Source: a virus. From it: 64,000 nt of DNA. Numbering within the stretch: the stretch's first letter is position 1; each line of letters starts with the position of its first letter. Of this stretch, positions 1-64,000 are shown in pieces. The DNA is taken from positions 4,947 through 68,946 of the IMG/VR virus record IMGVR_UViG_3300035703_000076; one strand, written 5' to 3'. Made by a program: the position numbers and the translations under genes. The notes under the pieces are model-generated. The model saw only the letters and a list, made by a program, of their open reading frames with translations, was not told the origin of the DNA and did not search any database.

Positions 1-35
1 GTCGGGGCAGATGGCGGCGTGGTTTTTCATTGGTT

Positions 36-452
36 TTATTTAAAGGCAAGGTTTATTTTTTCTGAAAGAAGTTTCTCTGCGTCAAGGGTATAAGATAATT
101 CTTGCCAAAGCGGGACTTTGTGATTACTCCATTCTAAAAACTTGTATTCCATATATCTTTTTTTTGCTAATTCCAATCTTTCTTTTTGTTTTTTTGGCAA
201 TTTTGATTTACAGAAAAAAACTAATCTTAAATCAATTTTACGAATGCGTAAATCATCCTCAAAAACATTAAAATCAGCCCTTACTCCAATAAGTTCAAAT
301 TCTATGCCGTTTTCAAAAAAAGTTTTATTTTGGTATCTGTCAAAAGTTTCCCTTTCTACTTTTTCTTTTATTTTCTCAACAATAGCGTTTACTGCCGAGG
401 CTGCTTTAAATCTTTCTTGTTGAGCTTCAATTAAAAATTTCACTAATTCCAT
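36..452 (-). CDS. hypothetical phage protein (138 aa)
   Basis: ATG-started ORF co-oriented with the early region; no motif recognised. Confidence 0.75.
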   Translation of the reverse strand: MELVKFLIEAQQERFKAASAVNAIVEKIKEKVERETFDRYQNKTFFENGIEFELIGVRADFNVFEDDLRIRKIDLRLVFFCKSKLPKKQKERLELAKKRYMEYKFLEWSNHKVPLWQELSYTLDAEKLLSEKINLAFK

Positions 453-483
453 TGGTTTAAAGTTTTTGGTTATTAATAATCGG

Positions 484-570
484 TCATTGGTTCAATCCTT
501 CAAAAATTAATTCTTCGCCGGTCAAGGCGTGGTAAAGATTTCCAATCCTGAGTTCGTGTGCTTTTATCAT
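484..570 (-). pseudogene. internally collapsed remnant of an 'ELRIGN...NLYxALTGEEL' phage protein (28 aa)
   Basis: Hand translation MIKAHELRIGNLYHALTGEELIFEGLNQ*; N- and C-terminal motifs of a family recalled from Bacteroidota phages are joined directly. Confidence 0.55.
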
Positions 571-575
571 TGGTT

Positions 576-614
576 ATGTGGATAGTTAATGTGGATAGTT
601 AATGTGGATAGTTA
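576..614. repeat. 3 x 13-bp perfect tandem repeat ATGTGGATAGTTA
   Basis: Copies start at 576, 589 and 602. Confidence 0.95.
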
Positions 615-624
615 TGTTTGCTTA

Positions 625-674
625 ATTTTGTTGGATATGTGCAAGTTTATGGCACATGTCTGGTAGTTATAGGA
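625..674 (+). other. attI-like leader/recombination site of cassette array A
   Basis: 34/44 nt identical to 61424-61467, ending ATGTCTGGTAGTT; directly precedes the first cassette (GTT at 666). Confidence 0.7.
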
Positions 675-676
675 AA

Positions 677-850
677 TTAAAAAATTGAAGTGAGCCTTTT
701 CCAAAATGACTTCCATCTAAATTTAATTATCCTGTCACAAATCATACACCTATCAGTTGTGTAGTGTTCGGTATTTGTGTAAATAATGTTTCTAAAATCA
801 CCACAATCGTGTTTAGCGTGGGTGTATGCTTTGTCTTGTTCTTTATTCAT
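677..850 (-). CDS. cassette A1 gene, 57 aa, possible Zn-binding (HxC...CxxC)
   Basis: Hand translation MNKEQDKAYTHAKHDCGDF...DRCMICDR...KRLTSIF*; below the ORF-track size cut-off; fills cassette 1. Confidence 0.7.
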   Translation of the reverse strand: MNKEQDKAYTHAKHDCGDFRNIIYTNTEHYTTDRCMICDRIIKFRWKSFWKRLTSIF

Positions 851-869
851 CGTATCAATTTTTTAACTA

Positions 870-970
870 TCCTATAACAGCACCTAACAAAAATGGCTGC
901 ATAAGCATTGGTTTTCAATTCAGAAGTTCTTACAAGCAGCCACTTCTGTTAGCCGCAAAACGTTATGTGC
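870..970 (+). repeat. attC-like hairpin A1
   Basis: TCCTATAAC...TAACAAAAATGGCTGC / GCAGCCACTTCTGTTA...AAAAC-GTT. Confidence 0.85.
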
Positions 971-974
971 CATT

Positions 975-1256
975 TTAAGGCGACACGTAATAAGGGTTTG
1001 AAGCAATCTTTATGTAGCTTTTAGCATACAAATTGAATCTACTTCCATCAACCCAATAAACAGCATGTTGCGTGCTTAACATATTTACAGAATCGCATTC
1101 TATTTGTGCAGACGTAGTCCAGTTATCATCATCTGTTTTTGCTATTATGTAAGCACGTTTTGGTTTTGGTTCTAACTCACACGAAGAAAAAACGGCACAT
1201 AACAACAAACTTGCAAAAGCAAGGGTTAATCGGTTAATTGAAAATTTGTAATTCAT
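975..1256 (-). CDS. cassette A2 gene, predicted lipoprotein (93 aa)
   Basis: Hydrophobic N-terminus ending FSSC (lipobox-like); start codon lies inside hairpin A2. Confidence 0.75.
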   Translation of the reverse strand: MNYKFSINRLTLAFASLLLCAVFSSCELEPKPKRAYIIAKTDDDNWTTSAQIECDSVNMLSTQHAVYWVDGSRFNLYAKSYIKIASNPYYVSP

Positions 1257-1329
1257 ATTACATTTGTTTTAAGTTGAAATTTTGTGCTTCTAAATACTTG
1301 CCTTCGCAAGTTTGCAAAACGTTAGTGGC
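1194..1329 (+). repeat. attC-like hairpin A2
   Basis: GGCACATAAC-A-ACAAACTTGCAAAAGCAAG / CTTGCCTTCGCAAGTTTGC-AAAAC-GTT. Confidence 0.85.
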
Positions 1330-1333
1330 AAGT

Positions 1334-1549
1334 TTAAAAACCGCACTTGACACATTTTATATCCTTTTTATCCATTGAAGTGAATCCAATTGGTAATTCT
1401 GGAACATCGCATATACATTTAGATTCTTCGTTGAATATTTTATAATCATTACAAATTTTCTGCAATTCGTCTTTCTCTATAAGAAAATCACCTGTAAATT
1501 GGTCAATTCTTAGTTCATATTTTTGGATTAATTTATCTATTAGTTTCAT
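1334..1549 (-). CDS. cassette A3 gene, 71 aa, C-terminal CxC...CxxC
   Basis: ORF fills cassette 3; Cys motifs. Confidence 0.7.
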   Translation of the reverse strand: MKLIDKLIQKYELRIDQFTGDFLIEKDELQKICNDYKIFNEESKCICDVPELPIGFTSMDKKDIKCVKCGF

Positions 1550-1579
1550 ATTTTAATTTATAAATGTTAATAAAAACCA

Positions 1580-1712
1580 GCCACTAACACTCGCTATAAG
1601 TAATGGCGGGTTCAGTGGTAATTGTTGTGTTGTGCTTTCTATTGTCATTTGTTGTATTTTGATAGTGAGTAGTTCCAATACCGCCACTACTCATAGCGGA
1701 AACGTTATAGGG
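1580..1712 (+). repeat. attC-like hairpin A3
   Basis: GCCACTAAC-ACT-CGCTATAAGTAATGGCGG / CCGCCACTACTCATAGCG-GAAAC-GTT. Confidence 0.85.
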
Positions 1713-1742
1713 CATTTAAACTGTTTGGCACATAATCTTAAA

Positions 1743-1952
1743 TTACTCAATCAATAAATTATATTCGGATAGGTACTCTCGTATCTTCTCCCTGCTATCT
1801 TGATAGGCAATATACATATCTTCTGGCAGAGTCTCATACTTGAGTTTGCCTCGTAAATACTGGTCATATTCAAATATAGCCGCAGCATACTTACTGCCAT
1901 TAATTGCTAATTGTGCTTCTTCAATCGTGTCAAATTCTATGACTATTTTCAT
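1743..1952 (-). CDS. hypothetical phage protein (69 aa)
   Basis: ORF in the tightly packed minus-strand run. Confidence 0.75.
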   Translation of the reverse strand: MKIVIEFDTIEEAQLAINGSKYAAAIFEYDQYLRGKLKYETLPEDMYIAYQDSREKIREYLSEYNLLIE

Positions 1953-1976
1953 TTTAAATAAATTTAAGATTTTCTT

Positions 1977-2330
1977 TTACACCCCATACACCCGAACATT
2001 CAACCTTACCTCACCATTTGGCCGCTTCCTTCCAAGGCCAGTTAACTCGTCAAAAACGGCGTAGATTAAAGCCTTGTCCAAATCGAAGCAATCGGCTGAA
2101 AATTGACTTACCTCCATTTTGACAAACCGAAGATTCTTTTCAGGCATGGATGGAACGGAATGAAGTTTACCAGGAATCAATCCCTTTTCCTTCATTGTTC
2201 TATTCGCCTTGTTCATTGCAAGTTTGAGAAATGCTTTTCTAGCTTCGGCAGAATGGATTTCAATTTGTTTGCGGTGCTGCTCGATTTGGTCTAATCGGTA
2301 GTTAAGGATGGTTTCGTAGTTTTGGAGCAT
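1977..2330 (-). CDS. hypothetical protein
   Basis: ORF, operon packing. Confidence 0.7.
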   Translation of the reverse strand: MLQNYETILNYRLDQIEQHRKQIEIHSAEARKAFLKLAMNKANRTMKEKGLIPGKLHSVPSMPEKNLRFVKMEVSQFSADCFDLDKALIYAVFDELTGLGRKRPNGEVRLNVRVYGV

Positions 2331-2332
2331 GG

Positions 2333-2665
2333 TTAAAGATTTATTATTTCTCCTGATTCTGTTTTGTAATTAAACTTAAATCCATCGTTTACGAAGTTTC
2401 GCACAAGCGATGGGCTTGAAAAAACCTTGCCATTTTTTATGCAATTTGAAATATCTTCAATGGTTGCTCGCCCAAACTCGTAACTGTTTCCATGTAAGGT
2501 GAAAGTATCGCTTTCTCGGTCAAGCGACCACCAACCGCCACCTTTTACGTTATTTTTGTTCGTAACAAGTTGTTTGTGATAGGTGCATTTCGCCAATATC
2601 AAACAATCCCCATGTTCTTCGTCAGTTTCGATAATAAATTTTGTAAAAACGTCCATTTTCTTCAA
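2333..2665 (-). CDS. hypothetical protein (start probably MDVFTK at 2656)
   Basis: ORF, operon packing. Confidence 0.7.
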   Translation of the reverse strand: MKKMDVFTKFIIETDEEHGDCLILAKCTYHKQLVTNKNNVKGGGWWSLDRESDTFTLHGNSYEFGRATIEDISNCIKNGKVFSSPSLVRNFVNDGFKFNYKTESGEIINL

Positions 2666-2668
2666 TTT

Positions 2669-2917
2669 TTATTTGTGGTTATTTTTTGCAATTTGATTCA
2701 ATACTTCAACGTGTTCGGCTGTCAATTCAAACTCATCCCAAGCCCCGTACCTGCATTTGTAGCCGAAAAGGTACTTTAGGGCGTACTTTAATCGGTGAAA
2801 AAACGGCCTCGGTGCTAAGTGGATTTGAAGGTAAGTTGTGTTGTCGTCCTCGTCATGGTTGACAATGATTTGATGCTCGGTTGAGTAACAATTGCAGATT
2901 AAGATTTGTGGGTGCAT
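2669..2917 (-). CDS. hypothetical protein (CxC..H, YLFGY..YG.W motifs)
   Basis: ORF, operon packing. Confidence 0.7.
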   Translation of the reverse strand: MHPQILICNCYSTEHQIIVNHDEDDNTTYLQIHLAPRPFFHRLKYALKYLFGYKCRYGAWDEFELTAEHVEVLNQIAKNNHK

Positions 2918-2920
2918 GGT

Positions 2921-3838
2921 TTACTTCTCCTTCAATGGTTTAAACAAAAACTTCCTTGGTGTGGTCGAAGGAACTGAACATTCCTCAACGATTTCGGGGT
3001 AGGTTTCCTTCAATTTCTTGCTGTCTAATTTCGTTGTTTCTTCCCCTCCCTTCCAAGTGAACAATGGCTTTCCTTCTTTGCTTAAAATAACCTCATTTTC
3101 AAGCATCTTCATCTTGATAGTTTCCTCAATCGTTTCCTTCTCGCTTTCAAGCCTTGTCAATTCTTTTCGTACATTCCCAAGGGCTTTGTGTAGTTCAACG
3201 ATTCCATCATCCGCAACAATTGACTTGGCGTTGCTTTTCGGAAACATTTCAAGCACGTCCTCTGCGTTTTTCGGTTCGGGTGCAACATCAGTCAAAACGT
3301 GGTTGTGCCAAAAGTTCCTTGCCGATTCAAGTTGTTCCTCAAACAAATCTTCTTGGAACGTCCATTGCATACTTCCGATTGAACTACCACTTTTAAGGTA
3401 GAAAATGATTCCTGTTTTTAGGCCGCAAATGCCCAACTCCCAATTGATTTGCTCAATCCAATAAACGGGAATGTCATCAACCGATTCAATTCTTTGCTGG
3501 GTGTTTTTGAGGGAAATAATTACTTCCTCGTAATCCAATCGGGCAAAGGCATCAGGAACGGCAACAATACCGATTTCCTTGGTGAACATTTCCTTGTTAA
3601 GCCTTTCATGGGTTAATCGAACAACCCCGCCTTCTTGGTTGATTTTTTCAACCCCCATTTGAAGGATAAATGGTTCAATTTTGATTCCAATAAGTTGCTT
3701 TTCGGAAAGTTCACCTTTTGTGGCTTTGCCCGTTTTTTGTTGCCAGATTTGGAAGGGGGTAACGTAATCGTTAAACCCCCTGATTGCGGCAATGTCGGAA
3801 CCTCCAATGCCGTGTGCTTTGATGTTTGATTTTTCCAT
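2921..3838 (-). CDS. YqaJ-family (lambda exonuclease-like) recombination nuclease
   Basis: GIGGSDIAAI.G...Y.TP..IW..KTG N-terminal motif; PD..(S)LK core; YWIEQ. Confidence 0.85.
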   Translation of the reverse strand: MEKSNIKAHGIGGSDIAAIRGFNDYVTPFQIWQQKTGKATKGELSEKQLIGIKIEPFILQMGVEKINQEGGVVRLTHERLNKEMFTKEIGIVAVPDAFARLDYEEVIISLKNTQQRIESVDDIPVYWIEQINWELGICGLKTGIIFYLKSGSSIGSMQWTFQEDLFEEQLESARNFWHNHVLTDVAPEPKNAEDVLEMFPKSNAKSIVADDGIVELHKALGNVRKELTRLESEKETIEETIKMKMLENEVILSKEGKPLFTWKGGEETTKLDSKKLKETYPEIVEECSVPSTTPRKFLFKPLKEK

Positions 3839-3840
3839 GA

Positions 3841-4479
3841 TTAGAAAGGTAAAGAAGTGTCTTCGTCCTCAGCCGCTGGATATTGGTTGTTTGAAATGTG
3901 AGTTTCGGCAGGGCTTGTTAGTTTTGCGTACTGCTCCGAAGATTTGATTTTGTCCTTGATAAAGTCTGGCAAAGATTCAAATTTGGCTTTGTCAAAGTTG
4001 TCAAGTTCAAAAACAAAGGTTGGATTAACTTGTGGTGGACACTCCATACCTTTAATCATTGGTGAAACAGAAGCGATTTCGTTGTAAACAACAGAAGGGT
4101 CTTTTGCTCCTGGTTTCTCAATGATGTTAAGCATACAAGCAACTCCAAGAAGCTTTGTGATGTCGAACGATTTTGCTTCCGCCTCGGTGAAATCTTTGCC
4201 CCTCCAAGAAGCAAGCATCTTGCGAAGTGTTGCTTTCTCATTCATTGACAAAGTGTATTCCTTGGAAATCACACAAGGCTGTTCACCTTTGTCCTCGTTA
4301 AACACTTTCTTTTCGGTTGGAAGTTCCCATCCGATTCTCACTTTGTGAAGAAGTTTTTCTTCGCCTTGGAAGCTTTCTTTGATTGTTCCAAGTTCAATCA
4401 TTTGGTAACACCTTGCAAGGTAGTTGCCTGATGGGATTAATTCTCTTTTAACCCCTTTGTTGGTTGCGTTGATAGCCAT
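3841..4479 (-). CDS. putative ssDNA-binding/annealing protein
   Basis: Adjacent to YqaJ; G.Y.ARCY..I.LGT motif; acidic C-tail ending DTSLPF typical of SSBs. Confidence 0.65.
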   Translation of the reverse strand: MAINATNKGVKRELIPSGNYLARCYQMIELGTIKESFQGEEKLLHKVRIGWELPTEKKVFNEDKGEQPCVISKEYTLSMNEKATLRKMLASWRGKDFTEAEAKSFDITKLLGVACMLNIIEKPGAKDPSVVYNEIASVSPMIKGMECPPQVNPTFVFELDNFDKAKFESLPDFIKDKIKSSEQYAKLTSPAETHISNNQYPAAEDEDTSLPF

Positions 4480-4491
4480 TGTTTATTTGAT

Positions 4492-4920
4492 TTAAAAATT
4501 AAAGTTTACTTGTTCGTTTGGGTCGGGAATATACACGTTCAATTCCTCCGCCGCAAATTGTTTGATGTCTGCAAGATACTCCATAAACTGCGAAGTTGTT
4601 AGGTTTGAGGTGTGTCCTGTAATAGTTTTCACCTCCCCTGTTGTTTCATTTATCAAATCTTCTTTGACAAAGGTTTGCTTCATTAGTTCGTGTACTTGCC
4701 CGGTTGTTAATTTGTACCCAATTTGATAAAAACCATCTTTGAGGATTGGGTAAACTACTCCCCACAGATAGGCGTTTTGTTCGTTGCTTCGTTTTTTACG
4801 TTTTCTTTCGATTGTAAGAACTATTTCCTTCCCTTCAAAGGATTTTATCGCTTCGGTAATTGGCTGTCTATTAGACGAAATTAGGCCGTTAATTACTTTG
4901 GTCGGGAAGGATAGTTTCAT
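4492..4920 (-). CDS. NinB/YbcN-like recombination protein
   Basis: RS.EQNAYLWG, H..MK, TS.L...F..YL..I motifs. Confidence 0.75.
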   Translation of the reverse strand: MKLSFPTKVINGLISSNRQPITEAIKSFEGKEIVLTIERKRKKRSNEQNAYLWGVVYPILKDGFYQIGYKLTTGQVHELMKQTFVKEDLINETTGEVKTITGHTSNLTTSQFMEYLADIKQFAAEELNVYIPDPNEQVNFNF

Positions 4921-5132
4921 TACGCAATTACGTTTTGATTGAAAACAACATGACTCCTGTCAAGTTCTGGATTGCCTCGCTCGTTTACTAAACAGGCTTC
5001 AAGTTCAAGTTTAATATCTTCAAGGTTTACAGGTTCAACTTTTCGGATATAAAATGTTTCTTTGTCGCCTTGGTTCGCAAGGTCGTAAAATATCTCTACT
5101 TGAAATGTTGCTAATGTTTTTAGGCTTTCCAT
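4920..5132 (-). CDS. hypothetical protein
   Basis: Stop overlaps the next gene's start. Confidence 0.65.
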   Translation of the reverse strand: MESLKTLATFQVEIFYDLANQGDKETFYIRKVEPVNLEDIKLELEACLVNERGNPELDRSHVVFNQNVIA

Positions 5133-5137
5133 ATTAT

Positions 5138-5530
5138 TTAGTTCTCGTCAAAGAAATCTGATAATGATGGTTTCGAGTACCAATTTGAAATAAATCCATT
5201 TTCTCCAATATGCAAATCGATATAATCGCCATATTTTCCTGGAATTAATTCATTTGGAACATAGTCATTTTCAATAGAAGATATGGTATTTCCTTCTGAA
5301 TCTAAAAGGAAATATGAACCTTCGTCACAAACCTTCATGCTTAAATGACCTTTTTGACCTTTTGGCCAATCCAAAACTCGCCCTTCGTCAATATTAATAA
5401 TAGCAGACCACGTATTTCCACTTCTTAATGGGAAATCATTTGGTATATCCTCTTCTCCATATCTTACAGCTACGTCAACTTTGACCATTACAATTTCAAC
5501 CTCTTTTTCCGCTTTAATTATTGCTTTCAT
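5138..5530 (-). CDS. conserved hypothetical phage protein (KVCDEG.Y, YVP, YGDYI motifs)
   Basis: ORF, operon packing. Confidence 0.75.
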   Translation of the reverse strand: MKAIIKAEKEVEIVMVKVDVAVRYGEEDIPNDFPLRSGNTWSAIINIDEGRVLDWPKGQKGHLSMKVCDEGSYFLLDSEGNTISSIENDYVPNELIPGKYGDYIDLHIGENGFISNWYSKPSLSDFFDEN

Positions 5531-5553
5531 TTTATTATTGATTTTTAATTGAT

Positions 5554-5865
5554 TTACTTTTCCCTGTTGTCGTATCTTACAACTGCTGCGCTTTCCCTTT
5601 CACCATCCCCTAATTCAGCATCAACGGCATTTTGCAATTCTTTGATAAACTCGTTCGGCTTGGCTAATTCAAAGCCTGTTATCTCGTGGCTTGCTGCGTA
5701 CCTTGCCCCTGTAATATCATCGACGTAGCCTTCATTGGTTGAAACTGATACTTCAAGGTCAACCACTACCGAAATGGTTATGGTGTCATCTTTTCTTTGC
5801 GGGGTTCGGCCAAATGTGGCCTGACTTGCTGCGGCAATTGCAGCCTTGATTTGTTCTGATTTCAT
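5554..5865 (-). CDS. hypothetical protein, first gene after an early promoter
   Basis: ORF about 21 nt downstream of the predicted +1. Confidence 0.7.
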   Translation of the reverse strand: MKSEQIKAAIAAASQATFGRTPQRKDDTITISVVVDLEVSVSTNEGYVDDITGARYAASHEITGFELAKPNEFIKELQNAVDAELGDGERESAAVVRYDNREK

Positions 5866-5874
5866 CGCTTAAAT

Positions 5875-5898
5875 GTTGTTATTGACTCTGCGAAAATA
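5875..5898 (-). promoter_or_regulatory. early promoter: TATTTTCG-N4-GTCAATAACAAC
   Basis: Variant Bacteroidota -7 box plus a motif shared at identical spacing with 8218-8241 and 13465-13487. Confidence 0.7.
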
Positions 5899-5956
5899 GT
5901 AAATATTTTGATTGGAGTACAGAAATTGTTTAATTATTTTTCATGGCGCAAATAAG

Positions 5957-6226
5957 TTAGGCGCAACTAATAAGAACCGCAGATTTGAGATTGCTTGCAC
6001 CATCTGACGGGTCGATAAACATTCCATAATTAAAATACAGGTTGTTCTTAGTTTGCAAAATAATTTCCTTCGTCCTTGTTTTTACTTCGACAATTTCAAA
6101 TACTTTAAACCTGAATGACCTCCTTGGGTGGTCGTGCATATCTCTATGAAATTCACAAGCCAATAAATCGCCCTTTTCCAAGCCTTCAAAGTCTGCTATT
6201 GTTTTTAACTCTTTTGTCGTTATCAT
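5957..6226 (-). CDS. hypothetical protein (possible ex-cassette gene)
   Basis: ORF; its stop lies in GTTAGGCGCA, like the cassette gene ends. Confidence 0.7.
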   Translation of the reverse strand: MITTKELKTIADFEGLEKGDLLACEFHRDMHDHPRRSFRFKVFEIVEVKTRTKEIILQTKNNLYFNYGMFIDPSDGASNLKSAVLISCA

Positions 6227-6286
6227 TTCTTTTTCAAATTATTCCCCTGCCGAAAAGCCGCCCAGCAGGATAGCGGTTAGTTGGTT

Positions 6287-6326
6287 TCATTCAAAATTAG
6301 CCTTCCATCGAGGGTAAACATTGGGG
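6287..6326. repeat. 40-bp direct repeat, copy 1 (copy 2 at 7478-7517)
   Basis: 38/40 identical: TCATTCAAAATTAGCCTTCCATCRAGGGTRAACATTGGGG. Confidence 0.9.
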
Positions 6327-6506
6327 TTAATCTGAAACCAACAACTCAATAGAAATGTTTGATAAATCTACCCCACACCTTTCATAAATTGCCATTTTCA
6401 TATCCCATTCAAGGTCTTTTAACTCTTTTGCCTTTTCGTTTTCGTTTTTCCAATCTGTGTTCCATTTTTCAACTTCTGATAATTCAATTTTTGCTACAAT
6501 TTTCAT
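6327..6506 (-). CDS. hypothetical protein (59 aa)
   Basis: Hand translation MKIVAKIELSEVEKWN...ELLVSD*; A-rich upstream. Confidence 0.6.
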   Translation of the reverse strand: MKIVAKIELSEVEKWNTDWKNENEKAKELKDLEWDMKMAIYERCGVDLSNISIELLVSD

Positions 6507-6533
6507 TTTTTTTTGTATGTTTTTAAAATATTA

Positions 6534-7001
6534 CTATCTGCTTTCCATATCGAAAATCAACTTTGCCTCTATTGACTTCATCAGTTCTTTTATCGCCCCT
6601 TCTTTTGTTCCAGATTCGGCAACCATACCTTCTACTCCAACAAGTTCTGCCGTCCAAGAATGAAATTTACCATACGCCGTATCGGTTTTAATTTCTTGAA
6701 ATTTAATATCTAATTTTGGGAGTGCTTTGTTTGTTTTTGGCACGTGCTGACTTAATTTTTCCACTACCAATGCAAGGGTAGTAGACGGCAACCTTAACGC
6801 ATTAACGATGCACCAATTAGCAATTTCTGAATTTTGGTTAGGCAGTAAAATAGTTCTGCAAATTGCCACTATTTCGGAAAGTTGCGTTTCGGTCAAATTA
6901 AGGCCGTACTCAAATTCCATGTGTTTAAAAAGTGTTTGATTTTCTGATGCCATTGGGTTTATTTTTTGCTTGTTAAATGATAGCTTCCGCAATACGGACA
7001 T
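6534..7001 (-). CDS. hypothetical protein; C-terminus HicB-like (AEL.G..G...E..TKE.AI)
   Basis: ORF; weak motif resemblance; true start may be MASENQ at 6953. Confidence 0.55.
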   Translation of the reverse strand: MSVLRKLSFNKQKINPMASENQTLFKHMEFEYGLNLTETQLSEIVAICRTILLPNQNSEIANWCIVNALRLPSTTLALVVEKLSQHVPKTNKALPKLDIKFQEIKTDTAYGKFHSWTAELVGVEGMVAESGTKEGAIKELMKSIEAKLIFDMESR

Positions 7002-7130
7002 TTGTAAACTCGTTTAGGCTTTTTCGTTGCCAACCTTCGCTGACTTTTTCCGTAAGCCCTTCCTTGCTTGGAAAAGCTATTAACTACCTTTTGCGCTTGT
7101 TCAAATGTATCAAATGAAGTTTTTCCGCAA

Positions 7131-7481
7131 TTAGACATTATCTACCTCCTTTGCCTGGGTTCGTATTTCATCAAGGCTTCTCAATATAGAATCTACTCTA
7201 TCATTTGGGAACTCCTCTCTAATTACCGAAAGCAGTAATTTTACTTCTTCGCATTTCACATAAAAATCAAATGCCAATCTTTGGTTTTCCGTAGGGTTTT
7301 GAATTTCCTTGAATCGTCGAATATTTAGGTCGATTTCGTGGATTCGAATAAGGGCTGCAACCTTTGGAATAAGTTTCGATTTGTCAAAGTATGGTTCGTT
7401 TTCAATTGCTTCAATTATCTTGGTCGCAATGAAAATAGGCGATTGGGTTTTTATATCTCGTTTAGCCATTGTTATTATCAT
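7131..7481 (-). CDS. hypothetical protein
   Basis: ORF, operon packing. Confidence 0.65.
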   Translation of the reverse strand: MIITMAKRDIKTQSPIFIATKIIEAIENEPYFDKSKLIPKVAALIRIHEIDLNIRRFKEIQNPTENQRLAFDFYVKCEEVKLLLSVIREEFPNDRVDSILRSLDEIRTQAKEVDNV

Positions 7482-7953
7482 TCAAAATTAGCCTTCCATC
7501 AAGGGTGAACATTGGGGCGGCCTCGTCGTGGATTAGACACCTGTTCCATTTAGCGGATTTAACGATTACAGGGATAGGGCTGTGCATTTTTGCAACTTTT
7601 TCCAAGTCCTTAATCGCTTGCTTGCAGTCCTTTTCGAAATATGGCCGAACTGCTAAGCCTCGGTCTTTCATTGTGGATTGGTTTTCCTCGGTTCCGTTCC
7701 AAAGTTGCTCAAGCTGTCTAATGCGTTCTAATCGCTCGGAAACGATGAAGGTGTGGAAATGGTCAATGAAGATGTACTCGAAGCCTATATCTAAGGCAAT
7801 GCATAGATTAATGAACTTAAAGCCAAGGGTTCGGTTTGCCAAATTGAAAACTCGTTCAACTCGTTTTGGCGTGGTCGGTTTCTTGTTTAAAAGCCTGTTT
7901 GCTTCTTCGGGTTTGTAAAGGAACAGGCGGTCGGGGTAGGTGTCGGATAGCAT
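7462..7953 (-). CDS. hypothetical protein (163 aa)
   Basis: ORF; its 3' end is duplicated at 6287-6326. Confidence 0.7.
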   Translation of the reverse strand: MLSDTYPDRLFLYKPEEANRLLNKKPTTPKRVERVFNLANRTLGFKFINLCIALDIGFEYIFIDHFHTFIVSERLERIRQLEQLWNGTEENQSTMKDRGLAVRPYFEKDCKQAIKDLEKVAKMHSPIPVIVKSAKWNRCLIHDEAAPMFTLDGRLILNDNNNG

Positions 7954-8217
7954 AGTTTCTCTTGATTTTAGTGGTTATTTCCCAAATATTCCCAAACCTT
8001 AACTAAGGATGGCCAGGCTACGTTGACAATCAAACCTGCAACGTAAACAATTGCCATCCAAGATACGGCAAGTAATAGGAATCGGCAAATGCCGTGGGTT
8101 CGGGCTTTCATGCGAAGCAAAAATTAATGGTTGATATAATGACTAATAAGCCAATAGAAAAGATAATTGCGGCAGCAAGTAGCAGCCTTTTAAGGAGGTT
8201 AGGTTTCATTGTTTTAA

Positions 8218-8241
8218 GTTGTTATTGACATTGCAAATGTA
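8218..8241 (-). promoter_or_regulatory. early promoter: TACATTTG-N4-GTCAATAACAAC
   Basis: Consensus TAnnTTTG box plus the shared leader motif. Confidence 0.75.
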
Positions 8242-8248
8242 GTAATTT

Positions 8249-8473
8249 CTAAATATCATCAATATCTTTTCGGATAAAACTTTCGGGGTTTCGGTAAAAA
8301 TACCCAGCCCTAACCACCACCTCTCTCATTTTGGTTTCGGATAAGATTCCTAAAGCATAACGGTTTCGGATGTTGTTTCCCCATTGGCTGCTCATCCCGC
8401 ATCTGCGGTAAAAGTATTTAAAGTTTAAGGTGTAGCAGAAAGCCTGCTCTAAACTCATTGTTTCTGTTCTCAT
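8249..8473 (-). CDS. hypothetical protein
   Basis: ORF. Confidence 0.6.
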   Translation of the reverse strand: MRTETMSLEQAFCYTLNFKYFYRRCGMSSQWGNNIRNRYALGILSETKMREVVVRAGYFYRNPESFIRKDIDDI

Positions 8474-8492
8474 TGTTGTTACATTGATTTGA

Positions 8493-9185
8493 TTAAAGTA
8501 AATTTTCTTGTTTGTAATAGTTTATTAGATACCACACATTTTGAGGTGTAAACTCCTTCCCATCGGTTGTTATGTAGCCGCTTCGTTTGTAGCCTAAGCG
8601 ATTAAGGTTGTAGCTAATTTCCTTTAGAAGATAGTCGGGGTTGGCGGCAATATACATTTTGATGTACTCGTATATCTGAACTTTGTTGTTATCCTCCCAT
8701 ACGGCTCTTTTCCTTGCTATTCCTCCATTAACTGCGGCTTCATAGCTTAGGTTTTCAGGTTTTCCAAGTTTCACTCCATTGGATTTCTTTACTTGCAATG
8801 CAGCCTTTGTTCGTTTGCTTATCAGTTCCCTTTCGTGCTGTGCCATCGTTGCGAAGATGCCAAGGGTTAGGGTGTTGAGGTCGGGCAAATCTAAACAAAC
8901 AAAGTTAACTGATTCCTTCAAAGTAAACAAAAAAGATACATTTCTACTTAGTCTGTCTAACTTAGCTATGAGCAAAGTTGCTTCTTTTTGTTTACATTCC
9001 TTTATAGCTTGTTCAAGTTGAGGTCGCTTGTCCTTCTTACCCGATTCAACTTCTGTAAACTCCTGCAATATACGGCCATTATTTTTGGCGTATAAGTTAA
9101 CAGCTTGCTTTTGTGCTTCCAAACCTAAGCCTGATTCGCCTTGTCGCTTTGTTGATACTCGGTAGTATGCAATGTAGGTTTTCAT
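8493..9185 (-). CDS. serine recombinase (resolvase/invertase family)
   Basis: YYRVST..Q, G.K..RP.L and KLDRLSRN catalytic motifs; ERELIS.RTK helix E. Confidence 0.92.
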   Translation of the reverse strand: MKTYIAYYRVSTKRQGESGLGLEAQKQAVNLYAKNNGRILQEFTEVESGKKDKRPQLEQAIKECKQKEATLLIAKLDRLSRNVSFLFTLKESVNFVCLDLPDLNTLTLGIFATMAQHERELISKRTKAALQVKKSNGVKLGKPENLSYEAAVNGGIARKRAVWEDNNKVQIYEYIKMYIAANPDYLLKEISYNLNRLGYKRSGYITTDGKEFTPQNVWYLINYYKQENLL

Positions 9186-9187
9186 AT

Positions 9188-9424
9188 TTAATTTAGCGTA
9201 AAGGATTCCAAGGTTAAGATTTCAAGTTTGGCGAATTGTAGCTGCCAATACATTCTTCTGACGGCTTTATAATATTCCCAAAATTGTTCCTGTTCCCTTT
9301 TCGGCAACTTGAATAATTCGCCCGAATTTATGAAGTTTCTACATTCCGCTTTTTGGGCGGAAAGTTCGGCAATGGCTTCATCGTTTGAAGTCAAACGACT
9401 GATGGTGTCGGTGTGGTAGTACAT
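9188..9424 (-). CDS. hypothetical protein (start MYYHTD)
   Basis: ORF; internal ATG with A-rich upstream. Confidence 0.6.
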   Translation of the reverse strand: MYYHTDTISRLTSNDEAIAELSAQKAECRNFINSGELFKLPKREQEQFWEYYKAVRRMYWQLQFAKLEILTLESFTLN

Positions 9425-9455
9425 TGTTTGTTGGTTGGTTTTAAAGATTAATGTT

Positions 9456-9688
9456 TTAGGGCAATTCAAAGAATGGATAGTCATTATCATCAAAGTCATT
9501 CTCAAAAGCAATCAATCCCTTTTTGCTAAGGTATTTCCTTTCGCCTCCGCTATGCCGAAAGTACATTGTATTTTCTTCGTCCAATTTCTCGAACTTCAAT
9601 AGGGTTGCAAAAGGTAGTGTTGGGTTTGTGTCGCTGTATATTTTACCAGCAACAAGTTCTTTTGGGTGGTTGATTTTTTGTAGGTCAT
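9456..9688 (-). pseudogene. frameshifted hypothetical gene
   Basis: ATG ACC TAC + A6 is out of frame with a downstream open frame of about 75 codons (INHPKELVAG...PFFELP*); one extra A restores it. Confidence 0.45.
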
Positions 9689-9738
9689 TTGATTATTTTT
9701 TTTGATTGGTTTAACATTAAGTTTTTTTCGGGTTTGGG

Positions 9739-9963
9739 TTAAGCGCACCACCGAGGAAAGTCAATTTCTCCCGTTTTTATAATAATTTGGGCTACTTCTT
9801 GGGCTTCGTTCCCTTGGTACAAACCATCGGCAATGCAAGCTATAAACCATGAATGTAAATTATCCTCCTCGCTGTGCGCTGCTTCGGGGTCTGCCGCTAA
9901 ACTGGAAATTCTTAAAAGTTCATTTGTGGCAAGTTCTTTTGTTAATTTTTCACGTTCGTTCAT
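9739..9963 (-). CDS. hypothetical phage protein (DPE.AH..ED...RWCA)
   Basis: ORF with a recurrent small-phage-protein motif. Confidence 0.75.
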   Translation of the reverse strand: MNEREKLTKELATNELLRISSLAADPEAAHSEEDNLHSWFIACIADGLYQGNEAQEVAQIIIKTGEIDFPRWCA

Positions 9964-9996
9964 TTTGATTAATTTTTACTCGGTTAATACATTTCC

Positions 9997-10194
9997 CTAT
10001 TTCGGGTTTGTTGTTACATTATTTACATTGTTATTGCCCCATTCAACGATTTCTTGCAATGGTGTGGACTGCGAAAAGTTTTCCTCTTTAAAAGGAAACT
10101 TAAAGCCCTCCTTCCAAAGTTCGGCAGTTCGGTTGTACGCTGTACCATTTTGGACGATTAAATAATGGTTGTTTTTTAGCTTGATTTTTAACAT
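9997..10194 (-). CDS. hypothetical protein
   Basis: ORF. Confidence 0.6.
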   Translation of the reverse strand: MLKIKLKNNHYLIVQNGTAYNRTAELWKEGFKFPFKEENFSQSTPLQEIVEWGNNNVNNVTTNPK

Positions 10195-10202
10195 TGTGTT
10201 TT

Positions 10203-10424
10203 TTATTGGTTGGTTAATAGTTCTTTTGCTCTTATCATTCCCAAAAGGAAATAATTTAATTCATTGTAGGGCAATGTAGGGCTAATTGTACTTTGTCCTA
10301 ATTGGGCGAAAAAGTGAGGGGTTGTTTTTCGTTTATCATTAAAGATATATTGACGAATGGTTATGCCCAATTTTAAACAATTGGCTGCATTTTGCAGGGC
10401 TTCAAGTTCGGTTATGTTTGACAT
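10203..10424 (-). CDS. hypothetical protein
   Basis: ORF. Confidence 0.65.
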   Translation of the reverse strand: MSNITELEALQNAANCLKLGITIRQYIFNDKRKTTPHFFAQLGQSTISPTLPYNELNYFLLGMIRAKELLTNQ

Positions 10425-10449
10425 TGCTTTTTTTTGGTTGGTTAATTAA

Positions 10450-10698
10450 TTAAAACTCTTTGTTGTCCTTTATGATTTCATTGCATAGGGCTAAATATCC
10501 TTGATGTACCCTATTTTTCCCATTGTGGTCGGTTTCGTCGGGTAAGCTATGCCAATTGTCAACTGCCTTGCTGTTGGTTGTTACGGTGTGAATTTCTTTG
10601 CCATAGTGGACACATGAGATATACCAATGTCCGTAAGTTGAGGGTTCGACATTCAGTTTTTTAACGTTGTGAAATGCTTGGGCTTTTGTGGCGTTCAT
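10450..10698 (-). CDS. hypothetical protein
   Basis: ORF. Confidence 0.65.
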   Translation of the reverse strand: MNATKAQAFHNVKKLNVEPSTYGHWYISCVHYGKEIHTVTTNSKAVDNWHSLPDETDHNGKNRVHQGYLALCNEIIKDNKEF

Positions 10699-10724
10699 TT
10701 GATTGGGGGGTTAGTTTATTAAAG

Positions 10725-12197
10725 TTAAAATTCCATTTCAAAAATTACTGATTGGGCTTGTTGACTGGTTGTTTCTTTTGCTCTGCCCGTTTGTCTTTTT
10801 TGGTAGGCTGTTTGCGGTTTAGCTTCAAAAAGTGGAAAGCCTTTTAGTTGAGCAACTTTAGCGTTGAAAGTTTCCCATACTTTTTCACTTTTAAATTCAA
10901 AGTGCATGTTTCCATTTTTGAAAGCTTTGTATTTAAAAAACTCGCACCCATCAAAATATTCACCGTAAGCATTGCGGTTTATGGATTGGTATAATGTTCT
11001 TATTTTGTCGTAATCAATACCACAGGCAAAACAAAGGGCTTTTTCAAGGTCTTCAACTTTGGTACTATTGTATGAACTAAGGTAGTTGTAAGTTGTGCTT
11101 GTAACGCCGTATTCTTTTGCAGGGTTTACAATGTTAGGAAGAATAAACTTTTTACCTACTAAAAAATGGCCGTTTGTTTTCCATCCTTGGACATTGTACC
11201 TGTTGTCGTGGTGATGCTTGGTAATTGTGTCGAAAGCTTCTAAAATCGCTTTATCCATACGATTTCCAGCAGTTCCAATAATCATTTCCACCATTTTGTA
11301 AATGTTTCGCATGGTAAAGGGAACATTTTGCTGCGTTTCAGTAAATTTATTAATATCCTCCCTTAATGACTTGGTTGAATATTTGTCTAATTCAAATTTT
11401 TTGATGATAAAAAGCCAAGCGGATTTTTGAAGATTAATTTTAAATTCATTTCTTAGAACTGTCGCACCCTTCTCTGTGCAACTAAAGCTTAAACTTTCAC
11501 CATAAAATCCGCTTAGTAAAGCATTCATTTTTTTGGCCGTGTTTAATTGTTCGTCATAAATTTTAATTGCAGCCACATACCTATTAACCAAGTCCCTTAC
11601 AAAGTTGTAAGTAATTAGTCCGTTTCCCTGCGCTTCGATTGGGTCTTCCTCCATAAAAAAACCTTCAAATTCTTGGCTGTATTCGCTTGATGGCTTTTGA
11701 ATGGATACCAAAGCTATGTTAACATCTGTTTGCCTTTCAGAAGTAGAAAAACAATTGCCTAAATTTACATAGTTTCCATTCTGTTTAACAACTTCATAAA
11801 GTTCTTTTCTTTGCTGCGAATATGTGTTTTTTAATGTTTCCAAATTCAGTAGGCTAATAATCCTGCATCCTGATGGGGCAATGTTGAAAGCATGAAGCAA
11901 ATGTTCAGCACCTCGGCTAAAAGGAGGATTCATTACGATAAAATCAATATGACTAACATCTTCGCTTTTCAGTTCTAAAAAGTTTTCAGCAATTAACTTG
12001 CATTTGCTTTTAATGATTTCTTTTAGCCTTGAGTCGTTTTCACATGCAATAACATTACCTCCTTTATTTTTTAGGAAGTCAACTATGTTACCACTCCCTG
12101 CGCTTGGTTCTAAAATGGTCTTGCCTTGGAAATCTATTCCAAAAGTCATTTGTTCAATTACGTCCGTAGGGGTTGGGTAAAAATCTTGATTAAACAT
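10725..12197 (-). CDS. N6-adenine-type DNA methyltransferase with DUF4942-like C-terminal domain
   Basis: DFYPTP, LEPSAGSG (motif I), VMNPPF (motif IV); C-terminal GWKTN and FKNGNMH.F. Confidence 0.88.
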   Translation of the reverse strand: MFNQDFYPTPTDVIEQMTFGIDFQGKTILEPSAGSGNIVDFLKNKGGNVIACENDSRLKEIIKSKCKLIAENFLELKSEDVSHIDFIVMNPPFSRGAEHLLHAFNIAPSGCRIISLLNLETLKNTYSQQRKELYEVVKQNGNYVNLGNCFSTSERQTDVNIALVSIQKPSSEYSQEFEGFFMEEDPIEAQGNGLITYNFVRDLVNRYVAAIKIYDEQLNTAKKMNALLSGFYGESLSFSCTEKGATVLRNEFKINLQKSAWLFIIKKFELDKYSTKSLREDINKFTETQQNVPFTMRNIYKMVEMIIGTAGNRMDKAILEAFDTITKHHHDNRYNVQGWKTNGHFLVGKKFILPNIVNPAKEYGVTSTTYNYLSSYNSTKVEDLEKALCFACGIDYDKIRTLYQSINRNAYGEYFDGCEFFKYKAFKNGNMHFEFKSEKVWETFNAKVAQLKGFPLFEAKPQTAYQKRQTGRAKETTSQQAQSVIFEMEF

Positions 12198-12232
12198 TTT
12201 TTAAAGTATTTATTGATTAATAAAATTGAACA

Positions 12233-13240
12233 TTAGTTTTTTGAACTGATTAAAAAACTTTTTACGTCTTCTAATTTGCGCTTGCTGAAAATAATACCTT
12301 TTCCACATTTTAAACGTGGGTTGTAACTTCCTCCGATTTTTATTAAACCTTCGTAGTGTTTGGTTAAATCCCCAACAACGGCGAAAGCTTTTTCGGAATA
12401 GTCAACTATTTTGATTTTACCTTTTACCTCTACTTCTGTTTCAACGGTTTCGGGTTTAACATTGGCTGCTTCATCAGTTACAAATTGAATGTAGAAAAAG
12501 TTTTCAATCCCACTTGTGGCTGTTTTGTCGTTCCTTTTTACCTCAAAACTTTTGAAACCGTCGGGAATAGAGGTATGATATAAAAGCCTGTGCGCTATCC
12601 TGTTCGGTTGGTCATTATAGTCTAGGTTTGAAAAATCAAAAAGTAACTCTAATTGCTTTTCAACTTCTTGGGAAATCTCATTAGAAATATCCCTGTGTGA
12701 ACTTACATACTTTGCTTGGGGAATGTCGGTTCTTTGGTTGCTGTATTCATAAATATCCTCCATGCCGTTGAAATGGCCGTATTGATATTTATCAATAATA
12801 TTATCAACTTCGCCAGTCGTTGGGCCGTTTGACCAATTAACATGAACGCTGTTTCCTCCTGAAAAAGAATCGGACTTTACAGAGAATTTAACAGAAGGGA
12901 AAACCTTTTTCAATTCTTGCTTAATCGCTGCGCTCGCTGCTGCGTGGCTGCTTGACTTTCCTTTGTTGGCTTCTTTTTGTTTTGCCTTCCATTCTTCTCG
13001 GCTGTCTGCTGCTGCTTTTAAGCTATTAACCTTGGCTGTTAATAGCTCAATTGTTCTATACCTGAAAAAGTCAGTATGATTGGCCGCAGTACCCCAAAAG
13101 GATTTTAAATAAAAATCGGTTTCGTGTATAAAAATAAATAGATTTTTATATTCAATTTTTTTGTATCCATTGCGTAATAGCCAATCAAATTGGGTTGCTC
13201 TGCTGTTGTCCCTGTCTGCTTTGGTTAATAGTCTGTTCAT
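12233..13240 (-). CDS. LPD29-domain polyvalent-type protein
   Basis: LKKVFP.VKFSV.S...SGG.SV.V.W..GPT...V......Y..G.FNGMED.Y motif; C-terminal DYSEKAFAV.G...GG.YN.RL domain. Confidence 0.75.
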   Translation of the reverse strand: MNRLLTKADRDNSRATQFDWLLRNGYKKIEYKNLFIFIHETDFYLKSFWGTAANHTDFFRYRTIELLTAKVNSLKAAADSREEWKAKQKEANKGKSSSHAAASAAIKQELKKVFPSVKFSVKSDSFSGGNSVHVNWSNGPTTGEVDNIIDKYQYGHFNGMEDIYEYSNQRTDIPQAKYVSSHRDISNEISQEVEKQLELLFDFSNLDYNDQPNRIAHRLLYHTSIPDGFKSFEVKRNDKTATSGIENFFYIQFVTDEAANVKPETVETEVEVKGKIKIVDYSEKAFAVVGDLTKHYEGLIKIGGSYNPRLKCGKGIIFSKRKLEDVKSFLISSKN

Positions 13241-13284
13241 TGCTTAAAAGTTTAAAAGTTTAAATATTTGGTTGGTTGGTTGGT

Positions 13285-13452
13285 TTAGTTTTTTGAAGTC
13301 AAATTTTCAAGGAAAAGAACGATGCTTAAAATGATGCTTAACAAGGTGAAAAAAGCGAAAAACTGATATTCCTTTGAAAAGGCTGAAAAACCGACAAGGA
13401 AAAGGCAAAGAAATAAGCTAATTAATAGGGGTTGGTTTGGTTGGTTGTTCAT
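13285..13452 (-). CDS. small two-TM membrane protein (about 55 aa)
   Basis: Hand translation MNNQPNQPLLISLFLCLFLVGF...; first gene after the promoter. Confidence 0.55.
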   Translation of the reverse strand: MNNQPNQPLLISLFLCLFLVGFSAFSKEYQFFAFFTLLSIILSIVLFLENLTSKN

Positions 13453-13464
13453 TGTTGTATTGTT

Positions 13465-13487
13465 TTGTTATTGACACGACAAACATA
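13465..13487 (-). promoter_or_regulatory. early promoter: TATGTTTG-N4-GTCAATAACAA
   Basis: Consensus TAnnTTTG box plus the shared leader motif. Confidence 0.75.
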
Positions 13488-13572
13488 CGGCAACAATTAA
13501 TACAAAAAACAACAGCAAATAAAAAAAGTTGTAACTGCTTGGAAATCAATGAAAAAGATTTACATAAAAGGT

Positions 13573-14061
13573 TTATTTCTTGGCCTTTTTTAGTGGTTTT
13601 TTACCCAATTTTCGGCGGTTTTCTTCCTGTTGTTCAACAAGGAACGGAAAGGTTGTACGAAAGTCCAGGGTGAACATATCGCAAAATTCGAGGGTTGGAA
13701 GGTAGATTAAACAGACTGAATAAGCTTTAAAAAAGGTGTGGATTGGTAGTCCTCTTAAATAGTCAGGTTTGCATCGGGAAAATAGTTGGTTGGATATTTT
13801 AGCGAGGGCTGAAAATTCAGGTTGACTTAGTCCGCTAATCTTTTGTATGTATATCAAATTAGCCCTAAATTTTGCGTAAAATTGCGTTAAGTGGTTTGAA
13901 AAGGCTAAACCATTATAATGAGTGTAAAGTATGTTTAAATGGTTAAAATGGGCTTTTCCTTCATCAGTCTTGAACTTGGAGAGAGCGTTATTAATCATTT
14001 TCTCCCTCTGCAATTTATAAGCTTCAAGGCTTTTATTTGCTTTCCATTTCACATTTTCCAC
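13573..14061 (-). CDS. XRE-like HTH protein (possible repressor)
   Basis: NL..I....GLSQ.EF...A.IS....SR pattern; sits at the divergence point. Confidence 0.55.
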   Translation of the reverse strand: MENVKWKANKSLEAYKLQREKMINNALSKFKTDEGKAHFNHLNILYTHYNGLAFSNHLTQFYAKFRANLIYIQKISGLSQPEFSALAKISNQLFSRCKPDYLRGLPIHTFFKAYSVCLIYLPTLEFCDMFTLDFRTTFPFLVEQQEENRRKLGKKPLKKAKK

Positions 14062-14378
14062 CCTTTTCCTCCTTTCAATTCAACCTTTCCTTCCTTTCCA
14101 CAACCTTGAACGTTGGTTTAAGGTTATGAAAATTGGTGGTTTTGGTAATTGATTGGAGCATTTTGTTAGTTAATAATTTATTTGAATTGCCGCAAAGATA
14201 AAGCAATTTTTTAAATATACAATAGCACCCTGGTCGTATATTGCCTATGCCTTGCTTCCCTTGCCTTGCCTTGCTTGGTTGTGGTTTGGGTTTGACCTTG
14301 AAAAAAAAAGTAAGGCAGGGGGGTTGATGGCAGGGGGGTGCTTTTTTTGTCTGCTTGGTTTGGCTGAACGTGGGGGTA

Positions 14379-14490
14379 AACCCCTCTTTCATTGAGGGAC
14401 AACCCCTCTTTCAATCAGGGATGCTTTCTTCAACCCCTCTTTCTTTGCGCTAAACCAATTTTCCTTCAACCCTCTTTCATTGAGGGATGC
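14379..14490. repeat. four copies of AACCC(C)TCTTTC, three followed by A(T/A)T(G/C)AGGGA
   Basis: Copies at about 14379, 14401, 14432 and 14468 in a pyrimidine-skewed intergenic region. Confidence 0.85.
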
Positions 14491-14771
14491 CTTCTTTGAC
14501 CTTCCTTTCTCCCTTGTCAACCTTTAGCTTTCTTTTCAATCCTTCCTTTCCCTTCAACAGCTTCTTTCTTTTGGATGATAAGAAAGGTTAGATTGATTGA
14601 ATGGTAAGTAATCCTTCAACAACAGCTTTGGTTTGAATGTTATGGATGTTTTGGATGTTTTGAATGTAAGTCAAGGTTAAAAAAAGTATATCAAAAAAAA
14701 TAATACTTGGATAATAAACTAATAGAAGCGATTTTGCTTTGCCTACTCTAACAAGGATTTTATGTATAACT

Positions 14772-14834
14772 TCGGTACTATTAGTGGTATTATCGGTACT
14801 ATTAGTGGTACTTTTGGTACTATTAGGAGTACTG
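14772..14834. repeat. 3 x 21-bp iteron-like repeat (TYGGTACTATTAGKRGTA...)
   Basis: Period 21 bp at 14772, 14793 and 14814; just upstream of the RepL-like gene promoter. Confidence 0.85.
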
Positions 14835-14914
14835 ACAGGATAAAAAAAAGTTATTATAAATGTAAATTGATAAAATATTAGTACTATATTTGCGGACTGA
14901 AAGTAATTTAATAA

Positions 14915-15391
14915 ATGAAAGAGAGGCACGTAAAAACAACTGAAACTGTTACCAATAATTTCTCAGAAGAAACTGGGGAATTGAAGGGGAGCCATAAAGA
15001 AACAAAGAGCTATTCGATATTCGTGGAGGATAGCGAAAGCTTTGCTTATGTGTTTTCTTCGATTATAGGGGCATTAAAGAACTTGAATGGTAATGATGTA
15101 CTTCTTTTGACTTATTGTTCGTTAAACGCAGAATTTAACACCAACAGGATTACGATTAACAAGCCCATCTGTGACGAAATTTATGAGAAGCTTGGCGTTC
15201 CATATCAGTCGGTTAAGAACTCGCTTGGAAAAATGACCAAGATTGGTATCTTTCAAAGGTTGGGTTCGGGAAGTTATTTGATTAATCCCCATTACTATTG
15301 GAGGGGTAAAAGGAATGAGAGAGGTAAAGTTGCCAAAGAGTTTAGTATATCAGTAAAAATCAAACCAAATAATAATTTTGAAAATGAGTAA
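14915..15391 (+). CDS. RepL-like winged-helix replication protein
   Basis: HTH followed by G.YLINP.YYWRG, typical of RepL-type proteins; TATATTTG promoter upstream. Confidence 0.7.
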   Translation: MKERHVKTTETVTNNFSEETGELKGSHKETKSYSIFVEDSESFAYVFSSIIGALKNLNGNDVLLLTYCSLNAEFNTNRITINKPICDEIYEKLGVPYQSVKNSLGKMTKIGIFQRLGSGSYLINPHYYWRGKRNERGKVAKEFSISVKIKPNNNFENE

Positions 15392-15635
15392 AACAGAATT
15401 TTTAGAACTTTACGGAGAAGCAAAAGTTTCCTTTTCTTTTTATTACAAATACACCTTTTCGTTTAAGGGCGAATTTGATGGCAAGTCAATTTATGCAAGC
15501 GTTGGCGGCATTGCTGATGATATTTACAAGTTAAACATAATCGGAGGGCAGGAATACTTGTTGAAGGACTTGGATTTTAATTACGCCGAGGTTACAAAAT
15601 GCGGAATTACAATTGCTGAATTTAATGACTTTTAA
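15378..15635 (+). CDS. hypothetical protein
   Basis: ORF, operon packing. Confidence 0.7.
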   Translation: MKMSKTEFLELYGEAKVSFSFYYKYTFSFKGEFDGKSIYASVGGIADDIYKLNIIGGQEYLLKDLDFNYAEVTKCGITIAEFNDF

Positions 15636-15649
15636 TAAAAACCAATAAA

Positions 15650-15874
15650 ATGAGTGAACCTAAAAAAAGACATTTCTTTGTAGGCTATTGGGCAATCACG
15701 GCTGATGGTGAGAAGGTTGTGAGTTCTATTATGATAGATACGTTTGGTGTTTTTCCAAGCATAGATAGCTTAGCTGATTCTATAAAGCCTTTTTATGATA
15801 ATTCGGACGTAGAGATTATTTCCATTACCGAACTATCTGAAACTGATTACAAACAATTTTACGGGGAGGAATAA
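15650..15874 (+). CDS. hypothetical protein
   Basis: ORF. Confidence 0.7.
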   Translation: MSEPKKRHFFVGYWAITADGEKVVSSIMIDTFGVFPSIDSLADSIKPFYDNSDVEIISITELSETDYKQFYGEE

Positions 15875-15876
15875 CC

Positions 15877-16101
15877 ATGACCTACCAAAAATGTCCAATC
15901 TGCGATGGAATCGGTATGGTTCCCGAACCCTATGCTGTAACAACAAGCTTCCACGTCAAATGCCCCACTTGCAAAGGTGCAAGGATTATCAGTTCAATGA
16001 CGGGCTTGCCTCCTGAAATGGTTGTCAAGGAAGTTGAGGAAAGGGAAAAGGATGAGCAATTTAAAAAAGAATTGCAACTTATTATCAATCAACAATTATA
16101 A
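15877..16101 (+). CDS. DnaJ-type zinc-finger small protein
   Basis: CPICDGIG...CPTCKGA (CxxCxGxG x2). Confidence 0.75.
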   Translation: MTYQKCPICDGIGMVPEPYAVTTSFHVKCPTCKGARIISSMTGLPPEMVVKEVEEREKDEQFKKELQLIINQQL

Positions 16102-16105
16102 TCTT

Positions 16106-16291
16106 ATGCAACAATTAATCAAATCAGAACTACGCCGAAGGAAGGAACAACGCCACCTTGACTATTATGGCAAATGGGTTGAACGAGCAATGGCAATGAC
16201 TGCACGAAACAAACCCCGCCCCATCCTCCAAGATGAAATTGAGTATCCCGAAGCTGAAACATTTTGCTTTGAACTGAAAAATAGGAAGTAA
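16106..16291 (+). CDS. hypothetical protein (start MQQLIK)
   Basis: ORF. Confidence 0.55.
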   Translation: MQQLIKSELRRRKEQRHLDYYGKWVERAMAMTARNKPRPILQDEIEYPEAETFCFELKNRK

Positions 16292-16416
16292 CCCCCTAAA
16301 AACACCGAAGGCCACCTATTACAGCAGCCTTTGATGAAAACTTTAAACTATGAAAAAAAGTGAATCAAAACCAACCACGGAAAATTCACGCCACAAAGGT
16401 AAATAAACTTTTTTAA

Positions 16417-16677
16417 ATGAGAAACTTCCTTATTGTAATTTTATTTCTGTTGTGTGTAGTCCAGGCAAATGAGATTGACAAGCTTGAAAAGATTGACGAG
16501 GTTCACATCATGGAGGCTTGTTACCCCGAAATTGACACAATGGTTGGGCAGGATTGCGTTAAAATTGTTTTTGGAAGGATTGCCAAGCAAATTTATGACG
16601 ACACGCTTAAAACGAACAGAATTTACATAGAAAAAGCAACTTTTAAATATTACTCCAATGACCCTCACCGCCGTTGA
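16417..16677 (+). CDS. hypothetical protein with signal peptide
   Basis: MRNFLIVILFLLCVVQA N-terminus. Confidence 0.6.
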   Translation: MRNFLIVILFLLCVVQANEIDKLEKIDEVHIMEACYPEIDTMVGQDCVKIVFGRIAKQIYDDTLKTNRIYIEKATFKYYSNDPHRR

Positions 16678-16882
16678 CCAACTGATACTTGACTTGACTT
16701 CCAACCGAATGCTTGAATTGAAAGACCCGTTTCTTTTCCAAGACCTTGTAACCAAAGCTAAGGAAATCGAAATGAAGCAAATCGTTGAAGCGAGAAGCAC
16801 CGCCCCTTTGTTGTTGAACCCAATGAAGGAAGATTATAAGGTTGAAGCGGAGCATTATTACAACAAGAAGTTTAAAAAATAA
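16658..16882 (+). CDS. hypothetical phage protein (TAV...AKE.E..QI..A...AE.YY)
   Basis: ORF with a motif common in Bacteroidota phages. Confidence 0.7.
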   Translation: MTLTAVDQLILDLTSNRMLELKDPFLFQDLVTKAKEIEMKQIVEARSTAPLLLNPMKEDYKVEAEHYYNKKFKK

Positions 16883-16904
16883 TTTGTAGTTTCAAAAAAG
16901 TTTT

Positions 16905-17035
16905 TACCTTTGCTCCAAGTTCACTCTTGGCGGAGCGCACTAAAAAGACATTTTTTATTCCTCGGGCATAGCCCAAAGAATTCGCCCCACTTGAAGTTCC
17001 CCTCCGCCAAGAGAACAAGTGGGCTTTTCTTTTTT
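16905..17035 (+). promoter_or_regulatory. promoter plus structured leader/attenuator
   Basis: TACCTTTG box; 12-bp inverted repeat 16924-16935/17002-17013; competing stem 16986-16993/17016-17023 followed by a T tract. Confidence 0.65.
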
Positions 17036-17036
17036 A

Positions 17037-17804
17037 ATGCCAAACCACAAAAGAGATAGGGAGTATGTAAGGTTTCAAGCTAAACTTAGCGATGAGGGCT
17101 TGCTTTCTTTGTGGTGCAACTTCGATACATTAAAAAGGCATTGCGAAGTAATTAACGGAAAATGGGCAGACCTTGATGGAGGTTTTGTTCGTACAAAAGA
17201 CCTCGAAATTCACGCTAAAAGGTTAAAGGTAAGGAAAGATACCCTTCGCAAGAAATTAAGCCAAATGGTGAAAGAAGGATGGGCAATAAAGAAGCGTACA
17301 GGCGTTCAATTAGTTTCTTGGAAAAAGGTTGCGGCTAAATATGGTTTCAACCTTAAACAGAGAATGATTTTAGGCCACAACAAAAAGACGTTTAGGCAAA
17401 ATGCCACTTATGCTTACATAAGAAGTTCAATAAATCAAAAAGTTCACCGAAGATTTCAAGAACTTAACAGAAAGGAAATGATTGTTAAAAAGGAGCTTAT
17501 CAGAGAAACCAAGCTCGCTTTGATTAACAACCCCAGCGATGATTACAACTTTGCTCCTTCTGTTAGAGAGATTGCAAGGAATATCGGATTAAAGTCAGCA
17601 AGAAGCGTTTCAGCAATTAATCAGAACCTTGAAGCAAGGGGATTGATTGAAATGGAGAAAAGAATAGCTTTTTTTTGCATGACTTCGTACTTTCCAATCC
17701 ATATCAAAGGACAACCCGAATTTGAAGGACATTGTTTCCGTTCAAAGAATGACAAAGGGCTTGTTGTAATGAGAAGATTGAAGCAATTTATTTTTTTAAA
17801 ATGA
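17037..17804 (+). CDS. tandem winged-HTH DNA-binding protein (possible replication initiator/regulator)
   Basis: TLRKKLSQMVKEGW and LexA-DBD-like PSVREIA..IGLKS...V......LE.RGLI. Confidence 0.6.
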   Translation: MPNHKRDREYVRFQAKLSDEGLLSLWCNFDTLKRHCEVINGKWADLDGGFVRTKDLEIHAKRLKVRKDTLRKKLSQMVKEGWAIKKRTGVQLVSWKKVAAKYGFNLKQRMILGHNKKTFRQNATYAYIRSSINQKVHRRFQELNRKEMIVKKELIRETKLALINNPSDDYNFAPSVREIARNIGLKSARSVSAINQNLEARGLIEMEKRIAFFCMTSYFPIHIKGQPEFEGHCFRSKNDKGLVVMRRLKQFIFLK

Positions 17805-17940
17805 GGCTTTGGCAAGAAAATGCACATATTGAAAGAAACCCAATACCTTTAGACCATTTGGCATTAAGACAACAGCAAGGAGTGTTTGACCCCCTTGAGA
17901 TAGCTAAAAACCCGACAAAAACTAAAAAAAACTTGAAAAA

Positions 17941-18321
17941 ATGAAAAAACTGACTTACAACCTTGAGAAAGATATGGAATCGGGAGAAATCGAAATTTAT
18001 AGCTCAAACAGCAAAACTAAGCCTCCATACACTTTCGAAGGCTTGCTTAATCTTGCAAATTTGCATTCTACAAGCGCACTGCAAGCGGCGCATAGCTCTA
18101 TGACTTATTACAAATTTAATTACCTTAATACAGAGGAAGAAAGAGCCGAAAATCCACGTTATGCTATGGTGAAAAAATGGGAGCAATATTACGAAACCAT
18201 AAAAAGTAACAAAAGGTACAAGTGTTCTTGTGGATGGAAAGGAAAAGAAATCGAAACGCAGGAAAATCATTTTGGAGAATGTATTTGCCCTGATTGCAGG
18301 ACTACAATAAACACAGATTAA
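17941..18321 (+). CDS. hypothetical protein with C-terminal Zn ribbon (CSCGW.G...CPDC)
   Basis: Cys motifs. Confidence 0.7.
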   Translation: MKKLTYNLEKDMESGEIEIYSSNSKTKPPYTFEGLLNLANLHSTSALQAAHSSMTYYKFNYLNTEEERAENPRYAMVKKWEQYYETIKSNKRYKCSCGWKGKEIETQENHFGECICPDCRTTINTD

Positions 18322-18330
18322 ACAATAAAA

Positions 18331-18522
18331 ATGGAAACCTCAAAACAAAATGGCGATTTTGTAATTGTTGACAAACAGGTTTACGCCAAAATGAAAGAAT
18401 TTATTGAAGGCTACAAATACGCTTTGCAAACAACAAAGTCAATGCCAAATTTCGAACCTCTTGAAAAGCTGAAAATGCTCAAAATAATAGAGCAAATTAA
18501 GGAATGTCAAAAATTTATGTAA
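18331..18522 (+). CDS. hypothetical protein
   Basis: ORF. Confidence 0.6.
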   Translation: METSKQNGDFVIVDKQVYAKMKEFIEGYKYALQTTKSMPNFEPLEKLKMLKIIEQIKECQKFM

Positions 18523-18779
18523 GCATGGAAAAAGAAACTACCGAACACTTAATAAGAATTCATTATAGAATTAAAGATTTTGCCGATGCAAGAGATAAAG
18601 AAGGGCTGAAAAATTACCTTGAATCTTTAAACAAAGAAGAATCTACTTGCGGCGAGTTAAGGATAGCTCTTATAATTTGCAAGGATATTAGAAGCTTTGT
18701 GGATAAAGATTTAATTCCTGACGATATTTTTGAAAGCATGAAAAAACTCCTATTTAGCAAAACCAATAGTAAATATTAA
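18504..18779 (+). CDS. hypothetical protein
   Basis: ORF. Confidence 0.6.
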   Translation: MSKIYVSMEKETTEHLIRIHYRIKDFADARDKEGLKNYLESLNKEESTCGELRIALIICKDIRSFVDKDLIPDDIFESMKKLLFSKTNSKY

Positions 18780-18961
18780 AATGTTAGAACTAATTGAAAC
18801 CTCAAACCAGCATTCGTCAATAAGCCCCTTGTTGCTTGTAGTTGCTTTTTTATTTTTATTGGTAGTCCTTGCAATAATGCTGGTTGGTGATGATGAAAAT
18901 GAAAAATAATTTTTTTTAATTCATAATTATTCATAACTTTGCACAACCATTACTGGTAAAC

Positions 18962-19285
18962 ATGGAAGATTTAAACAACTCTAAAGACCTAAAGGTAATT
19001 GCCAAAGGGATTCATGAAATGCTTGCAAATGAAACGCCTTCATCATTTCAAATTTGGCTTGAAGAAAATGGGTTCGAGAACGACTTTGAAGAAGAAAAAG
19101 AATTAAGCGAAAAAGACCTGTTTCAAATTGGATTTAGGGGTATGGGAAAATATATTCAATTCTTTAACGAATTTATTGATTTGCCTCTTGATGAAAATTT
19201 TAGAAAAACCATAAGCGGAAACGATAAAATGAGGGCTATTATGGTAAGAATGATTGAAGTTAAAATTATTGAAAAAGGGGTGTAG
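18962..19285 (+). CDS. hypothetical protein, paralogue of 62370-62678
   Basis: Shared C-terminal domain Q.GFR...KY..FFNEF.......NF....S.N...R...V..IE..IIEK.V; own TAACTTTG promoter. Confidence 0.75.
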   Translation: MEDLNNSKDLKVIAKGIHEMLANETPSSFQIWLEENGFENDFEEEKELSEKDLFQIGFRGMGKYIQFFNEFIDLPLDENFRKTISGNDKMRAIMVRMIEVKIIEKGV

Positions 19286-19286
19286 G

Positions 19287-19568
19287 ATGGAAAAGATTAA
19301 ATTCAAATGTTTGCTTTGCGGAAGGGATAATTTCGATGCAAAACAACCCCATAGATGCCAAGGCGGATTTAGGAAAAGGGGGCTGAAGTGGGAAATGATA
19401 GTTCCTGAATTAACAGGCTTTGAAATGCTTGAACTTGGTAAACGCGCAAGCGATAAGGCCGACCTGTTTATGATGGCAACGCACCAAATAAGGGAAGCAA
19501 TGAAGTTGCATAAAATGAACAGGGAGAAAGGCGCAATTTTGTATGTAATTAACAAATTTAATCTATAA
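19287..19568 (+). CDS. hypothetical protein (CxxC..HxC)
   Basis: ORF from MEKIKF. Confidence 0.6.
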   Translation: MEKIKFKCLLCGRDNFDAKQPHRCQGGFRKRGLKWEMIVPELTGFEMLELGKRASDKADLFMMATHQIREAMKLHKMNREKGAILYVINKFNL

Positions 19569-19728
19569 CATGGACGAAATAACTAAGCGAGAATTAAAAG
19601 GCGCAATAATAATGCTGTTAGGCGTTTTGGTTGCTGTAGTGTCCGAGCATTGGCTAAATCTTACATTTGGATTGATAATGGGATTTATCTCGCTAAGCTA
19701 TTTTTCACACCTTTTTAAATAAAACATA

Positions 19729-20010
19729 ATGGACAAAAAACAAAAGCAATTTCCCTCATACGAAGATTTTGAAGTTCAAAAAGAGGCTTTCAAAGGAACT
19801 ATTGAGGGCTCGTTTATCTACGAATTTATTTTCAACAAAAAACTTGACAGCGTAGGTTATTTTAAGGCAATTGAAAAGGCTTTGAAAAACCAAGACTACG
19901 CCTATTATTTGTATGAAAGAAATAAGTGGAACATGGAACACAGACCAACACGGAAGCAAAGGGTTATTAGGTGGTGGAATAGGTTAATTGCTAAACTTTT
20001 AATTAAATAA
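19729..20010 (+). CDS. hypothetical protein
   Basis: ORF. Confidence 0.65.
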   Translation: MDKKQKQFPSYEDFEVQKEAFKGTIEGSFIYEFIFNKKLDSVGYFKAIEKALKNQDYAYYLYERNKWNMEHRPTRKQRVIRWWNRLIAKLLIK

Positions 20011-20012
20011 CA

Positions 20013-20246
20013 ATGGAAAAATTTTATCATGCACTTTTTGCGTATTTTACCGTAAGCTCTGCGCTTGGCATACTTTACATGATTTGGAAAACATGGATTT
20101 TAGATGGACAATATCATAAAGACCCTTATCTTAGAAGGGATTGGTACTATTTTGTATTAATAGGATGGTTAATCACTATTCCTTTAATTTTAATAACCCT
20201 CGTTGCCATTGTTGTTGACGACATTAAAAAAATAAAATGGAAATGA
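20013..20246 (+). CDS. two-TM membrane protein
   Basis: Two hydrophobic segments. Confidence 0.65.
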   Translation: MEKFYHALFAYFTVSSALGILYMIWKTWILDGQYHKDPYLRRDWYYFVLIGWLITIPLILITLVAIVVDDIKKIKWK

Positions 20247-20542
20247 CACTAACTGAAATCCTGAAAGACTATTTTGCCAAAACTCCACTTGCCCAAGTGA
20301 AAAAAGACTGGGAAGAATCACAAGAATTTGACAAAGTTGGGCCACCTTTGGATGAGTACATGAAATTCTTGGAGGAAAAGCATTTTCCAACTCCGATTAC
20401 AAACACTATAAATTTTGGGGATATTGCTTGCATGCACAATTCTTGCACAAAATGTCACGGAAGAGGCGTTGACAATGAAGGAAGGGCTTGTATTCATTTA
20501 ATAAGCTGCAATTGTAAAAGATGCAAGCCAATGGCGTATTAA
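20237..20542 (+). CDS. hypothetical protein with Cys/His-rich C-terminus
   Basis: CMH..C..C.G.G....G..CIH.ISC.C.RC. Confidence 0.7.
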   Translation: MEMTLTEILKDYFAKTPLAQVKKDWEESQEFDKVGPPLDEYMKFLEEKHFPTPITNTINFGDIACMHNSCTKCHGRGVDNEGRACIHLISCNCKRCKPMAY

Positions 20543-20605
20543 TTTTTCCCAAAATAAATTTGTTTGTTTCATAAAACTTCATAACTTTGCATCCAATAAA
20601 CATAT

Positions 20606-20701
20606 CCTCTTCTGGTGTAATAAAACACGTTTTAGGATAAGGTGGCGTAATTAACCACAACTTGTCTTGAAAAGATGGGGGTGAAAATCCCCCAAAGAGG
20701 C
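20606..20701 (+). ncRNA. tRNA-like RNA 1 with an elongated anticodon-position hairpin
   Basis: Acceptor CCTCTT/AAGAGG; D-arm-like TGGTGTAATAAAACAC; T-arm GGGGG-TGAAAAT-CCCCC; promoter TAACTTTG at 20582. Confidence 0.6.
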
Positions 20702-20798
20702 GCTCTAAGTGTAGGATTAATCCGAACAACGAGGCGACGCAATGCGCCTACAATGCGAAAGCAAGAGGCTTGGAGATAGATATGTTTACTGAAACCTT

Positions 20799-20929
20799 GG
20801 ACAAATGGCGGGATAGGTACACGCAACAGGATGGTGTGATAGAGATTTGAAACTATAATCGTAAGCGCACCTCGTTCTTAGGAGAAATCCGATAATAGGT
20901 CGCTGGTTCGAACCCAGCTTTGTCCGCAA
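20799..20929 (+). ncRNA. tRNA-like RNA 2 with a branched insert of about 75 nt
   Basis: Acceptor GGACAAA/TTTGTCC; D-arm TGGCGGGATAGGTACACGC; canonical T-arm GCTGG-TTCGAAC-CCAGC; no canonical anticodon stem-loop. Confidence 0.7.
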
Positions 20930-20944
20930 AACTTTTAAACTAAA

Positions 20945-21166
20945 ATGAAAGGAATTTATTTAACAGAAGAAGGCGTAAATGAAATAGGAAAAGCTATTTA
21001 CGTTTTAGAGCGTTCCATTTCTAATGCAGAAGGCCAAATAAAAGAATTCAAGGAAATGGGATTTGATGTTAAGCAAAACGAAGCATCTATTCGTTCCGAT
21101 AAAAAAGTTTTGGCTGTTTACAAAGAAATCGCTTCATCTTATAAACCTTTTTCAAAAAAAAATTAA
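20945..21166 (+). CDS. hypothetical coiled-coil protein
   Basis: ORF. Confidence 0.65.
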   Translation: MKGIYLTEEGVNEIGKAIYVLERSISNAEGQIKEFKEMGFDVKQNEASIRSDKKVLAVYKEIASSYKPFSKKN

Positions 21167-21171
21167 CCACC

Positions 21172-21318
21172 ATGCCCAAACTCCGCAAAACGATAAACAT
21201 TGACAAGGAAACAGCCAACAAGGTTGAAAAGTTGTCTGTCAAGCAGAAAAGGTCGTTCAGCCAAATGAGCGATATTTTGTTGAACAAAGGGATTGAAGTA
21301 ACTGAAAAGGGAAAGTGA
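21172..21318 (+). CDS. ribbon-helix-helix-like protein (48 aa)
   Basis: Hand translation MPKLRKTINIDKETANKVEKLSVKQKRSFSQMSDILLNKGI...; CopG/RHH pattern. Confidence 0.65.
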   Translation: MPKLRKTINIDKETANKVEKLSVKQKRSFSQMSDILLNKGIEVTEKGK

Positions 21319-21450
21319 TGCCACGCTACGCCAAAGTAATCGCAACAGGAATCATTGGAAGGGTTCACGATATGGACGAGCATTTTGTTGGCTTGTGGAT
21401 TGATGGGAAAAGTCGGTTGCAAGTGTACCTAATTGGGGAGGTTGAATTAA

Positions 21451-21690
21451 TTGATTAAAGCTATGAACATAACTATCAAAGCCGATTCCGAGGATATAAG
21501 GATTTACGTTGATAAATTGCTTCATTTGAGGTTTCCAAGGGATAAAAACATAATTGTGCATAGTTGGATTGAAGGACACAGCAAAGCTTTCTACATTAGC
21601 CTCGATGTCAATGGAAGGAAGGAAGTTGTTATTTACGACAGCAAGGAAATGTGGGAGAAGGTGTTGAAAGTATTAGATTGTGAATTGTAA
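21451..21690 (+). CDS. hypothetical protein
   Basis: ORF. Confidence 0.6.
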   Translation: MIKAMNITIKADSEDIRIYVDKLLHLRFPRDKNIIVHSWIEGHSKAFYISLDVNGRKEVVIYDSKEMWEKVLKVLDCEL

Positions 21691-21701
21691 AAAATTAAAA
21701 A

Positions 21702-21896
21702 ATGAAAAATCAATCACTCCCCACCTTTGAAACATTCGTTGAAGATAACTTCATCAGAATCCATTTCAATCTTTACCAATCCATTGACACGAAAATTTAC
21801 TTCACCTACGAACAGGTTGAGGCAAGGTACGCCAACTTGAAGTTTCAAGAAAGGGCAAAGAAATTAAACTTAAATCAGGAGGAAAAAGAACAATGA
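21702..21896 (+). CDS. hypothetical protein
   Basis: ORF. Confidence 0.6.
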   Translation: MKNQSLPTFETFVEDNFIRIHFNLYQSIDTKIYFTYEQVEARYANLKFQERAKKLNLNQEEKEQ

Positions 21897-22375
21897 AACA
21901 CCATTCAATCATTGGCCGAATTGATGCCGAAAACTACAACAGCTTAATCAACTTCTTGAACGAAAGCCAGGGTGAACAGAAATCAATTTTGCTCAATAGT
22001 GGGGGAGGGGAAATAGCTTATTGTTATGCTACCTTGCACGCAATTGAAAAGGTTGTGGACGAAGTTGAACTTGTTGGCTCTAATGGCGTTTATAGCGCAG
22101 CCTTTGAAATATTCTATAAATTTAGCGGCAAAAAAGTTCTTTTGCCATACTGTAAAGGAATGACACATAGGCCAATGGTCGGCGTATCTTTAACAGACAA
22201 CCTCCAAACGGTTTTCAGAGAGGACGATTGCCAAAAAAGAACATTGAAGGACAATCAACAGAACCTAATTGACGAATGTTCAAAGTTTTTAACGCCAAAA
22301 GAAATGAAGGACTACAAGCGTGGGGTTGACGTTTATTTCACCTACAACCGAATGAAAGAAATCTTTAATTTGTAA
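21893..22375 (+). CDS. ClpP-like protease-family protein
   Basis: IGRID, LNSGGG, YSAA (catalytic Ser) and MTH (His) motifs. Confidence 0.7.
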   Translation: MKHHSIIGRIDAENYNSLINFLNESQGEQKSILLNSGGGEIAYCYATLHAIEKVVDEVELVGSNGVYSAAFEIFYKFSGKKVLLPYCKGMTHRPMVGVSLTDNLQTVFREDDCQKRTLKDNQQNLIDECSKFLTPKEMKDYKRGVDVYFTYNRMKEIFNL

Positions 22376-22377
22376 CA

Positions 22378-22812
22378 ATGAAAATATTAGCACTTGACAT
22401 AGCCACCAACACGGGGTGGAAAACAGAAACAGCAAGCGGGGTGTGGAACTTAAAACCTGCAAGGGGTGAAAGCGAAGGAATGAGGGTTGTAAGGTTTAAA
22501 TCCAAAGTAAGGGAACTTATCGACATGGAATCAATTACCCTTGTCAGTTATGAACGCCCTGCGGGAATGCACAAAGCCTCCATTATGGTTGCATCAGAAA
22601 TGGTGGGGGTACTGAAAGACCTTTGTATTGAAAAGGGGATTGAACTTGCTTGTTATTCAGCAACAGAAATCAAAAAGTTTGCAACGGATAAAGGCAATGC
22701 GAACAAGGAGCAAATGATTGAAGCGGCAAGGAAACGTGGATTTAATCCAGCTGACGACAATGAGGCTGACGCTATATGGTTATACCTTTTAACTAAAAAA
22801 GATGTTAACTAA
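22378..22812 (+). CDS. RuvC-like Holliday junction resolvase
   Basis: ILALD....GW, YE, KKFAT.KGNA.K..M, DDNEADA. Confidence 0.85.
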   Translation: MKILALDIATNTGWKTETASGVWNLKPARGESEGMRVVRFKSKVRELIDMESITLVSYERPAGMHKASIMVASEMVGVLKDLCIEKGIELACYSATEIKKFATDKGNANKEQMIEAARKRGFNPADDNEADAIWLYLLTKKDVN

Positions 22813-22813
22813 C

Positions 22814-23071
22814 TTAGCAGTTCCACCTTTTTCTTGCGGCTTTGCCTCGTTCGCCTGTCCAACCCTTAGACCTTGCACAGAAACTTTTCTTTCTTGCAGC
22901 GTCCTTTTCTGTTTTTGGATTTGGAGCAGGTGGTTTAAGGTTAGAACCCGTTTTAGCATTTAGAAGTCTGCGACCTCTTTCAGTCATACCAGCTCCCTGA
23001 GAAACGGGTAAGTAGTTTTTATTTTTGCCCTTTGTGGTTTTAGGAATTGGTTTGTCGTGTTTGTTTGCCAT
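22814..23071 (-). CDS. small basic phage protein (RKKSFCAR...RKRWNC; DUF6321-like)
   Basis: Motif; own TAATTTTG box 4 nt before the ATG. Confidence 0.75.
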   Translation of the reverse strand: MANKHDKPIPKTTKGKNKNYLPVSQGAGMTERGRRLLNAKTGSNLKPPAPNPKTEKDAARKKSFCARSKGWTGERGKAARKRWNC

Positions 23072-23106
23072 AAGACAAAATTACAAAAAAATAATTATCT
23101 TTGCCT

Positions 23107-23475
23107 ATGCAATATTTTGGAATCATACTTATAGCAGTAGCTATATTAATTTTTATTTACGCCACACTTGAACTAAGGAGAAGCCGTATATTAGAACGTG
23201 AAGACCTGGAAGATGGGGATTTGTCTCAAAATGCAAGTAGTATTATTGGTGAAGTTGCCGAAAAGCCGTTTGACCTTGTTACCTTTCGTGGTGAAACAAT
23301 AAAAATGGGAATATACGAAGCTTGGTATTTTAATAATGTACTGAAAGACAGGAAAGCAAGAAGCAAAGCTTGGGCTTTAGCCAAAAAAGGAAAGTACCCC
23401 TTTCCTGAAATATTGGAAATGGAGAAAGATTGGAGAGCAACGAAGGATAATCCTATTGAAGTAACTCTACCCTAA
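23107..23475 (+). CDS. membrane-anchored hypothetical protein
   Basis: N-terminal TM; TATCTTTG box just upstream. Confidence 0.65.
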   Translation: MQYFGIILIAVAILIFIYATLELRRSRILEREDLEDGDLSQNASSIIGEVAEKPFDLVTFRGETIKMGIYEAWYFNNVLKDRKARSKAWALAKKGKYPFPEILEMEKDWRATKDNPIEVTLP

Positions 23476-23737
23476 ATGCTCTATTAATGGAAATTTCATT
23501 TCCTTCGATTCCTTTTGAATCAGGCAGAAACAAAACCTTTACGTTGTCTCCCTTTTTGATTCTTTCAAGGATATTAAATATGCCTTCTTTCGCTTCAAAG
23601 AACGGAAAGAAAGATTTTCCATTTTTCTCGTTTACGACTTCTAACTTGAAGCAAGTTTTTTTAAAAGGCTCTCCTTCTCTTGTTGTTAAGTGTCTATGTG
23701 ACAGACTTACGAATTTTCCTGTAATTGATGATGACAT
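23453..23737 (-). CDS. OB-fold/SSB-like small protein (DUF3127-like)
   Basis: ITGK......T..G..F.K..F........F.F......I.KGD.VKV.F pattern from MSSSITG. Confidence 0.55.
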   Translation of the reverse strand: MSSSITGKFVSLSHRHLTTREGEPFKKTCFKLEVVNEKNGKSFFPFFEAKEGIFNILERIKKGDNVKVLFLPDSKGIEGNEISINRAFRVELLQ

Positions 23738-23764
23738 TTCAAATAAATAAAGCACAAAAATAGT

Positions 23765-24151
23765 ATGGAAGACGAATATTTTGACTATATCCCTGAAATT
23801 CCTAAACTTCTTACTGACCAAGAGTTTGAAGAAGCGGAAAAAGATTCGATAAGAAAGCCTTATGTGGCAAAGTTATTAAAGTTATTTAGGCACGTTAAGG
23901 AAAGGCCAGAATTAAAGGTAAAGGCAATGCTAAATTCAAGCCTTGATAGCATCTATACGATGACTTCTGATGGCGGGTTAAGTGTTGTTAAGGATGGTGA
24001 TGTGAACCCACTTTTAAAAGCAAATTTGCTTATTGCAGAAAAGTCTGCTTCAATAATGAAAGGAATTAACGAAACGAAAAAATTAACAGGAGAACCTAAC
24101 CAAGAAAGTGAAGGAGTAAAAGAATCAAAATTTAAACCTAAGTTGGGATAA
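23765..24151 (+). CDS. putative terminase small subunit
   Basis: Size and position immediately upstream of the large subunit. Confidence 0.5.
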   Translation: MEDEYFDYIPEIPKLLTDQEFEEAEKDSIRKPYVAKLLKLFRHVKERPELKVKAMLNSSLDSIYTMTSDGGLSVVKDGDVNPLLKANLLIAEKSASIMKGINETKKLTGEPNQESEGVKESKFKPKLG

Positions 24152-24168
24152 ATTAGTAATTTTGCGAA

Positions 24169-26124
24169 ATGGGTTTAATTAAAAACAATCAATACTTTAA
24201 GTCTTTACCGAAAGACGTTGCTGACGTATTGGAAAAATTCGACCCCAAAAAACCTATTTTTCAATTTACGAATATACCTACTTTTCGGACAAATCTTGAA
24301 AAGGAAAAGTATTGGGCAACAGAATTTGAAAGGTGGAATGTTGGATATGGTGGACTTCCTGCAACCTTGTACTTTATGGCAACTCAAGGGATGCTTAAAA
24401 ATCGTATAACAGGTGGGTTAGAACGTCCCGTTTGTCGTGATGTTGATTTGTACCTTCACACAAGACTTGAGATTGCAAAGAAACAAAAACGTAGCGCAGG
24501 AATATTAAAAGGTAGGGGTGTTGGGCTATCAACCTTGTTTGGCATATTGGCTAATCATACTATGCTTATAAAGCCTGGTAGTAATATTAATATGACCTCA
24601 AAAGACCAGCCAACCCTTGCTAAGATTTTTTCCGACAAATTGATTGTTTGCTACGAGAATCTTCATAAGGATATACGACCCGAAGAAAAGAACAGAAACG
24701 AAACCAAACAAACCTCTTACCTTGCTGTAAAAAGCGAATATGTTAATCAGTTTGGTGAAACAAAAGAAGGGGTGAGTACAATCTTTGCAAGGGAAACTTC
24801 TGATAGCGATAAAAGTGCTTCTTCTTTTTCGGGTAGTGGTGCTGCATTAGGTTTATACGACGAGCTTCCTTTGCATAGAAGGAAAAACAAGCTTTTAAAC
24901 TCGTCTATTGAGTGTTATAGAAATCCAAGGACAAAAGAACTTGATGGATTTTTGATTTGGGGAGGAACGGTGGAGGACACTTTAACAAACGATGACTTGA
25001 TGGAGTTCAAGAAAACTGTTGAAAAGTCTGACACTTGGAAAAGCGATATAATTTTTCTTGACTGTCTTTGGGGTTTTCAAAAAACAAGCACCGATTATAC
25101 GGGATGGACAGATTGGGAGAACGGGCAAATATGGTATGAAAAGGAAATCGAAAGTATGATTTCTAAGTCTGACGATGAAGCTATACGTTCTTTTAAGAAA
25201 AACAACCCAAGAAGTATTAATGATATTTTTGAACTTGCTCAAGGCGGATTTTGGGAGGACGATGTTGCTTCAATAGCCAAGCAGCACTACGATGAATTGA
25301 TTTCAATTCCCGAAGCCAAGATGCCTCTTGTAACAGGAAACATATTTAGAAACGGAAGAAAATCTACCTTTATGCCAAGCGCAAAAGGTTTTTGTGAAGT
25401 TATTGAACAACCAAAAAGTGGGGTAAAATATTTTATCGGCGTGGATGGTGCTGCTTCGCAAGAAAACACAACCAATAGTTCTGAAAAGGATAGGTCTAAG
25501 GTGTCGGCAACGGTGATGAAAATATACGAAAGCCCCGAAGGGTTGAATTTTGCTCCTGTTTGCCAATATACAGAACTTCCAAAACAAATGGAAAAGTGTT
25601 ACGAGGTATTAACCGCTCTTGCCACTTGGTATAACGCTAAAGTGCATATTGAATCCAACCAAGGACAAGCAACAGGAATTGTAACGTATTTTATAAACCA
25701 AAATCTTGAAGATTATTTATTTGCCCTTCAAGCGGAGGTGGGGACACATATATTAAAGAAGAAAGCAATATACGGTCAATATAGAACGGAGCAAATATTG
25801 TCTAAGCAAATTGACCTTGGAAATATTTATCTAAGAAAACATTGTAAGGATATTTTTATCCCTTCATTGATGTATGAAATAGCTTTTGCAAATCATACAG
25901 ACAACTTTGATAGGCTAAGTAGCTTTTTAACGGTTCTTGCTATTGCTTGGCCTTTAATAAACAAGCCTATTCAAAAAGAAAATAAAATTCAGCAATTCAT
26001 AGAACACCCTGTAATGGTAAGGAATCAAGACGGAAGTTGGGGGTGGGGTATGAAAAGGCAATATCTTGTAAATCCACACGAACACACAAATAATCTTTTA
26101 CCCGACACATACTCAAGACAATGA
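24169..26124 (+). CDS. terL: terminase large subunit
   Basis: LKGRGVGLS (Walker A), LGLYDE (Walker B), GGT coupling motif, FIGVDG RNase H-like nuclease. Confidence 0.9.
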   Translation: MGLIKNNQYFKSLPKDVADVLEKFDPKKPIFQFTNIPTFRTNLEKEKYWATEFERWNVGYGGLPATLYFMATQGMLKNRITGGLERPVCRDVDLYLHTRLEIAKKQKRSAGILKGRGVGLSTLFGILANHTMLIKPGSNINMTSKDQPTLAKIFSDKLIVCYENLHKDIRPEEKNRNETKQTSYLAVKSEYVNQFGETKEGVSTIFARETSDSDKSASSFSGSGAALGLYDELPLHRRKNKLLNSSIECYRNPRTKELDGFLIWGGTVEDTLTNDDLMEFKKTVEKSDTWKSDIIFLDCLWGFQKTSTDYTGWTDWENGQIWYEKEIESMISKSDDEAIRSFKKNNPRSINDIFELAQGGFWEDDVASIAKQHYDELISIPEAKMPLVTGNIFRNGRKSTFMPSAKGFCEVIEQPKSGVKYFIGVDGAASQENTTNSSEKDRSKVSATVMKIYESPEGLNFAPVCQYTELPKQMEKCYEVLTALATWYNAKVHIESNQGQATGIVTYFINQNLEDYLFALQAEVGTHILKKKAIYGQYRTEQILSKQIDLGNIYLRKHCKDIFIPSLMYEIAFANHTDNFDRLSSFLTVLAIAWPLINKPIQKENKIQQFIEHPVMVRNQDGSWGWGMKRQYLVNPHEHTNNLLPDTYSRQ

Positions 26125-28343
26125 TTTCATTAAACATGATTGAACCCCAGGTTTTTCGTCCTGACCCTTGGATTAGCAAAAACGAAATCGACAAACAAAT
26201 GGTTGAAGTCGATGAGGACAAAAGGCAGATTACTTGGTTTAGTCAAAACCTTAGATTTTTCTTATACAACTATTACAACCGACCTGCTGGAAGTTGGTCT
26301 ATTGACGACCCAATGGAGAATCTTCGGATTGTTTCAAGGGGTGTTGAGTTTAGTAGGTACTTGTTTGGAAAGCAAAACAATCTTTTCTACAAGCAGTTTA
26401 CAACGGATATGGATAACAACAATCTTCAAGTTCGTTGGGAGGCAGGAAAGGAAATTTCAAATATTTACAGGCATCATTTAGGTTTGTTTGAAAAACAACT
26501 TGGAAACAAGAAGATAACTGCATTAACTTTAAGTAGAGATGTTGTTGTTGAAAGGAAAGCGTTTATTGAGGCGGCAATGCTTCAAGGTAGCGAAGAGTTT
26601 ATGCAAGTTCTTGGTCAAATTGATGGAATGAGCTTAAATCCACTTGGAACAAAAGAGAACCCTAAAACTCCGCAAAAAGCTGCGGAAATGGCTATGAAGA
26701 AGTGGAAAGACAAGGCGGCTGACAATGCAGTTAAATTGGGGTACGCCTTGCAAGAGGGGCAGTTTATGGATATGATTATGAAGGCTTGTTTTGCTGACAA
26801 GTATGCCGCAAACTTTACAGGCGTTAGTATCCTTGCAAAAAATGGAAAGCCCGAAATTCAGCATCATCCCTTTTACAATTTGTTTTGGGAGAAAGCGACA
26901 AACGACCCCTTCAATAGAAAAATGAAAGCTGCTGGGTATATCGAGCAATTAACTGCCCAAGAAATATTAACAAGGTGGAGTGTAAACGAGCAAACGGCAC
27001 AAGAAATAAAAGATGCGTATATGAACATAACGCCAAACGCCAACTATTATAATTGGCCTTTATTTTCTTGGTATGGCCCTGCGACAACAAGCAGAGCAGG
27101 AACGATAAGCGTTGTTACTTGTTTTTGGATTGGGCCAAGACACTTAAACAAAAAGAAAATAAATGACAAGTATGGCAACGTAAATTACGTTAAGCCAAGA
27201 AAGAACGAAAAGTCTGAACTTGTAACAAACGATTTATACTATTGTGTTTTTGCTGGTGATAGATGGATTTTGGAAGAAGGTCTTGCAAATAATGTTGTTC
27301 GTTCTTGGGACAACAAGAGCAACCCTGAAATGCCCATCAAGATTTTTGATGGATTCAATATAATGGGCGATGGCACGTCTATGGTTGGTCTTATGAATCA
27401 AATCCAAGATATGCTTGACTTCCTTCGGTTCAAGATTAAATCCATTATGGCAAGGGATAAGGGTGTTGTATATTTGATGGATGGAAGCAAATTGAACAGC
27501 CTTACTGATAATCCGAAAAGGCTTATCAATGACTTTAGTGCTTTTGGTTTTAGCGTATACAATGGTGCATCAGGCGAGTATGGGGACGTTCAGTTTGGTG
27601 ATGGTGAACTAATAAAGCCGCTTGACTTTAGGCTTGATAGCGCAGCAATAAACGTATACACCAACCAATATGCTTTCTTCCTTAATCAAATGGAGAAGAT
27701 TGCATCATTAAGCGGCGTTGCTATGGGGCAACAAACAACCTACGTTTCGGAGAAGGTGAGAAAAGCCTCAATGGAAGCTGCATATACAGGACTGCTTTCC
27801 GAGTTTACCAACTTTACAAGGTACGAAGAAGAGATTTTGCAATACGCAGTAAACTTGTATATTTTGCTTTTAAAAGGCAAGAAAGAAAACATTGTTATTG
27901 GCAAGGAAGGTATTGATGTGCTTGATGTTGATGGAGAATGGACGTTGCAAGATGTTTTGATATACCTCAAAACAGACGATGTTATTGATGAAGAAAGAAA
28001 ACTAAGCCTTGATGGAAAACTTCTTGCTTACTTACAAAATAGTGGAAACCCAAATAGCGCAGAAGCGTTCTTGACTTCAATTAAAATGATGAAGGCGGAA
28101 ACGTATCAAGAGGCGGAAGATATTTTAGAGGACTATATCGAGAAAGCTAAAAAAGCCCTTGACGAAGCAAATGCACAAGCACAAGCAATGAAACTTGCAG
28201 AAATGCAAAACTATCAAAACGCTGTTGACAAACAAGAGTCGGGAGCAACGGCAAGAAAGGAAATGGAGGTTAACTCTAAAATGGCAGTTGAAGCAGCAAA
28301 TCTTGAAGCAAAAGAACAAGAAATGCAGCAACCTTCGGCTTAA
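26121..28343 (+). CDS. portal protein
   Basis: 740 aa between TerL and scaffold; helical, coiled-coil C-terminus. Confidence 0.8.
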   Translation: MISLNMIEPQVFRPDPWISKNEIDKQMVEVDEDKRQITWFSQNLRFFLYNYYNRPAGSWSIDDPMENLRIVSRGVEFSRYLFGKQNNLFYKQFTTDMDNNNLQVRWEAGKEISNIYRHHLGLFEKQLGNKKITALTLSRDVVVERKAFIEAAMLQGSEEFMQVLGQIDGMSLNPLGTKENPKTPQKAAEMAMKKWKDKAADNAVKLGYALQEGQFMDMIMKACFADKYAANFTGVSILAKNGKPEIQHHPFYNLFWEKATNDPFNRKMKAAGYIEQLTAQEILTRWSVNEQTAQEIKDAYMNITPNANYYNWPLFSWYGPATTSRAGTISVVTCFWIGPRHLNKKKINDKYGNVNYVKPRKNEKSELVTNDLYYCVFAGDRWILEEGLANNVVRSWDNKSNPEMPIKIFDGFNIMGDGTSMVGLMNQIQDMLDFLRFKIKSIMARDKGVVYLMDGSKLNSLTDNPKRLINDFSAFGFSVYNGASGEYGDVQFGDGELIKPLDFRLDSAAINVYTNQYAFFLNQMEKIASLSGVAMGQQTTYVSEKVRKASMEAAYTGLLSEFTNFTRYEEEILQYAVNLYILLLKGKKENIVIGKEGIDVLDVDGEWTLQDVLIYLKTDDVIDEERKLSLDGKLLAYLQNSGNPNSAEAFLTSIKMMKAETYQEAEDILEDYIEKAKKALDEANAQAQAMKLAEMQNYQNAVDKQESGATARKEMEVNSKMAVEAANLEAKEQEMQQPSA

Positions 28344-28498
28344 ATTTTATACCTTTCTCTAAGGATTTGATTTATAAGTTCAGTTGGGCTTATATCTCTT
28401 TCTTGGCATTCTTGACGAAATTTTCTTAGTAAATTAGGACGAGGGGTAATTCTCAACAAAGAGGATTGCCCCTTTCTGCTTGTTGCAATTTTTTCCAT
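28340..28498 (-). CDS. ribbon-helix-helix-like regulator (52 aa), counter-oriented
   Basis: MEKI...LRIT....L...F...C....IS..ELIN..L; TATATTTG box 4 nt before the ATG. Confidence 0.65.
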   Translation of the reverse strand: MEKIATSRKGQSSLLRITPRPNLLRKFRQECQERDISPTELINQILRERYKI

Positions 28499-28591
28499 TA
28501 GGCAAATATAGGCAATTAAACCGATATACATAACTTTCTTAATGTATAAGCCAAGGTATTTTTGTGGTTGATTTATAAAAACGAAAGCAAA

Positions 28592-29704
28592 ATGGAAAAC
28601 AGCAACGAAATGGACTGGACACAAAACCCAGCATTGACGCAAGCAATTGAAAGCAAAACCGTTCAACAAACAGAAGCTCCGAAAGGGGATTTGATGGAAG
28701 AAAAGGTTGAAACGATTGAAAGTGAAACAAAAGTCGAAAAACCTGTTGAACAAGCGAATCCTCAAGGGGAGCAAGAGCAGCAAATTGAAGTTAATAAGGC
28801 TGCTGAATCAAAGGATGATATTTTTGATGTTGATGATTCAGAAGTTTTTTCTCAAATCATTACCGACCCAAGTAAGGAGAAAGAAGTACAAGAAAACAAA
28901 ATCAACCCAGAGGTTGAAAAGAAAATAAAGTTCCTTGAAGATTTAGAATCAGACCCAATTGCCAAATTGGTTATTGAAGCAAGATTAAGAGGCGAAGATG
29001 TTTATGAGGCTTTAGAGAAAGTAAAACCAATCAATGTAGAAAAACTTTCTATTGATGATTTGAAGAAAGAATACTTTAAAGAAGCGGAAAAAACATTAAA
29101 ACAAATTGGACTTGATGAAGACGAGGTGAGGGATGAAATGGAAAGGGAGATGGACAAGTTCAATGATATGACAAGGCTTGAACAAGCTCAAAAGCTTGGC
29201 GACATAAAGCAGAAAATGATAGCGGAAAATGCCAAACGCTTGGAAGAAGCAGGCAACAATCCGTTTAAACAAGCAGCAGCCAAGTTAAGTGAGATAAGAA
29301 AGCAAAATATAGAAAACGCACAGGCAGAATGGGGGCAAATGAAAAAAGACCTTGTTGGTAAGTCGATGTATGGTTTGGAATTAACCCAAGAACGTATCGG
29401 CATGGTTGAAAAATTCATTCAACACCCAAACTACCCTCCCGTTTTAAACTCTGATGGCTCTATCAATATGCAAAAAACCTTCCTTTTGTACGGGCCTTAT
29501 GCACTTCGGAATGATGTGTCAAAGGCAATAGCGGCAAAAGCAAAAGGTGAAGGCAAAGATGAAGTTTACAGAGAGGTGACACGCCCTGACGATTACACCA
29601 CAAGGCGACCAAATTCACCAGCGTTGAACGGCAATACTGACCGCAAGACGGCATTAGCAAACACAATCGCAGAGGCGTTCGGTGGTGGCCTCGACAAATT
29701 TTAA
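28592..29704 (+). CDS. capsid scaffolding protein
   Basis: Acidic coiled-coil protein directly upstream of the capsid gene; own promoter box. Confidence 0.7.
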   Translation: MENSNEMDWTQNPALTQAIESKTVQQTEAPKGDLMEEKVETIESETKVEKPVEQANPQGEQEQQIEVNKAAESKDDIFDVDDSEVFSQIITDPSKEKEVQENKINPEVEKKIKFLEDLESDPIAKLVIEARLRGEDVYEALEKVKPINVEKLSIDDLKKEYFKEAEKTLKQIGLDEDEVRDEMEREMDKFNDMTRLEQAQKLGDIKQKMIAENAKRLEEAGNNPFKQAAAKLSEIRKQNIENAQAEWGQMKKDLVGKSMYGLELTQERIGMVEKFIQHPNYPPVLNSDGSINMQKTFLLYGPYALRNDVSKAIAAKAKGEGKDEVYREVTRPDDYTTRRPNSPALNGNTDRKTALANTIAEAFGGGLDKF

Positions 29705-29726
29705 CAACAATTTTTAATCAAAAAAA

Positions 29727-31112
29727 ATGGCACAAGCTTTAACCCCCAACACAAACCTGATTGCGAACGGTTTGACGCTTCCTTCGTTGGATAGCATGAA
29801 ACTCGCCGCAGACATTTCAGGTCAATATTGCGAATTTATGAAAGTAATTTGGATGCTCAACTATGACCGTCCAATGGAAGAAATGAGTATTTCCACAGTT
29901 GATGGTAAACGTACAACTACAATTCTTCCTGACACAATCCGTACTGCTACCTTGGCTGCAAATGCAATTCCTCTTGGTGGTGGACAATTTCAAGTAACCT
30001 TTACAGACCCTAACTACTCTTTGTTCCGTGTTGACGACATCATCCGTGATACCTACGCCAACAAATCGGCTCGTGTGGTTAGCTTTGTACCAGGTTCGGC
30101 TATCATTACTGCTGCTGATGCAACAGGTATTAACGTAGCTTCTCAATTCCTTGCAGGACGCAACGTAACTTGTTTAGATGGTGTTCAATCTCCAAACCTT
30201 TACAGTTCTTCTCCTGATGGAATCTACAACGACCCAAGCCAACAATTCAACTACGCTAACATCGTTCGTGAAGGAGCGCAAATTAGCCGTCGTAATGGAG
30301 TTGATTCCACAATGGTTCAATTCAAAGGTAAAGGTTGGTACTTTGCTTATGAGCAACAAATGGTACAACGTATCTTCCGTGGTCTTTCTTTCCGTTTCTT
30401 GTTTGGCGACCGTTTCTCTGATGGTACTCGTAACTACAATGGCGGATTGGATTGGTTAATTCCAAACCGTGGTGGTTCAGTTTTCTCTTTGCCAACTCCA
30501 TTTAGCTTGACTGACATCAACGATTGGATTCAAAAAATCATCATTTCAAACGCTACTCCAACTTTGGATATTTGGGCTTTCTGCGGAACACAATTTATGT
30601 TGAGATTTCAACAACTTGCTACCGCTAACGCCCAATACATTACCAACCTTGGCCCACGTGCGGAACTTAACGGTAAATCATTGGTTAACTACAACGTGAT
30701 GACTTATAGCATTATGGGTGTAAACGTAACCTTTATGCGTCTACCTGTTCTTGACTACGCTAAAGCGTTCCCTGATGTATCAGTAAACGGTGGTTTGAAA
30801 TCTTCTTGGACTTGTTATATGATGAACCTTGCCCCAATCCCAGGTGTGGGTGGTGGAATGTTGCCAGCTCTTGAGTTCTTCTACTTTGGCGCACAACCTG
30901 TATTCTATGGTTATGTTGCAGGAACAATCAAAGATTGGAACGGAGTAGCAGGCGGCTCAATGGGTTCAGTAAACGCCCTTGCAGGTGACGTGAATCTTGC
31001 CTCTTACCTAAGCGCAACTGATAAAGACGGTATTTCTGCCTATATCGGTGCTGACGTGGGAATTGACGCTCGTGACACTAAAGCAATGGTTAAATTCTAC
31101 ATTAGCGCATAA
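29727..31112 (+). CDS. major capsid protein
   Basis: 461 aa; position; high-expression codon bias; FLFG.R......GGL motif; followed by a GC hairpin. Confidence 0.8.
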   Translation: MAQALTPNTNLIANGLTLPSLDSMKLAADISGQYCEFMKVIWMLNYDRPMEEMSISTVDGKRTTTILPDTIRTATLAANAIPLGGGQFQVTFTDPNYSLFRVDDIIRDTYANKSARVVSFVPGSAIITAADATGINVASQFLAGRNVTCLDGVQSPNLYSSSPDGIYNDPSQQFNYANIVREGAQISRRNGVDSTMVQFKGKGWYFAYEQQMVQRIFRGLSFRFLFGDRFSDGTRNYNGGLDWLIPNRGGSVFSLPTPFSLTDINDWIQKIIISNATPTLDIWAFCGTQFMLRFQQLATANAQYITNLGPRAELNGKSLVNYNVMTYSIMGVNVTFMRLPVLDYAKAFPDVSVNGGLKSSWTCYMMNLAPIPGVGGGMLPALEFFYFGAQPVFYGYVAGTIKDWNGVAGGSMGSVNALAGDVNLASYLSATDKDGISAYIGADVGIDARDTKAMVKFYISA

Positions 31113-31128
31113 TTAAGTAAACACATTT

Positions 31129-31146
31129 GGGGGCTTATACGCCCCC
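31129..31146 (+). other. GC hairpin after the capsid gene (no T tract; stabiliser or weak terminator)
   Basis: GGGGGC-TTATAC-GCCCCC. Confidence 0.6.
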
Positions 31147-31170
31147 TTAATAAAAAAATCAAACAAAAAA

Positions 31171-32238
31171 ATGACACCTCCAATAGTAAACATTCTTAAC
31201 ACCGTAACAGGTGCGGCTGATGCCACAATTACAGGTGGAAAAGTTGCTTTTCCAAACGTATCAGGTTTTCCTGTAATTGACTACTTGAAAATCAAGGATT
31301 CAGTTTTCAATCAATCAACTGTTTATACACCAGTAACTCCTGTTGTATTTGCCGCAGGATGCAAACGTGCCTTGCAAGAACAATCAGCAAGTTTTGACAT
31401 CACCTTTACTGCTGCTAACAGCACAACTTATGCTTTTACAATTGAGCAAGTTGTAAACGAAAGATTGCAAGTTGTTCCATTTTCATTCACCTCTGATTCA
31501 ACTGCTACTGCTGCTGAAATCGCAGGTGCTTTTGTAAGTGCAATCAACGCTGCAACTTCCTTGCGTGTAACTGCATCAGGAACAGGCTCTCCTATAACTG
31601 TTGTTGCTCAACCAATCGTAAATGGTGGAACTGCCAACTTTACAATCATTCCACAAGGTAACGTAGCCGTTGACTTGACAAAAAACGCTGCTTTATCGGC
31701 AGGTGGTGGAAGCGCAATTAGCGGTATTACCAATGCTACACCAAGAGTTGTAAGTGCTACTGCTCACGGCTTGAAAAATGGACAAACAATCGTATTGAGA
31801 GCTTGCGCAGGTGCGGGAGCTACTTCTGTAAACGGAATTGCTTTCCAAGTTCAAGTGGTTAATGCAAACTCTTTTAGCCTTGTAGGTTCAACAAATGCTG
31901 GTGCTATTACAGTTGCCGCAGTAGAGGTTTATTTTCCTGGTCAAGAGCCTTTGGGTCAATATGCTGATGTATTGAAAAGTCTTGTTGCCGCAGGAAGCAC
32001 AAACTTGCCAACTGTTGGTCAGCAATATGCTCAAGTTAACCTTGTGTACAACACAGACGATACATCTTTGTTGAACACTCAAAGGGAAGACTACAACCAA
32101 GCAATTCTTTGGGTTAACCAAGGTTCTTCCACTACCGTATCTGCTGCTCCTGACGCAAACTACTTGCTTCTTGAAACGCAGGTTGCTACTATCTTGGGTG
32201 GTGGCGGAAGTGCTTACCTTGCTGTTCCAACTCCTTAA
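31171..32238 (+). CDS. auxiliary capsid/decoration protein with FCCH-like inserted domain
   Basis: A/T/G-rich beta protein after the capsid gene; ITNATP.VV....HGL.NGQ motif. Confidence 0.65.
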   Translation: MTPPIVNILNTVTGAADATITGGKVAFPNVSGFPVIDYLKIKDSVFNQSTVYTPVTPVVFAAGCKRALQEQSASFDITFTAANSTTYAFTIEQVVNERLQVVPFSFTSDSTATAAEIAGAFVSAINAATSLRVTASGTGSPITVVAQPIVNGGTANFTIIPQGNVAVDLTKNAALSAGGGSAISGITNATPRVVSATAHGLKNGQTIVLRACAGAGATSVNGIAFQVQVVNANSFSLVGSTNAGAITVAAVEVYFPGQEPLGQYADVLKSLVAAGSTNLPTVGQQYAQVNLVYNTDDTSLLNTQREDYNQAILWVNQGSSTTVSAAPDANYLLLETQVATILGGGGSAYLAVPTP

Positions 32239-32266
32239 TTTGTCTTAGCAAACTGAAAGCCTTATG

Positions 32267-32293
32267 GGGGGCTATTGACTTAGCCCCCTTTTT
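32267..32293 (+). terminator. rho-independent terminator
   Basis: GGGGGCTA-TTGACT-TAGCCCCC-TTTTT. Confidence 0.85.
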
Positions 32294-32317
32294 ATTAATC
32301 AAAAAAAAGAAAGCAAA

Positions 32318-33466
32318 ATGAAAAACAAAGTATTACCAGCAGGCACTTACATCGTTGAGGCCAACTCTTCTGAACTTACAGAAGGAACACACGTTATCCC
32401 AGGTGTATACAGGGATGGAACAAAAACCGTATATCTTCTTACTGATTTTGGAATTTCAGACGAATCGCCCGAAATAGGTTCAGGCAAAACCAAATGGAAC
32501 TTGGAGCTAAAAAGGGGCTATGAATCGCATCCTTTTGAAATTACCATCACGGATATGGATGATGACAATGAGCGTTCAAGAAAAGAATCGTTCATTTTAG
32601 CTTTGCGTAGACATAGCCATTGCAACAATCCTGAAAACTCCAACTACAAATTTGTTACTCCATCGTTTAAGGTAATCAACAAGGCTGATAAAATCAATGA
32701 GCGTGTTGGAATTATCAAAGGCAAAGGAAGTGTATACAACTACATTAGCGACCTTACCTTTGAAGAATTGCGTGACCTTGAATTTGCGGAAGGCGGAAAT
32801 GCTATTGGGAAAACATACGATGACCTTTTTGTGAAATGGGCTGATTTTGACACAAGCCCTGCAATGATTGACCCTGAAAACTTTATGAGGAAACAAAAAG
32901 GAAGCGACAGGGCTATTGAGGTTATTGTAAACAAAGCAATCAGGCTTCTTATTGTTGAACAAAGGGATGGTTACTATTATATTAGCGGTGAACTGATTGG
33001 TAAATCGGTTGCCGATGTAATTAACTATTGCAAAGAAAACACCGAGAAGTACGAAAAGCATATTCTACCAATGGTGAGAAAGTCGGATGTTCTTTTGGAA
33101 ACTCCTGAAAAATCTGCAAGAATTGTTGCCAACCCAAACGAGGAAGCAAAACAAGAGCAAGCAAAAAGGGATGAATTACGCAAGATTTGTTTTCAAAAAG
33201 GAATCCATTACAACCATACTTGGACTTCTTCTAAGTTAGAGGCTTTGATTCAGGAATATGACAATGCTCCTGAGAATAGCACTTTAAGAAAAGAGGCTAA
33301 GATTATGGCTAAGGAAAACGAAAAGGTTGGCGAAAAAGTAAGGATGAAAACTGTTGTTGCCTATTTAAAAACCTACAATGTTCCCCACGTTGAGGGCGAC
33401 ACGTTGGAGAATTTAGAAAAGGCAATGAAAAATCATCAGCTTGAAAAAGCCGCCGCAGCACTTTAA
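32318..33466 (+). CDS. conserved virion-module protein of unknown function
   Basis: 382-aa ORF between head and neck genes. Confidence 0.75.
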   Translation: MKNKVLPAGTYIVEANSSELTEGTHVIPGVYRDGTKTVYLLTDFGISDESPEIGSGKTKWNLELKRGYESHPFEITITDMDDDNERSRKESFILALRRHSHCNNPENSNYKFVTPSFKVINKADKINERVGIIKGKGSVYNYISDLTFEELRDLEFAEGGNAIGKTYDDLFVKWADFDTSPAMIDPENFMRKQKGSDRAIEVIVNKAIRLLIVEQRDGYYYISGELIGKSVADVINYCKENTEKYEKHILPMVRKSDVLLETPEKSARIVANPNEEAKQEQAKRDELRKICFQKGIHYNHTWTSSKLEALIQEYDNAPENSTLRKEAKIMAKENEKVGEKVRMKTVVAYLKTYNVPHVEGDTLENLEKAMKNHQLEKAAAAL

Positions 33467-33490
33467 TATACACCCTCAACCCCTATGTAT

Positions 33491-33522
33491 AAGCCGCTTT
33501 TAATCAAGGCGGCTTTCTTTTT
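33491..33522 (+). terminator. rho-independent terminator
   Basis: AAGCCGCTT-TTAATC-AAGGCGGCTT-TCTTTTT. Confidence 0.8.
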
Positions 33523-33585
33523 GCCTAAAAACATCCACAACTTTAATTTAAGTGTAAAATAAGCTATATTTTTGCGTATACAACC

Positions 33586-34482
33586 ATGACAGGCTTAGAA
33601 CTAAAACGCATATTTGACCTTCAAGTCGACAAGGACTACACAGGCTATTGGGACAATATTAAGCTCAATAGAATCTTTGCAAGAGCCTTGATTAATGCGA
33701 TGGAGAAGATTTATCGTAATTTGTCTGAACAAGGCGAATACGATGAATTAAGGGGCTTTATTAAAGTTAACAGAACCTTTACCCCCGCAGCGTTTAATAT
33801 TCTGTATACGGACATAACCGCTACTGCTACACCAAACATACAGGACTACTACCACTTGTTGCACGTTAGCGCACAATTTAACGAGCCGCTTTATAATGTA
33901 AATGTTGTTTCAGCAACCAACGCAAGTCCAATAGTTGTAACCTTTAGTGGTCAAAACAATATACGGACAGGAGATAAGTTGTTTTTTAGTGGTGCTGTTG
34001 GCAATACTAACCTTAATGGTTTAAGGTATCCGAAAAAGGTAAAGAACAATGTGTTTGCTTTATACCTGGACGAGAACTTTCAAACCCCAACCACAGGAAA
34101 CGGAGCGTACACAACATTGAGCGCAAGCGTAGCGAGGTATTGGTATGAGGCTTGTCAAAGGTATTTTTCTGACAGAAAGAATACGCAGTTTGGTTCACCC
34201 TCAGCAAGCAATCCAAAGTTTGAACAACAAAATGGAACGGCTTTAACGCCAACTATGATTTTGTTTCATCCGTTAACCTTGCAATGCAACCAAGTTAGCG
34301 TAGATTATATTTCTCAACCTCCACAAGTTATTGACGTTGCTGACAATGTAATTGACCTTGAAAGGTGGTACGACAAAACAATGCTTTACCTTGTTGTTGA
34401 ACAAGCCTCTTTATTGGCTGCACAACAAATAAGGGATGGTGAACTTTATCAATCTACGGCTGCTCAAATAGTACAACAATGA
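33586..34482 (+). CDS. tail ring/adaptor protein with FCCH-like insertion
   Basis: MT..EL...F...DK N-terminus and Y...P C-terminus resemble crAss-type ring proteins; ATNASP.VVT insert. Confidence 0.6.
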   Translation: MTGLELKRIFDLQVDKDYTGYWDNIKLNRIFARALINAMEKIYRNLSEQGEYDELRGFIKVNRTFTPAAFNILYTDITATATPNIQDYYHLLHVSAQFNEPLYNVNVVSATNASPIVVTFSGQNNIRTGDKLFFSGAVGNTNLNGLRYPKKVKNNVFALYLDENFQTPTTGNGAYTTLSASVARYWYEACQRYFSDRKNTQFGSPSASNPKFEQQNGTALTPTMILFHPLTLQCNQVSVDYISQPPQVIDVADNVIDLERWYDKTMLYLVVEQASLLAAQQIRDGELYQSTAAQIVQQ

Positions 34483-35114
34483 CAGGAAACGAAGTATACG
34501 AAAGATTTGTAAGGCTTGCATCTGCTGGTATTCAAACCGACGAAAGCCGTTGGGATGAGCCTTATGTTCAAAACCTTGTTGACACTTGTAGGGCAACTGC
34601 TATACAAACGATTTATGTAAAGACTAAAATCATTCACCCCAATTGGGTTCAAGAATTGAATTTAGAATTTAGCGAAGATTTGCAAGAGGATAATTGTTTT
34701 CAACGATTTGAATGTCCGATGTTTGTTTCTCTTGATGGAAGCACTCAAGGGCTGATGTTTGCAGGAAGCCAAAGAAACAATTGCACAATTCCTGTTGTTC
34801 GTACAAGAGCAGAACTTGGAATTTATCAAAACAATAGGGTTACAGCAAACAGAATGATGGGGTTGTATGTTTACCCTTACCTCGATATTTACCAAAAGGG
34901 CATAATGCTTGAACAAGTAAGAGTTAGTGGCGTATTTCAATATCCATTTCAACTTCCTACATACAACAAAATGATTGACGAATATCCTGTTACAACGGAT
35001 GTTCTTGAAATAATGGAAGAAATTTGGGTAAATAAACTTAAAGTTATTATGGCAACGCCACTTGACATTTTGCCTGATTCAAAAGAAACCCCAGCAACAC
35101 TACCTAAACAATGA
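34479..35114 (+). CDS. tail ring/adaptor protein
   Basis: Position; GVF..P...EYP motif. Confidence 0.6.
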   Translation: MTGNEVYERFVRLASAGIQTDESRWDEPYVQNLVDTCRATAIQTIYVKTKIIHPNWVQELNLEFSEDLQEDNCFQRFECPMFVSLDGSTQGLMFAGSQRNNCTIPVVRTRAELGIYQNNRVTANRMMGLYVYPYLDIYQKGIMLEQVRVSGVFQYPFQLPTYNKMIDEYPVTTDVLEIMEEIWVNKLKVIMATPLDILPDSKETPATLPKQ

Positions 35115-35827
35115 GCGAAATTCACGGAACATACGCAAAGGTTAGTATGGATGAGGTAATCCAACAAGCTAAATCTGAACTTGATATTGAGAACACGACC
35201 CAATGGGATTTGTTTTTGCAAGTTGAGGGAGAGGAAGCTGTTAGAAATCTTAATTGCCAATCGCTTGTTTACAAAAAGCAAGAATGTATTGATATTTGCG
35301 AGGGGCAAACTCCGTTGCCTTGCGGTTTTTATAAGTTTTTAGGATTAAGGTACTACGACCAAAGGTTGGGTAATTGCCAAAAAGTTATTTATGCAGACAC
35401 AATGTTTTTAAATGCAGAGGGTTGCAATAATTGGCCTTTCCCTGCGGGAGAAACAAGTTGGTTTACCAAAAATTGGTTTACCGCAATGCAGATAGTAAAC
35501 GGAAAGATGAGTTTTGTTAATGGACACGGTTTTGACAAAGCTGTTATTGCTTACCTTGGCTTTAATGTGGACGAGAACGGACACCTTATAATATACGAAC
35601 ACTACGTTAGGGCTGTTAAGGCGTATATGAAATATCGCTTTATGATGAAAAAGCCGCAGAACTATGTTCGTATGCAAATTGACGATGCTATGGCAGAATG
35701 GAAGGCGCAAAAAAGATTTGTTAAAGGGGAGGACAATGCCTTTAATGCTGATTTATACAGAAGGGAGATTATGGCAGCAATGACCGCTTTAATTGTTTCA
35801 CCGACAATACCAACTTGGACTTATTAA
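35111..35827 (+). CDS. tail ring/adaptor protein
   Basis: Position; LPC, AY.G..VDE.G...I motifs. Confidence 0.6.
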   Translation: MSEIHGTYAKVSMDEVIQQAKSELDIENTTQWDLFLQVEGEEAVRNLNCQSLVYKKQECIDICEGQTPLPCGFYKFLGLRYYDQRLGNCQKVIYADTMFLNAEGCNNWPFPAGETSWFTKNWFTAMQIVNGKMSFVNGHGFDKAVIAYLGFNVDENGHLIIYEHYVRAVKAYMKYRFMMKKPQNYVRMQIDDAMAEWKAQKRFVKGEDNAFNADLYRREIMAAMTALIVSPTIPTWTY

Positions 35828-35828
35828 G

Positions 35829-38800
35829 ATGCCTGAACAATCAGTTGTACCTATTGGAAATTTAAACCTTGATGTTGATATAGCAAGGATTAAGGATGGC
35901 GATTATTCAAACGCTTTGGATATTACTTTCATAACAGACGAAGGTGGGTCAAGTGTTAGTGCTGAAAACCAATATGGAAACAAGTTTTCCTTTAAGTTAG
36001 GAAGTGTTGTTCCGCAGGTAAAGAAGTTTGTGATAAATATGCCCTCAAGCACGATTCCAAACGATATTCATTCTGCAACAGTATTTAGAAGCAACGGACT
36101 GCCTTGGTTTAGTTTTAATTTTTATTATCTTTCAACCCAAGCGGCAACTATATTAGATTTTGAAAGCGAATTTATATCTGAAATAAACGTAGCAGCTTCT
36201 TCGCCTCCATTCCCTTTTCAATCGTCTTTAAGCGGTGGGGTTTATTCTATTTGGCTTGCACAGGACGGTCTTGATTGGAATATCCTTATTGATGGAGTTC
36301 CGCAAACAATTATTCAAGAGCCTGTTGGTAAACCTGGAATATTTAAACCAATAGGAAGTTCGTATATTGACAACGACCTATTTGTTTGGTCTTGTGTAAC
36401 TGATGATGAACCTTTGAAAGTTGACGTTGTAAATAGTCAGCAATTAGGGCAAATGATTGTCGTAAACACAGTTCCCTTTGCTAATCCCTATATCGGTTTA
36501 CAACACGTTTATATTAGCGGAACAAACAATGGAATGGACGGGGCTTGGCTTGCTCAAAATAGCGTTGGTAGTCCTTTTTCATTCTTGCTTATTGGAAGCC
36601 AATGGACGGTTAATTCAAGCGGTGGAACAATACTTATTGGAACAGAAGCGATAGGAGAGCTTGGAGTTGCTCAATATACGGAAGGAACAGATTCGTATAC
36701 ATACACAAGACTTGCAAGGTCAAGGAAATTTAATTTTGTTTCAAAGCATCAAATTGACGCTCGTCCAACCGAAAGGAACATAAGAAGTACAAATTTCTAT
36801 TGGACTGACAATTACAACCAACAAAGGTGTATGTACTATAAAGGTGCATATATTCAAGATGGTTTTATTTCTTATTTTAACCCTTTAGGGCTATACGAGT
36901 ATCAAACGCTTAATGAAGAAATACGTTCGCAAGTAATTGCTAATTTTAAGGTTCAATTTGTTTCGCAAGATTCAACAGGAGGTGCAGTAAAGGCAGGAAA
37001 TCATAGGTACGTTGTAAGAGCAAGGAGCGGGGGTAGAAATAAGACTGAAATATCATTACCATCAGGACTTGTAAACGTATACGCTCAACCAAATAGCAAC
37101 TTAGCTTTGGGTTCGGAAGTTGGAACGGTTACTCCAAAAATAAACAACTTGCTAATTACAAACATTCCACCTGGCGTGTTTGAGGAAATTGAACTTATTG
37201 ATATTCTTTACAGTTCAAGTTTTGGTTTAATTAGCGCAACGGTTGTCAATATTTTTCCTTTAGGCATAGATGATATTGAATTAAAAGTAAGCCATACAGG
37301 TAATGAGGCGGGTTCGTTTGGAATTGATTCAACAGAACTTCAATATATTACAGAGATTTATAAAACCGTAAAAAGCAATCAAGTGATTGACAATAGAATG
37401 GTCAACACAAATGTTACTTTATACGAAGAGCTTGACTTGTCGGAGTTTTTTAAAACTTGGAAACATAGTATCATAAGGCAAACGATAAATGATAGTGGAA
37501 ATTTTTTCAGTAGATTTGATATTCAGTATAATTCAAACTCTATTGGCAATCTATGCTATCCTTCAAAAGCTAATTTAGCCTATGGAGAATATCAAAATCC
37601 TTCAAATGTAAATTCAAATATGAGCCTTATGTTGAATGAAACATATAGGTTTATGGCTGTTTGCAAAAGAAAAGATAATGGCCAACTTACTTCTGCTTTT
37701 TGGATTGATGACATTTGTGTAAACAATAGGGGTGTAAATGAAAATGCCCTTGGTTTGCCTATTACAGTAAATAGAAGGGTTGCTACGGTTGCGGATGCTG
37801 ATATTGTTGTCCCTGCAAGCGGAGCGGGTTCGATAGGCTTTCAAAATGTAATATTTGCCTACGATAGCGGAGCTTTGCCTGGTTCTCCATTGATTTATAA
37901 TTATGGGCAAATATATTACGCAGGACACGGACTACAAACGGGGGATACTGTGTTTGTAGCAAATTTTACAGGAGCGGGTGCTGTTGCAAATGGGATAGAT
38001 GTCGGTGCATATTTTACAGTTAGTGTTATTTCTTCTGATACCTTTAATTTAAACGGATGGGTTAATGCTGGTAATGTTTTTTCAGTTGGCTTGACTTCTT
38101 ATTGGGCTACTGCCGTTGCTCCATCGGGCAACCTTCCGCAGAATTATGGATGGAATAATTTAATGGTGTATAGCTATGGTGTTGAGTTTAGCGGATTCGA
38201 CCTTGCCTTTCAAATTGATGGTAAACCATTTTATGAGTTGTTTGATGAGATTTATATATTTAGAGCAGATTGTGTTCCCGAAATACTTTATACAGGAGTT
38301 TTAGTTCCATCTGTTTCGGGCAGAATATATGTTCCTGAATATAAATTTGGGCATGGCGATGGTGGTTTATTGACCGATTTTTTTGATGCACAAGGAAGTC
38401 ATCCATATCAAAGCGGGGGGTCAACCGACCAAGAGGCTTACAATTCGGGAGATTATACTTCTTATCCTGCCCAAGGAACAGGCGGAGCTGACTACGAAAA
38501 ATATACGGCTCAATGTGCTTTTTATAGCCCCGACCACGATATGGTGGGCAATAATGTTGACAGGTATTTCGCTTCTGATATTATTTTAAATTATGGGCCA
38601 ATGAGCTTCATAAGAAGTTCAAACGGTTTAGGTAAAATTGAAAGCGGAGGTAAAAACCCTTGGCATTTAGATACAGCAATGGAACTTGCTTGGCTTCAAA
38701 GGCCACAATACCCTAACATAATGCAAAATTTTACGGGTGCTGGTTTTGTTGAAAAAGGCGGAGTGTACACAAACCAAGGTTTTCCTAATTATGTAAAGAA

Positions 38801-40745
38801 GCAAGTTTATATTGTAGACCCTTCTCAGCCGAATAAGGGTACAACAAATTTTGACCTTGCACCTTCTTGGTTTTTTGACTTAAATCAACCCTTATGGACT
38901 TGGGGTAGCGACCCTATACAAAACGGTTATTTAGATACAATTTGCTATGGTCAATATTACAGGCCAAAAGCTTACGATATAAATAATCCCGAAGCAAATA
39001 AATACGGAAGTTTCAAGCAAACAGTAAGTTATTATACGGGATTTTCTTTAAACGTACAACAGTATTCAACATTTGCAGGTCAACAATTTCCTACAAATAT
39101 TGTTCAAGTTTATGGCGGAGATGTTTACAATCAAAAGTATTTTCACAAAGTAAGAATACCTGTTTCAACCGACCAATCTGGTTTTGTTGACACGACTTAT
39201 TGGGTTGGCGGAGGCGGAGCTTTAATTTACTATTCACAAAATAGGCACAACGCAAGAATGATTAGGGACGTGAATGGTGATGGCGATGCTCAATTTCCTA
39301 TTTCAAATTATGGAGGATGGTTAAGCCCTCAAAAGTCTGCTCGTCCTGTATATGACCCTACCTATGATTATTGGACAAGTGTTAAACAAAAATTAGGCTA
39401 CTCAACTGATGTTCGGGACTATGCCGCCCCATCCCGAACTGTTTACTCCGCTTTAAAACCTCAAGACGGAACGTATGATGGTTATAGGGACTTTCAGCCA
39501 CTTGACTTCCTTGATGTTCCCCTTACGGATGGGGAAATAACCCATCACGAAAAGGTAAATGGCGAGTTGTTTATACAGCAAGTTAAGAAGTGGCTTAAAT
39601 ACTTCTTCAACACAAGGGGTGAACTTCAAGTTACAGGCAATTCAACTTCAATTGCAATTGGCGATGGAAGCGTTCTTTCTCGTCCACCAATCGAACTTTC
39701 TGCCTATGGTTCAAGAAACAAATGGTCTTTTATAAAAGGCAAAAGCGTTGGAGGGCAAGAAGTTGTTTACATATTTGATTTGACCTCAAAAGCTATCATC
39801 AGATACGCTGGGGATGGCACAAGGAACATTTCTCTTGAAAACAATATTGACAGCTTTATACGCAATAATACACGCTTTTTGGATGGTGTTGATACTCCCG
39901 CTTGGAAGTATGGTATTGCGGCGGTGTGGAACGAAAAAAGAAAGGTTGCCATTTGGACTGCAAGGGCTATTAACCCAACAAAGCCGATATGGTTTGTAAC
40001 ACTACCTTATCAAGTTGGCGACATAGTTTGGTTTGGCGACAACAATACAGATGCAGGATGGGAACAGTTGCCTGCGTTTTTTGAATGTATACAAGCAAAC
40101 AATGGTTCTTTATCCAACAAGCCATTAAGTGGTGCTGATTGGCAAGACTATTGGGTTCAGTTACCTTTGTCCGACAATAGGGTTTATAATGTTTGGACGT
40201 TAGAATTTAACGAACTAAAGAATGGATTTAGTACCTTTGGCACTCCAAAACCTAAAATCTATATGCCATTTAGAAATACCGTTCTTACAGGCGACCCAAG
40301 GGTTAGTTTTAGCTTGCAGTATGAACAAGATATTTACGAGCAAGACAATGGCGAAAAGGGTGTTTGGTATGATTACAGAACTGGTGAGGGGCTTTATGCC
40401 GATGGTTTTATAGAGCTTGTTTTTAATTCACAAACGCAGGATATTAAACATTATTTAGCCCTTCGTGTAAATAGTTTGATAAAACCTTTTAAATTTGAAC
40501 TTTTTACGAAAAAGAATCAAACTTTCATGTTGGCTTCGGATGTTGAAGAAAGGGAGGATTTGTTCTTTACTGCTGTAAAAAATGACTCTAATACGCCGCC
40601 GTATATTGGTCAAAACGACCAAGATACTTCTGCTATTTTTGGTCAATATGTAAAAATTAAAATGTACTTTGAAAAAAGAACAAGGCAATATTTAACTGAT
40701 TTGATGGTAAGGTTTAAATTTAGTCCAAGAAACTCAAATAAGTAA
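35829..40745 (+). CDS. tail stabilisation/muzzle protein (P22 gp10/crAss-type)
   Basis: About 1640 aa; N-terminal LN.D......GDY.NAL.I, YWTD..N; C-terminal TL.FNE..N.F..F and G.Y.... Confidence 0.7.
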   Translation: MPEQSVVPIGNLNLDVDIARIKDGDYSNALDITFITDEGGSSVSAENQYGNKFSFKLGSVVPQVKKFVINMPSSTIPNDIHSATVFRSNGLPWFSFNFYYLSTQAATILDFESEFISEINVAASSPPFPFQSSLSGGVYSIWLAQDGLDWNILIDGVPQTIIQEPVGKPGIFKPIGSSYIDNDLFVWSCVTDDEPLKVDVVNSQQLGQMIVVNTVPFANPYIGLQHVYISGTNNGMDGAWLAQNSVGSPFSFLLIGSQWTVNSSGGTILIGTEAIGELGVAQYTEGTDSYTYTRLARSRKFNFVSKHQIDARPTERNIRSTNFYWTDNYNQQRCMYYKGAYIQDGFISYFNPLGLYEYQTLNEEIRSQVIANFKVQFVSQDSTGGAVKAGNHRYVVRARSGGRNKTEISLPSGLVNVYAQPNSNLALGSEVGTVTPKINNLLITNIPPGVFEEIELIDILYSSSFGLISATVVNIFPLGIDDIELKVSHTGNEAGSFGIDSTELQYITEIYKTVKSNQVIDNRMVNTNVTLYEELDLSEFFKTWKHSIIRQTINDSGNFFSRFDIQYNSNSIGNLCYPSKANLAYGEYQNPSNVNSNMSLMLNETYRFMAVCKRKDNGQLTSAFWIDDICVNNRGVNENALGLPITVNRRVATVADADIVVPASGAGSIGFQNVIFAYDSGALPGSPLIYNYGQIYYAGHGLQTGDTVFVANFTGAGAVANGIDVGAYFTVSVISSDTFNLNGWVNAGNVFSVGLTSYWATAVAPSGNLPQNYGWNNLMVYSYGVEFSGFDLAFQIDGKPFYELFDEIYIFRADCVPEILYTGVLVPSVSGRIYVPEYKFGHGDGGLLTDFFDAQGSHPYQSGGSTDQEAYNSGDYTSYPAQGTGGADYEKYTAQCAFYSPDHDMVGNNVDRYFASDIILNYGPMSFIRSSNGLGKIESGGKNPWHLDTAMELAWLQRPQYPNIMQNFTGAGFVEKGGVYTNQGFPNYVKKQVYIVDPSQPNKGTTNFDLAPSWFFDLNQPLWTWGSDPIQNGYLDTICYGQYYRPKAYDINNPEANKYGSFKQTVSYYTGFSLNVQQYSTFAGQQFPTNIVQVYGGDVYNQKYFHKVRIPVSTDQSGFVDTTYWVGGGGALIYYSQNRHNARMIRDVNGDGDAQFPISNYGGWLSPQKSARPVYDPTYDYWTSVKQKLGYSTDVRDYAAPSRTVYSALKPQDGTYDGYRDFQPLDFLDVPLTDGEITHHEKVNGELFIQQVKKWLKYFFNTRGELQVTGNSTSIAIGDGSVLSRPPIELSAYGSRNKWSFIKGKSVGGQEVVYIFDLTSKAIIRYAGDGTRNISLENNIDSFIRNNTRFLDGVDTPAWKYGIAAVWNEKRKVAIWTARAINPTKPIWFVTLPYQVGDIVWFGDNNTDAGWEQLPAFFECIQANNGSLSNKPLSGADWQDYWVQLPLSDNRVYNVWTLEFNELKNGFSTFGTPKPKIYMPFRNTVLTGDPRVSFSLQYEQDIYEQDNGEKGVWYDYRTGEGLYADGFIELVFNSQTQDIKHYLALRVNSLIKPFKFELFTKKNQTFMLASDVEEREDLFFTAVKNDSNTPPYIGQNDQDTSAIFGQYVKIKMYFEKRTRQYLTDLMVRFKFSPRNSNK

Positions 40746-40749
40746 AACA

Positions 40750-41445
40750 ATGGGATTAACTGAATTAATAATCGGTGCTTATCAGGTTGATAAAGGCAAA
40801 AAAGCTATGAAAGCTTTGGAGGCTAAAGGAGTCGACCCTTTATCTCCCGAATATTTAAAGATGCAAGGTGTTGCAGAAGAAATGGCAAGGAGGGGTTTTA
40901 GTCAGCAAGAAATAGAGGCGTATATGAACGAGCAGCTTTCTGCCTCAAATGCCGCCTTTAATGCTCAACGCAATATGGCGGGGGGCAATCTTGCTCAAGC
41001 GATGGGTGCAACCCAAGTTTTGCAAATGCAAAAAGCAAATGCTGCAATGGCGGCTAAGGATGCAGAATTAAAAAGGTCAAATGTTCAGACATTGTTTAAC
41101 GTATATCAAACGCTGCAACAACAAAAGAACATAAACCAAGAAAGGTTTGATAGGCAAATGGCTGCTGCAAATGCCATTGCTGCTGCTGGAGCGCAAAATG
41201 TTGCAACAGGGATAACTGATATTAAAAACACAGTTCTTGGTGCGTTTACGGCTGGCGCAGGCAATACAGGGCAAAGTGGCTTCAAAACACCAGACCCTTA
41301 TCAACAATCGCCAACAACAACAACGGCATCTAACCCAATGGCAAGCAATCCTGAAATTAATATTTCTTCTTATCAAAGCCCATACGAAGGGCAACCGTAT
41401 AACCCTTACGATATAGGAGGATTTTCAGGCAATAAAGGATTTTAA
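40750..41445 (+). CDS. putative internal virion (ejection) protein
   Basis: A/Q/M-rich helical protein after the tail stabiliser. Confidence 0.6.
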   Translation: MGLTELIIGAYQVDKGKKAMKALEAKGVDPLSPEYLKMQGVAEEMARRGFSQQEIEAYMNEQLSASNAAFNAQRNMAGGNLAQAMGATQVLQMQKANAAMAAKDAELKRSNVQTLFNVYQTLQQQKNINQERFDRQMAAANAIAAAGAQNVATGITDIKNTVLGAFTAGAGNTGQSGFKTPDPYQQSPTTTTASNPMASNPEINISSYQSPYEGQPYNPYDIGGFSGNKGF

Positions 41446-41449
41446 TTAA

Positions 41450-42964
41450 ATGGCATACGTTATATCACCATACGCACAACCTGCGATACTGCCGAGAGAT
41501 AATACGGGGGTTCAACTTGTTTCTGAAATTGCCAAAGCTGGCTATGCTCGCCGTATGAAGGAAATGGAGAACAAGATGAAGTTGGAAGAAGAGGGAAGAA
41601 AGGCTTTTGATGAAGCGTATAAATATGCAAATCTTGATTTAAGCAAGGTTGACCCAATTTATCACGATGAGTTAAAGAGGCAAGCAGATGCTTTGGCTAA
41701 AGGAATGATTGAGGCTTACAAGCAAAATCCTGCATCGTTTAAATACAATACCGCCATTGCAGACGAGGCTCGGAGGCTAAGTACAATTAAAACGCAAAGG
41801 GAGGCTCAAAGTGCTGACATACAAAAGTCTATGGATGCGAGAAGGCAACTTGAAAAAGAAGGCAAGTTTGATGTAGCATTTAACGAGCTTGGGCAAGCTT
41901 ACTCGGCTTGGCAAAATGCAACAGACCCTGCTGAAAAAGCTAAAAAACAACAGGAGTTTATTGAAAGATACACTTCTGGCGATTTGAACATAGCAACGCC
42001 TAAAGTTGAAGATTATACTTGGGCGGGCAATGTGGCTAAAGAAGCTAAAGATTTAATACAAAGTCAACAAGGCAGAAAATTAGATTACACACAAAGGAAA
42101 ACATTTGAAGATGTAATAATGAATGATGAACGTAAGAAATCATCATTAGCAAAACAAATAGGATTAGACAGTTCAACACCCGAAGGCGAACAAGAACTTA
42201 GAAAAAGAATTCAAAGCTATTTGCCGTCAGGTGAAAAACCAGCTCCGCAAGGTGGGGGTTATGGATTAGGTTATGCTTCTTCCATAACAAATCCAACACC
42301 TGGCAGAGTGGATTTTGGTATGACTACGGAAAAACAAGGGGGAGGAACAATGACGGCACAATCTTCTGTTACCTCGCCCGCTCAAATTACTTTTTCTACT
42401 GCAATGCCAACAACGCTTGTTCAGCCATCAGTTTCATATGGCCTTGAAAATGGGAAAACATTAAATAACGATGCCGATTTTAAGGATAACAAGCTGTTTG
42501 AGGTCGCTTTGAGTAAAGTTGCTTTATTGCCTGTATATAAAAAGGGTGTTACAAGGAAAGGCGGGGTTGACGTTTCGGGAGAAATTGTTGACGACTTGAA
42601 TCTTAATGATGAAAGATTAAATGGCAAATATGAGTATAAGGTTTTTGCAATAGGTCAAGGAACGAAGGAAATTGGTGAAGATAGCAGAGACAAGCAATTG
42701 ATAACAAAAGATTTGTATATACCAATAAACCAAGTAAAAGACGCAGTTTGGGATAAGCTTGCTCAATCAGAAAAGCAAAGCGTTATGAAGAACATTTTTG
42801 ATATGAAGGAATTGGCGAGAGATTATAATTCTAAATTAAAAAGCCCAAGTAGCGAAAAGCCTGCTGCTGAAAAGCCGAAGGGTGAATATAAAATTACCAT
42901 GCAGTACAAGGGGGCTACTTATGGCAGAAATTCAGAAAAAGACCAATGGGTTAAAATAAAATAA
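41450..42964 (+). CDS. putative internal virion (ejection) protein
   Basis: 504 aa; position. Confidence 0.6.
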   Translation: MAYVISPYAQPAILPRDNTGVQLVSEIAKAGYARRMKEMENKMKLEEEGRKAFDEAYKYANLDLSKVDPIYHDELKRQADALAKGMIEAYKQNPASFKYNTAIADEARRLSTIKTQREAQSADIQKSMDARRQLEKEGKFDVAFNELGQAYSAWQNATDPAEKAKKQQEFIERYTSGDLNIATPKVEDYTWAGNVAKEAKDLIQSQQGRKLDYTQRKTFEDVIMNDERKKSSLAKQIGLDSSTPEGEQELRKRIQSYLPSGEKPAPQGGGYGLGYASSITNPTPGRVDFGMTTEKQGGGTMTAQSSVTSPAQITFSTAMPTTLVQPSVSYGLENGKTLNNDADFKDNKLFEVALSKVALLPVYKKGVTRKGGVDVSGEIVDDLNLNDERLNGKYEYKVFAIGQGTKEIGEDSRDKQLITKDLYIPINQVKDAVWDKLAQSEKQSVMKNIFDMKELARDYNSKLKSPSSEKPAAEKPKGEYKITMQYKGATYGRNSEKDQWVKIK

Positions 42965-45900
42965 TGGAAGATTTAAACAACCTACCCGAAACTTTACCTG
43001 CGGACTTCAAGTTTGACGAAGCGCCCGAAACGCTTCCTGCTGATTTTAAATTTGATTCCGAGGCTGAAAAAAAAAATTCTATTGGGAACGCTTTACCGAC
43101 TGGTGGCAAAGTTGGGGTATCCGCAACCCCTTCTACTGGAAATGAAGTTGCTGGTTTGCTTGGTGTTAAACCGATTAAGCCAAGTCAATACGCTGCTCCT
43201 ACCCCATTGGTTGAAAAGGCAAAAACGATTGTCGAGCCTGTTGCAAAGGGGCAAGTAATTGACGAAAAAAACAAAACTATCATTGAGCCAATTTTAATAA
43301 AAATTGGACAAGAAAAAGACCAACCATTACCCGCTTCGTTCGACAAAACGACTTTTGATAATTACAACAGAACCTTTGAGGATTACAAGCAAAAAAATAA
43401 ATGGCTTGGTGATGCTATAAAAAACAACACTTTAAATTACTATGTAAACAGCGGAGGTGCTTTAAGCGACTTGGGCAACATAGCAAGCGGAGTTTTATCT
43501 GCTCCTGCTTACAAAAAAGCGGAAGAAGAATATAAAAAAAGCCCAAGTTATGCTCAATTTGCAAAACAAATACAACAATCTAAAAACGCTTTCTTTGAAG
43601 CAAAAGCAAAAGCCGACAAAGAAACTGAAAGACAATCAGAAGCTATTGCACAATCATTAGGCGGTTGGGGTTCTTTAGTTGACAAAGTTGGCAATGCTGA
43701 TGTTGAAAAAATAAGGGAAGGTGTAGATTCTTTCCTTGAAAAAAATAAAATTGAATCAGATAGCCCAATAGCTTACAAACTTAGAAATGAATTAAAAGCC
43801 CAAGCCGAATTTAAGCAAATTGAGCCAAAGATTAATAAGGAATTTGAGGCTCAATATCAAAAACTTTATGGCACAACGCCCGAAGAAGATATTAAAAAGG
43901 AATATGGCGTAACAGTTGAAAAAGCCAAAGGTATAAAGGCGGCAAAGCAAGAACTTGAAAAGAAAAGATTATTGGAAGACAAAGCTCTTGAAGCTGAATT
44001 TAAACCCGAATACGAAAGCCTTGGTTCTTCATATAAGGCAAAGACAACGGAAATAGACAGCCAAATTGAAAACGACCCTGAACTAAATTCTTTTGCACAA
44101 CAACTTGGCCAAGAAAGGCAAAGTAGATATCAAGCAATGGTTGACAACGGGCAAATGTCTGTTGAACAGGCTAATGCAGAAATGAATAGTCCTGCGTCAA
44201 TAGAAGAGGAGAAAAAAAAGATATTGCAGAAGGTTAATGAAAAATATGGAAAGGTTTACGAAAGTGCTTTTGCTGAATATCAAAAAAGCTTAAATGAAGT
44301 TGGTTCTCGTTACAAATCTGCTTATAGGCAACAAGAAAACGCAAGGGTAGAACAAGCAAACAAAAAGATACAATCAGAAATTGAATCTTTGAAAGGACAA
44401 TTTGAAATAAGCCCTGCCTTAATTGAGAAAAGAAAGAAGGCTTATGGCGAAGCTTATACAAAAGTTTCAGAATCAGGATTGAAAGCGGAAATTGCGGCAG
44501 GCAGAACTTTGCCATTTTTGGCGCAAGCAGGAATGTCGTTATTAATGGGTCTTGGAGGTGGATTAAAGGGCGTTGGTGCTGAATTTGACAACAAAACGCT
44601 GTATGACCTTGGTGAATCGCTTGAAAGTGATTTCAAAATCAATGTAGGCGAATCTAAAGAGTTTTCCGATTGGCTTGATTCAAGCAAGTTGACAGTTGGC
44701 ACGGGTAACATTATTGGCCGTATGATTCCTGGTATTGGATTAACCGCCGCCGCTGCCGCTTTAACAAAAGATTGGGGATTAACAGCAAGGCTTGCAACAA
44801 CGGCTGTTACAAGTTTCGCTGCTGAATCTTCAGATATGGCAGGGACAATTAGGGATGAAGTTTTACAATCAACTGGCGACCCTGCAAAAGCGGATGATGC
44901 CGCAAGGGATATGTGGAGGTCGCAATTGTATCTATTCCCTTTGTATGGGATTGAGGGTGCGCCATATATTGATGAATTTTTTACTCAATTAGGAAAAAAA
45001 ATTGCGCCAAAGATTTTTGCAGAAACGGCAAAGGGTGCAAGAAAAACACTTGGACAATGGGCAAAAGAAACTGCTGTAAAAACATTAGCAGGTGGCGTTG
45101 GTGAAACTATCACAGAAATAGCCCAAGAGTTTCCTCAAAACATAAACGAAGAAGCTATTAGAAACGGAAAAGAAATTAAAGGAATTGTTGACCAAATTGA
45201 CGTTTACAATGAGGGCGCAACCCTTCCTAAATTAAAGGAAACAATTGTAACGGTATCGCCTTCTACGTTAATAATGGGTGCTACTCCTGTTTTTGTTTCT
45301 TCTGCTTACAACAAAGCAAAAAGCAGTTATTATGAAAGGAGTGTTGACAATTATTTAAACTCTGCTTCAATAAGTGCTTCTTTAGAAACAAGCCCCGAAC
45401 AATATTTGTTTAACATTAACAGAGAAAAGGGAAAGAATTTTACAGGAACGCTTTTAAATACTTTATTTACAAGTGGGAAAATAAGCGAAAGCGAGTTTGA
45501 TAGGCTTAGTGAGAAGATGGTAAATATGGAAGCCTATAATGAAGTTGTCAAAAAGGCCAAAGCAAAAGGCACTGAAATTGGTAATTTAGTCGGATACAGG
45601 CTTTATGACCAATATATCTCTGCAACTCAAGCTTACGAATCTGAAAAGGATGAACTTGCAAAAGAAGTTCTGAAAAAACAAGCAGATGAAGCAAAGGCTC
45701 AATTTGTCAATCTTTTGCAAGGTAAAGGGGCAAATATTTCTGTAATGACTTTAGGTAACGGACAGGAATACGCCTTTTTGCCTGACGAAATGATGTTTGC
45801 ATTGCAGTTTCCAAATATTAGGGAAAGTATTAAAAATGGCGACATTGGAGTGGTTGTTGGTGGTGACAAAGCAGTTGTTGGCGATTTGTTAAATGAATTA

Positions 45901-46971
45901 AATTCGTTAGAAAAAGAGCCGCAAGTTGAAGAACCCACCCAAGCTCAAGAAGTTGTTGTTGAAGAAAAACCCATACCAACAGAAGCTGTTTTAGTTGAAA
46001 GGCAAAAAGAAAAAAGGGATGCTGAAATTGAGGAAGTTCAAGCGTTGCGTGATGACTTGGGGCAAGAAGTTGAACTTATCAACGACATACCTTCTTTTAT
46101 TGACGATGTGATTGATAGGATTGACCTTGGAATGATGGTTGCGCCTGAAATGCTAAGTGATGCAGTTGGTGAACTTGACAAGCAATTTGACAAACTTCAA
46201 GAATATAAAAACGACCCATCAAGAACACACACAACTGCTCAAATTGATGCAATGATTGATGTTCTTTCTGCGGTTAAAACAGAGATTCAAGATTATCAAT
46301 TAAAACAATCAGAAAATGAACAACCAACAAAAACCGAGCCTACAACTGAGGCTGCTCCGAGCGTTGAGCCAAGCCAAACAATCGAAACAAACCAAGTAAC
46401 TCAATCACAAACCACAAATACAAACCAAAATGAACAAAAAACCAAAATTGGGGAGCGGGGAACGCTTCAAGAAAATGACCAACAAGTTGGAGAAGGAGGG
46501 CAAGTTCAAGGAATCAGCGAAGAAAATCGCGGCATCAGCGGGGATGAAAGCCTACGGGAAAGCCAAGATGCAGAAGATGGCACAGGCGGGCAAGAAGAAA
46601 ATGTAACGGAACAAGGGGGTGTAACAGCCCCCTCTCCTAAAACACAACCCAATGAAACAAAAACAGAACAAGAAAAGCCCCTGCTGGAAGGGGTACGAAA
46701 TGGTGGGAATGAAACCCAAGGCGGGCAAGAAAGTACCGAACTGCGTGCCGAAGCCCAAAACCAAGAAGAAGTAAAAGCAACCATTGCAGATGCCGTAGCA
46801 AAGTTTTATGCTATTGAAGGCAAAGGTTCTCAAAAGCGTGAGGCAGCAAAAGCGTATAGGCAAACTTTAGAAAAAATGCCAACGGTAAAAAACATTTTTG
46901 ACAATATAAAGCCTATATTTGCACAACTTGAAAGAGAAGGAATTATAACAAAATCTAAAGAATGTCCATAA
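42964..46971 (+). CDS. large ejection/internal virion protein (1335 aa)
   Basis: Coiled coils, Gly/Ala-rich membrane-like segments, E...E..QE motif, N-terminal PETLPADFKFD x2. Confidence 0.7.
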   Translation: MEDLNNLPETLPADFKFDEAPETLPADFKFDSEAEKKNSIGNALPTGGKVGVSATPSTGNEVAGLLGVKPIKPSQYAAPTPLVEKAKTIVEPVAKGQVIDEKNKTIIEPILIKIGQEKDQPLPASFDKTTFDNYNRTFEDYKQKNKWLGDAIKNNTLNYYVNSGGALSDLGNIASGVLSAPAYKKAEEEYKKSPSYAQFAKQIQQSKNAFFEAKAKADKETERQSEAIAQSLGGWGSLVDKVGNADVEKIREGVDSFLEKNKIESDSPIAYKLRNELKAQAEFKQIEPKINKEFEAQYQKLYGTTPEEDIKKEYGVTVEKAKGIKAAKQELEKKRLLEDKALEAEFKPEYESLGSSYKAKTTEIDSQIENDPELNSFAQQLGQERQSRYQAMVDNGQMSVEQANAEMNSPASIEEEKKKILQKVNEKYGKVYESAFAEYQKSLNEVGSRYKSAYRQQENARVEQANKKIQSEIESLKGQFEISPALIEKRKKAYGEAYTKVSESGLKAEIAAGRTLPFLAQAGMSLLMGLGGGLKGVGAEFDNKTLYDLGESLESDFKINVGESKEFSDWLDSSKLTVGTGNIIGRMIPGIGLTAAAAALTKDWGLTARLATTAVTSFAAESSDMAGTIRDEVLQSTGDPAKADDAARDMWRSQLYLFPLYGIEGAPYIDEFFTQLGKKIAPKIFAETAKGARKTLGQWAKETAVKTLAGGVGETITEIAQEFPQNINEEAIRNGKEIKGIVDQIDVYNEGATLPKLKETIVTVSPSTLIMGATPVFVSSAYNKAKSSYYERSVDNYLNSASISASLETSPEQYLFNINREKGKNFTGTLLNTLFTSGKISESEFDRLSEKMVNMEAYNEVVKKAKAKGTEIGNLVGYRLYDQYISATQAYESEKDELAKEVLKKQADEAKAQFVNLLQGKGANISVMTLGNGQEYAFLPDEMMFALQFPNIRESIKNGDIGVVVGGDKAVVGDLLNELNSLEKEPQVEEPTQAQEVVVEEKPIPTEAVLVERQKEKRDAEIEEVQALRDDLGQEVELINDIPSFIDDVIDRIDLGMMVAPEMLSDAVGELDKQFDKLQEYKNDPSRTHTTAQIDAMIDVLSAVKTEIQDYQLKQSENEQPTKTEPTTEAAPSVEPSQTIETNQVTQSQTTNTNQNEQKTKIGERGTLQENDQQVGEGGQVQGISEENRGISGDESLRESQDAEDGTGGQEENVTEQGGVTAPSPKTQPNETKTEQEKPLLEGVRNGGNETQGGQESTELRAEAQNQEEVKATIADAVAKFYAIEGKGSQKREAAKAYRQTLEKMPTVKNIFDNIKPIFAQLEREGIITKSKECP
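46316..46399 (+). CDS. candidate nested ORF, +1 frame (27 aa)
   Basis: MNNQQKPSLQLRLLRALSQAKQSKQTK*; A-rich upstream; same frame as the next two nested ORFs. Confidence 0.35.
   Translation: MNNQQKPSLQLRLLRALSQAKQSKQTK
46430..46606 (+). CDS. nested small basic protein, +1 frame (58 aa, KPKLGSGERF type)
   Basis: MNKKPKLGSGERFKKMTNKLEKEGKFKESAKKIAASAGMKAYGKAKMQKMAQAGKKKM*; A-rich initiation region. Confidence 0.75.
   Translation: MNKKPKLGSGERFKKMTNKLEKEGKFKESAKKIAASAGMKAYGKAKMQKMAQAGKKKM
46652..46774 (+). CDS. nested small basic protein, +1 frame (40 aa, PCWKGY...VPNCVP type)
   Basis: MKQKQNKKSPCWKGYEMVGMKPKAGKKVPNCVPKPKTKKK*. Confidence 0.8.
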   Translation: MKQKQNKKSPCWKGYEMVGMKPKAGKKVPNCVPKPKTKKK

Positions 46972-47498
46972 TGATACTCGATTCTCCAATGATGGTTATG
47001 CCTGAGTTTCCAAAAAAACTTGACGCAAAGATTGTTAGCCTTTTAATGCCACGTTTAAATGACGAGTACAAGGCTTTCTACTTCTACCGAGCCGCTTCAA
47101 ATTACTGCAAAGGTGTAGGTTACGAAAAAGCCGCAGAGTTCTTTGCAGCCGAATCTCTTGATGAACTTTCCCACGCAAAGGGTATTGAAACATACCTTGT
47201 TGATTGGAACATTGACGTTAATTTGCCTATCGTTGAAACCCCACAAATTGTTTTTAGTGGACTATTTGAGGTTCTTGTAAAGGCTTATGAACTTGAGTAC
47301 AACCTTTGGAAAGAGTACAACGATACTTCTGATGAGATTTTTGGCAAAGGCGATATTGCCACGTTTAACTTCCTTAGAACATATACGGATATACAAACCA
47401 AGTCTGTTGCTGAATACAGCGACAAGCTCAATATGCTTCAAGGGGTTAATGTGATGAGCAAGTTTGAACTTCTTACTTTAGAGAAAAAATTATTCTAA
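46962..47498 (+). CDS. ferritin-like protein (non-haem ferritin fold)
   Basis: LN.E..A...Y, FF...S.DE..HA, A...E, D..T.NFL.....Q ferroxidase-type pattern. Confidence 0.85.
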   Translation: MSIMILDSPMMVMPEFPKKLDAKIVSLLMPRLNDEYKAFYFYRAASNYCKGVGYEKAAEFFAAESLDELSHAKGIETYLVDWNIDVNLPIVETPQIVFSGLFEVLVKAYELEYNLWKEYNDTSDEIFGKGDIATFNFLRTYTDIQTKSVAEYSDKLNMLQGVNVMSKFELLTLEKKLF

Positions 47499-47499
47499 T

Positions 47500-50400
47500 A
47501 TGGCTTGCGAGGTCAAATACCAAGGGCAGACACTTTCTTTTGAAGAGTTTGCCGAAAAGTTGCATAATGGACTTTTGGACGAATTTATTGCCCAAGGTGT
47601 TGTTAAGAATGTACCAACCATAAAATCAATTCAAGATGCCGTACAAAAGCAAAGCGCAGAGGGCGTTCTTTCACGCCAACAAGGAGAAGCTGGAAAAGCA
47701 GGGGGTGAACGTCAAGGAATGGGACAAGGCAAGCAAGGGCAAGAAGCTGCCAAGCCGAGCAAAGAAGAAATAACTTCCGCAGAAGCAACGGTTGCTCTTG
47801 ATGAAGAAACCGAACTATTGCTTGAAGGACTTGCCGCAGAAAGGAGAAGGGCGGGCAAATATACAGTTGACGGAGTAACATATACAAGAAACGAAAAAGG
47901 ACAAGGCATTGTTTCGGAAGAAGGTGGGGATGTTAGGTTTACAAATGAACCTGGCGGTGGTGGCGTTGTCGTTCCTTTCAGATACAAACTTGTTGAAGCA
48001 AACACAGTTCAGCCTTCACACGAAGGAGGTTTGAGAAATCCAAACTTCTTTATACCCGAAGCGCAACCTAAAAATAGGAACGACCAAGCAAGTTTATTGG
48101 CGGAGGATGATTTTGCCAACAACCCAAGGTTTGGCGAGCTTGGACAAGATACAGGGGCGTATAAAGGTGCGCCCGTTGTAAACGAAAGGGGTGAAGTTAT
48201 TCAAGGAAACAACAGGGCTGCTGGACTTAAAAAGGGATATGCTGTTGGCAATAAAAAGTACAAGCAAGACTTAGCTGCAAATGCAGAGAAGTTTGGGTTT
48301 ACCAAAGAGCAAGTTGAAAGCATGGAAAACCCCGTGCTTGTTCGTGAAGTTATTGTAACTGATGAAAAAGCTATTGAACTTGGAAACTACGATGTAAAAG
48401 ACCTTGAAACCGCAGGAAAAAGAAGGATTGACCCTTCTGCCCTTGTTCGTAGGCTTCCTTCAAAAGTTAAAGCGAGCCTTGCTAAAGTTATTTCAGCAGG
48501 GGAAACGATTAAAGAATCTATTAAAGAAAATGCGGATGAGATTTATCAACTTATACGTCCGTATATCAATACAAGTATTGCCAACACTATAATCACAAAT
48601 GGCAAATTAAATTCTGTTGGTATTGAGGACGTTGAGGGCTTATTTACGCAGTTCTTGTTTCAGAATGGCGACCCTAACCTTCCTCAAATGTTTGAAGGTT
48701 TGTCTAATACGCAACGTGAGGGTATTAAAAAGTCTTTACCATACTTGCTAAGTGCAGGAGCAGGCAAAAGTATCATACCCGATGTTCAAGAAGCGATAAT
48801 TGCTATTTCCGATTTTATGGCAAGCGGTAGCTCTGATTTTAATGCTTGGCTTTCTCAAGGGGATATTTTTGTAGACAACAAAACGCCAAAAGATATTTAT
48901 TCTCCGCTTGCTTTAAAGATTGCAGAGATATTAAATACAGCCAAAACACAAGCCGATATAGTTGGAACTACTACAAGGTCAAAAACAGAACCAACATCTT
49001 TTGTTAAGTATAGCGAATTGACAAAAGGAACAGAAGCGGGTTTATTTGAGGAAGCTAAAGAGGGTATTTCAAAAAAAGAAGCAATAAAACAAGCATTTAA
49101 TGTAGATTACAATGAAAGAAAAACTTATTCAAATAGTCAAAGAATCGAAGAAAAGGCTTATAGAAAGCAAGAAGAAGAAAACTCAGTTAAGCAAAAATAT
49201 AAAGATGACCTTGCCAAAGGATTAGATAATTTAATTACTAAGCTCGGAGGAAAGAAAAATATAACACCAGAAGAAAGAACTTTTATAATAGAAGATTTAC
49301 GAAATATAATAAAAGGTCTTGTTGGGTTAACTTATGAGGAAATAAAAGAAATGGTTGTTCCTGCTTTGAAAAAGTTAGGATTAACTTCTCGTGAAGTTGA
49401 CGATATTTTAGTCGAAGCAACTACCGAAGAAAGAAGAAGGCCAGACTATTCAGAACCTTCTTTAGAAAGAGAAACTGAAACAAAGAAAAGTAGAACATTA
49501 GAAACGGTTGAAACTTTTTCTTCAAAAAGAATAGCGGAAAGAATTAAAAAACTTGAAAACTATTACTACAAAGTTCTTCCAAATGAAGAAGTTAAAGCTG
49601 CCGTAAATAAGATTTTTGAACTTTATTCTGTCGAAGAAATCGCTGACGATTTCCTTAACCCTGATGTAAATTCAAAAATGTATGGGCCTGTAAAAACGGT
49701 AATAGGTCTTGAACTTATGAAACGATTCAGTAAGGAAAAGAACTATGAAATGTTTAACAAGGTCGCAAATGAATATGCAGAAATAGCAAAAGAAGGGGCA
49801 AGAACAATTCAAATTATAAACATATTTGATATTGTAAAATCAATGGGAGGGATATTTGCTAAATTAAAAGCAAAGGAAATTATACAAGAAAGAAACCAAA
49901 GATTGCGCGATTTGAACAAACAGAAGATGGAGCAAATTGCTATGCAACTTAAAAATGCAAATACGCAAGCAATAGATGAGGCATTAGGCGATGAAAAGAT
50001 AAGGGAAATAGTTGGCAAGATTTTACAAAAATATGCGCCCCAAACAACAACAACTGATGAAAAACAAAAAGAGGCGAGTAAAGCAAAATCAAAAACAAAT
50101 CTTAATGAAGGTAGGATAAAAGAGCTTATTGATAAAAAGAAATTATTAAAAGAAAAAATAAAAAAAGGCGGCTATTTTACAAGCGGAGGAATTACGCCAG
50201 AGCTATTCGAGCTTGCTGCTACAAATATCGAATTAGGTACAAGAACATTTGCTGAATTTTCAAAGCAAATGACAAAGGATGTTGGTAAGGCTATTAAACC
50301 ATATTTACTTGAATTATACAAAGAAGGCAAGTCTATATTAAAAAATCAAGGACAAGACGTTTCTGATACAACAAGTAATGTTGACGCATCTTCTGAATTT

Positions 50401-52992
50401 TCTTCTATGTTTGAAGATAAGGACATAAAAACCCTTGTTGGTAAAACTATACAAGAAAATCTTGAAACTATATTACGCAAAGGACTTGGTGAATCTCAAA
50501 GAAGTAAAACAATAAAAGAAATCACCGACAAGCTTGGACTTGAGCCGTCTGACGCTGCTTCTATCGTTGATAAGATAAATTCAGAGTTTGACAAAAGGGT
50601 TAAAAATAAGCAAGAAGGCATAAAGAAAAAGCTATTAAAGGGTCTTAATAAACAAACAAGAGAGAGGAAAGAGTCTTGGGAAAAATTAGCAGAAGCGTCA
50701 AGGTCGGGAATTTTATCTGATGAAGAATTAAAGCCTTACTTAGAGAAAGCTTTTGGTATAGAAGAATTAAGCGAAAAGGACGCAAATGAAATAGAAAGGA
50801 TTGCAGATAATATAACAAAGTTTCCAGAAGGCAGCCCTTTTCAAACAAGGGAAATTTATAGGCTTGCTCAAAAATTAAACTCTTTATCTCCTTTTACTTT
50901 TTCTGAAATTATGACTTCCATTTTTTACGGAAACATACTTTCAGGGCCTAAAACCCAAGAAGGCAACTTTGTTTCAAACTTATCAAAAGCAATAGAATTA
51001 TTATCCATTGACACTATAAGAGCTATTTCAAAGGGTGATTATAGATTTTTAGGCACAGCCTTAAAGGGGTTATTAATAGGCTTGCAAGGCGAAGGTATTC
51101 CTGGTTTTAAATCTGCATTGCTTACAGGGAAAATACCAACAAGGGAAAAAATTAAAGGCTTTAGGGGTATTGAAGATTGGAATCCGACAAGTCTTGTAGG
51201 AAAAGGTTATAAGCAGTTGAAATATGTTACGAGGCTTATGGGTGGTGTTGATGCTTTATATTACGAATCAGCAAAATATAAAAGGGCTTTTCAGTTGGCT
51301 TACGATAAAGCCAAAAGAGATAATAAGGGCATGACATCTTCGGAAGCTTATCAAAAGTTTATAAACGAAATTTACAATAACGACCCTACTTTAAAAAATT
51401 TTATAGCACAAGCAGATGCAGATTATAATGAAAGGGTGAGTCAAATAAATGATGACTTGGATTTAACTGACGAGCAAAGAAAAAGTCAAATTATGGAGGC
51501 TGGTATAGATAGGGATTCACAAGTATATTATTATATATTTGGAAATCTACCCGAAGATATACAAGAAGAATCTAAAATTTACGCCAAAAGAGCAACGTAT
51601 ACACAAACGCCTGAAGGGTTTATTGGCCTTTTAGCAAGGAACTTAAATTCTTTTATACAAGGAGTTCCTTTAATGAATAGGGTTATTCCTTTTGTTAATA
51701 TTATTGGAAACGTAGCAAATGATGCTTTTAACTATGGAAACTTCGGTTTAGCACCTATTGCTCGTTCTGTGACAGAAAAGGGCTCTATAAGCGAAGCTAT
51801 TAATAGGAATCTTGAAAGGTTTGGAATAGTAACAACCAATAAGTATAAGTTTAACGAAAAAAGCCCCTTAACTGAAAATGAAAAAGCGGATTTAAGGGCA
51901 AAGGCTGTTCTTGCTTTTTCTTTAAGTGCCGCAAGTATGTTGTACTTATTGAGGCCGAAAGATGATGATGATGAAGATTATGAAACAGAAGTTTCGGGTG
52001 CAGGCCCAAGTACGAGAAAAGAAAGGGATGAACTTTTAGCAAAAGGATGGAGGCCATATTCAATAAGAATAGGAAATAATTATGTAAGCTATAAGTATAC
52101 TCCTTTTGTTTTATTATTTGCAATTGTTGGAAACATTCAAGACCAAACAAGGTATAAATCAAGTGATGATGAGCTTGAACTAAAGGTCACAAATGCTTTA
52201 TTTAAAACATACTCAAGAACTTTTTTTGATATGACCTTCTTAACAGGGTTGGCTGATTTATTTTCTGCAATAGCAAATAAAAACGATAAAGGCGTGTGGC
52301 AACAAGACCTTGGTAAGTGGGTATCTAAAAACCTAAAAGCTGCCGTTGTACCGTTTTCAAATTTTATTGAGCAATCTTATAATTACTATCTTGATTATAT
52401 GGATATGCCAATGCCAGAAACAAGAAGAAGCGAAGGTGAAAAAACATTTACTGCTAATCTTTTAAGCGGCATACCCATAATAAGCAATATGTATAATATG
52501 CCAAGAATGAATGCACTTGGCGAGCCTATAATGGTTGAAAATGAATTTTTGATTACTGAAAAGAAGGAATCAAAGGGTATATGGAAACTTTTTGAAGATA
52601 AAAAATATAGGCCAACCTATCCTTATCCAAATGAAATTGCTGTTATTGATGAAGATGGTATAAAGAATATTTCTTCTAAAGAATATTCGACCTTTATGAA
52701 AGTTCGAGGCAACTTTATAAAAAGTGTAATAAACCATAGAGAAAACAAAAGTAAACTTGAAGGCTATCCAATAAAAGATGGCAAAAAAGAGCCTTTTAAA
52801 AAAGAAATAAACGAAGTGTTTTATAACGGAAATAAATTTGCTACTCACTTTATTTTACTTCAAAGAAGAGGCGAAAAGTTAGATGAAGAAAATATAGAAA
52901 AAATTATACCTAACTATATGAAAAAGATAAAAGCGTATAAACAACCAAAAGAAGAGTCAAAAAAGATTGACTACGTAATCAAGGGTTACTAA
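47500..52992 (+). CDS. giant polyvalent/ejection protein with DdrB-associated ParB-like domain
   Basis: Y.LVEA....PSH, QP..R, GAPVV...G.VIQGN.R motif; C-terminal PF...P/G..PYS....YVSY region resembling LPD38-type tails. Confidence 0.7.
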   Translation: MACEVKYQGQTLSFEEFAEKLHNGLLDEFIAQGVVKNVPTIKSIQDAVQKQSAEGVLSRQQGEAGKAGGERQGMGQGKQGQEAAKPSKEEITSAEATVALDEETELLLEGLAAERRRAGKYTVDGVTYTRNEKGQGIVSEEGGDVRFTNEPGGGGVVVPFRYKLVEANTVQPSHEGGLRNPNFFIPEAQPKNRNDQASLLAEDDFANNPRFGELGQDTGAYKGAPVVNERGEVIQGNNRAAGLKKGYAVGNKKYKQDLAANAEKFGFTKEQVESMENPVLVREVIVTDEKAIELGNYDVKDLETAGKRRIDPSALVRRLPSKVKASLAKVISAGETIKESIKENADEIYQLIRPYINTSIANTIITNGKLNSVGIEDVEGLFTQFLFQNGDPNLPQMFEGLSNTQREGIKKSLPYLLSAGAGKSIIPDVQEAIIAISDFMASGSSDFNAWLSQGDIFVDNKTPKDIYSPLALKIAEILNTAKTQADIVGTTTRSKTEPTSFVKYSELTKGTEAGLFEEAKEGISKKEAIKQAFNVDYNERKTYSNSQRIEEKAYRKQEEENSVKQKYKDDLAKGLDNLITKLGGKKNITPEERTFIIEDLRNIIKGLVGLTYEEIKEMVVPALKKLGLTSREVDDILVEATTEERRRPDYSEPSLERETETKKSRTLETVETFSSKRIAERIKKLENYYYKVLPNEEVKAAVNKIFELYSVEEIADDFLNPDVNSKMYGPVKTVIGLELMKRFSKEKNYEMFNKVANEYAEIAKEGARTIQIINIFDIVKSMGGIFAKLKAKEIIQERNQRLRDLNKQKMEQIAMQLKNANTQAIDEALGDEKIREIVGKILQKYAPQTTTTDEKQKEASKAKSKTNLNEGRIKELIDKKKLLKEKIKKGGYFTSGGITPELFELAATNIELGTRTFAEFSKQMTKDVGKAIKPYLLELYKEGKSILKNQGQDVSDTTSNVDASSEFSSMFEDKDIKTLVGKTIQENLETILRKGLGESQRSKTIKEITDKLGLEPSDAASIVDKINSEFDKRVKNKQEGIKKKLLKGLNKQTRERKESWEKLAEASRSGILSDEELKPYLEKAFGIEELSEKDANEIERIADNITKFPEGSPFQTREIYRLAQKLNSLSPFTFSEIMTSIFYGNILSGPKTQEGNFVSNLSKAIELLSIDTIRAISKGDYRFLGTALKGLLIGLQGEGIPGFKSALLTGKIPTREKIKGFRGIEDWNPTSLVGKGYKQLKYVTRLMGGVDALYYESAKYKRAFQLAYDKAKRDNKGMTSSEAYQKFINEIYNNDPTLKNFIAQADADYNERVSQINDDLDLTDEQRKSQIMEAGIDRDSQVYYYIFGNLPEDIQEESKIYAKRATYTQTPEGFIGLLARNLNSFIQGVPLMNRVIPFVNIIGNVANDAFNYGNFGLAPIARSVTEKGSISEAINRNLERFGIVTTNKYKFNEKSPLTENEKADLRAKAVLAFSLSAASMLYLLRPKDDDDEDYETEVSGAGPSTRKERDELLAKGWRPYSIRIGNNYVSYKYTPFVLLFAIVGNIQDQTRYKSSDDELELKVTNALFKTYSRTFFDMTFLTGLADLFSAIANKNDKGVWQQDLGKWVSKNLKAAVVPFSNFIEQSYNYYLDYMDMPMPETRRSEGEKTFTANLLSGIPIISNMYNMPRMNALGEPIMVENEFLITEKKESKGIWKLFEDKKYRPTYPYPNEIAVIDEDGIKNISSKEYSTFMKVRGNFIKSVINHRENKSKLEGYPIKDGKKEPFKKEINEVFYNGNKFATHFILLQRRGEKLDEENIEKIIPNYMKKIKAYKQPKEESKKIDYVIKGY
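47636..47773 (+). CDS. nested small basic protein, +1 frame (45 aa, MP(F/Y)KSKAQ type)
   Basis: MPYKSKAQRAFFHANKEKLEKQGVNVKEWDKASKGKKLPSRAKKK*. Confidence 0.8.
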   Translation: MPYKSKAQRAFFHANKEKLEKQGVNVKEWDKASKGKKLPSRAKKK

Positions 52993-53156
52993 ATCAACCC
53001 CGCCTTTCTCTTGTACTTCAATATTCTTTCATCAACAGTTGTTTGGCAAAAATCTTGTGTTCTGTAAACCCCGCCAAGAAGTTCAATATCTTTCTGTTTG
53101 ATATAAACCCTAACTGCAACTTTCTTTAGTTCAGGTGGTAGCTTTTTTCTTGGCAT
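52989..53156 (-). CDS. small DNA-binding (RHH-like) protein, counter-oriented (55 aa)
   Basis: MPRKKLPPELKKVAVRVYI...; TATATTTG box 4 nt before the ATG. Confidence 0.65.
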   Translation of the reverse strand: MPRKKLPPELKKVAVRVYIKQKDIELLGGVYRTQDFCQTTVDERILKYKRKAGLI

Positions 53157-53254
53157 AATGCAAATATACACAATTTCAACAAGTTAAGTCAATAAAAGCG
53201 ACACGAAATCAAATGCAATTATTGTCAATGTTATAATAGTATAATTTTGTGTCC

Positions 53255-53827
53255 ATGCCAACACCATCAGCACCATCAAGTGTACTTATACCTTCGATTA
53301 AGGTTTGCATGAATAACAATTGTGCGAAGGTTGAAATCTACGACACAACCTGCCCTTATTCTAACAGCAATTTAAACGGATGGGGTTTGCCGAATGTGGC
53401 AATTACAAGTATTGTTTCTGCTACGTTAGACATCAGCGTTTACAATCCTGTTACGGAAACTTTCTCTATTGAAACTTCGGGGATTGACGTTTCTTCTGTT
53501 CTTCCTAACATTAGCAATATTCCATACATAGCCACTATTGGGAAGTCTGATATTTATTACCTTGTTGTAACATATACAACTGATACGGGTGATGTATATA
53601 CTGCCGAATATTACTATGTTAACCTATGCGATTACTACTGCTGCTACGAAAAGAAAGCTGCGGCAAGTTGTGGTTGTCAAGGCGGAACAATAGAACTTTT
53701 CAACATTTGGACGCTTCTTCAATCAATTGAAGCAACGACTTGTTGCGGGGTGAATATTGCCGCCATATTGGATATGATTAAAAAGTTAAAGAAATATTGT
53801 TCTGACTGCGACTGCGGTTGTAAATAA
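53255..53827 (+). CDS. tail-fibre hub/adaptor with Cys-rich C-terminus
   Basis: D.T..Y...N..GWG.PN; ends CSDCDCGCK. Confidence 0.6.
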   Translation: MPTPSAPSSVLIPSIKVCMNNNCAKVEIYDTTCPYSNSNLNGWGLPNVAITSIVSATLDISVYNPVTETFSIETSGIDVSSVLPNISNIPYIATIGKSDIYYLVVTYTTDTGDVYTAEYYYVNLCDYYCCYEKKAAASCGCQGGTIELFNIWTLLQSIEATTCCGVNIAAILDMIKKLKKYCSDCDCGCK

Positions 53828-53837
53828 ACTTACCAAA

Positions 53838-54614
53838 ATGTGTAACTGCAAATCAAATAATTGCACTTGTTGCAACGGAATATTAAGAGGCCCACAAGGC
53901 CCTGCTGGCGTACAAGGGCCACAAGGTGTTGCTGGAACAAATGGAACGAACGGGACAAATGGCACGAATGGAACGAACGGGACAAATGGTCAAGACGGTG
54001 TTGCCGTTATTGATAGTTTGAGTTATACTGAAAACCAACAAACGAATGTTTCAGGCGGATATGCTGATTCGGGTTTTCAAAATGTGTCTGCTCCAGGCTC
54101 TATTTCTAATATACAAATAAGAACGGGTTCTGTTAACGACCTTTGGTTTAGAAACGAAGATGATGCTATTCAATTTCAAATGGTATTATCAAACACCAAC
54201 ACAGGCGGAAGGATTATGCAAGCTGTTGGGGTTGCCTTTAACGACCAAGGAAATTTAGGAGGTGCTGTTTACGCTGCTCCTTTTCAAGGTTTTACAAAGG
54301 GTAATTCAGAGCCAAGTTCTAATATTCTTTTGCATATTGAAGGAACAATAACTCGCATAACAAATACAACATTTAGAAGCCATTCTAAGTATTTTATAAC
54401 TCAACCAAATATTGCCTCTGTTCCTTTTACAGGTTTTTCTACTGGCGTATTTGAAGACCCCGCAGGGAGGCTTTCTGAATCTGTTTATGACATAACTTAT
54501 TCAACTGATTTTGATAACGTAAACGGTTTATATTTAATTCCATTTATACAAAATGAATTTGCCAACGATTGGGGGTTAATTTTCTTTACCGCTTGGGGTC
54601 TTAAAAAAGTATAA
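53838..54614 (+). CDS. collagen-like fibre protein
   Basis: N-terminal Cys cluster, G-X-Y repeats including (GTN)x6. Confidence 0.75.
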   Translation: MCNCKSNNCTCCNGILRGPQGPAGVQGPQGVAGTNGTNGTNGTNGTNGTNGQDGVAVIDSLSYTENQQTNVSGGYADSGFQNVSAPGSISNIQIRTGSVNDLWFRNEDDAIQFQMVLSNTNTGGRIMQAVGVAFNDQGNLGGAVYAAPFQGFTKGNSEPSSNILLHIEGTITRITNTTFRSHSKYFITQPNIASVPFTGFSTGVFEDPAGRLSESVYDITYSTDFDNVNGLYLIPFIQNEFANDWGLIFFTAWGLKKV

Positions 54615-54616
54615 CA

Positions 54617-55540
54617 ATGCCAAAAATAATTAACACACAGATATTTACGGTTAACGCAGCAGGCGCAACATTTACCATAAATGATTATGATACATTTGGT
54701 GAATATGTTATTTCGGGTGCTGCTGCCCTTGTAGCAAACAACAGCGTCATATTTGGCGGAACTCCGCTTTTGAATATGAACGTAAAAGTTCGCTACGAAG
54801 CGACTTGCACCAATGCAGGAGGAACTGTAACCATTTTGGGAACTGTTCTTAACAATACCCAAATGGGTCAACCTTGCTTTGCTGATTGCAATTACAATGG
54901 GGCTTCTTGGGATGTTCAAGTGTATGCTGATGCTTCTTCAACAGGATGGATTGTAAGCACCGATTTTAGCCCAGGTTCTGTTAACACGGCAGCTATTGCC
55001 AACAATGCAGTAACTCACGCTAAATATCAAACCATTGCTGACCAAACCTTTTTAGGGAACGTATCAGGTGGTGTTGCAAGTCCCTCCGCTTTAACCGTTG
55101 CTCAAATGCAAACGGCTCTTGGTGTAAATAGTGGGTATGCTACTGTTTATTATGCAAGTATAACAATACCAACGGCAAGTGTTTTGACGTTAAACACAAC
55201 TCCGTTGACGATTGTGGCTGCCCCAGGTGCAGGGTTGGCTATACAAGTTGTTTCTGCAACCGCAAGTATGACCTACAACACAACCGCTTATGCTACAAAT
55301 GGAGTTTTAAGTTTAATCTCTTTAGGTTCTGTAATTAGCCAAGCCGCCTTAACTGCAAATGGTTTTTTGTTTGGAACAGTAACAAGAAATGTGTCTTTTG
55401 AAATAACAAAATCTGCTCTAATTACAGACACTCAAATTGGGGTAAACACACCATTGCTTGTTCAGGTTGATACAGCAGACCCAACGGCAGGAGATAGTGA
55501 TATAACAGTAACCGTACTTTATCGTATATTGCCAATATAA
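54617..55540 (+). CDS. virion fibre/structural protein
   Basis: T/A/V-rich; VNTAAIANNAVT.AK fibre motif. Confidence 0.7.
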   Translation: MPKIINTQIFTVNAAGATFTINDYDTFGEYVISGAAALVANNSVIFGGTPLLNMNVKVRYEATCTNAGGTVTILGTVLNNTQMGQPCFADCNYNGASWDVQVYADASSTGWIVSTDFSPGSVNTAAIANNAVTHAKYQTIADQTFLGNVSGGVASPSALTVAQMQTALGVNSGYATVYYASITIPTASVLTLNTTPLTIVAAPGAGLAIQVVSATASMTYNTTAYATNGVLSLISLGSVISQAALTANGFLFGTVTRNVSFEITKSALITDTQIGVNTPLLVQVDTADPTAGDSDITVTVLYRILPI

Positions 55541-57273
55541 TGTTAACAGCAGCCGACATAAAAAGACAGTCTACCTTAGCTTGGTGTTGCCTTGGTAAAA
55601 GAATGGGCGATTCTTTAGTTATGGAAAAACAAGGTCAAAAGTGTGAAGGAAATATGAGGGAGATTGGCTACGGCTTTCTTTATGTAAATGCAGTAAAGGG
55701 TTATGTTCCCGAAAATGATGTTGTAACGGCCTATTCAAGTGGTTGCCAAATGAATTTTGAAGGCAATCAGTTTATAATCAACAGCTATTTTGATGTAGCA
55801 ACAAATACATTTTACGAAATGTATGATAGTGCAAATGCTGATAGCGTAGGAAGTTGGCTTTATTTTGACGCAACGCAAGTAACATCAAGTTCAGCAGGTG
55901 GTGGAACAGTTTCTTTATCATACACATACGACCCTGTTACAGGTGTTTTAAGCATAGATGGCGGTGCTGATATCTTTCAAGTTACTTATGATAAGTTTTT
56001 TGAAAACATATACCTTACCAATGAAGATGGAAATGTTTTGACATTAGGGTTTTATGGAGAAAAGACATTAAATGGCTGTTCGGAAGTTGTTGTTCTTGCC
56101 GACAAACCTTGTCTTGGGCCAACCGAGGTTCAGTCAATTTTAAACAAGGCAAGCAAGAATTGCGACTGCAACTGCGAGGATTATGTTAACTCTGAACCAA
56201 CAAGCAAAAGAGGCGAATCGCTTTATTTAAGTGATGCTGAATTTAATTGCATTGATGGGGTTGTTTATATGACAATAAACTTTTCATATTCAGGCTCTCC
56301 ATTGCCTAATTCTTTTGGAATTTATGTAAACGGAAACATTGTGTATACATTTTCAGACACAGGGTTAAGTAGCGGAAGTTTTGTTACAACTGTTACAAGC
56401 CCAGAAATTGCGGCATTGGCTCAAAACGCCACTTATGATATAACAATTTACGACAACTACGGAACAACTTCTTCTTGGGCTTCAAACACAATTGAATCAA
56501 TTCCATTGAACACTTGTACCCCTCCCGAAGTTTGTTGTACTGTATGCGACCTTAGTAATGGGCAGTTTTTTGTTTCGGCAATGAACATAAATGGAGATGA
56601 CTACAATTTATTGAATCCTCCACCTGCTCCATTTGACGCATATATGGGAACGTATATAACCTTTGATGGAAGCAATGGCTACACTTGGTCGCCTATAACA
56701 TCCGATGATAGCTATACTTATAGCTTCGATTGCGAATCAAATGTTGCTGTTATGGATACCCCTGCGCTTAGAGAGGTGTTTTATTTAACAATAGATTTCA
56801 ATTGTGCTGCAACAGGCGCAACGGGTTATGCAATAATTGAAGATTCAGAAGGAACCCCATTGCCTGTGATATTCACATTAGAAGTGTCAGAAGAATTTAC
56901 GAAAGATTGTAGCGGGGAATGTTGCAATATAGAAACATTGAATGGTTACACTTTAGATTCTATTGGCAAGTTTTACTATACAGGCCCAGATAGCGGTTCT
57001 TACATAGCCCTGCCTGCTGTTGGGGAGGATGTAATAAAGTTTGTTTTCATCAGCGAATCGTCTGTTGAGGTTTACACTAACGATGTGTTAACGGGAACTT
57101 ACAACTATACTTATACGCCATCAAGCGGATTGTTGTATATCGAATCTCCGCCTGATGATTCCAATGGTTATCTTCAATTAACTTGCGATTGCGGCTTGTT
57201 TATTTACACGGTGTTTATTCCTGATGGTGATGGGTCGTATACAATAGTGAATTATTACTTTCAATCAATATAA
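55540..57273 (+). CDS. acidic Cys-containing structural protein with repeated beta domains
   Basis: 577 aa; repeated Y.Y.Y.P..G.L.I motifs. Confidence 0.65.
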   Translation: MLTAADIKRQSTLAWCCLGKRMGDSLVMEKQGQKCEGNMREIGYGFLYVNAVKGYVPENDVVTAYSSGCQMNFEGNQFIINSYFDVATNTFYEMYDSANADSVGSWLYFDATQVTSSSAGGGTVSLSYTYDPVTGVLSIDGGADIFQVTYDKFFENIYLTNEDGNVLTLGFYGEKTLNGCSEVVVLADKPCLGPTEVQSILNKASKNCDCNCEDYVNSEPTSKRGESLYLSDAEFNCIDGVVYMTINFSYSGSPLPNSFGIYVNGNIVYTFSDTGLSSGSFVTTVTSPEIAALAQNATYDITIYDNYGTTSSWASNTIESIPLNTCTPPEVCCTVCDLSNGQFFVSAMNINGDDYNLLNPPPAPFDAYMGTYITFDGSNGYTWSPITSDDSYTYSFDCESNVAVMDTPALREVFYLTIDFNCAATGATGYAIIEDSEGTPLPVIFTLEVSEEFTKDCSGECCNIETLNGYTLDSIGKFYYTGPDSGSYIALPAVGEDVIKFVFISESSVEVYTNDVLTGTYNYTYTPSSGLLYIESPPDDSNGYLQLTCDCGLFIYTVFIPDGDGSYTIVNYYFQSI

Positions 57274-57276
57274 GCG

Positions 57277-58416
57277 ATGACAAGACAAGAAGAAATAGTT
57301 AAGGGGTTTAATGAAAGTTGGAGTCAATTCGGTATAAACGTATCGAGCAATGTTTCTAACCCTATAAACGGAATTACAGTAAACAATCCAAATGGAGGAA
57401 GGGCTGTTGCTTTAAATTTCATTGACGGAGTTAATGCAACAAAACTAACTGCTGCTCAAATTGCTGCGCTACCAAATCCACAAGCAGGTCAAATTGTATA
57501 TCAAACCGATGGAGTTACAGGTGTTTATGTTTATGATGGTGCTTCTTGGGCTAAAGTAGGAGGCTTGTCTTCTGTAAATGGAACAACCAATCGCATCACG
57601 GTAACAGGTGGAAATACGATTGATATTGCCTCAACTTATGTTGGACAAACTTCAATCACAACACTTGGAACAATCACCACAGGAACTTGGACAGGAATCA
57701 TTGGTCAAGCAACAATGACACTTGGTTCTGATGCAACAGGTGATATTTATTACAGAAATTCGGGTGGAAACTTAACAAGGCTTGGAATCGGTTCTGCGGG
57801 TCAAGTTCTTGGAGTTAGTGCAGGTATTCCTGCTTGGCAAGCTGCGGGTTCAGGGATTACAGTAGGCACTACAACAATTACATCAGGCACATCAGGCCGC
57901 ATTGCATTTAACAATAGCGGCGTGTACGGAGAAAGTGCTGATTTATTTTTTGATTTAACCAATAAACGATTAGGAATAGGAACAAGTTCACCAAGCTACT
58001 TTGTTGATGTTATAAGTCCAGGCAACCAAAGTACACAGGCAAGGTTTAGAAATACCACTACCCAAACCTCAGTAGAAATCTATTCAGGAAGTGGAGTAGT
58101 AATTGTCGGCGGTTATGCTTCTCTTGGTTCGACTATTATGGCTGAAATGTACATTCAATCAAATACGGTTTATTTCACCAAGTCAACGGGTGCAAGAATG
58201 TTTACTTTGAATGATGGTTATATGGCACTTGGCACTAATACATCACCAACGGCAAGAATACATTTACCCGCAGGAACGGCAAGCGCAGGAACTGCTCCTT
58301 TGAAATTAACCGCAGGAACAAACTTAACTACTCCCGAAAGTGGAGCATTTGAATTTGATGGAACTAATCTTTACTTCACCGTTGGTGGAGTTAGAAAAAC
58401 AGTAACTTTAGTATAA
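57277..58416 (+). CDS. tail fibre protein
   Basis: YVGQTSITTLGTITTGTW, GDIYY, RLGIG, GIGT.SP, GAFEFDGTNLYFT motifs. Confidence 0.8.
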   Translation: MTRQEEIVKGFNESWSQFGINVSSNVSNPINGITVNNPNGGRAVALNFIDGVNATKLTAAQIAALPNPQAGQIVYQTDGVTGVYVYDGASWAKVGGLSSVNGTTNRITVTGGNTIDIASTYVGQTSITTLGTITTGTWTGIIGQATMTLGSDATGDIYYRNSGGNLTRLGIGSAGQVLGVSAGIPAWQAAGSGITVGTTTITSGTSGRIAFNNSGVYGESADLFFDLTNKRLGIGTSSPSYFVDVISPGNQSTQARFRNTTTQTSVEIYSGSGVVIVGGYASLGSTIMAEMYIQSNTVYFTKSTGARMFTLNDGYMALGTNTSPTARIHLPAGTASAGTAPLKLTAGTNLTTPESGAFEFDGTNLYFTVGGVRKTVTLV

Positions 58417-58435
58417 ACAATTAAGAATAAATAAA

Positions 58436-58684
58436 ATGCAAGTAGAATTTCTTAAAACAAATGTGGAGGGTTCGCCCAAAATTGACCTTGTAACAGGCGT
58501 AACAACACAAGCGGCTACTATTGTTAGTCAATTTGTTGGAAACCCACACCCTGACAAGTTTCTTCAAACCGATTATCAAGTGTTTGACCTTGACAACAGC
58601 TTGTCTATTGAACAGGCTTTGGCTCAACTTGATGTTCAAGCTGCTCAATGGGTGGACGACACTTACAACACACCTCAACCTTAA
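58436..58684 (+). CDS. small tail-associated protein
   Basis: ORF following a fibre gene. Confidence 0.65.
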   Translation: MQVEFLKTNVEGSPKIDLVTGVTTQAATIVSQFVGNPHPDKFLQTDYQVFDLDNSLSIEQALAQLDVQAAQWVDDTYNTPQP

Positions 58685-58706
58685 TCATAAATAAACAAGA
58701 AAGCAA

Positions 58707-58892
58707 ATGGAAAACAATCAAGAAAGCAACGTGCCTGAGTTTGATATAAACGAATTTGTGGCAAAGAAAGAGCAAGAGTGTACCGAAAAAATAAATGAAG
58801 TCCTAAAAGAATACAACTGCCGTATAAAATCGGAGTTTGTTATTTCCGAATCAGGAATTTCTCCAATTCTTAAAATAGTTTTCATAAAATGA
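58707..58892 (+). CDS. small coiled-coil protein (possible fibre chaperone)
   Basis: ORF. Confidence 0.6.
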   Translation: MENNQESNVPEFDINEFVAKKEQECTEKINEVLKEYNCRIKSEFVISESGISPILKIVFIK

Positions 58893-59650
58893 CAAGGCAA
58901 GAAGAAATATTAAAAGGGATAAATGATTCTTGGTTTAACTTAGGCGTTAATGCAACCTCGAACACATCTTTACTTGTAAATGGGATTACCGCAAATAATC
59001 CAGTTCACGGAAGAAGCGTTGTGTTAAATTTCTCCGAAGGATTGAATGTACCAAAGTTTACCCTTGCTCAAGTTTCTTCTTTTAAAAATGTAACCGATGG
59101 GCAACTTGCGTATATCACCGATGCTACCCCTGCTGGAATTTATGTTTACATAGGTTCGTCTTGGGTTTTAAGCCAAGCGCAATCAAATCCTTTCGGAAAC
59201 TTTTTGGACACCACAACACAAACCGTTGCTATTGATGCCATTGCTGCAATGAAGTTTAATACAACAATTGAATCTTCAAGTGTAAGCATAGTTAATGACA
59301 ATTTAGGCTATCCAACAAGAATAACCTTCGCAACGCCTGGTGTTTACAATATACAATTTTCAGCGCAGTTGTATAGGACAAGTGGAGGCAGTTCAAAAGA
59401 CCTTGTTATTTGGCTTAGAAAAGGCGGAGTAGATGTTCCACAAAGCTCCACAAAAGTAACCCTTCAAGCAGGGGCTAATTACCTTGTAGCTTCTTGGAAC
59501 TTTTTGCAAAGCATTTCTGCCGCAGGCGAATATTATCAAATTATGTGGACGCAAAACGATAATATAGAACTATTATACGAAGCGGCTAATTTAACCATTC
59601 CTTATCCTTCAATTCCGTCCATAATATTAACCGTTAACAAAGTTAACTAA
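58889..59650 (+). CDS. second fibre/spike protein, C1q/TNF-like C-terminus; N-terminus paralogous to 57277
   Basis: MTRQEEI.KG.N.SW shared; GVYNIQFSAQL...IW.R..G.DVP.S motif. Confidence 0.75.
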   Translation: MTRQEEILKGINDSWFNLGVNATSNTSLLVNGITANNPVHGRSVVLNFSEGLNVPKFTLAQVSSFKNVTDGQLAYITDATPAGIYVYIGSSWVLSQAQSNPFGNFLDTTTQTVAIDAIAAMKFNTTIESSSVSIVNDNLGYPTRITFATPGVYNIQFSAQLYRTSGGSSKDLVIWLRKGGVDVPQSSTKVTLQAGANYLVASWNFLQSISAAGEYYQIMWTQNDNIELLYEAANLTIPYPSIPSIILTVNKVN

Positions 59651-59812
59651 AAGTGAACATTGAATCAATATGCTACGTTACTCTGACAATAGCGGCCATT
59701 CTTGCAACTGCAAACAATTACATTCTGTTTCGGGCAAGGCTAAAAAAAATAAGGCAATCAAGACAAATATTAAAAAAGCTTCAAACCCAAAAAAACAAAA
59801 AAAATAAAGAAA

Positions 59813-60031
59813 ATGTACCACTTTGACCCTACTGATTTTTCATCCGAAGACAAGTTGATGTATTTTCCACTTATCGTTAGTGTTGTTTTGAATGTTTTTC
59901 ACATTCTTCAAACGCCAGAGTTTTATCAATCTCTTTTATATGTAATTCAATTTGCTTCTGCGGCAATAAGCTTGTTTTTTGGCTTAAAAAAATTGGTTAA
60001 TTATATTATATTTCTTTTTAAGAAAAAATAA
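59813..60031 (+). CDS. putative holin/membrane protein
   Basis: Two TM segments, basic C-terminus, lysis context. Confidence 0.6.
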   Translation: MYHFDPTDFSSEDKLMYFPLIVSVVLNVFHILQTPEFYQSLLYVIQFASAAISLFFGLKKLVNYIIFLFKKK

Positions 60032-60033
60032 AA

Positions 60034-60309
60034 ATGACAACTTTTAAATTAAAGAACTTTACCAAAAACAACACTCCAAGGTGGGCTGCTCAAATTGGAA
60101 ATTCAGCACTTATAATAGGTGCTTTTTTTGCTTCTGCTGCCGCAACTGCAACTGCTATTGAGAGTTATTTTGAAGTTGTTCCTGCAAGCCTTATTGATAT
60201 ATTAGCTTACTCAAAATTAATAGGTGCTGTTGGTGGTTTGTTTTGTGGTTTTGTAAAAACTATTTCTAAGCTGTTTGGCATTCCATTAAAAGATTTAGAT
60301 TTGCAATGA
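60034..60309 (+). CDS. putative holin/membrane protein
   Basis: TP.W...IG N-terminus, two TM segments. Confidence 0.6.
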   Translation: MTTFKLKNFTKNNTPRWAAQIGNSALIIGAFFASAAATATAIESYFEVVPASLIDILAYSKLIGAVGGLFCGFVKTISKLFGIPLKDLDLQ

Positions 60310-60512
60310 AAGCGGAGGTTGACAAATACGAAGAGTCAAGGGAGTTTCCTTGGGAGATTGTGTTGAGCCAAGCCGTTCCTTTTATTGTGGAACTTTTTTC
60401 AAGAAGAAGGGCTTTAAAGAAACGCATTGAAGACCTTGAAAACCTTATAAAGGTGCAACAGTATCAAATAACAGAATTAAAGGAGCTGATAGAAAATAAA
60501 AAGCGAGATTGA
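60306..60512 (+). CDS. small membrane-associated coiled-coil protein (lysis module)
   Basis: ORF. Confidence 0.55.
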   Translation: MKAEVDKYEESREFPWEIVLSQAVPFIVELFSRRRALKKRIEDLENLIKVQQYQITELKELIENKKRD

Positions 60513-60525
60513 TTACTTTTGTTGC

Positions 60526-60933
60526 ATGAATAAAGCAACGATAACAAGAACGTATAAAAAGGACGTTACATTGGGCGAAATGAGCCTATCAAATTCCAAG
60601 GGTGAAACATTATCACTTAAAACGATTGAACTGCCTTGGAAAGAAAATAAAAGCAGAATTTCTTGCATTCCAAAGGGAACTTATTCAGTAACATTCACCC
60701 CTTCGCCAAGGCTAAAAAAGAAAACTTATAGGGTTGTGAATGTGAAAGGTCGGGATGGGATTTTATTTCACCCAGCGAATTTTTCAAGTCAACTAAAGGG
60801 TTGCATTGCTCCTTGCTTAAATCACGCCGATATTAATAATGACGGAGTTATTGATGGAACTTCAAGCAGAAATGCAACGGAAGCTTTGGAGAAATTCTTC
60901 CAAACAGAAAGTTTTGAGTTGACTATTGAATAA
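60526..60933 (+). CDS. DUF5675-family putative endolysin/peptidase
   Basis: TIELPW..N...ISCIP.G.Y, SPR, V.GR.GIL.H.AN....GCI. Confidence 0.8.
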   Translation: MNKATITRTYKKDVTLGEMSLSNSKGETLSLKTIELPWKENKSRISCIPKGTYSVTFTPSPRLKKKTYRVVNVKGRDGILFHPANFSSQLKGCIAPCLNHADINNDGVIDGTSSRNATEALEKFFQTESFELTIE

Positions 60934-60951
60934 GTTTTTTAACTTTGCGAA

Positions 60952-61039
60952 AAGTATAACCCTGTCGGTTGTTATTGACGTATCCACTTAGACAGGCTGC
61001 CCCTGAAGTTTCTTTGATTACTTTGGGGGTTTCTTTTTT
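60952..61039 (+). ncRNA. candidate sRNA of about 88 nt
   Basis: TAACTTTG box at 60940; stem CCTGTC/GACAGG enclosing GTTGTTATTGAC; terminator 61000-61039; no ORF. Confidence 0.5.
61000..61039 (+). terminator. rho-independent terminator
   Basis: CCCCTGAAGT...ACTTTGGGGG plus T tract. Confidence 0.75.
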
Positions 61040-61122
61040 GTGGAAGGGGTGGAAAAAACAAAAGCCACCGATTAAAGTGGCTCCTGTCCTGTTTACCTAA
61101 TTACCTGTGGCAAAGGTAGGGA

Positions 61123-61413
61123 TTATTTCACTTCAAATTTAACTTTCTTTCCATGTTCAAACATCGTGTTTTGCTTAAACCTACATTTGCCCGATTTTCC
61201 GTTGCAAGGTTGGTATGCAATACAGGATTTTCCGCATGCCTCGTGTTCAAATATTTCCTCTGCTGCCCTACACCAAAAATACTTGTCGTTATTTTCTGGA
61301 ACCGCTTCAAATAGTTCAATTTCGGTCAATCCTTGCTCTTTGGCATCGGTTAAATGATAGTCCAATGTGTAGCACATTTCCGATAGTTCTGTAAGAAAGT
61401 AGTATTTAGGCAT
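61123..61413 (-). CDS. Cys-rich hypothetical phage protein
   Basis: FWC...CG..C..Y.P.NG..G.CR motif. Confidence 0.75.
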   Translation of the reverse strand: MPKYYFLTELSEMCYTLDYHLTDAKEQGLTEIELFEAVPENNDKYFWCRAAEEIFEHEACGKSCIAYQPCNGKSGKCRFKQNTMFEHGKKVKFEVK

Positions 61414-61423
61414 GGTTTATTTG

Positions 61424-61474
61424 ATTTTGTTAGGTATGTGCCATAAAGTGGCTTATGTCTGGTAGTTACCTGCC
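61424..61474 (+). other. attI-like leader/recombination site of cassette array B
   Basis: 34/44 nt identical to 625-668; GTT at 61465. Confidence 0.7.
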
Positions 61475-61738
61475 ATTTTCCCAACGACCGATAACCCAAT
61501 CAGGAACAATTCCATCATTAGTTCTATTGGCTAAATCTTCATCCCAACTGAAATTCACGACTATCTTTTCATCTGAACTCCAATCCCTACCAAAATCTTC
61601 AATAGTCAATTCAGCATCGTATTTCGCCAATAATGCTTTTAACTCGTTTTGGAATTGTTCTACCTTATCCTTACCCGACAAAAAAACGGCAGGTAACACG
61701 GGTTTGGCAAAATTGCCGTTTTGTTCTTCTATTAACAT
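61466..61738 (-). CDS. cassette B1 gene (90 aa)
   Basis: Starts in the hairpin loop; its stop TAA coincides with the GTTA core. Confidence 0.75.
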   Translation of the reverse strand: MLIEEQNGNFAKPVLPAVFLSGKDKVEQFQNELKALLAKYDAELTIEDFGRDWSSDEKIVVNFSWDEDLANRTNDGIVPDWVIGRWENGR

Positions 61739-61819
61739 CAGTTCTTAATTTTAAACATTTGTACTTCTATTTAGCTTTTCGGTTCGGCAACTTCGCCAAA
61801 CCCGATACCGTTAGGCACA
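61688..61819 (+). repeat. attC-like hairpin B1
   Basis: GGCAGGTAAC-A-CGGGTTTGGCAAAATTGCCG / CGGCAACTTCGCCAAACCCG-ATACC-GTT. Confidence 0.85.
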
Positions 61820-62083
61820 ATTAAGCAACATACCTTCGAGTTCAGAAATAACCACAATCCATTGCTCACTTTCAATGTTCATTGCTTCATCCATTTGTCC
61901 TTTATCTGCAAAATCTTTACACAAATTAGCTAAATCAATCGCTGCGATTAAATTGTCTTTATTTGATAACATCCCTGTGTATGGGTTGTGGTCTGATGAT
62001 TTCAACATCAATTCTACTATTTCTTTCGTTTTCATAATTTTAACTGTGCCTAACAGCGTATATGTGCAATACGCTTTCAGCAT
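61811..62083 (-). CDS. cassette B2 gene (90 aa; alternative start 62035)
   Basis: Its stop TAA coincides with the GTTA core. Confidence 0.75.
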   Translation of the reverse strand: MLKAYCTYTLLGTVKIMKTKEIVELMLKSSDHNPYTGMLSNKDNLIAAIDLANLCKDFADKGQMDEAMNIESEQWIVVISELEGMLLNCA

Positions 62084-62143
62084 TTGTTGTTAATAATTAA
62101 GTTTATCGTATGCGTACTGCACATATACGCAAACCCGTTACCT
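62045..62143 (+). repeat. attC-like hairpin B2
   Basis: TGTGCCTAAC-A-GCGTATATGTGCAATACGC / GCGTACTGCACATATACGC-AAACCC-GTT. Confidence 0.85.
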
Positions 62144-62386
62144 AATCTTCACCATCACCCTATCCCCTACTTGCCTTACAAACTGCCCTTTGATGATAAG
62201 GACTGAATCTTTTCCGACCTTACCGAAGTTGTAGCCGATTTGGATTTGATGGTTAATGATTGGCTTTGACTGCGAGTGGTTCTTGGTGGGAAGAGTTCCT
62301 ATCCATAGCAAAATCAAACAGGCAATTGCAATGTAAATGCCTAACAAAAGTTTATAAGAACTATCCATCCTACACCTCCTTTTCAA
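62138..62386 (-). CDS. small membrane-anchored protein (start probably MDSS)
   Basis: N-terminal TM. Confidence 0.65.
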   Translation of the reverse strand: MKRRCRMDSSYKLLLGIYIAIACLILLWIGTLPTKNHSQSKPIINHQIQIGYNFGKVGKDSVLIIKGQFVRQVGDRVMVKIR

Positions 62387-62678
62387 TGATTAACCTTTCA
62401 ATTTGCTTGACCTTCATTTCCCTTATTGTTGGGTTTTCCGAAACTATGGTTTTGAAGTTGCTGGAAAATTGATAATTGGTAAACTCGTTAAAAAAATTAA
62501 CATATTTTTCAATGGCTCTAAATCCAGCTTGAAGCATATCATTTTCTGTTTGCTCAATTGCAATTTCTGCATCAATACCTTCCAGCCTATCCCTTTCAAT
62601 CTTCGCAACCTTCAATATCTGGTCATAGTGGCAAGGTTGGCAGCGTACTTGGATGCGTTTGGTTCTTGTTTGCTTCAT
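62370..62678 (-). CDS. hypothetical protein, paralogue of 18962-19285, RHH-like N-terminus
   Basis: Shared C-terminal domain. Confidence 0.7.
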   Translation of the reverse strand: MKQTRTKRIQVRCQPCHYDQILKVAKIERDRLEGIDAEIAIEQTENDMLQAGFRAIEKYVNFFNEFTNYQFSSNFKTIVSENPTIREMKVKQIERLIIEKEV

Positions 62679-63199
62679 GCTTTGTCCTCCTTCAAAGTTA
62701 CTTGAACACCTTTAACCTCCGATGCAATGGTAAGTAGTTCGGATATGGTAAGTTGCTCGGTTCTGATTGGTTTTGCGGTCGTGTGGATAGAAAATCCTGT
62801 CAATGCTGATGGATTTTTTGCAATAAAATAATCCTTTCCATCGTCATTGAATTTAGCAACAACGATTCTTTTGGTAAATATATCAGCATCCCATACTTTC
62901 ACCTCCATTTCGCAAGGAAATTCAACATCTTCCTCCAAGCCAAGTTCGGCATCGGTTGGGATGTGGTCAAAGATTTGGCATTGCAATTTTTCTGCAAGGT
63001 TTCTATTTAAACAGGAAAAGATATGATTAGCTATACCATAATACCTAAAATCTTTAAGTGCCTCTTTAGTGTTTATGTAGTCAAATCCAATATACTGCTG
63101 AATCAATCCTTTTTCGTTCATTTTTTCCCAAAACCTTTTCAGTTCAACCGCAAACTCTGGCGATTGATTCTCGATTACGACGTTGTTGATTTTTTTCAT
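62675..63199 (-). CDS. hypothetical protein
   Basis: ORF, operon packing. Confidence 0.7.
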   Translation of the reverse strand: MKKINNVVIENQSPEFAVELKRFWEKMNEKGLIQQYIGFDYINTKEALKDFRYYGIANHIFSCLNRNLAEKLQCQIFDHIPTDAELGLEEDVEFPCEMEVKVWDADIFTKRIVVAKFNDDGKDYFIAKNPSALTGFSIHTTAKPIRTEQLTISELLTIASEVKGVQVTLKEDKA

Positions 63200-63201
63200 G
63201 G

Positions 63202-64000
63202 CTAAATATTAAAGAATTTACAAAATTCAACGTTACCATATTGGCTCTTGGTTTTTTCGGCCATTTCCAAAATAGTGAACTTTTGTGGCTTAATTCCAGC
63301 CGATTCGATAAACGATTTTACGCCTTGCTGACAAGCGCCTGTAATCACTCGGTAAACCTCAATACATTTATCGTAGGGCAGTTTTTCGTTTACGTCCATG
63401 CCTTTAAAATCGTCCTTATTCCTTTCAGCAATTTTGTAAATCAAATCCGCCTTAGCATCCTTAATTGTGTCTCCATGTGCATATTTGCCGTTTCCATCAG
63501 TTACAAGAAAATACTCGTTTTTTTTGCCAACGTCTTTAAGTCTCCAAACATTACCTTTTTTCGATATTACCTCCGAAAATTTACCATCGGCCAAGACAAA
63601 ATCGCCATTTCCTTTGCCCCATTTCATAAATGGGATATTTTGATTTTGTAAAATTGGCAATTGTGCTTTTACTTTATCAGGTAGCGTGCAGCCTCTGAGG
63701 TAGAGAGAGCCGCCGATAGTAGTAGGTAGTACCAAGTTATCAGGTAGCGTGCAGTCTTCGAGGTAGAGATGGCCGCCGATAGTAGTAGGTAGTACCAAGT
63801 TATCAGGTAGCGTGCAGTCTTCGAGGTAGAGATAGCCGCCGATAGTAGTAGGTAGTACCAAGTTATCAGGTAGCGTGCAGCCTCTGAGGTAGAGAGAGCC
63901 GCCGATAGTAGTAGGTAGTACCAAGTTATCAGGTAGCGTGCAGCCTCTGAGGTAGAGATAGCCGCCGATAGTAGTAGGTAGTACCAAGTTATCAGGTAGC
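63202..64000 (-). CDS. LRR-like repeat protein (5' end outside the window)
   Basis: 21-aa repeats LPDNLVLPTTIGGxLYLxxCT; C-terminal AHG.T...A..DL..K / YR.ITGAC..G...F domain. Confidence 0.85.
   Translation of the reverse strand, partial: LPDNLVLPTTIGGYLYLRGCTLPDNLVLPTTIGGSLYLRGCTLPDNLVLPTTIGGYLYLEDCTLPDNLVLPTTIGGHLYLEDCTLPDNLVLPTTIGGSLYLRGCTLPDKVKAQLPILQNQNIPFMKWGKGNGDFVLADGKFSEVISKKGNVWRLKDVGKKNEYFLVTDGNGKYAHGDTIKDAKADLIYKIAERNKDDFKGMDVNEKLPYDKCIEVYRVITGACQQGVKSFIESAGIKPQKFTILEMAEKTKSQYGNVEFCKFFNI
63674..64000. repeat. 63-bp tandem repeat, at least 5 copies
   Basis: Units start at 63674, 63737, 63800, 63863, 63926 and 63989. Confidence 0.95.

Follow-up and report, generated by a model that had tools for sequence, protein, structure and literature searches.

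Two arrays of single-gene units in a phage genome

The window analysed here is a 64,000-nt stretch (positions 4,947 to 68,946) of the IMG/VR virus record IMGVR_UViG_3300035703_000076, a complete phage genome of 68,946 bp whose host is probably a member of the Bacteroidota. It comprises two arrays, A with three cassettes and B with two, in which each unit holds one small minus-strand gene, a hairpin site and a pair of inverted words (Table 1). For array A, the coordinates and words given in an earlier note on this DNA all proved correct on recheck, and so did the lengths of its three one-gene units (296, 359 and 383 nt). The gene-flanking inverted repeats were also present, but they stretch further than that note had given, i.e. 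666-684/860-878 (19 nt, 84%), 962-976/1189-1203 (15 nt, 93%) and 1321-1335/1574-1588 (15 nt, 87%); the hairpin arms 884-900/936-952 and 1206-1223/1297-1314 were detected as inverted repeats as well.

Table 1. Features of arrays A and B and of two further genes, in window coordinates
Feature	Position	Strand	Details
Flanking DNA	569..614	.	three tandem 13-nt units ending ATAGTTA; also in a relative without array A
Array A leader	616..665	.	short palindrome ~636-660; ends CTGGTA before first GTT
Cassette 1	666..961	-	words 666-674 / 870-878 (reverse complement)
Cassette 1 gene	677..850	-	57 aa, Cys-rich, no family
Site 1	876-964		AAC 876-878; stem ~880-902/934-956; spacer 957-961
Cassette 2	962..1320	-	words 962-971 / 1194-1203
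Cassette 2 gene	975..1256	-	93 aa, lipoprotein-type signal peptide
Site 2	1201-1323		AAC 1201-1203; stem 1206-1229/1291-1314; spacer 1315-1320
Cassette 3	1321..1703	-	words 1321-1329 / 1580-1588
Cassette 3 gene	1334..1549	-	71 aa
Site 3	1586-1706		AAC 1586-1588; stem 1592-1615/1675-1698; spacer 1699-1703; member of conserved ~105-nt element
Array A right-end remnant	1704..1741	.	first 14 nt identical to those of a full cassette of relative G004; without matching AAC end
Putative YqaJ-like exonuclease gene	2921..3838		called by sequence motifs
Small serine recombinase gene	8493..9185	-	PF00239
Array B leader	61424..61464	.	conserved in relative G004; ends CTGGTA before first GTT
Cassette B1	61465..61809	-	words 61465-61474 / 61689-61698
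Cassette B1 gene	61466..61738	-	90 aa; start in loop; stop = TAA within TAAC
Site B1	61695-61812		AAC 61695-61697; stem 61699-61718/61785-61804; spacer 61805-61809
Cassette B2	61810..62136	-	words 61810-61819 / 62046-62055
Cassette B2 gene	61811..62083	-	90 aa; start in loop
Site B2	62052-62139		AAC 62052-62054; stem 62056-62078/62108-62130; spacer 62131-62136
Array B right border	62137..62386	-	GTT at 62137, then conserved gene 62138..62386, stop codon in GTTA/TAAC core

No function was assigned to the cassette genes: a search with 10 proteins, the five cassette products and five neighbours, found no Pfam family at cut-off and no PHROG, the B1 protein matched nothing but viral hypothetical clusters in the Atlas, and the cassette 2 gene had no relative among viral_contigs with the query used. 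The start codon of the cassette 2 gene lies in the loop of site 2, and the ORF crosses the arm and the word 1194-1203. At site 3, a 31-aa ORF begins at the loop ATG (1648); it is in frame with gene 3 and terminates a single codon upstream of that gene's ATG. A contig from an RNA library spans 762-912 and, as an assembled contig, is uninformative on transcription.

AAC-hairpin-GTT sites between the cassettes

The whole genome was scanned with a detector that required, in this order, AAC, a gap of 0-7 nt, a stem with 11 or more Watson-Crick pairs, a loop, a second gap of 0-10 nt and GTT; it recovered exactly the five strong hairpins and one weak match at 48882-49005. Ten mononucleotide shuffles yielded 0, 1, 0, 0, 0, 0, 0, 1, 0 and 0 matches (∼0.2 per shuffled genome), and together with the wrong-side controls given below they rule out a chance origin of the sites. 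Other identities were rejected as well: a tRNA search returned none, Rfam gave no family at the gathering threshold, its two microRNA matches (E 0.58 and 0.77) being at chance level, and a Y1 HUH transposase of the IS200/IS605 type was not found in the genome (PF01797, E ≤1).

The stems are imperfect and 17-24 bp long, with a spacer of 5-6 nt before GTT, and the span from AAC to GTT is 88-123 nt in all five sites, within the ∼57-141 nt of an attC, an imperfect inverted repeat with AAC as R″ and GTT as R′. Recomputation at the sites reproduced the reported spacer asymmetry, with 1-3 nt on one side against 5-6 nt on the other. As had been remarked, the cores are not strict GTTRRRY; among the seven R′ boxes read from the sequence (666, 962, 1321, 1704, 61465, 61810 and 62137) only that at 61810 fits, and the sites here depart from the RYYYAAC/GTTRRRY boxes of classical integrons. 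The arms had been called unrelated between units, and their sequences do differ, but every stem has mid-stem A·C pairs, with AAAA facing a CTTC-type sequence. A minus-strand ORF starts from an ATG, set in A-rich sequence, within each of the five loops.

Beyond the window, sites of this type also occur in numerous other phages and in chromosomal arrays of Bacteroidota. Hairpin 3 is a copy of a conserved ∼105-nt element with 56 copies in 52 IMG/VR stretches, which heads unrelated genes, many with a DNA-methylase motif, and retains a mean identity of 84% even across unrelated contexts. The arms covary among 57 distinct elements (CG 48, GC 4, AT 3; and GC 49, TA 6).

Cassette ends are paired gene by gene

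In integrons, crossover takes place at G|TT and the start of a cassette can pair with R″ of the attC that belongs to it; the same own-end complementarity was found in all five window cassettes, where the crossover can be resolved only to within GTTA. The claim that each unit has its own word, recurring as the exact reverse complement at the far end of that unit, thus holds for the five cassettes and extends to the family of the conserved element: among 50 non-duplicate cases, the 10-mer before AAC was the exact reverse complement of the far end of the gene in 34 and had one mismatch in 13. In the controls, the wrong side matched exactly in 1/45 and shuffled flanks in 0/50, and the words across a single hairpin mostly differed at 3-5 of 10 positions.

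The folding strand is the same whatever the gene orientation

The single strands are not equivalent. The stem mismatches on the plus strand of the five window sites comprise 12 A·C versus 1 G·T, and as single-stranded DNA the full hairpin forms on the minus strand in 5/5 sites and on the plus strand in 3/5. Extrahelical bases had been described as not obvious, and the pairings indeed contain no single-base bulges; the asymmetric spacer and the A·C/G·T bias both point to the minus strand. When 108 distinct sites from 194 viral loci, many of them found via two hairpin families and hence not independent, were oriented by spacer asymmetry alone, A·C exceeded G·T in 88 and the reverse was found in 10.

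In the window the cassette genes run antisense to the attI-to-attC direction, a backwards orientation already recognized from the sequence. The wobble pairs of the phage sites lie on the gene-sense strand, which would suit an alternative in which G·U-containing stems of the mRNA enclose the start codon and bracket the cistrons for processing, stability or translational control, the location of the stems at exchange points being secondary. The ATG in an A-rich context in 5/5 loops fits this too, as does an ORF of at least 30 aa opened by the loop ATG beyond the site in 56/58 family members. In a Bacteroidales chromosomal array, however, the cassette genes lie on the plus strand and the sites still have A·C on plus (17 versus 3), so that the folding strand is antisense to the genes. 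As the folding strand stays the same despite the opposite gene orientation, the fold acts as DNA rather than as mRNA. Furthermore, the element arm is translated in two frames (23/58 and 35/58 members), so its conservation is not at the peptide level, and the mRNA alternative, for which Rfam offered no match at the gathering threshold, leaves the homology breaks at the hairpin feet and the adjacent recombinases described below unexplained. We regard it as quite improbable.

Cassettes are exchanged at the sites

Comparison with relatives revealed that the sites mark exchange points of cassettes. In the relative G004 (97%/91% identical), the GTT borders of array B enclose three cassettes that differ from those of the window, with homology resuming at 62138, and the array of G005 holds further different ones. 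The prediction that related phages would differ at G|TT was borne out for the cassette content between the GTT sites of array B but not for the whole-array indel of array A, which breaks elsewhere. Array A was inserted directly after the last GTTA of the 13-nt repeats, its insert ends at ∼1741 and includes the leader, and it is absent as a whole from L181 and an X2 contig, where the joint 613→1742 has only 2 nt in common and is not G|TT.

The same genes with their own hairpins were also found in other contexts, as had been anticipated. B1 with its own hairpin occurs in the unrelated viral contig L226, where the DNA on either side diverges beyond GTTA, and its left break is at GTT in 5/8 contigs; cassette 2 occurs in contigs of the lake metagenome X4, with breaks at 962 and 1324. 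A first search of the phages collection returned LR756502 as the only match. Breaks also occur on the AAC side, such that the B1 body is joined to another hairpin in 4/8 contigs, gene 3 in X4 matches the window exactly as far as 1590 and is unlike it beyond, and identical hairpins head different genes; hairpins and gene bodies therefore reassort. With exchange seen at the sites and a geometry that recurs far beyond chance, the proposal that the phage captures and shuffles accessory genes as discrete cassettes is supported.

Such exchange might need no site-specific enzyme if the hairpins were portable regulatory or leader modules, resembling promoter-early stem-loops (PeSLs), and the genes were shuffled by homologous or short-homology recombination within hairpins and words through a phage exonuclease and annealing protein. 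The 84% identity of the ∼105-nt element suffices for annealing-based exchange, breaks fall on both hairpin sides, the putative YqaJ-like exonuclease gene of the phage is followed by a gene that may encode its partner, and PeSL recombination with mini-circles is documented in the available text of PMC2839356; in addition, a tyrosine recombinase was not found in this lineage. Against this, cassettes with unrelated hairpins are swapped where only GTTA is common, the gene-specific complementarity of the cassette ends is left unexplained, the one-strand bias and the spacer asymmetry persist whatever the gene orientation, and tyrosine recombinases directly adjoin such arrays elsewhere. Recombination by homology alone is therefore an unlikely account.

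Recombinases in the phage and beside similar arrays

That the window lacks a tyrosine recombinase was extended to the whole genome (PF00589, no match at E ≤1), and none was found with PF00589 in three relatives either, though their cassette content differs; neither array adjoins an IntI with the catalytic-domain insertion, as a classical integron would. The only site-specific recombinase found in the genome is a small serine recombinase (PF00239, E 2.3e-31), which is 98-99% conserved in G004 and G005 whose arrays differ in content, and it could be imagined to move or invert the cassettes via the inverted words. However, a search of 203 viral loci gave hits only in G000, L182 and L183, so that it was not found near arrays in the other loci, and it was likewise missing from the four bacterial array loci. 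Serine recombinases require conserved double-stranded half-sites, whereas the words vary between cassettes and the strand bias points to a single-stranded substrate, which makes this enzyme a very improbable agent.

A search for an associated recombinase, as the earlier note had suggested, showed that tyrosine recombinases adjoin such arrays in the phages L143, L146 and L152 and on the Bacteroidales chromosome G001. The three phage enzymes (267-277 aa) lie directly beside the arrays in an intI-like geometry, and the G001 enzyme (539 aa) lies ∼0.8 kb before at least 8 co-oriented sites over ∼26 kb, the second of which is a copy of the hairpin-3 element. Where 1 kb or more of sequence was available downstream of a recombinase homologue, a site was found in only 4/17 loci, and a relaxed site scan downstream of 8 of the others found none. 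The closest solved relative of the array-associated recombinase is the Vibrio integron integrase 2a3v; the array-associated enzyme scored 211.5 bits against TIGR02249, under the cut-off of 265 and in two stretches, and only 24 residues are counterparts of 2a3v residues 178-244. By sequence comparison, the enzyme is IntI/Xer-like and lacks the IntI insertion.

A model for cassette movement

We consider it likely that arrays A and B are integron-like cassette arrays served by an insertion-less IntI/Xer tyrosine recombinase that is supplied in trans and acts at folded sites. On the plus strand, a cassette runs from TT(A) plus the word through one minus-strand gene, the reverse-complement word plus TAAC, the hairpin and the spacer to G. 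In the excised circle the two words would pair, completing an extended folded site that comprises an R box and an L box, with the minus strand as the folding strand. A tyrosine recombinase of the IntI/Xer group without the extra domain of IntI, coming from the host or from another phage in the same cell, would cleave the folded site at its foot, either at G|TT or right beside it, and cassettes would be excised, inserted or replaced. The genes are backwards relative to classical cassettes, with the site loop supplying the translation start and the ORF often crossing arm and word. Of this model, the geometry and its recurrence, the strand that folds, the exchange of cassettes at the sites and the adjacency of recombinases elsewhere are observed, whereas we infer which enzyme acts, that the intermediate is single-stranded and where exactly the cut falls.

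A broader version is that the integron principle has a second branch, without the insertion, common to Bacteroidota and their phages. Its folded site would also serve as a mobile translation start and N-terminal exon, recombination at one or the other hairpin foot would move whole promoterless genes and fuse hairpins that carry a start codon with gene bodies in either of two frames, so that new proteins arise, and enzyme-less phages would borrow the host enzyme during infection; we offer it tentatively, as a possibility that we rather doubt.

Comparison with known systems

The arrays resemble integrons and CALINs (integrase-less attC clusters, some of them reported in phages) in their co-oriented single-gene units with imperfect AAC...GTT hairpins of ∼90-125 nt between, their complementary unit ends, one strand that folds better and, as far as the available text on phage CALINs goes, DNA methylases as common cargo; the nearest solved relative of the array-associated recombinase is, moreover, an integron integrase. 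They differ in that the phage has no integrase and the recombinase found elsewhere lacks the IntI-specific insertion, the R boxes are seldom GTTRRRY, the spacer is asymmetric and bulged single bases were not seen, the genes are backwards, start inside the site loop and are often translated through the arm, and exchange on the AAC side also brings hairpins and gene bodies into new combinations. The arrays work in an integron-like way, while membership among integrons is unproven. With 3 + 2 sites and no integrase they have the geometry of CALINs (at least two sites, no integrase nearby), the sites being called here by geometry whereas the CALIN definition rests on an attC model. In the available text of Qi et al. 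(2023, PMC9892861), 17 phage CALINs are reported with DNA methylases noted as cargo, and IntI1 is shown to recombine attI1 with an attC from P12002L, a virulent Polaribacter phage. P12002L has the same word/hairpin design beside its methylase genes, and the site of the printed assay may differ from those seen here.

The rAID-1 arrays (recombinase-associated acquired interbacterial defence) of Bacteroidales are described, in the portions available of Ross et al. (2019, bioRxiv 10.1101/471110; PMC12247911), as an XerD-like tyrosine recombinase with a run of short genes in the same direction behind it; the intergenic sequences are repetitive and reminded the authors of integrons. By layout, the G001 array resembles these arrays, for which there is also a published threshold of recombinase identity to the B. 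fragilis reference. Those portions deal with chromosomes and immunity genes rather than phages and describe no hairpin, AAC/GTT cores or paired cassette ends, and the window is from a phage without such a recombinase.

In T4-type phages, PeSLs are small modules that separate the accessory ORFan genes of hyperplastic regions (Arbiol et al. 2010, PMC2839356, available text), and genes are likewise gained, lost and replaced at these stem-loops. According to the same text they share one promoter-plus-terminator sequence and recombine by homology, whereas the window hairpins have five different sequences, surround start codons instead of acting as terminators, and have AAC/GTT cores with cassette-specific paired ends. 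Our literature search found no description of the backwards, start-in-loop design or of its phage spread, the nearest being Qi et al. and the rAID papers.

If true, the model provides a testable mechanism by which virulent Bacteroidota phages gain and swap small accessory genes, with counter-defence as a likely use because methylases are prominent among the cargo, and connects this pool of phage genes with the host's chromosomal arrays headed by a recombinase. It would also extend integron-type recombination to a recombinase without the domain thought essential for reading a folded attC, and to recombination sites that carry coding and translation signals.

Leaders and array ends

The leaders of arrays A and B are similar to each other. 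A leader serving as a general attI was rejected by a pattern scan, which found the leader only in the relative G004 and in one chance match within a coding region; the leader is therefore lineage-specific. Separately, an (A/G)TAGTTA junction was noticed beside the recombinases in L152 and L143 and at the array ends in the window, an impression from four sequences.

Integron-like cassette arrays in the phage genome

The source viral record is complete (68,946 bp with direct terminal repeats, of which the window covers bases 4947-68946). By re-reading the sequence and a repeat search, all the elements listed for 625-1712 in the earlier note were found present, with the gene-bracketing inverted repeats of array A carrying GTTA at their start and TAAC at their end and long imperfect hairpins standing between the genes. 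A purpose-written architecture detector identified five sites, i.e. AAC-hairpin-GTT unit ends, in the whole genome, three in array A and two in array B (61695-62139), versus 0 or 1 match per genome in ten shuffled genomes. The observation in the earlier note, including the paired words (cassette-end sequences recurring as reverse complements at their own far ends), was confirmed. Each cassette-gene stop either coincides with the TAA of TAAC or precedes it by 12 nt in the same frame, so that the TAAC core supplies a back-up stop codon. A sixth, weak match (48882-49005, score 9.1) lies within the structural region and is probably due to chance.

Cassette genes and stop/core regions (window numbering)
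Feature	Position	Strand	Remark
Cassette gene 1	677..850	minus	inverted repeat around gene, 19 nt, 84%
Cassette gene 2	975..1256	minus	inverted repeat around gene, 15 nt, 93%
Cassette gene 3	1334..1549	minus	inverted repeat around gene, 15 nt, 87%
Cassette-gene stop/core regions	964-977, 1322-1336, 61466-61468, 61811-61813, 62138-62140		stops vs TAAC core

The sites are exchange points for cassettes

In the related phage G004, array B is flanked by DNA of 97% and 91% identity to the window. The leader is shared up to GTTA, after which come three other cassettes, each having paired words of its own; homology restarts at 62138, immediately behind the G of GTT. The cassettes at this locus are different again in the related phage G005. 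Cassette B1 is present in eight other viral contigs, with its left break at GTT in five and 7 nt further inward in three, and in four of the eight the gene body is joined to a different hairpin after AAC. In one unrelated viral contig, L226, B1 is complete and retains its own hairpin; the DNA around it is unrelated, and GTTA is the break on both sides. In more than 25 additional contigs nothing but the B1-type leader (about residues 1-18) is present, attached to other genes. In contigs of an independent lake metagenome run (X4), cassette 2 is bordered by dissimilar DNA beyond 962 and beyond 1324, and gene 3 is identical over 1326-1590 and dissimilar after 1590. The sites are thus exchange points for cassettes, and the earlier reading of the units as cassettes by their geometry is supported by these cassette-level breaks at GTT/GTTA in G004, L226 and X4.

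A conserved hairpin family linked to its genes

For site 3 (1586-1706), a match of 78% identity was found in an uncultured phage of 642 kb (LR756502.1); at about 580.3 kb this phage carries the same element with the paired-word design around a 72-aa gene. A gapped pattern made from the two arms of site 3 retrieved 56 copies in 52 IMG/VR stretches, plus 10 stretches in genome contigs, and 58 copies, those of the window and of the large phage included, were tallied. AAC was found at the left foot in 54 of the 58; at the right foot, 52 had GTT no more than 12 nt away. From the loop ATG, a minus-strand ORF extended at least 30 aa beyond the site into a gene in 56/58, the remaining two being the window's own copy (the sole exception) and one with a flank too short to judge. 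The attached genes vary, with a DPPY-type methylase motif in 28/58. Since the arm is translated in two frames (23 versus 35 copies), conservation resides in the nucleotides, and the free positions at both arm ends covary (CG 48, GC 4, AT 3; GC 49, TA 6).

The 10-mer ending in AAC was mirrored by its reverse complement at the distal end of the gene attached to it, at a distance of 89-1128 nt and directly after a spacer and GTT, exactly in 34 and with one mismatch in 13 of 50 non-duplicate cases, versus exact matches in 1/45 on the wrong side and 0/50 in shuffled flanks. Mean hairpin identity was 0.90 for 36 pairs with the same gene and a different neighbour versus 0.84 for unrelated pairs; by this pairwise comparison a hairpin usually stays with its gene, although four pairs had near-identical hairpins on different genes.

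The common denominator of the sites is a DNA strand

All five phage sites share a spacer asymmetry (1-3 nt after AAC versus 5-6 nt before GTT), and their plus strand carries 12 A.C versus one G.T mismatches. Folded as ssDNA, the minus strand formed the full hairpin with a TAAC/GTTA base at 5/5 sites and the plus strand at 3/5. In site 3, an 8-bp local hairpin (1666-1693) competes with the long-range arm pairing, and the plus strand folds preferentially into it. A role in mRNA is conceivable, because the phage sites have wobble pairs on the sense strand and start codons in the loops. A chromosomal array in the Bacteroidales genome G001 speaks against it. There, a contig of 266 kb carries eight or more co-oriented sites with chained words across about 26 kb, and the cassette genes are mostly on the plus strand in the order gene then site, yet the sites are still A.C on plus (17 versus 3) with the same spacer asymmetry as in the phage, so the folding strand is antisense to the genes there. 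Among 108 distinct sites from 194 viral loci, oriented by spacer asymmetry alone, A.C exceeded G.T in 88 and the reverse held in 10, with a backwards start-in-loop gene at 65 of these sites and the classical layout at 8. The common denominator of the sites is a DNA strand.

Recombinases associated with the arrays

The earlier statement that the window encodes no tyrosine recombinase holds, and for the entire phage genome; none was found in the related phages G004, G005 and G006 either. A small serine recombinase (8493..9185, minus strand, 230 aa; PF00239, E 2.3e-31) is 98-99% identical in G004 and G005; near arrays at other loci it was not found. In G001, the first site is preceded, at a distance of about 0.8 kb, by the end of a gene for a 539-aa tyrosine recombinase. 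Among protein families, the integron-integrase model matches this enzyme best, in two stretches and under the cut-off, and among solved structures its best relative is the integron integrase of Vibrio; 67 residues of the Vibrio enzyme are represented by 24 here, therefore the IntI-specific insertion is missing. Just upstream of the recombinase gene (L171, G001 contig C59, 1545-3645), a LexA-like repressor (HTH and S24 peptidase) and a DinB-type polymerase are encoded, an arrangement suggestive of SOS control like that of classical integrons.

Of 81 genomes sampled from the order, 35 contain homologues of this recombinase (E ≤ 1e-40). Downstream, the test covered the 17 loci that have 1 kb or more of sequence on that side, and in 4 of them a co-oriented site lay within 1.5 kb; upstream, 27 loci gave one borderline match, and a relaxed site scan at eight other homologue loci gave none. 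Homologues are also encoded in 4 of 203 viral loci, three of which (L143, L146 and L152) have recombinases of 267-277 aa directly adjoining arrays, with genes opposite in strand to the site orientation, the same orientation as that of intI in integrons.

Relationship to known systems

Qi et al. 2023 (PMC9892861) describe 17 phage attC clusters without an integrase, among them one that accompanies methylase genes in P12002L, a virulent phage of Polaribacter; one of the P12002L sites, as bottom strand, recombined with attI1 under IntI1. We found the same word/hairpin design beside the methylases in the P12002L genome; the published tested site may or may not be among these. Bacteroidales rAID-1 arrays have a XerD-like recombinase and integron-like intergenic repeats, and hairpins and phages are not mentioned in the available portions of Ross et al. 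(bioRxiv 10.1101/471110) and the 2025 follow-up (PMC12247911). Shuffling at PeSLs (promoter-early stem-loops) is driven by homology, according to Arbiol et al. 2010 (PMC2839356). Our literature search found no description of backwards cassettes with the start inside the site. The evidence supports an integron-like cassette system that acts through a folded DNA strand, here without its enzyme. On testing, the system failed to show two defining features of classical integrons, the IntI insertion and a strict core consensus, and it is therefore classed as a new variant functioning like an integron, not as an integron member.

Other gene turnover near the arrays

Some results fit poorly. Array A including its leader is absent as one block from the relative L181 and from a contig of another sequencing run (X2), and the joint (613->1742), with 2 nt shared, falls immediately behind a tandem-repeat GTT(A) and not at G|TT. 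The leader common to arrays A and B was found elsewhere only in G004 by pattern scan. The repeat comprises three tandem 13-nt units (569-614), each ending (A)TAGTTA, which are kept in the relative lacking array A; the array follows the last GTTA directly, and TAGTTA junctions of a similar kind adjoin the recombinase genes of L152 and L143. Compared with window 522-537, L181 has 339 nt extra with a longer minus-strand gene, the window retaining only a short ORF starting at 571. A 110-aa gene (2333..2665) is missing in L181 as a single-gene indel (2343-2683) whose ends carry no AAC/GTT hairpin, so some of the gene turnover here proceeds without the sites. The minus strand of 63202-63999 encodes a protein in which a unit of about 21 aa (LPDNLVLPTTIGG.LYL...CT) occurs in five or more tandem copies; this protein extends past the window end.

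Follow-up and report, generated by a model that had tools for sequence, protein, structure and literature searches.

Duplicated leader of two cassette arrays in a phage genome as a probable orphan attI-type site of an integron-like system

Two short arrays of small genes in the phage genome analyzed here are each headed by nearly the same leader, and the question raised by this locus is whether the leader is a dedicated site through which gene cassettes enter, as a preliminary description had proposed. The stretch analyzed, hereafter the window, comprises 64,000 nucleotides and corresponds to bases 4947–68,946 of the 68,946-bp IMG/VR record IMGVR_UViG_3300035703_000076. Minus-strand genes occupy 1–14.9 kb and 61.1–64 kb of the window, with plus-strand structural genes between them. 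The large terminase has a distant likeness to the terminases of crAss-like and Azobacteroides phages, which suggests a host among the Bacteroidota. A minus-strand ORF contains a long, ~63-nt tandem repeat (window 63650–64000 and genome 1–440). Because the 93-bp direct terminal repeat (DTR) of the record sits within this tandem repeat, the record is best read as a circular assembly, and the DTR call may be an assembly effect. Searches of the whole phage genome gave no match to the tyrosine recombinase family PF00589 and no Y1 (IS200-type) transposase. The sole recombinase found in the genome is a small serine recombinase with an N-terminal resolvase domain (8493–9185, minus strand), which is also present in the sister phage L004.

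The first leader heads array 1 at 616–668 on the plus strand, with a box (ATTTTGTTGG) at 625–634 and the crossover point G|TT at 666|667. The second heads array 2 at 61415–61467, also on the plus strand, with its box (ATTTTGTTAG) at 61424–61433 and the crossover point at 61465|61466. The preliminary description had reported that 625–668 and 61424–61467 are identical at 34 of 44 positions without gaps, that the last 13 nt are identical, and that both copies end exactly at the G|TT opening the first cassette of their array; each of these statements was reproduced, coordinates included. The likeness reaches 9 nt further to the left (40/53 for 616–668 versus 61415–61467), beyond which it falls to background (0 in the next 3 nt on the left and 9/32 on the right). 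Elsewhere in the window, with both strands considered, ungapped 44-mer matches reach at most 27/44, and the 13-mer ATGTCTGGTAGTT was found in two places only, which are the two leaders. A shuffle control for this 13-mer at ≤2 mismatches was uninformative (mean 1.52; 45 of 100 shuffles gave ≥2 matches), and the weight therefore rests on exact identity and position.

An imperfect palindrome with wobble pairs favoring the plus strand had also been put forward in support of an entry site. This holds for leader 1, in which arms GGATATGTGC/GCACATGTCT, within 616–668, form a 10-bp stem with two G-T pairs on the plus strand (−5.8 versus −4.3 kcal/mol, z about −2), but not for leader 2, whose minimum-energy fold keeps only a 4-bp stem. 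Comparison of the two copies identified no compensatory changes that preserve the stem. The palindrome and its wobble pairs are thus a weak argument for an entry site.

The cassettes behind the leaders are delimited by G|TT junctions, four in array 1 (666, 962, 1321, and 1704) and three in array 2 (61465, 61810, and 62137); their coordinates are given on the plus strand, and their ORFs are encoded on the minus strand. In array 1, cassette 1 (667–962, starting TTATAGGA) carries an ORF at 677–850 and a hairpin site at 870–965 with the left box TCCTATAAC at 870–878, cassette 2 (963–1321, starting TTATGTGCC) an ORF at 975–1256 and a hairpin site at 1194–1324, and cassette 3 (1322–1704, starting TTAGTGGC) an ORF at 1334–1549 and a hairpin site at 1580–1707. 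In array 2, cassette 1 (61466–61810, starting TTACCTGCC) carries an ORF at 61466–61738 and a hairpin site at 61688–61813, and cassette 2 (61811–62137, starting TTAGGCACA) an ORF at 61811–62083 and a hairpin site at 62045–62140. The ORF of array 1 cassette 2 has a lipoprotein-like signal peptide at its N-terminus, its start codon lies inside its own hairpin loop, and its coding sequence crosses the left box. The five cassette ORFs and their neighbors had no Pfam or PHROGs match, and a comparison of the hairpin sites with Rfam returned only microRNA-family noise below threshold.

At the far end of array 2, the distal junction G|TTA (62137–62140) doubles as the stop codon of a conserved gene (62138–62386), and the same boundary is a G|TT junction in contigs of the metagenome runs X2 and X3. 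Array 1 is followed, after its last G|TT, by a distal stub (1705–1743, plus strand; TTATAGGGCATTT...TGGCACATAAT...). The 14-nt start of the stub (GTTATAGGGCATTT) is the same as that of a full cassette in L004, and the stub holds the partner-box-like TGGCACATAAT, so that it may be read either as the displaced right half of an entry site or as a truncated cassette.

All five cassettes in the window start with G|TTA followed by a variable run, and in all five the reverse complement of the first 9–10 nt of the cassette stands just before its own far-end hairpin. Each hairpin site is composed of a variable box ending in TAAC, 1–5 nt, a 17–20-bp stem, a loop, a 5–9-nt unpaired run (e.g., AAAAC), and G|TTA. 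Long-stem sites of this kind (17–20 bp) are limited in the 68,946-bp genome to these five, all on one strand, and shuffled sequences yielded short stems only. The minus strand gives the better fold at all five sites because the stem mismatches are A-C on the plus strand, and this is the sense strand of the cassette ORFs; in each cassette, the longest ORF points toward the head of the array. A hairpin-guided single-strand transposon was considered and dropped, as there is no Y1 transposase and the element start pairs with its own subterminal box.

The leader differs from these sites in having neither a long stem nor an AAAAC-type bulge. It might still be the remnant of a mini-cassette or hairpin site, in which the arms of the palindrome (TATGTGCC/GGCACAT) would be a decayed cassette start and its partner box. 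The sequence GTTATGTGCC is a frequent cassette start, the stub of array 1 contains TGGCACATAAT, and an array of the phage LR756502.1, described below, includes ~68-nt units between two G|TT junctions. Nevertheless, the same leader heads two arrays, and it carries a box, ATTTTGTTRG, that goes with recombinase-adjacent sites and not with hairpin sites, which leaves the remnant reading with very little probability.

A dedicated entry site should form a fixed boundary with changing cassettes behind it, and the preliminary description had suggested a motif search to test whether cassette starts follow the leader in phages and hosts. One true relative was found, namely the sister phage L004, whose leader is identical to that of the window over its last 37 nt; no further true relative was found in IMG/VR, where a scan with TGGCNNATGTCTGGTAGTT recovered only L004 and a chance match in a GC-rich coding region (L003). 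The long leader pattern gave 0 matches in metagenome contigs. Of the runs X2 to X20, small shares were covered, and stretches lacking contig cover there carry no weight. The match of an unrelated metagenome contig from run X3 to the window covers a 96-aa gene and the leader as far as 61468, past which the sequences differ. In total, the leader is seen with four different first cassettes, all attached at the same G|TT: two in the window (GTTATAGGA and GTTACCTGCC), one in L004 (GTTAGCACCA), and one in the X3 contig (GTTAGTGGCAAT). Three of them stand behind near-identical copies of leader 2 (window, L004, and X3 contig), and the gene flanking this copy in L004 is 92% identical to that of the window, which implies turnover at the junction since these phages diverged. 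No cassette is common to the arrays carrying leader 2, and head entry and exchange anywhere in the array are therefore not distinguished for this leader.

The surroundings of leader 1 have a different history. The block 616–1743, which holds leader 1 and its cassettes, is missing in the close relatives L007 and L008, and leader 1 begins exactly at the left edge of the block; it therefore came or went as part of a block with non-G|TT ends. Insertion of the block at a G|TT of the empty site was rejected because the block's junctions are incompatible with it. A 13-nt unit (GGATAGTTAATGT), repeated three times in tandem (573–615), separates leader 1 from the next start codon on the minus strand. 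The same repeats are kept in the array-less relatives L007 and L008, which indicates that they belong to the phage, and they may be operator or iteron repeats.

Leader 2 directly abuts the start codon (61411–61413, minus strand) of the 96-aa gene (61123–61413, minus strand). The 51 nt from this start codon to the G of the array 2 junction is the usual length of the recombinase-adjacent sites described below, and the gene stands where complete elements have the recombinase gene; it shows no likeness to recombinase N-termini, and in the relative L006 it is present without the leader. This position raises the alternative that the leader is a regulatory element, i.e., the 5′ untranslated region or the promoter-operator of the minus-strand gene downstream, which the cassettes merely abut. 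The left part of leader 2 does resemble the region just upstream of recombinase start codons, and the palindrome could bind a repressor. However, leader 1 is not beside a start codon, as the three 13-nt repeats intervene, the likeness between the leaders stops exactly at G|TT, and on the minus strand the stem is not followed by a terminator-like run of T. A purely regulatory element is accordingly improbable, although a regulatory role and an attI role are not mutually exclusive; in classical integrons, the attI region overlaps promoters.

If the leader is an entry site, a recombinase gene would be expected beside its counterparts, and in relatives that carry such a gene, 30–87 nt separate its start codon from the array head. 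A Xer-like tyrosine recombinase of 267–279 aa is encoded in five of the 46 array-bearing records, and in all five its start codon and the G|TT that opens an array are 36–67 nt apart; the gene and the cassette ORFs share a strand. Ten of the 12 near-complete array-bearing records have no tyrosine recombinase. IMG/VR contains at least 253 relatives of the recombinase, from which the best 80 loci plus 50 were examined. Among the 58 loci with enough upstream sequence, a first cassette was detected within 90 nt in 41 (38 of these at 30–87 nt); the distances have modes at 36, 43, and 51–52 nt, and the sites end in TATATAATA|GTTA. The 50 loci of a second clade have the same layout, with sites of 49–53 nt ending in TACATATAGTA|GTTA.

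The recombinase obtained its best scores with XerA-type and Xer models, all of them below the cut-off (e.g., 174–205 bits against a cut-off of 220 for the XerA-type NCBIfam model NF040815). The integron-integrase model TIGR02249 gave 133–166 bits against a cut-off of 265, with the match in two stretches. In comparison to IntI4 (2a3v), ~43 residues are missing where 2a3v has residues 180–247 (the IntI insertion), whereas the alignment with the XerA structure 5hxy is continuous. In bacterial genomes, 451 relatives were identified and the family is common in Bacteroidota, but cassettes were detected at only three of 64 bacterial loci, and the attI motif occurs only beside the closest homologs, e.g., in Flavobacterium urumqiense and Mesonia aquimarina.

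The small serine recombinase of the window phage might instead act on the leader and the hairpin sites, since it is the only recombinase in the genome and the sister phage has the same protein. Proteins of the resolvase family, however, are encoded in only two of the 46 array-bearing records, and the architecture of the sites is of the tyrosine-recombinase, integron type; of the alternatives weighed here, this one is the hardest to credit.

The cultured Polaribacter Freya phages, which encode a recombinase 36% identical to the Xer-like family, provide a natural experiment on the recombinase-adjacent sites. Freya_1 has an empty site 46 nt from the recombinase start codon. In Freya_10, 4942 extra bases lie between that G|TT and a hairpin site ending in G|TT, after which the old right flank resumes. 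Freya_10 also equals Freya_9 plus one ~305-nt cassette at the head, and Freya_6 likewise exceeds Freya_5 by one head cassette, a different one. The additions are located at the recombinase-adjacent G|TT with flanks that are 99.4–100% identical, and every breakpoint examined is at G|TT. These sequence comparisons show cassette entry at the recombinase-adjacent site. Across L148, L149, and L280–L285 (Freya_1, 5, 6, 8, 9, and 10), all from one host, the cassette differences beside the integrase range from 0 to 4.9 kb. In the passages of the publication that concern it, the Freya integrase is taken as a sign of a temperate life style, and the passages searched do not mention integrons or cassettes (PMC8776804).

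How closely the leaders resemble these recombinase-adjacent attI sites depends on the feature compared. The box ATTTTGTTRG occurs four times in the phage genome, and two of these occurrences are the leaders, where it stands 31 nt before G|TT. It is present in four of 35 attI regions of clade 2, always 28 nt before G|TT, and its relaxed form ATTTTRTTRG in seven of 35 and two of 33 attI regions; in the Freya site, counted by hand on the sequence, the relaxed form stands at 28 nt. The background is 23 occurrences in 2.61 Mb. The leaders also have the TA|GTTA end, but their box, at 31 nt before the G, has a spacing 3 nt longer than 28, and in place of the usual core (TATATAATA or TACATATAGTA before GTTA) they have CACATGTCTGGTA. 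A search of the phage genome by nhmmer with two profiles built from recombinase-adjacent attI regions did not recover the leaders. An anchored position weight matrix gave them 7.1 and −0.2 bits, with true sites at a median of 22.1, although they ranked 3 and 17 of 593. In global alignments to the attI regions, leader 2 performed better than shuffled sequences (3/300) and leader 1 did not (69/300). The overall sequence similarity of the leader to known attI regions is weak.

The degenerate core and the longer spacing are what may be expected of a fossil, i.e., a leader that descended from attI and is no longer used, heading frozen arrays that move between phages by ordinary homologous recombination. 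The lack of a recombinase in the genome and the presence or absence of the 616–1743 block as one unit in close relatives are in line with such a leader. On the other hand, the three different first cassettes behind near-identical copies of leader 2 argue against frozen arrays, and we regard the fossil as unlikely, though less so than the other alternatives. Positional, comparative, and motif evidence together support the proposal that the leader is a dedicated cassette-entry site, the attI-type head of an array. The expectation that other arrays would begin with this leader failed in its literal form, as most arrays have different leaders; we read these as lineage-specific variants of one site class. 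The leader is thus probably an attI-type site that forms the fixed, double-stranded end where cassettes dock in an integron-like array. Since the window phage has no tyrosine recombinase, both copies would be orphan sites, either served in trans or relict.

The cassettes behind the leaders belong to a mobile pool that is widespread among phages. The hairpin of array 1 cassette 3 matches the 642-kb uncultured phage LR756502.1 (L009), which has an array of the same build, and it is a member of a hairpin family whose two-arm pattern was found at 57 sites in 53 IMG/VR contigs. At the 53 usable sites of this family, picked by the hairpin alone, the reverse complement of the left box was found upstream in 44, compared to two of 53 for a reversed-box control. 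The left box travels with the hairpin, and the right box, with which the next cassette starts, is freely variable. The longest arrays have eight consecutive cassettes. Of 99 distinct cassettes, 95 have their longest ORF directed toward the head of the array. The window cassette 61466–61810 recurs internally in the array of an unrelated contig (L044) with 87% amino acid identity, and the homology starts at G|TT.

Several further arrangements were observed in these arrays. In LR756502.1, two near-identical units of ~68 nt (5032–5102 and 5425–5497) are located between G|TT junctions within the array. Both share the GTAG|TT end of the window leader, and a cassette comes next in each case; these units may be copies of an entry site embedded in the array. 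Two arrays under a shared leader of their own also occur in other phage contigs (L029 at 123 and 4952; L067 at 5651–5705 and L062 at 7562). Second copies of an attI head are present in G045, where one copy adjoins the recombinase gene and the other lies elsewhere, and in L029, at another locus. The last cassette of L004 (9138–9400) has the left box and half of the hairpin, without the second arm and the terminal G|TT, and an ORF crosses the box.

A mechanism that accommodates these features would resemble that of integrons. The ~270-aa Xer-like recombinase, encoded beside the site in complete elements, would join circular cassettes at G|TT. Each cassette carries one long hairpin site, which folds best on the ORF-sense strand, and in the circular form the left box of the hairpin would pair with the first 9–10 nt of the same cassette. 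The recombinase would bind the double-stranded head and the folded cassette hairpin, with strand exchange at G|TT, and replication would resolve the product as in integrons; both the exchange on folded single strands and the replicative resolution are proposed by analogy, while the comparisons establish the junctions, the strand asymmetry, and, in Freya, entry at the head. Any roles of the box and the palindrome of the leader are putative. With each insertion at the head, the cassettes already present would move further from the leader, and so would the right half that the site originally had. As the window phage has no tyrosine recombinase, cassette turnover in it either needs an enzyme in trans or has stopped. 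A trans-acting enzyme could be supplied by a co-infecting phage, a prophage, or the host.

Integrons are the textbook gene-capture device of bacteria, and their enzyme is defined by an extra domain that is thought to be necessary for acting on folded attC sites. The arrays described here agree with integron attI sites (classes 1 to 4 and chromosomal) in having a fixed site at the array head with the crossover in G|TT, which adjoins the recombinase gene in complete relatives, receives new cassettes at the first position, and has its old right half displaced. The cassettes bounded by G|TT, the inverted-repeat site, and the outer boxes that pair in the circle are likewise shared with integrons, as observed in all five window cassettes, at 44 of 53 sites of the hairpin family, and in the Freya indels. 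An attI site between the integrase gene and the first cassette is found in relatives (all five records and 41 of 58 loci) but not in the window; there the position of the integrase gene is taken by a 96-aa gene at leader 2 and by 13-nt repeats at leader 1, and the site is present in two copies. In contrast to integrons, no integrase with an IntI-specific domain stands beside the arrays, the partner enzyme being Xer-like and without the IntI insertion. Moreover, the cassette ORFs read toward the site (95/99; 5/5 in the window) and not away from it under a promoter at the head, and the recombinase gene, which shares their strand, is downstream of the cassettes. The hairpin sites also depart from attC sites in their unpaired spacer of ~1 nt, compared to 5–6 nt, and in their stems of 17–20 bp.

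Xer recombinases are also known to act on folded single-stranded sites in integrating elements that use XerCD. Such elements share with the present system the short Xer-type enzyme, hairpin-folded sites with a duplex box, and the asymmetry of the sites; here, however, the enzyme is encoded by the element and works on a cassette array rather than inserting a single element at the chromosome dimer-resolution site. Archaeal integrons have reportedly been described by Ghaly et al. The recombinase resembles archaeal XerA in its best family match and in its continuous alignment with 5hxy, but its score is below the family cut-off, the hosts are those of Bacteroidota phages, and the arrays adjoin the gene. 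The window arrays, with three and two attC-type sites and no integron integrase nearby, correspond to the definition of CALINs (≥2 such sites). CALINs without a neighboring integrase have been reported from virulent phages, one of them a phage of Polaribacter, and in tests with IntI1 their attC sites recombined at G|TTRRRY; as far as the account of these CALINs goes in the parts compared, neither a dedicated leader nor a Xer-like recombinase is named (Qi et al., 2023; PMC9892861). A literature search covering main texts returned no description of Xer-like recombinases with cassette arrays in phages.

Taken together, an integron-like gene-capture system that appears to have gone undescribed is probably widespread in Bacteroidota phages. 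The broader proposition, to which we give about an even chance, is that these phages run their own integron-like capture with a short Xer-type recombinase and reversed cassettes, and that orphan sites such as the two leaders draw on a shared pool through a co-resident phage or prophage that bears the recombinase. The cassette logic of integrons appears here in phages whose enzyme is plainly Xer-like and whose cassettes have the inverse layout, and the system bears on the origin of integron integrases from Xer recombinases. The cultured Freya phages provide a system in which the entire mechanism could be examined at the bench. Phages as different in size as 69 kb and 642 kb share the same cassettes, and the leader indicates that a phage lacking the enzyme can still keep entry sites, even in duplicate. 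Such enzyme-less entry sites would make small accessory genes exchangeable between unrelated phages.

Follow-up and report, generated by a model that had tools for sequence, protein, structure and literature searches.

The window analysed here is a 64,000-nt stretch that makes up most of a phage genome of 68,946 bp with direct terminal repeats. Small genes on the minus strand fill window positions 1-14,900 and 61,100-64,000, and the remainder is occupied by large structural genes on the plus strand. A scan of the complete genome for stems bounded by TAAC and GTTA identified five hairpins (A1, A2, A3, B1 and B2) and one weak site, while the same scan of ten shuffled genomes gave 0-2 weak matches per strand. 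A covariance model built from 57 copies from other genomes returned exactly these five matches in the window, all on the minus strand and with scores of 50-102 bits, and the minus strand of the window hairpins folds better than the plus strand. The hairpins and the cassettes to which we assign them are as follows (hairpin limits include five outer bases on each side; a slash within a sequence marks a cassette boundary).

616-665, minus strand: trailer A, TACCAGACATGTGCCA...GCACATATCCAACAAAAT, directly 3' of the last TAAC of array A
666-961, minus strand: cassette 1 of array A, with hairpin A1, ORF 677-850 (57 aa), then TCCTATAAC
870-970, minus strand: hairpin A1, short loop of 36 nt, found by the stem scan, model score 67 bits
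962-1320, minus strand: cassette 2 of array A, with hairpin A2, ORF 975-1256, then GGCACATAAC
1195-1329, minus strand: hairpin A2, found by the stem scan, model score 102 bits
1321-1703, minus strand: cassette 3 of array A, with hairpin A3, ORF 1334-1549 (71 aa), then GCCACTAAC
1553-1648, minus strand: upstream ORF of A3, 31 codons, starting in the loop (ATG at 1648) and reading across the 3' arm and GTTA
1580-1712, minus strand: hairpin A3, GCCCTATAAC/gtttc, stem, 72-nt loop, stem, GTTAGTGGCT, found by the stem scan and by folding, model score 73 bits
1704-1741, minus strand: leader of array A, ending in CCTATAAC, within a block of ~1.13 kb (about 614-1741) that is absent from relatives
61417-61464, minus strand: trailer B, TACCAGACATAAGCCA...GCACATACCTAACAAAAT, followed by the backbone gene 61123-61413
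61465-61809, minus strand: cassette B1, with hairpin B1, ORF 61466-61738, then GGCAGGTAAC
61689-61818, minus strand: hairpin B1, 67-nt loop, found by the stem scan, model score 96 bits
61810-62136, minus strand: cassette B2, with hairpin B2, ORF 61811-62083 or 61811-62035, then GTGCCTAAC
62046-62145, minus strand: hairpin B2, 38-nt loop, found by the stem scan, model score 50 bits

The original prediction held that each of these loops contains a start codon that reads through the 3' arm, so that every cassette brings its own translation start. All five peptides read as predicted, and each of the five minus-strand loops does contain such an ATG. When the loops were shuffled, an ATG reading through the arm and GTTA arose in 18-38% of trials per hairpin, so a single read-through ATG is unremarkable; five out of five is not (joint chance ~0.0015). 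Two of these ATGs can be inferred with clarity to be gene starts. The A2 loop ATG at 1256 is the start of a 93-aa ORF (975-1256, MNYKFSINRLTLAFASLLLCAVFSSC...), in which the 3' arm codes for the hydrophobic core of a signal-peptide-like N-terminus. The B1 loop ATG at 61738 opens a 90-aa ORF (61466-61738) and is its sole methionine codon; a mini-ORF in B1 (MFKIKN) overlaps this ATG via TGATG, and the stop codon of the gene is the TAA of TAAC. The B2 loop ATG at 62083 (MLKAYCTYTLLGTVKIMK...) is in frame with ORF 61811-62083 but is doubtful as a gene start because of an alternative ATG at 62035 in an equally A-rich context. The A1 loop ATG at 908 yields MLMQPFLLGAVIG, an ORF of 13 codons with its stop at 869-867, 16 nt upstream of the gene ATG at 850, and the upstream ORF of A3 stops 3 nt before the gene ATG at 1549. 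Both appear to be short upstream ORFs, in a layout that would allow coupled re-initiation. An A3-type hairpin in another locus (L122) opens a long ORF in a different frame from the A3 ORF of the window, and at the window hairpin that frame is closed by a TAG within GTTAG.

Megablast of window positions 1-15000 against phage records returned no match, and the window contained no Rfam family and no tRNA detectable by ARAGORN. The five cassette proteins and their neighbours matched nothing in PHROGs or Pfam. A search of viral contigs with the lipoprotein-like gene of A2 recovered no relative, and when the five cassette proteins were compared by tblastn with every locus fetched, relatives of the B1 gene alone were recovered, with none in the bacterial loci. 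A search for tag residues 1-40 among the longer proteins of a set of 5.8 billion gave one weak match; a tag of 18 aa is too short for a database of this size. A Pfam scan of ten large early ORFs identified a YqaJ-like exonuclease.

To place the hairpins in a wider context we collected 210 copies, 63 from phage loci and 147 from bacterial contigs (Bacteroidota). They share a layout of TAAC, a 5-nt spacer, a stem of ~20 bp, a loop, the return arm, a 1-nt spacer and GTTA. The spacer after TAAC is 5 nt long in 146 of the 210 copies, mostly GTTTT or GGTTT, and the spacer before GTTA is 1 nt long in 145. The loop measures 60-75 nt in 171 of 205 non-redundant copies and 10-38 nt in a minority. Across 57 diverse copies, 97.1% of cells pair, a percentage that is inflated by a scan demanding TAAC, GTTA and a stem. 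Covariation is not inflated in this way, and compensatory changes were found at 18 of the 19 pairs of the long helix. The invariance of TAAC and GTTA among the 57 copies is likewise partly by construction; the covariance model recovers the window sites without a motif filter. Sequence outside these motifs varies, with some departures from the R/Y rule. All 57 copies share one G·T wobble, and in 54 of them the G that follows TAAC is paired with the T preceding GTTA. Bulged extrahelical bases like those of classical attC sites were not seen in the stems. The sense strand outscores the antisense strand in 56 of 62 copies, and the strand seems to be marked by the G·T wobbles. More than half of the bacterial loops (58/108) and 23 of 45 phage loops share the motif CACAAATG(T).

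A single pattern scan placed the hairpin in at least 120 contigs of Bacteroidota assemblies, and almost all of the matches listed carried labels such as Flavobacteriales, Chitinophagales, Cytophagales or Saprospiraceae. Bacterial contigs hold up to six sites within 8 kb, and each of five bacterial genomes has at least 16-49 model matches, with 150 candidates scored per genome. Polaribacter phage P12002L, named in Qi et al. (PMC9892861), is at best a weak candidate for a further carrier: it has one short-loop scan match (38030-38095) and a weak 28-bit model match elsewhere, and these gave no link between the attC sites published for it and this hairpin family.

The bases just outside the hairpins delimit the cassettes. 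The outer 5 nt on the 3' side of one site and on the 5' side of the next are complementary at all five positions in 51 of 76 consecutive pairs, compared with 2.1% of random pairs and 12 of 195 comparisons between the two sides of one site. The four internal junctions of the window all fit this pattern. Within the window, GTTAGTGGC of A3 is complementary to GCCACTAAC of A2, GTTATGTGCC of A2 to GGCACATAAC of A1, the 3' site of A1 (GTTATAGGAT) to ATCCTATAAC at 675-666, the 3' site of B2 (GTTAGGCAC) to the 5' site of B1 (GTGCCTAAC), and GTTACCTGCC of B1 to GGCAGGTAAC at 61474-61465. In integrons, such complementarity is the footprint of a circular cassette recombining at one fixed point. Eight other phage contigs contain homologues of the B1 gene, in which similarity extends from GTTACCTGCC to GGCAGGTAAC and is lost immediately 3' of TAAC; four of the eight also keep the upstream hairpin, and in these homology begins right after ..AAC/G. 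Among all loci, TAAC lies within 8 nt of 42 of 65 ends of homology blocks (background 6.8%), and 25 of 68 block starts fall at the 5' TAAC compared with four at the 3' site.

Relatives of the phage differ by whole cassettes. Two of them (L002 and L004, with 96% and 92% identity in YqaJ) do not have window positions ~614-1741, which include array A and trailer A, and a contig from an unrelated freshwater metagenome (X2) joins position 613 directly to 1742. In a third relative (L285), whose flanks are 97% identical, the same backbone gene and trailer TAAC/TACCAGACAT enclose other cassettes, one of which has only half a hairpin. A 599-nt contig (X12) holds 961-1325, that is, hairpin A2 and its gene from TAAC to TAAC, with unlike sequence on both sides. 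Together with the boundary data, these differences indicate that the mobile unit is a hairpin plus the gene 3' of it, bounded by ..TAAC/G on the left and ..TAAC/ on the right (G-spacer-hairpin-GTTAxxxxx-gene-xxxxxTAAC), and that whole cassettes come, go or are swapped at the sites. The prediction that the hairpins are recombination sites is thus supported by a comparative signature of complementary outer bases, ends at TAAC and relatives that differ by cassettes. Because the mobile unit includes the hairpin, each cassette does bring along a loop ATG. The same gene body was also found behind three different hairpin types, which suggests that exchange takes place at or near GTTA as well. The trailer occurs in only two copies in the phage genome, each at the end of an array, and once more in L285; TAAC/TACCAGACAT is a possible attI-like insertion point. 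A search of viral contigs with the 14-mer TAACTACCAGACAT gave 116 matches, none of them trailer-like beyond the seed, and we discarded all as chance.

Phage and bacterial cassettes differ in the orientation of their genes. Of 18 phage cassettes, 16 have their longest ORF on the folding strand, with the hairpin upstream of the gene. Of 41 bacterial cassettes, 33 have it on the opposite strand, which is the classical gene-then-attC layout. Compared with that layout, phage cassettes are thus turned round, so that the site precedes the gene. No match to the tyrosine recombinase family (PF00589) was found in the complete phage genome, nor in five other hairpin-bearing phage records, including the complete genome of the cultured Flavobacterium phage mumin6-1, and we thus regard the phage arrays as integrase-less clusters. 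The phage does encode a small serine recombinase (8493-9185); we rejected it as a general catalyst, as the five other hairpin-bearing phage records contain no Resolvase domain.

Tyrosine recombinases do lie beside the bacterial hairpins. Of 23 full-length tyrosine recombinase loci in the five bacterial genomes, 12 have a hairpin within 5 kb (tallied by hand), compared with ~2 at most expected from hairpin density. The four complete array-adjacent recombinases that were scanned score above the cut-off of NCBIfam model NF040815 ("tyrosine recombinase/integron integrase") or fall short of it by ~1 bit. The integron-integrase model TIGR02249 was above its cut-off in none of the five genomes; the best match listed for the array-adjacent recombinases reached 212 bits against a cut-off of 265, and these proteins have no match to model positions ~180-237, which we take to be roughly the location of the IntI-specific domain. 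In bacteria, the neighbouring recombinases are XerA-like and score below the IntI cut-off, and no canonical integron integrase appears to be involved in moving the cassettes.

We then examined the loop ATG across the family. The phage long-loop set comprises 45 hairpins, of which 21 were fetched via the B1 tag itself and the other 24 form an unbiased subset. An open frame of at least 150 nt lies immediately 3' of 39 of the 45, and each of these frames can be followed back into the loop without a stop. In 37 of the 45 hairpins, an in-frame ATG in the loop starts the ORF downstream; in the unbiased subset, 18 of 24 have an immediate open frame and 16 an in-frame loop ATG. By frame relative to the downstream ORF, phage loop ATGs are distributed 42:12:2. 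Among 34 distinct ORFs opened from the loop, 25 have no other ATG near the start: four have no other in-frame ATG at all, and in 21 more the next ATG lies >10 codons beyond the hairpin-encoded part. In the GenBank annotation of mumin6-1, CDS starts lie inside five of the six hairpins detected by the model. Thus, in long-loop phage hairpins, the downstream ORF shares the frame of the loop ATG and seems to need it, and translation would be initiated at this codon. The part of the original prediction that gave every hairpin a gene start does not hold, as only one of 12 short-loop phage hairpins has such a start, and that one is the doubtful B2, while A1 and A3 have upstream ORFs.

Loop ATGs are also more frequent than chance in this larger set, with a read-through ATG in 22 of the 24 unbiased hairpins compared with 7.8 expected from loop shuffles. 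The excess extends to bacterial loops (65/108 against 40.8 expected), where the genes are on the other strand and only six of 108 long-loop hairpins open a downstream ORF. As CACAAATG occurs in loops throughout the family, the recombination site itself accounts for part of the ATG signal, and the inherited loop ATG was probably co-opted in phages. It had further been suggested that such hairpins could explain recurrent N-terminal tags on unrelated phage proteins, and this is what we found for the B1-type tag MLIEEQNGNFAKPVL.A., which across 21 loci forms the N-terminus of at least ten proteins that differ visibly when compared by eye, several of them with methyltransferase motifs.

We consider it likely that these are attC-type hairpins of a common integron-like cassette system of Bacteroidota and phages, in which the phage cassettes are hairpin-first and carry a loop-ATG tag. 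The phage studied here would hold two integrase-less, CALIN-like arrays of three and two single-gene cassettes, each ending at the shared trailer TAAC/TACCAGACAT.... The folding strand with its G·T wobble would correspond to the recombinogenic bottom strand of classical attC sites, and crossover would occur next to the 5' TAAC. Bacterial arrays, with genes on the other strand, retain the classical gene-then-attC geometry, and in phages the gene lies on the folding strand with the hairpin before it in the cassette. The A-rich loop would offer an exposed ATG, at which initiation would take place, and translation would run via the 3' arm and GTTA into the cargo, yielding a protein with a hairpin-encoded N-terminal tag of 15-21 aa. 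The site would fold as a single strand in vivo, and the recombinase would probably be a tyrosine recombinase of the host. The data establish the hairpin anatomy, the limits of the cassettes, cassette turnover among relatives and the conservation of frame. Weighing against this reading are the absence of a tyrosine recombinase from the phage and five other phage records, array-adjacent bacterial recombinases below the integron-integrase cut-off, stems in which no bulged bases were seen, one gene body behind three hairpin types, a loop motif that in bacterial loops is not a start, and the fact that only two of the five loop ATGs in the window clearly open the gene. More tentatively, these parts may together represent a large, hitherto unrecognised integron-like system of Bacteroidota and their phages, with ~126-nt attC sites bearing an invariant G·T wobble, XerA-like recombinases without the IntI-specific domain, phage-inverted cassettes that act as a portable start codon and N-terminal tag, and host and phage arrays drawing on one cassette pool; this combined reading is possible, though we would not favour it over its negation. 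If it is true, captured gene fragments could be expressed without initiation signals of their own.

Some of these features would also be expected if the hairpins acted at the RNA level or as regulatory elements (in translation control, in mRNA stability, or as PeSL-like promoters or terminators) and the genes were shuffled by homologous recombination between hairpin repeats, perhaps via the phage's YqaJ exonuclease and an annealing protein. The wobbles are G·U-compatible on the mRNA strand in phages, the start codon lies within an unpaired A-rich loop, a YqaJ-like exonuclease is indeed encoded, and one hairpin type precedes many different genes. Against this, 33 of 41 bacterial cassettes have genes antisense to the strand that folds, which places the strand asymmetry in the DNA element and not in the mRNA. 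Breakpoints fall exactly after TAAC, also at positions with no hairpin behind them. Complementarity between the variable outer bases of consecutive sites would not be expected from homologous exchange, and no T-run follows the stems in the window. We therefore regard a mainly regulatory role with homologous shuffling as unlikely. Mobility by hairpin-guided single-strand transposons or MITE-like units (in the style of IS200/IS605 or REP/RAYT) inserting beside TAAC is more improbable still, to the point that we give it very little weight. Such elements would account for a fixed tetranucleotide adjoining a subterminal hairpin and for strand specificity, and IS608 targets the similar TTAC. The moving unit here, however, is a gene plus one hairpin and not an element bounded by hairpins, its variable outer bases pair across the gene, and Pfam detected no transposase family in the ten large early ORFs or in the cassette and flanking ORFs.

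A different objection concerns only the loop ATGs, which could be a by-product of the conserved motif CACAAATGT (possibly a protein-binding site), with incidental read-through and true starts downstream. Bacterial loops contain the motif in 58 of 108 cases, mostly at one of two positions and with genes on the other strand, and the bacterial excess of read-through ATGs agrees with such an origin, as do the short ORFs of A1 and A3 and the good downstream ATG in B2. It would not account for the frame bias of the phage loop ATGs (42:12:2), for the 25 of 34 ORFs without an alternative ATG near the start (four without any), or for the contrast between 37 of 45 phage hairpins and six of 108 bacterial hairpins that open an ORF; moreover, the B1-type start ATG differs from the CAAATG copy of the loop motif. 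We judge it improbable that read-through in the long-loop phage hairpins is incidental, and continue with the reading of attC-type sites whose loop ATG is used.

On that reading, the sites resemble integron attC sites in being imperfect palindromes bounded by ..TAAC and GTTA.., the core of RYYYAAC/GTTRRRY, in that one strand folds better, in forming co-oriented arrays of single-gene units, in outer bases that pair with the preceding site, and in cassettes that vary between close relatives. They differ from classical attC sites in their near-perfect stems with an invariant G·T wobble in place of bulged bases and in their asymmetric spacers of 5 nt and 1 nt. Unlike in classical integrons, the phage ORF is on the folding strand and the site stands before the gene and holds its start codon; unlike in a complete integron, there is no IntI, and the bacterial neighbours are XerA-like and below the IntI cut-off. 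The chromosomal super-integrons of Vibrio cholerae offer a parallel in the VCR, highly similar attC copies of ~125 nt on many unrelated genes in one lineage, as the B1-type hairpin is 90-100% conserved before different genes. VCR cassettes lie beside a canonical IntIA, have their genes mostly on the top strand and belong to a phylum other than Bacteroidota.

PeSLs of T4-type phages act through homology and carry an early promoter. The breakpoints described here are site-specific after TAAC, the outer bases are complementary across the gene, and the element supplies coding sequence, unlike in PeSLs. The likeness between the two, so far as the consulted parts of the PeSL reports describe it, is a repeated stem-loop that flanks small variable genes in plastic genome regions and is associated with genes being gained, lost or replaced among close relatives (PMC2839356, PMC4122927). 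Integrase-less cassette clusters (CALINs) have been reported in virulent phages by Qi et al. 2023, who used an attC x attI conjugation assay and, in the portion available, describe DNA methyltransferases as frequent cargo (PMC9892861); methyltransferases are frequent cargo in the phage loci studied here as well. According to excerpts of two further reports, attC structure and short ORFs at cassette junctions influence translation of neighbouring cassettes in classical integrons (PMC11511950, PMC4670013); in the systems described there the attC follows the gene, whereas in the phage cassettes the hairpin precedes it. Searches of open-access text turned up no report of an inverted cassette whose attC loop contains a start codon.

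Integron cassettes are usually described as a promoterless gene with the site behind it. In the phage cassettes a site of this kind stands ahead of the gene and is part of its reading frame, and its translation would explain the near-identical N-termini of unrelated small phage proteins and methyltransferases. Annotation should allow for this, since such N-terminal "homology" would reflect a mobile DNA site and not common protein ancestry. The distribution of the hairpins points to a cassette pool common to Bacteroidota hosts and virulent phages, in a phylum that has been reported to have few integrons (PMC9024848, as far as the accessible text goes). The covariance model provides a direct means of mapping this pool.

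Small-share metagenome runs were uninformative about habitat. A single 151-nt contig from an RNA library (metatranscriptome X19) covers window positions 762-912; one contig of this length is too little to support transcription or translation, and we rejected it as evidence of expression. A contig from X4 spans positions 1326-1590. In both X4 and X12, region 873-965, which corresponds to hairpin A1, has several-fold the depth of its flanks, and it is therefore a repeat there.

In the bacterial copies of the hairpin family, a (C)ACAAATG(T) motif recurs in the loop, where the alignment of family copies (alignment A3) places it at two preferred positions, ~15-24 and 55-64 nt ahead of the 3' arm. 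The motif is also present in the window at the following positions, and it may serve the recombination site as a protein-binding element.

1655-1661, (C)ACAAATG(T) loop motif
1261-1267, (C)ACAAATG(T) loop motif
61759-61765, (C)ACAAATG(T) loop motif
62081-62087, (C)ACAAATG(T) loop motif

The phage carries a small serine recombinase gene and no tyrosine integrase gene. A counterpart of this recombinase was not found in five other hairpin-bearing phage records.

8493-9185, minus strand, small serine recombinase of 230 aa (Resolvase domain, E = 1.6e-29)

On G005:C1, a complete Bacteroidota chromosome, tyrosine-recombinase genes repeatedly lie ~160 nt after a hairpin and on its strand, as read by hand from the coordinates. 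These genes are either full-length (~300 aa) or ~150-aa remnants, and examples of the arrangement are listed below. Such recurrent pairing suggests that the tyrosine-recombinase gene is itself cassette cargo, or that it belongs to a self-mobile unit.

G005:C1 998695-999504, example of the hairpin and tyrosine-recombinase arrangement
G005:C1 2773603-2774409, example of the hairpin and tyrosine-recombinase arrangement
G005:C1 1445057-1445662, example of the hairpin and tyrosine-recombinase arrangement
G005:C1 79723-80328, example of the hairpin and tyrosine-recombinase arrangement

The array of L285, a close relative with the same backbone gene, begins with a cassette whose hairpin is incomplete.

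L285 9330-9395, partial hairpin (loop and 3' arm only)

The backbone gene's stop codon runs straight into this half hairpin (AAGTAA|AAATTG), whereas the window reads AGGTAAC|G at the matching junction. It follows that array ends can form at TAA-like secondary sites.

Immediately after trailer A, the sequence that follows the last TAAC of array A, and ahead of a small gene come short tandem repeats.

577-617, 13-nt unit AACTATCCACATT, three copies in tandem

The copies are also found in L002, a close relative, although it lacks the array, and they are therefore part of the backbone. They may represent an operator or promoter element.

An ORF that wraps the contig ends contains at least five 60-nt repeats, arranged head to tail and encoding a repeated peptide unit (..CTLPDNLVLPTTIGGYLYLRG..), and a Pfam search with the non-repeat part of this ORF gave no match.

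63700-64000 and L001 1-512, minus strand, repeat-bearing ORF

The protein of the A2 cassette (975-1256, minus strand) has an N-terminus that, judged by eye, resembles a lipoprotein signal peptide, with a K/R-rich start, a hydrophobic run whose codons lie in the hairpin's T/G-rich 3' arm, and ..FSSC.
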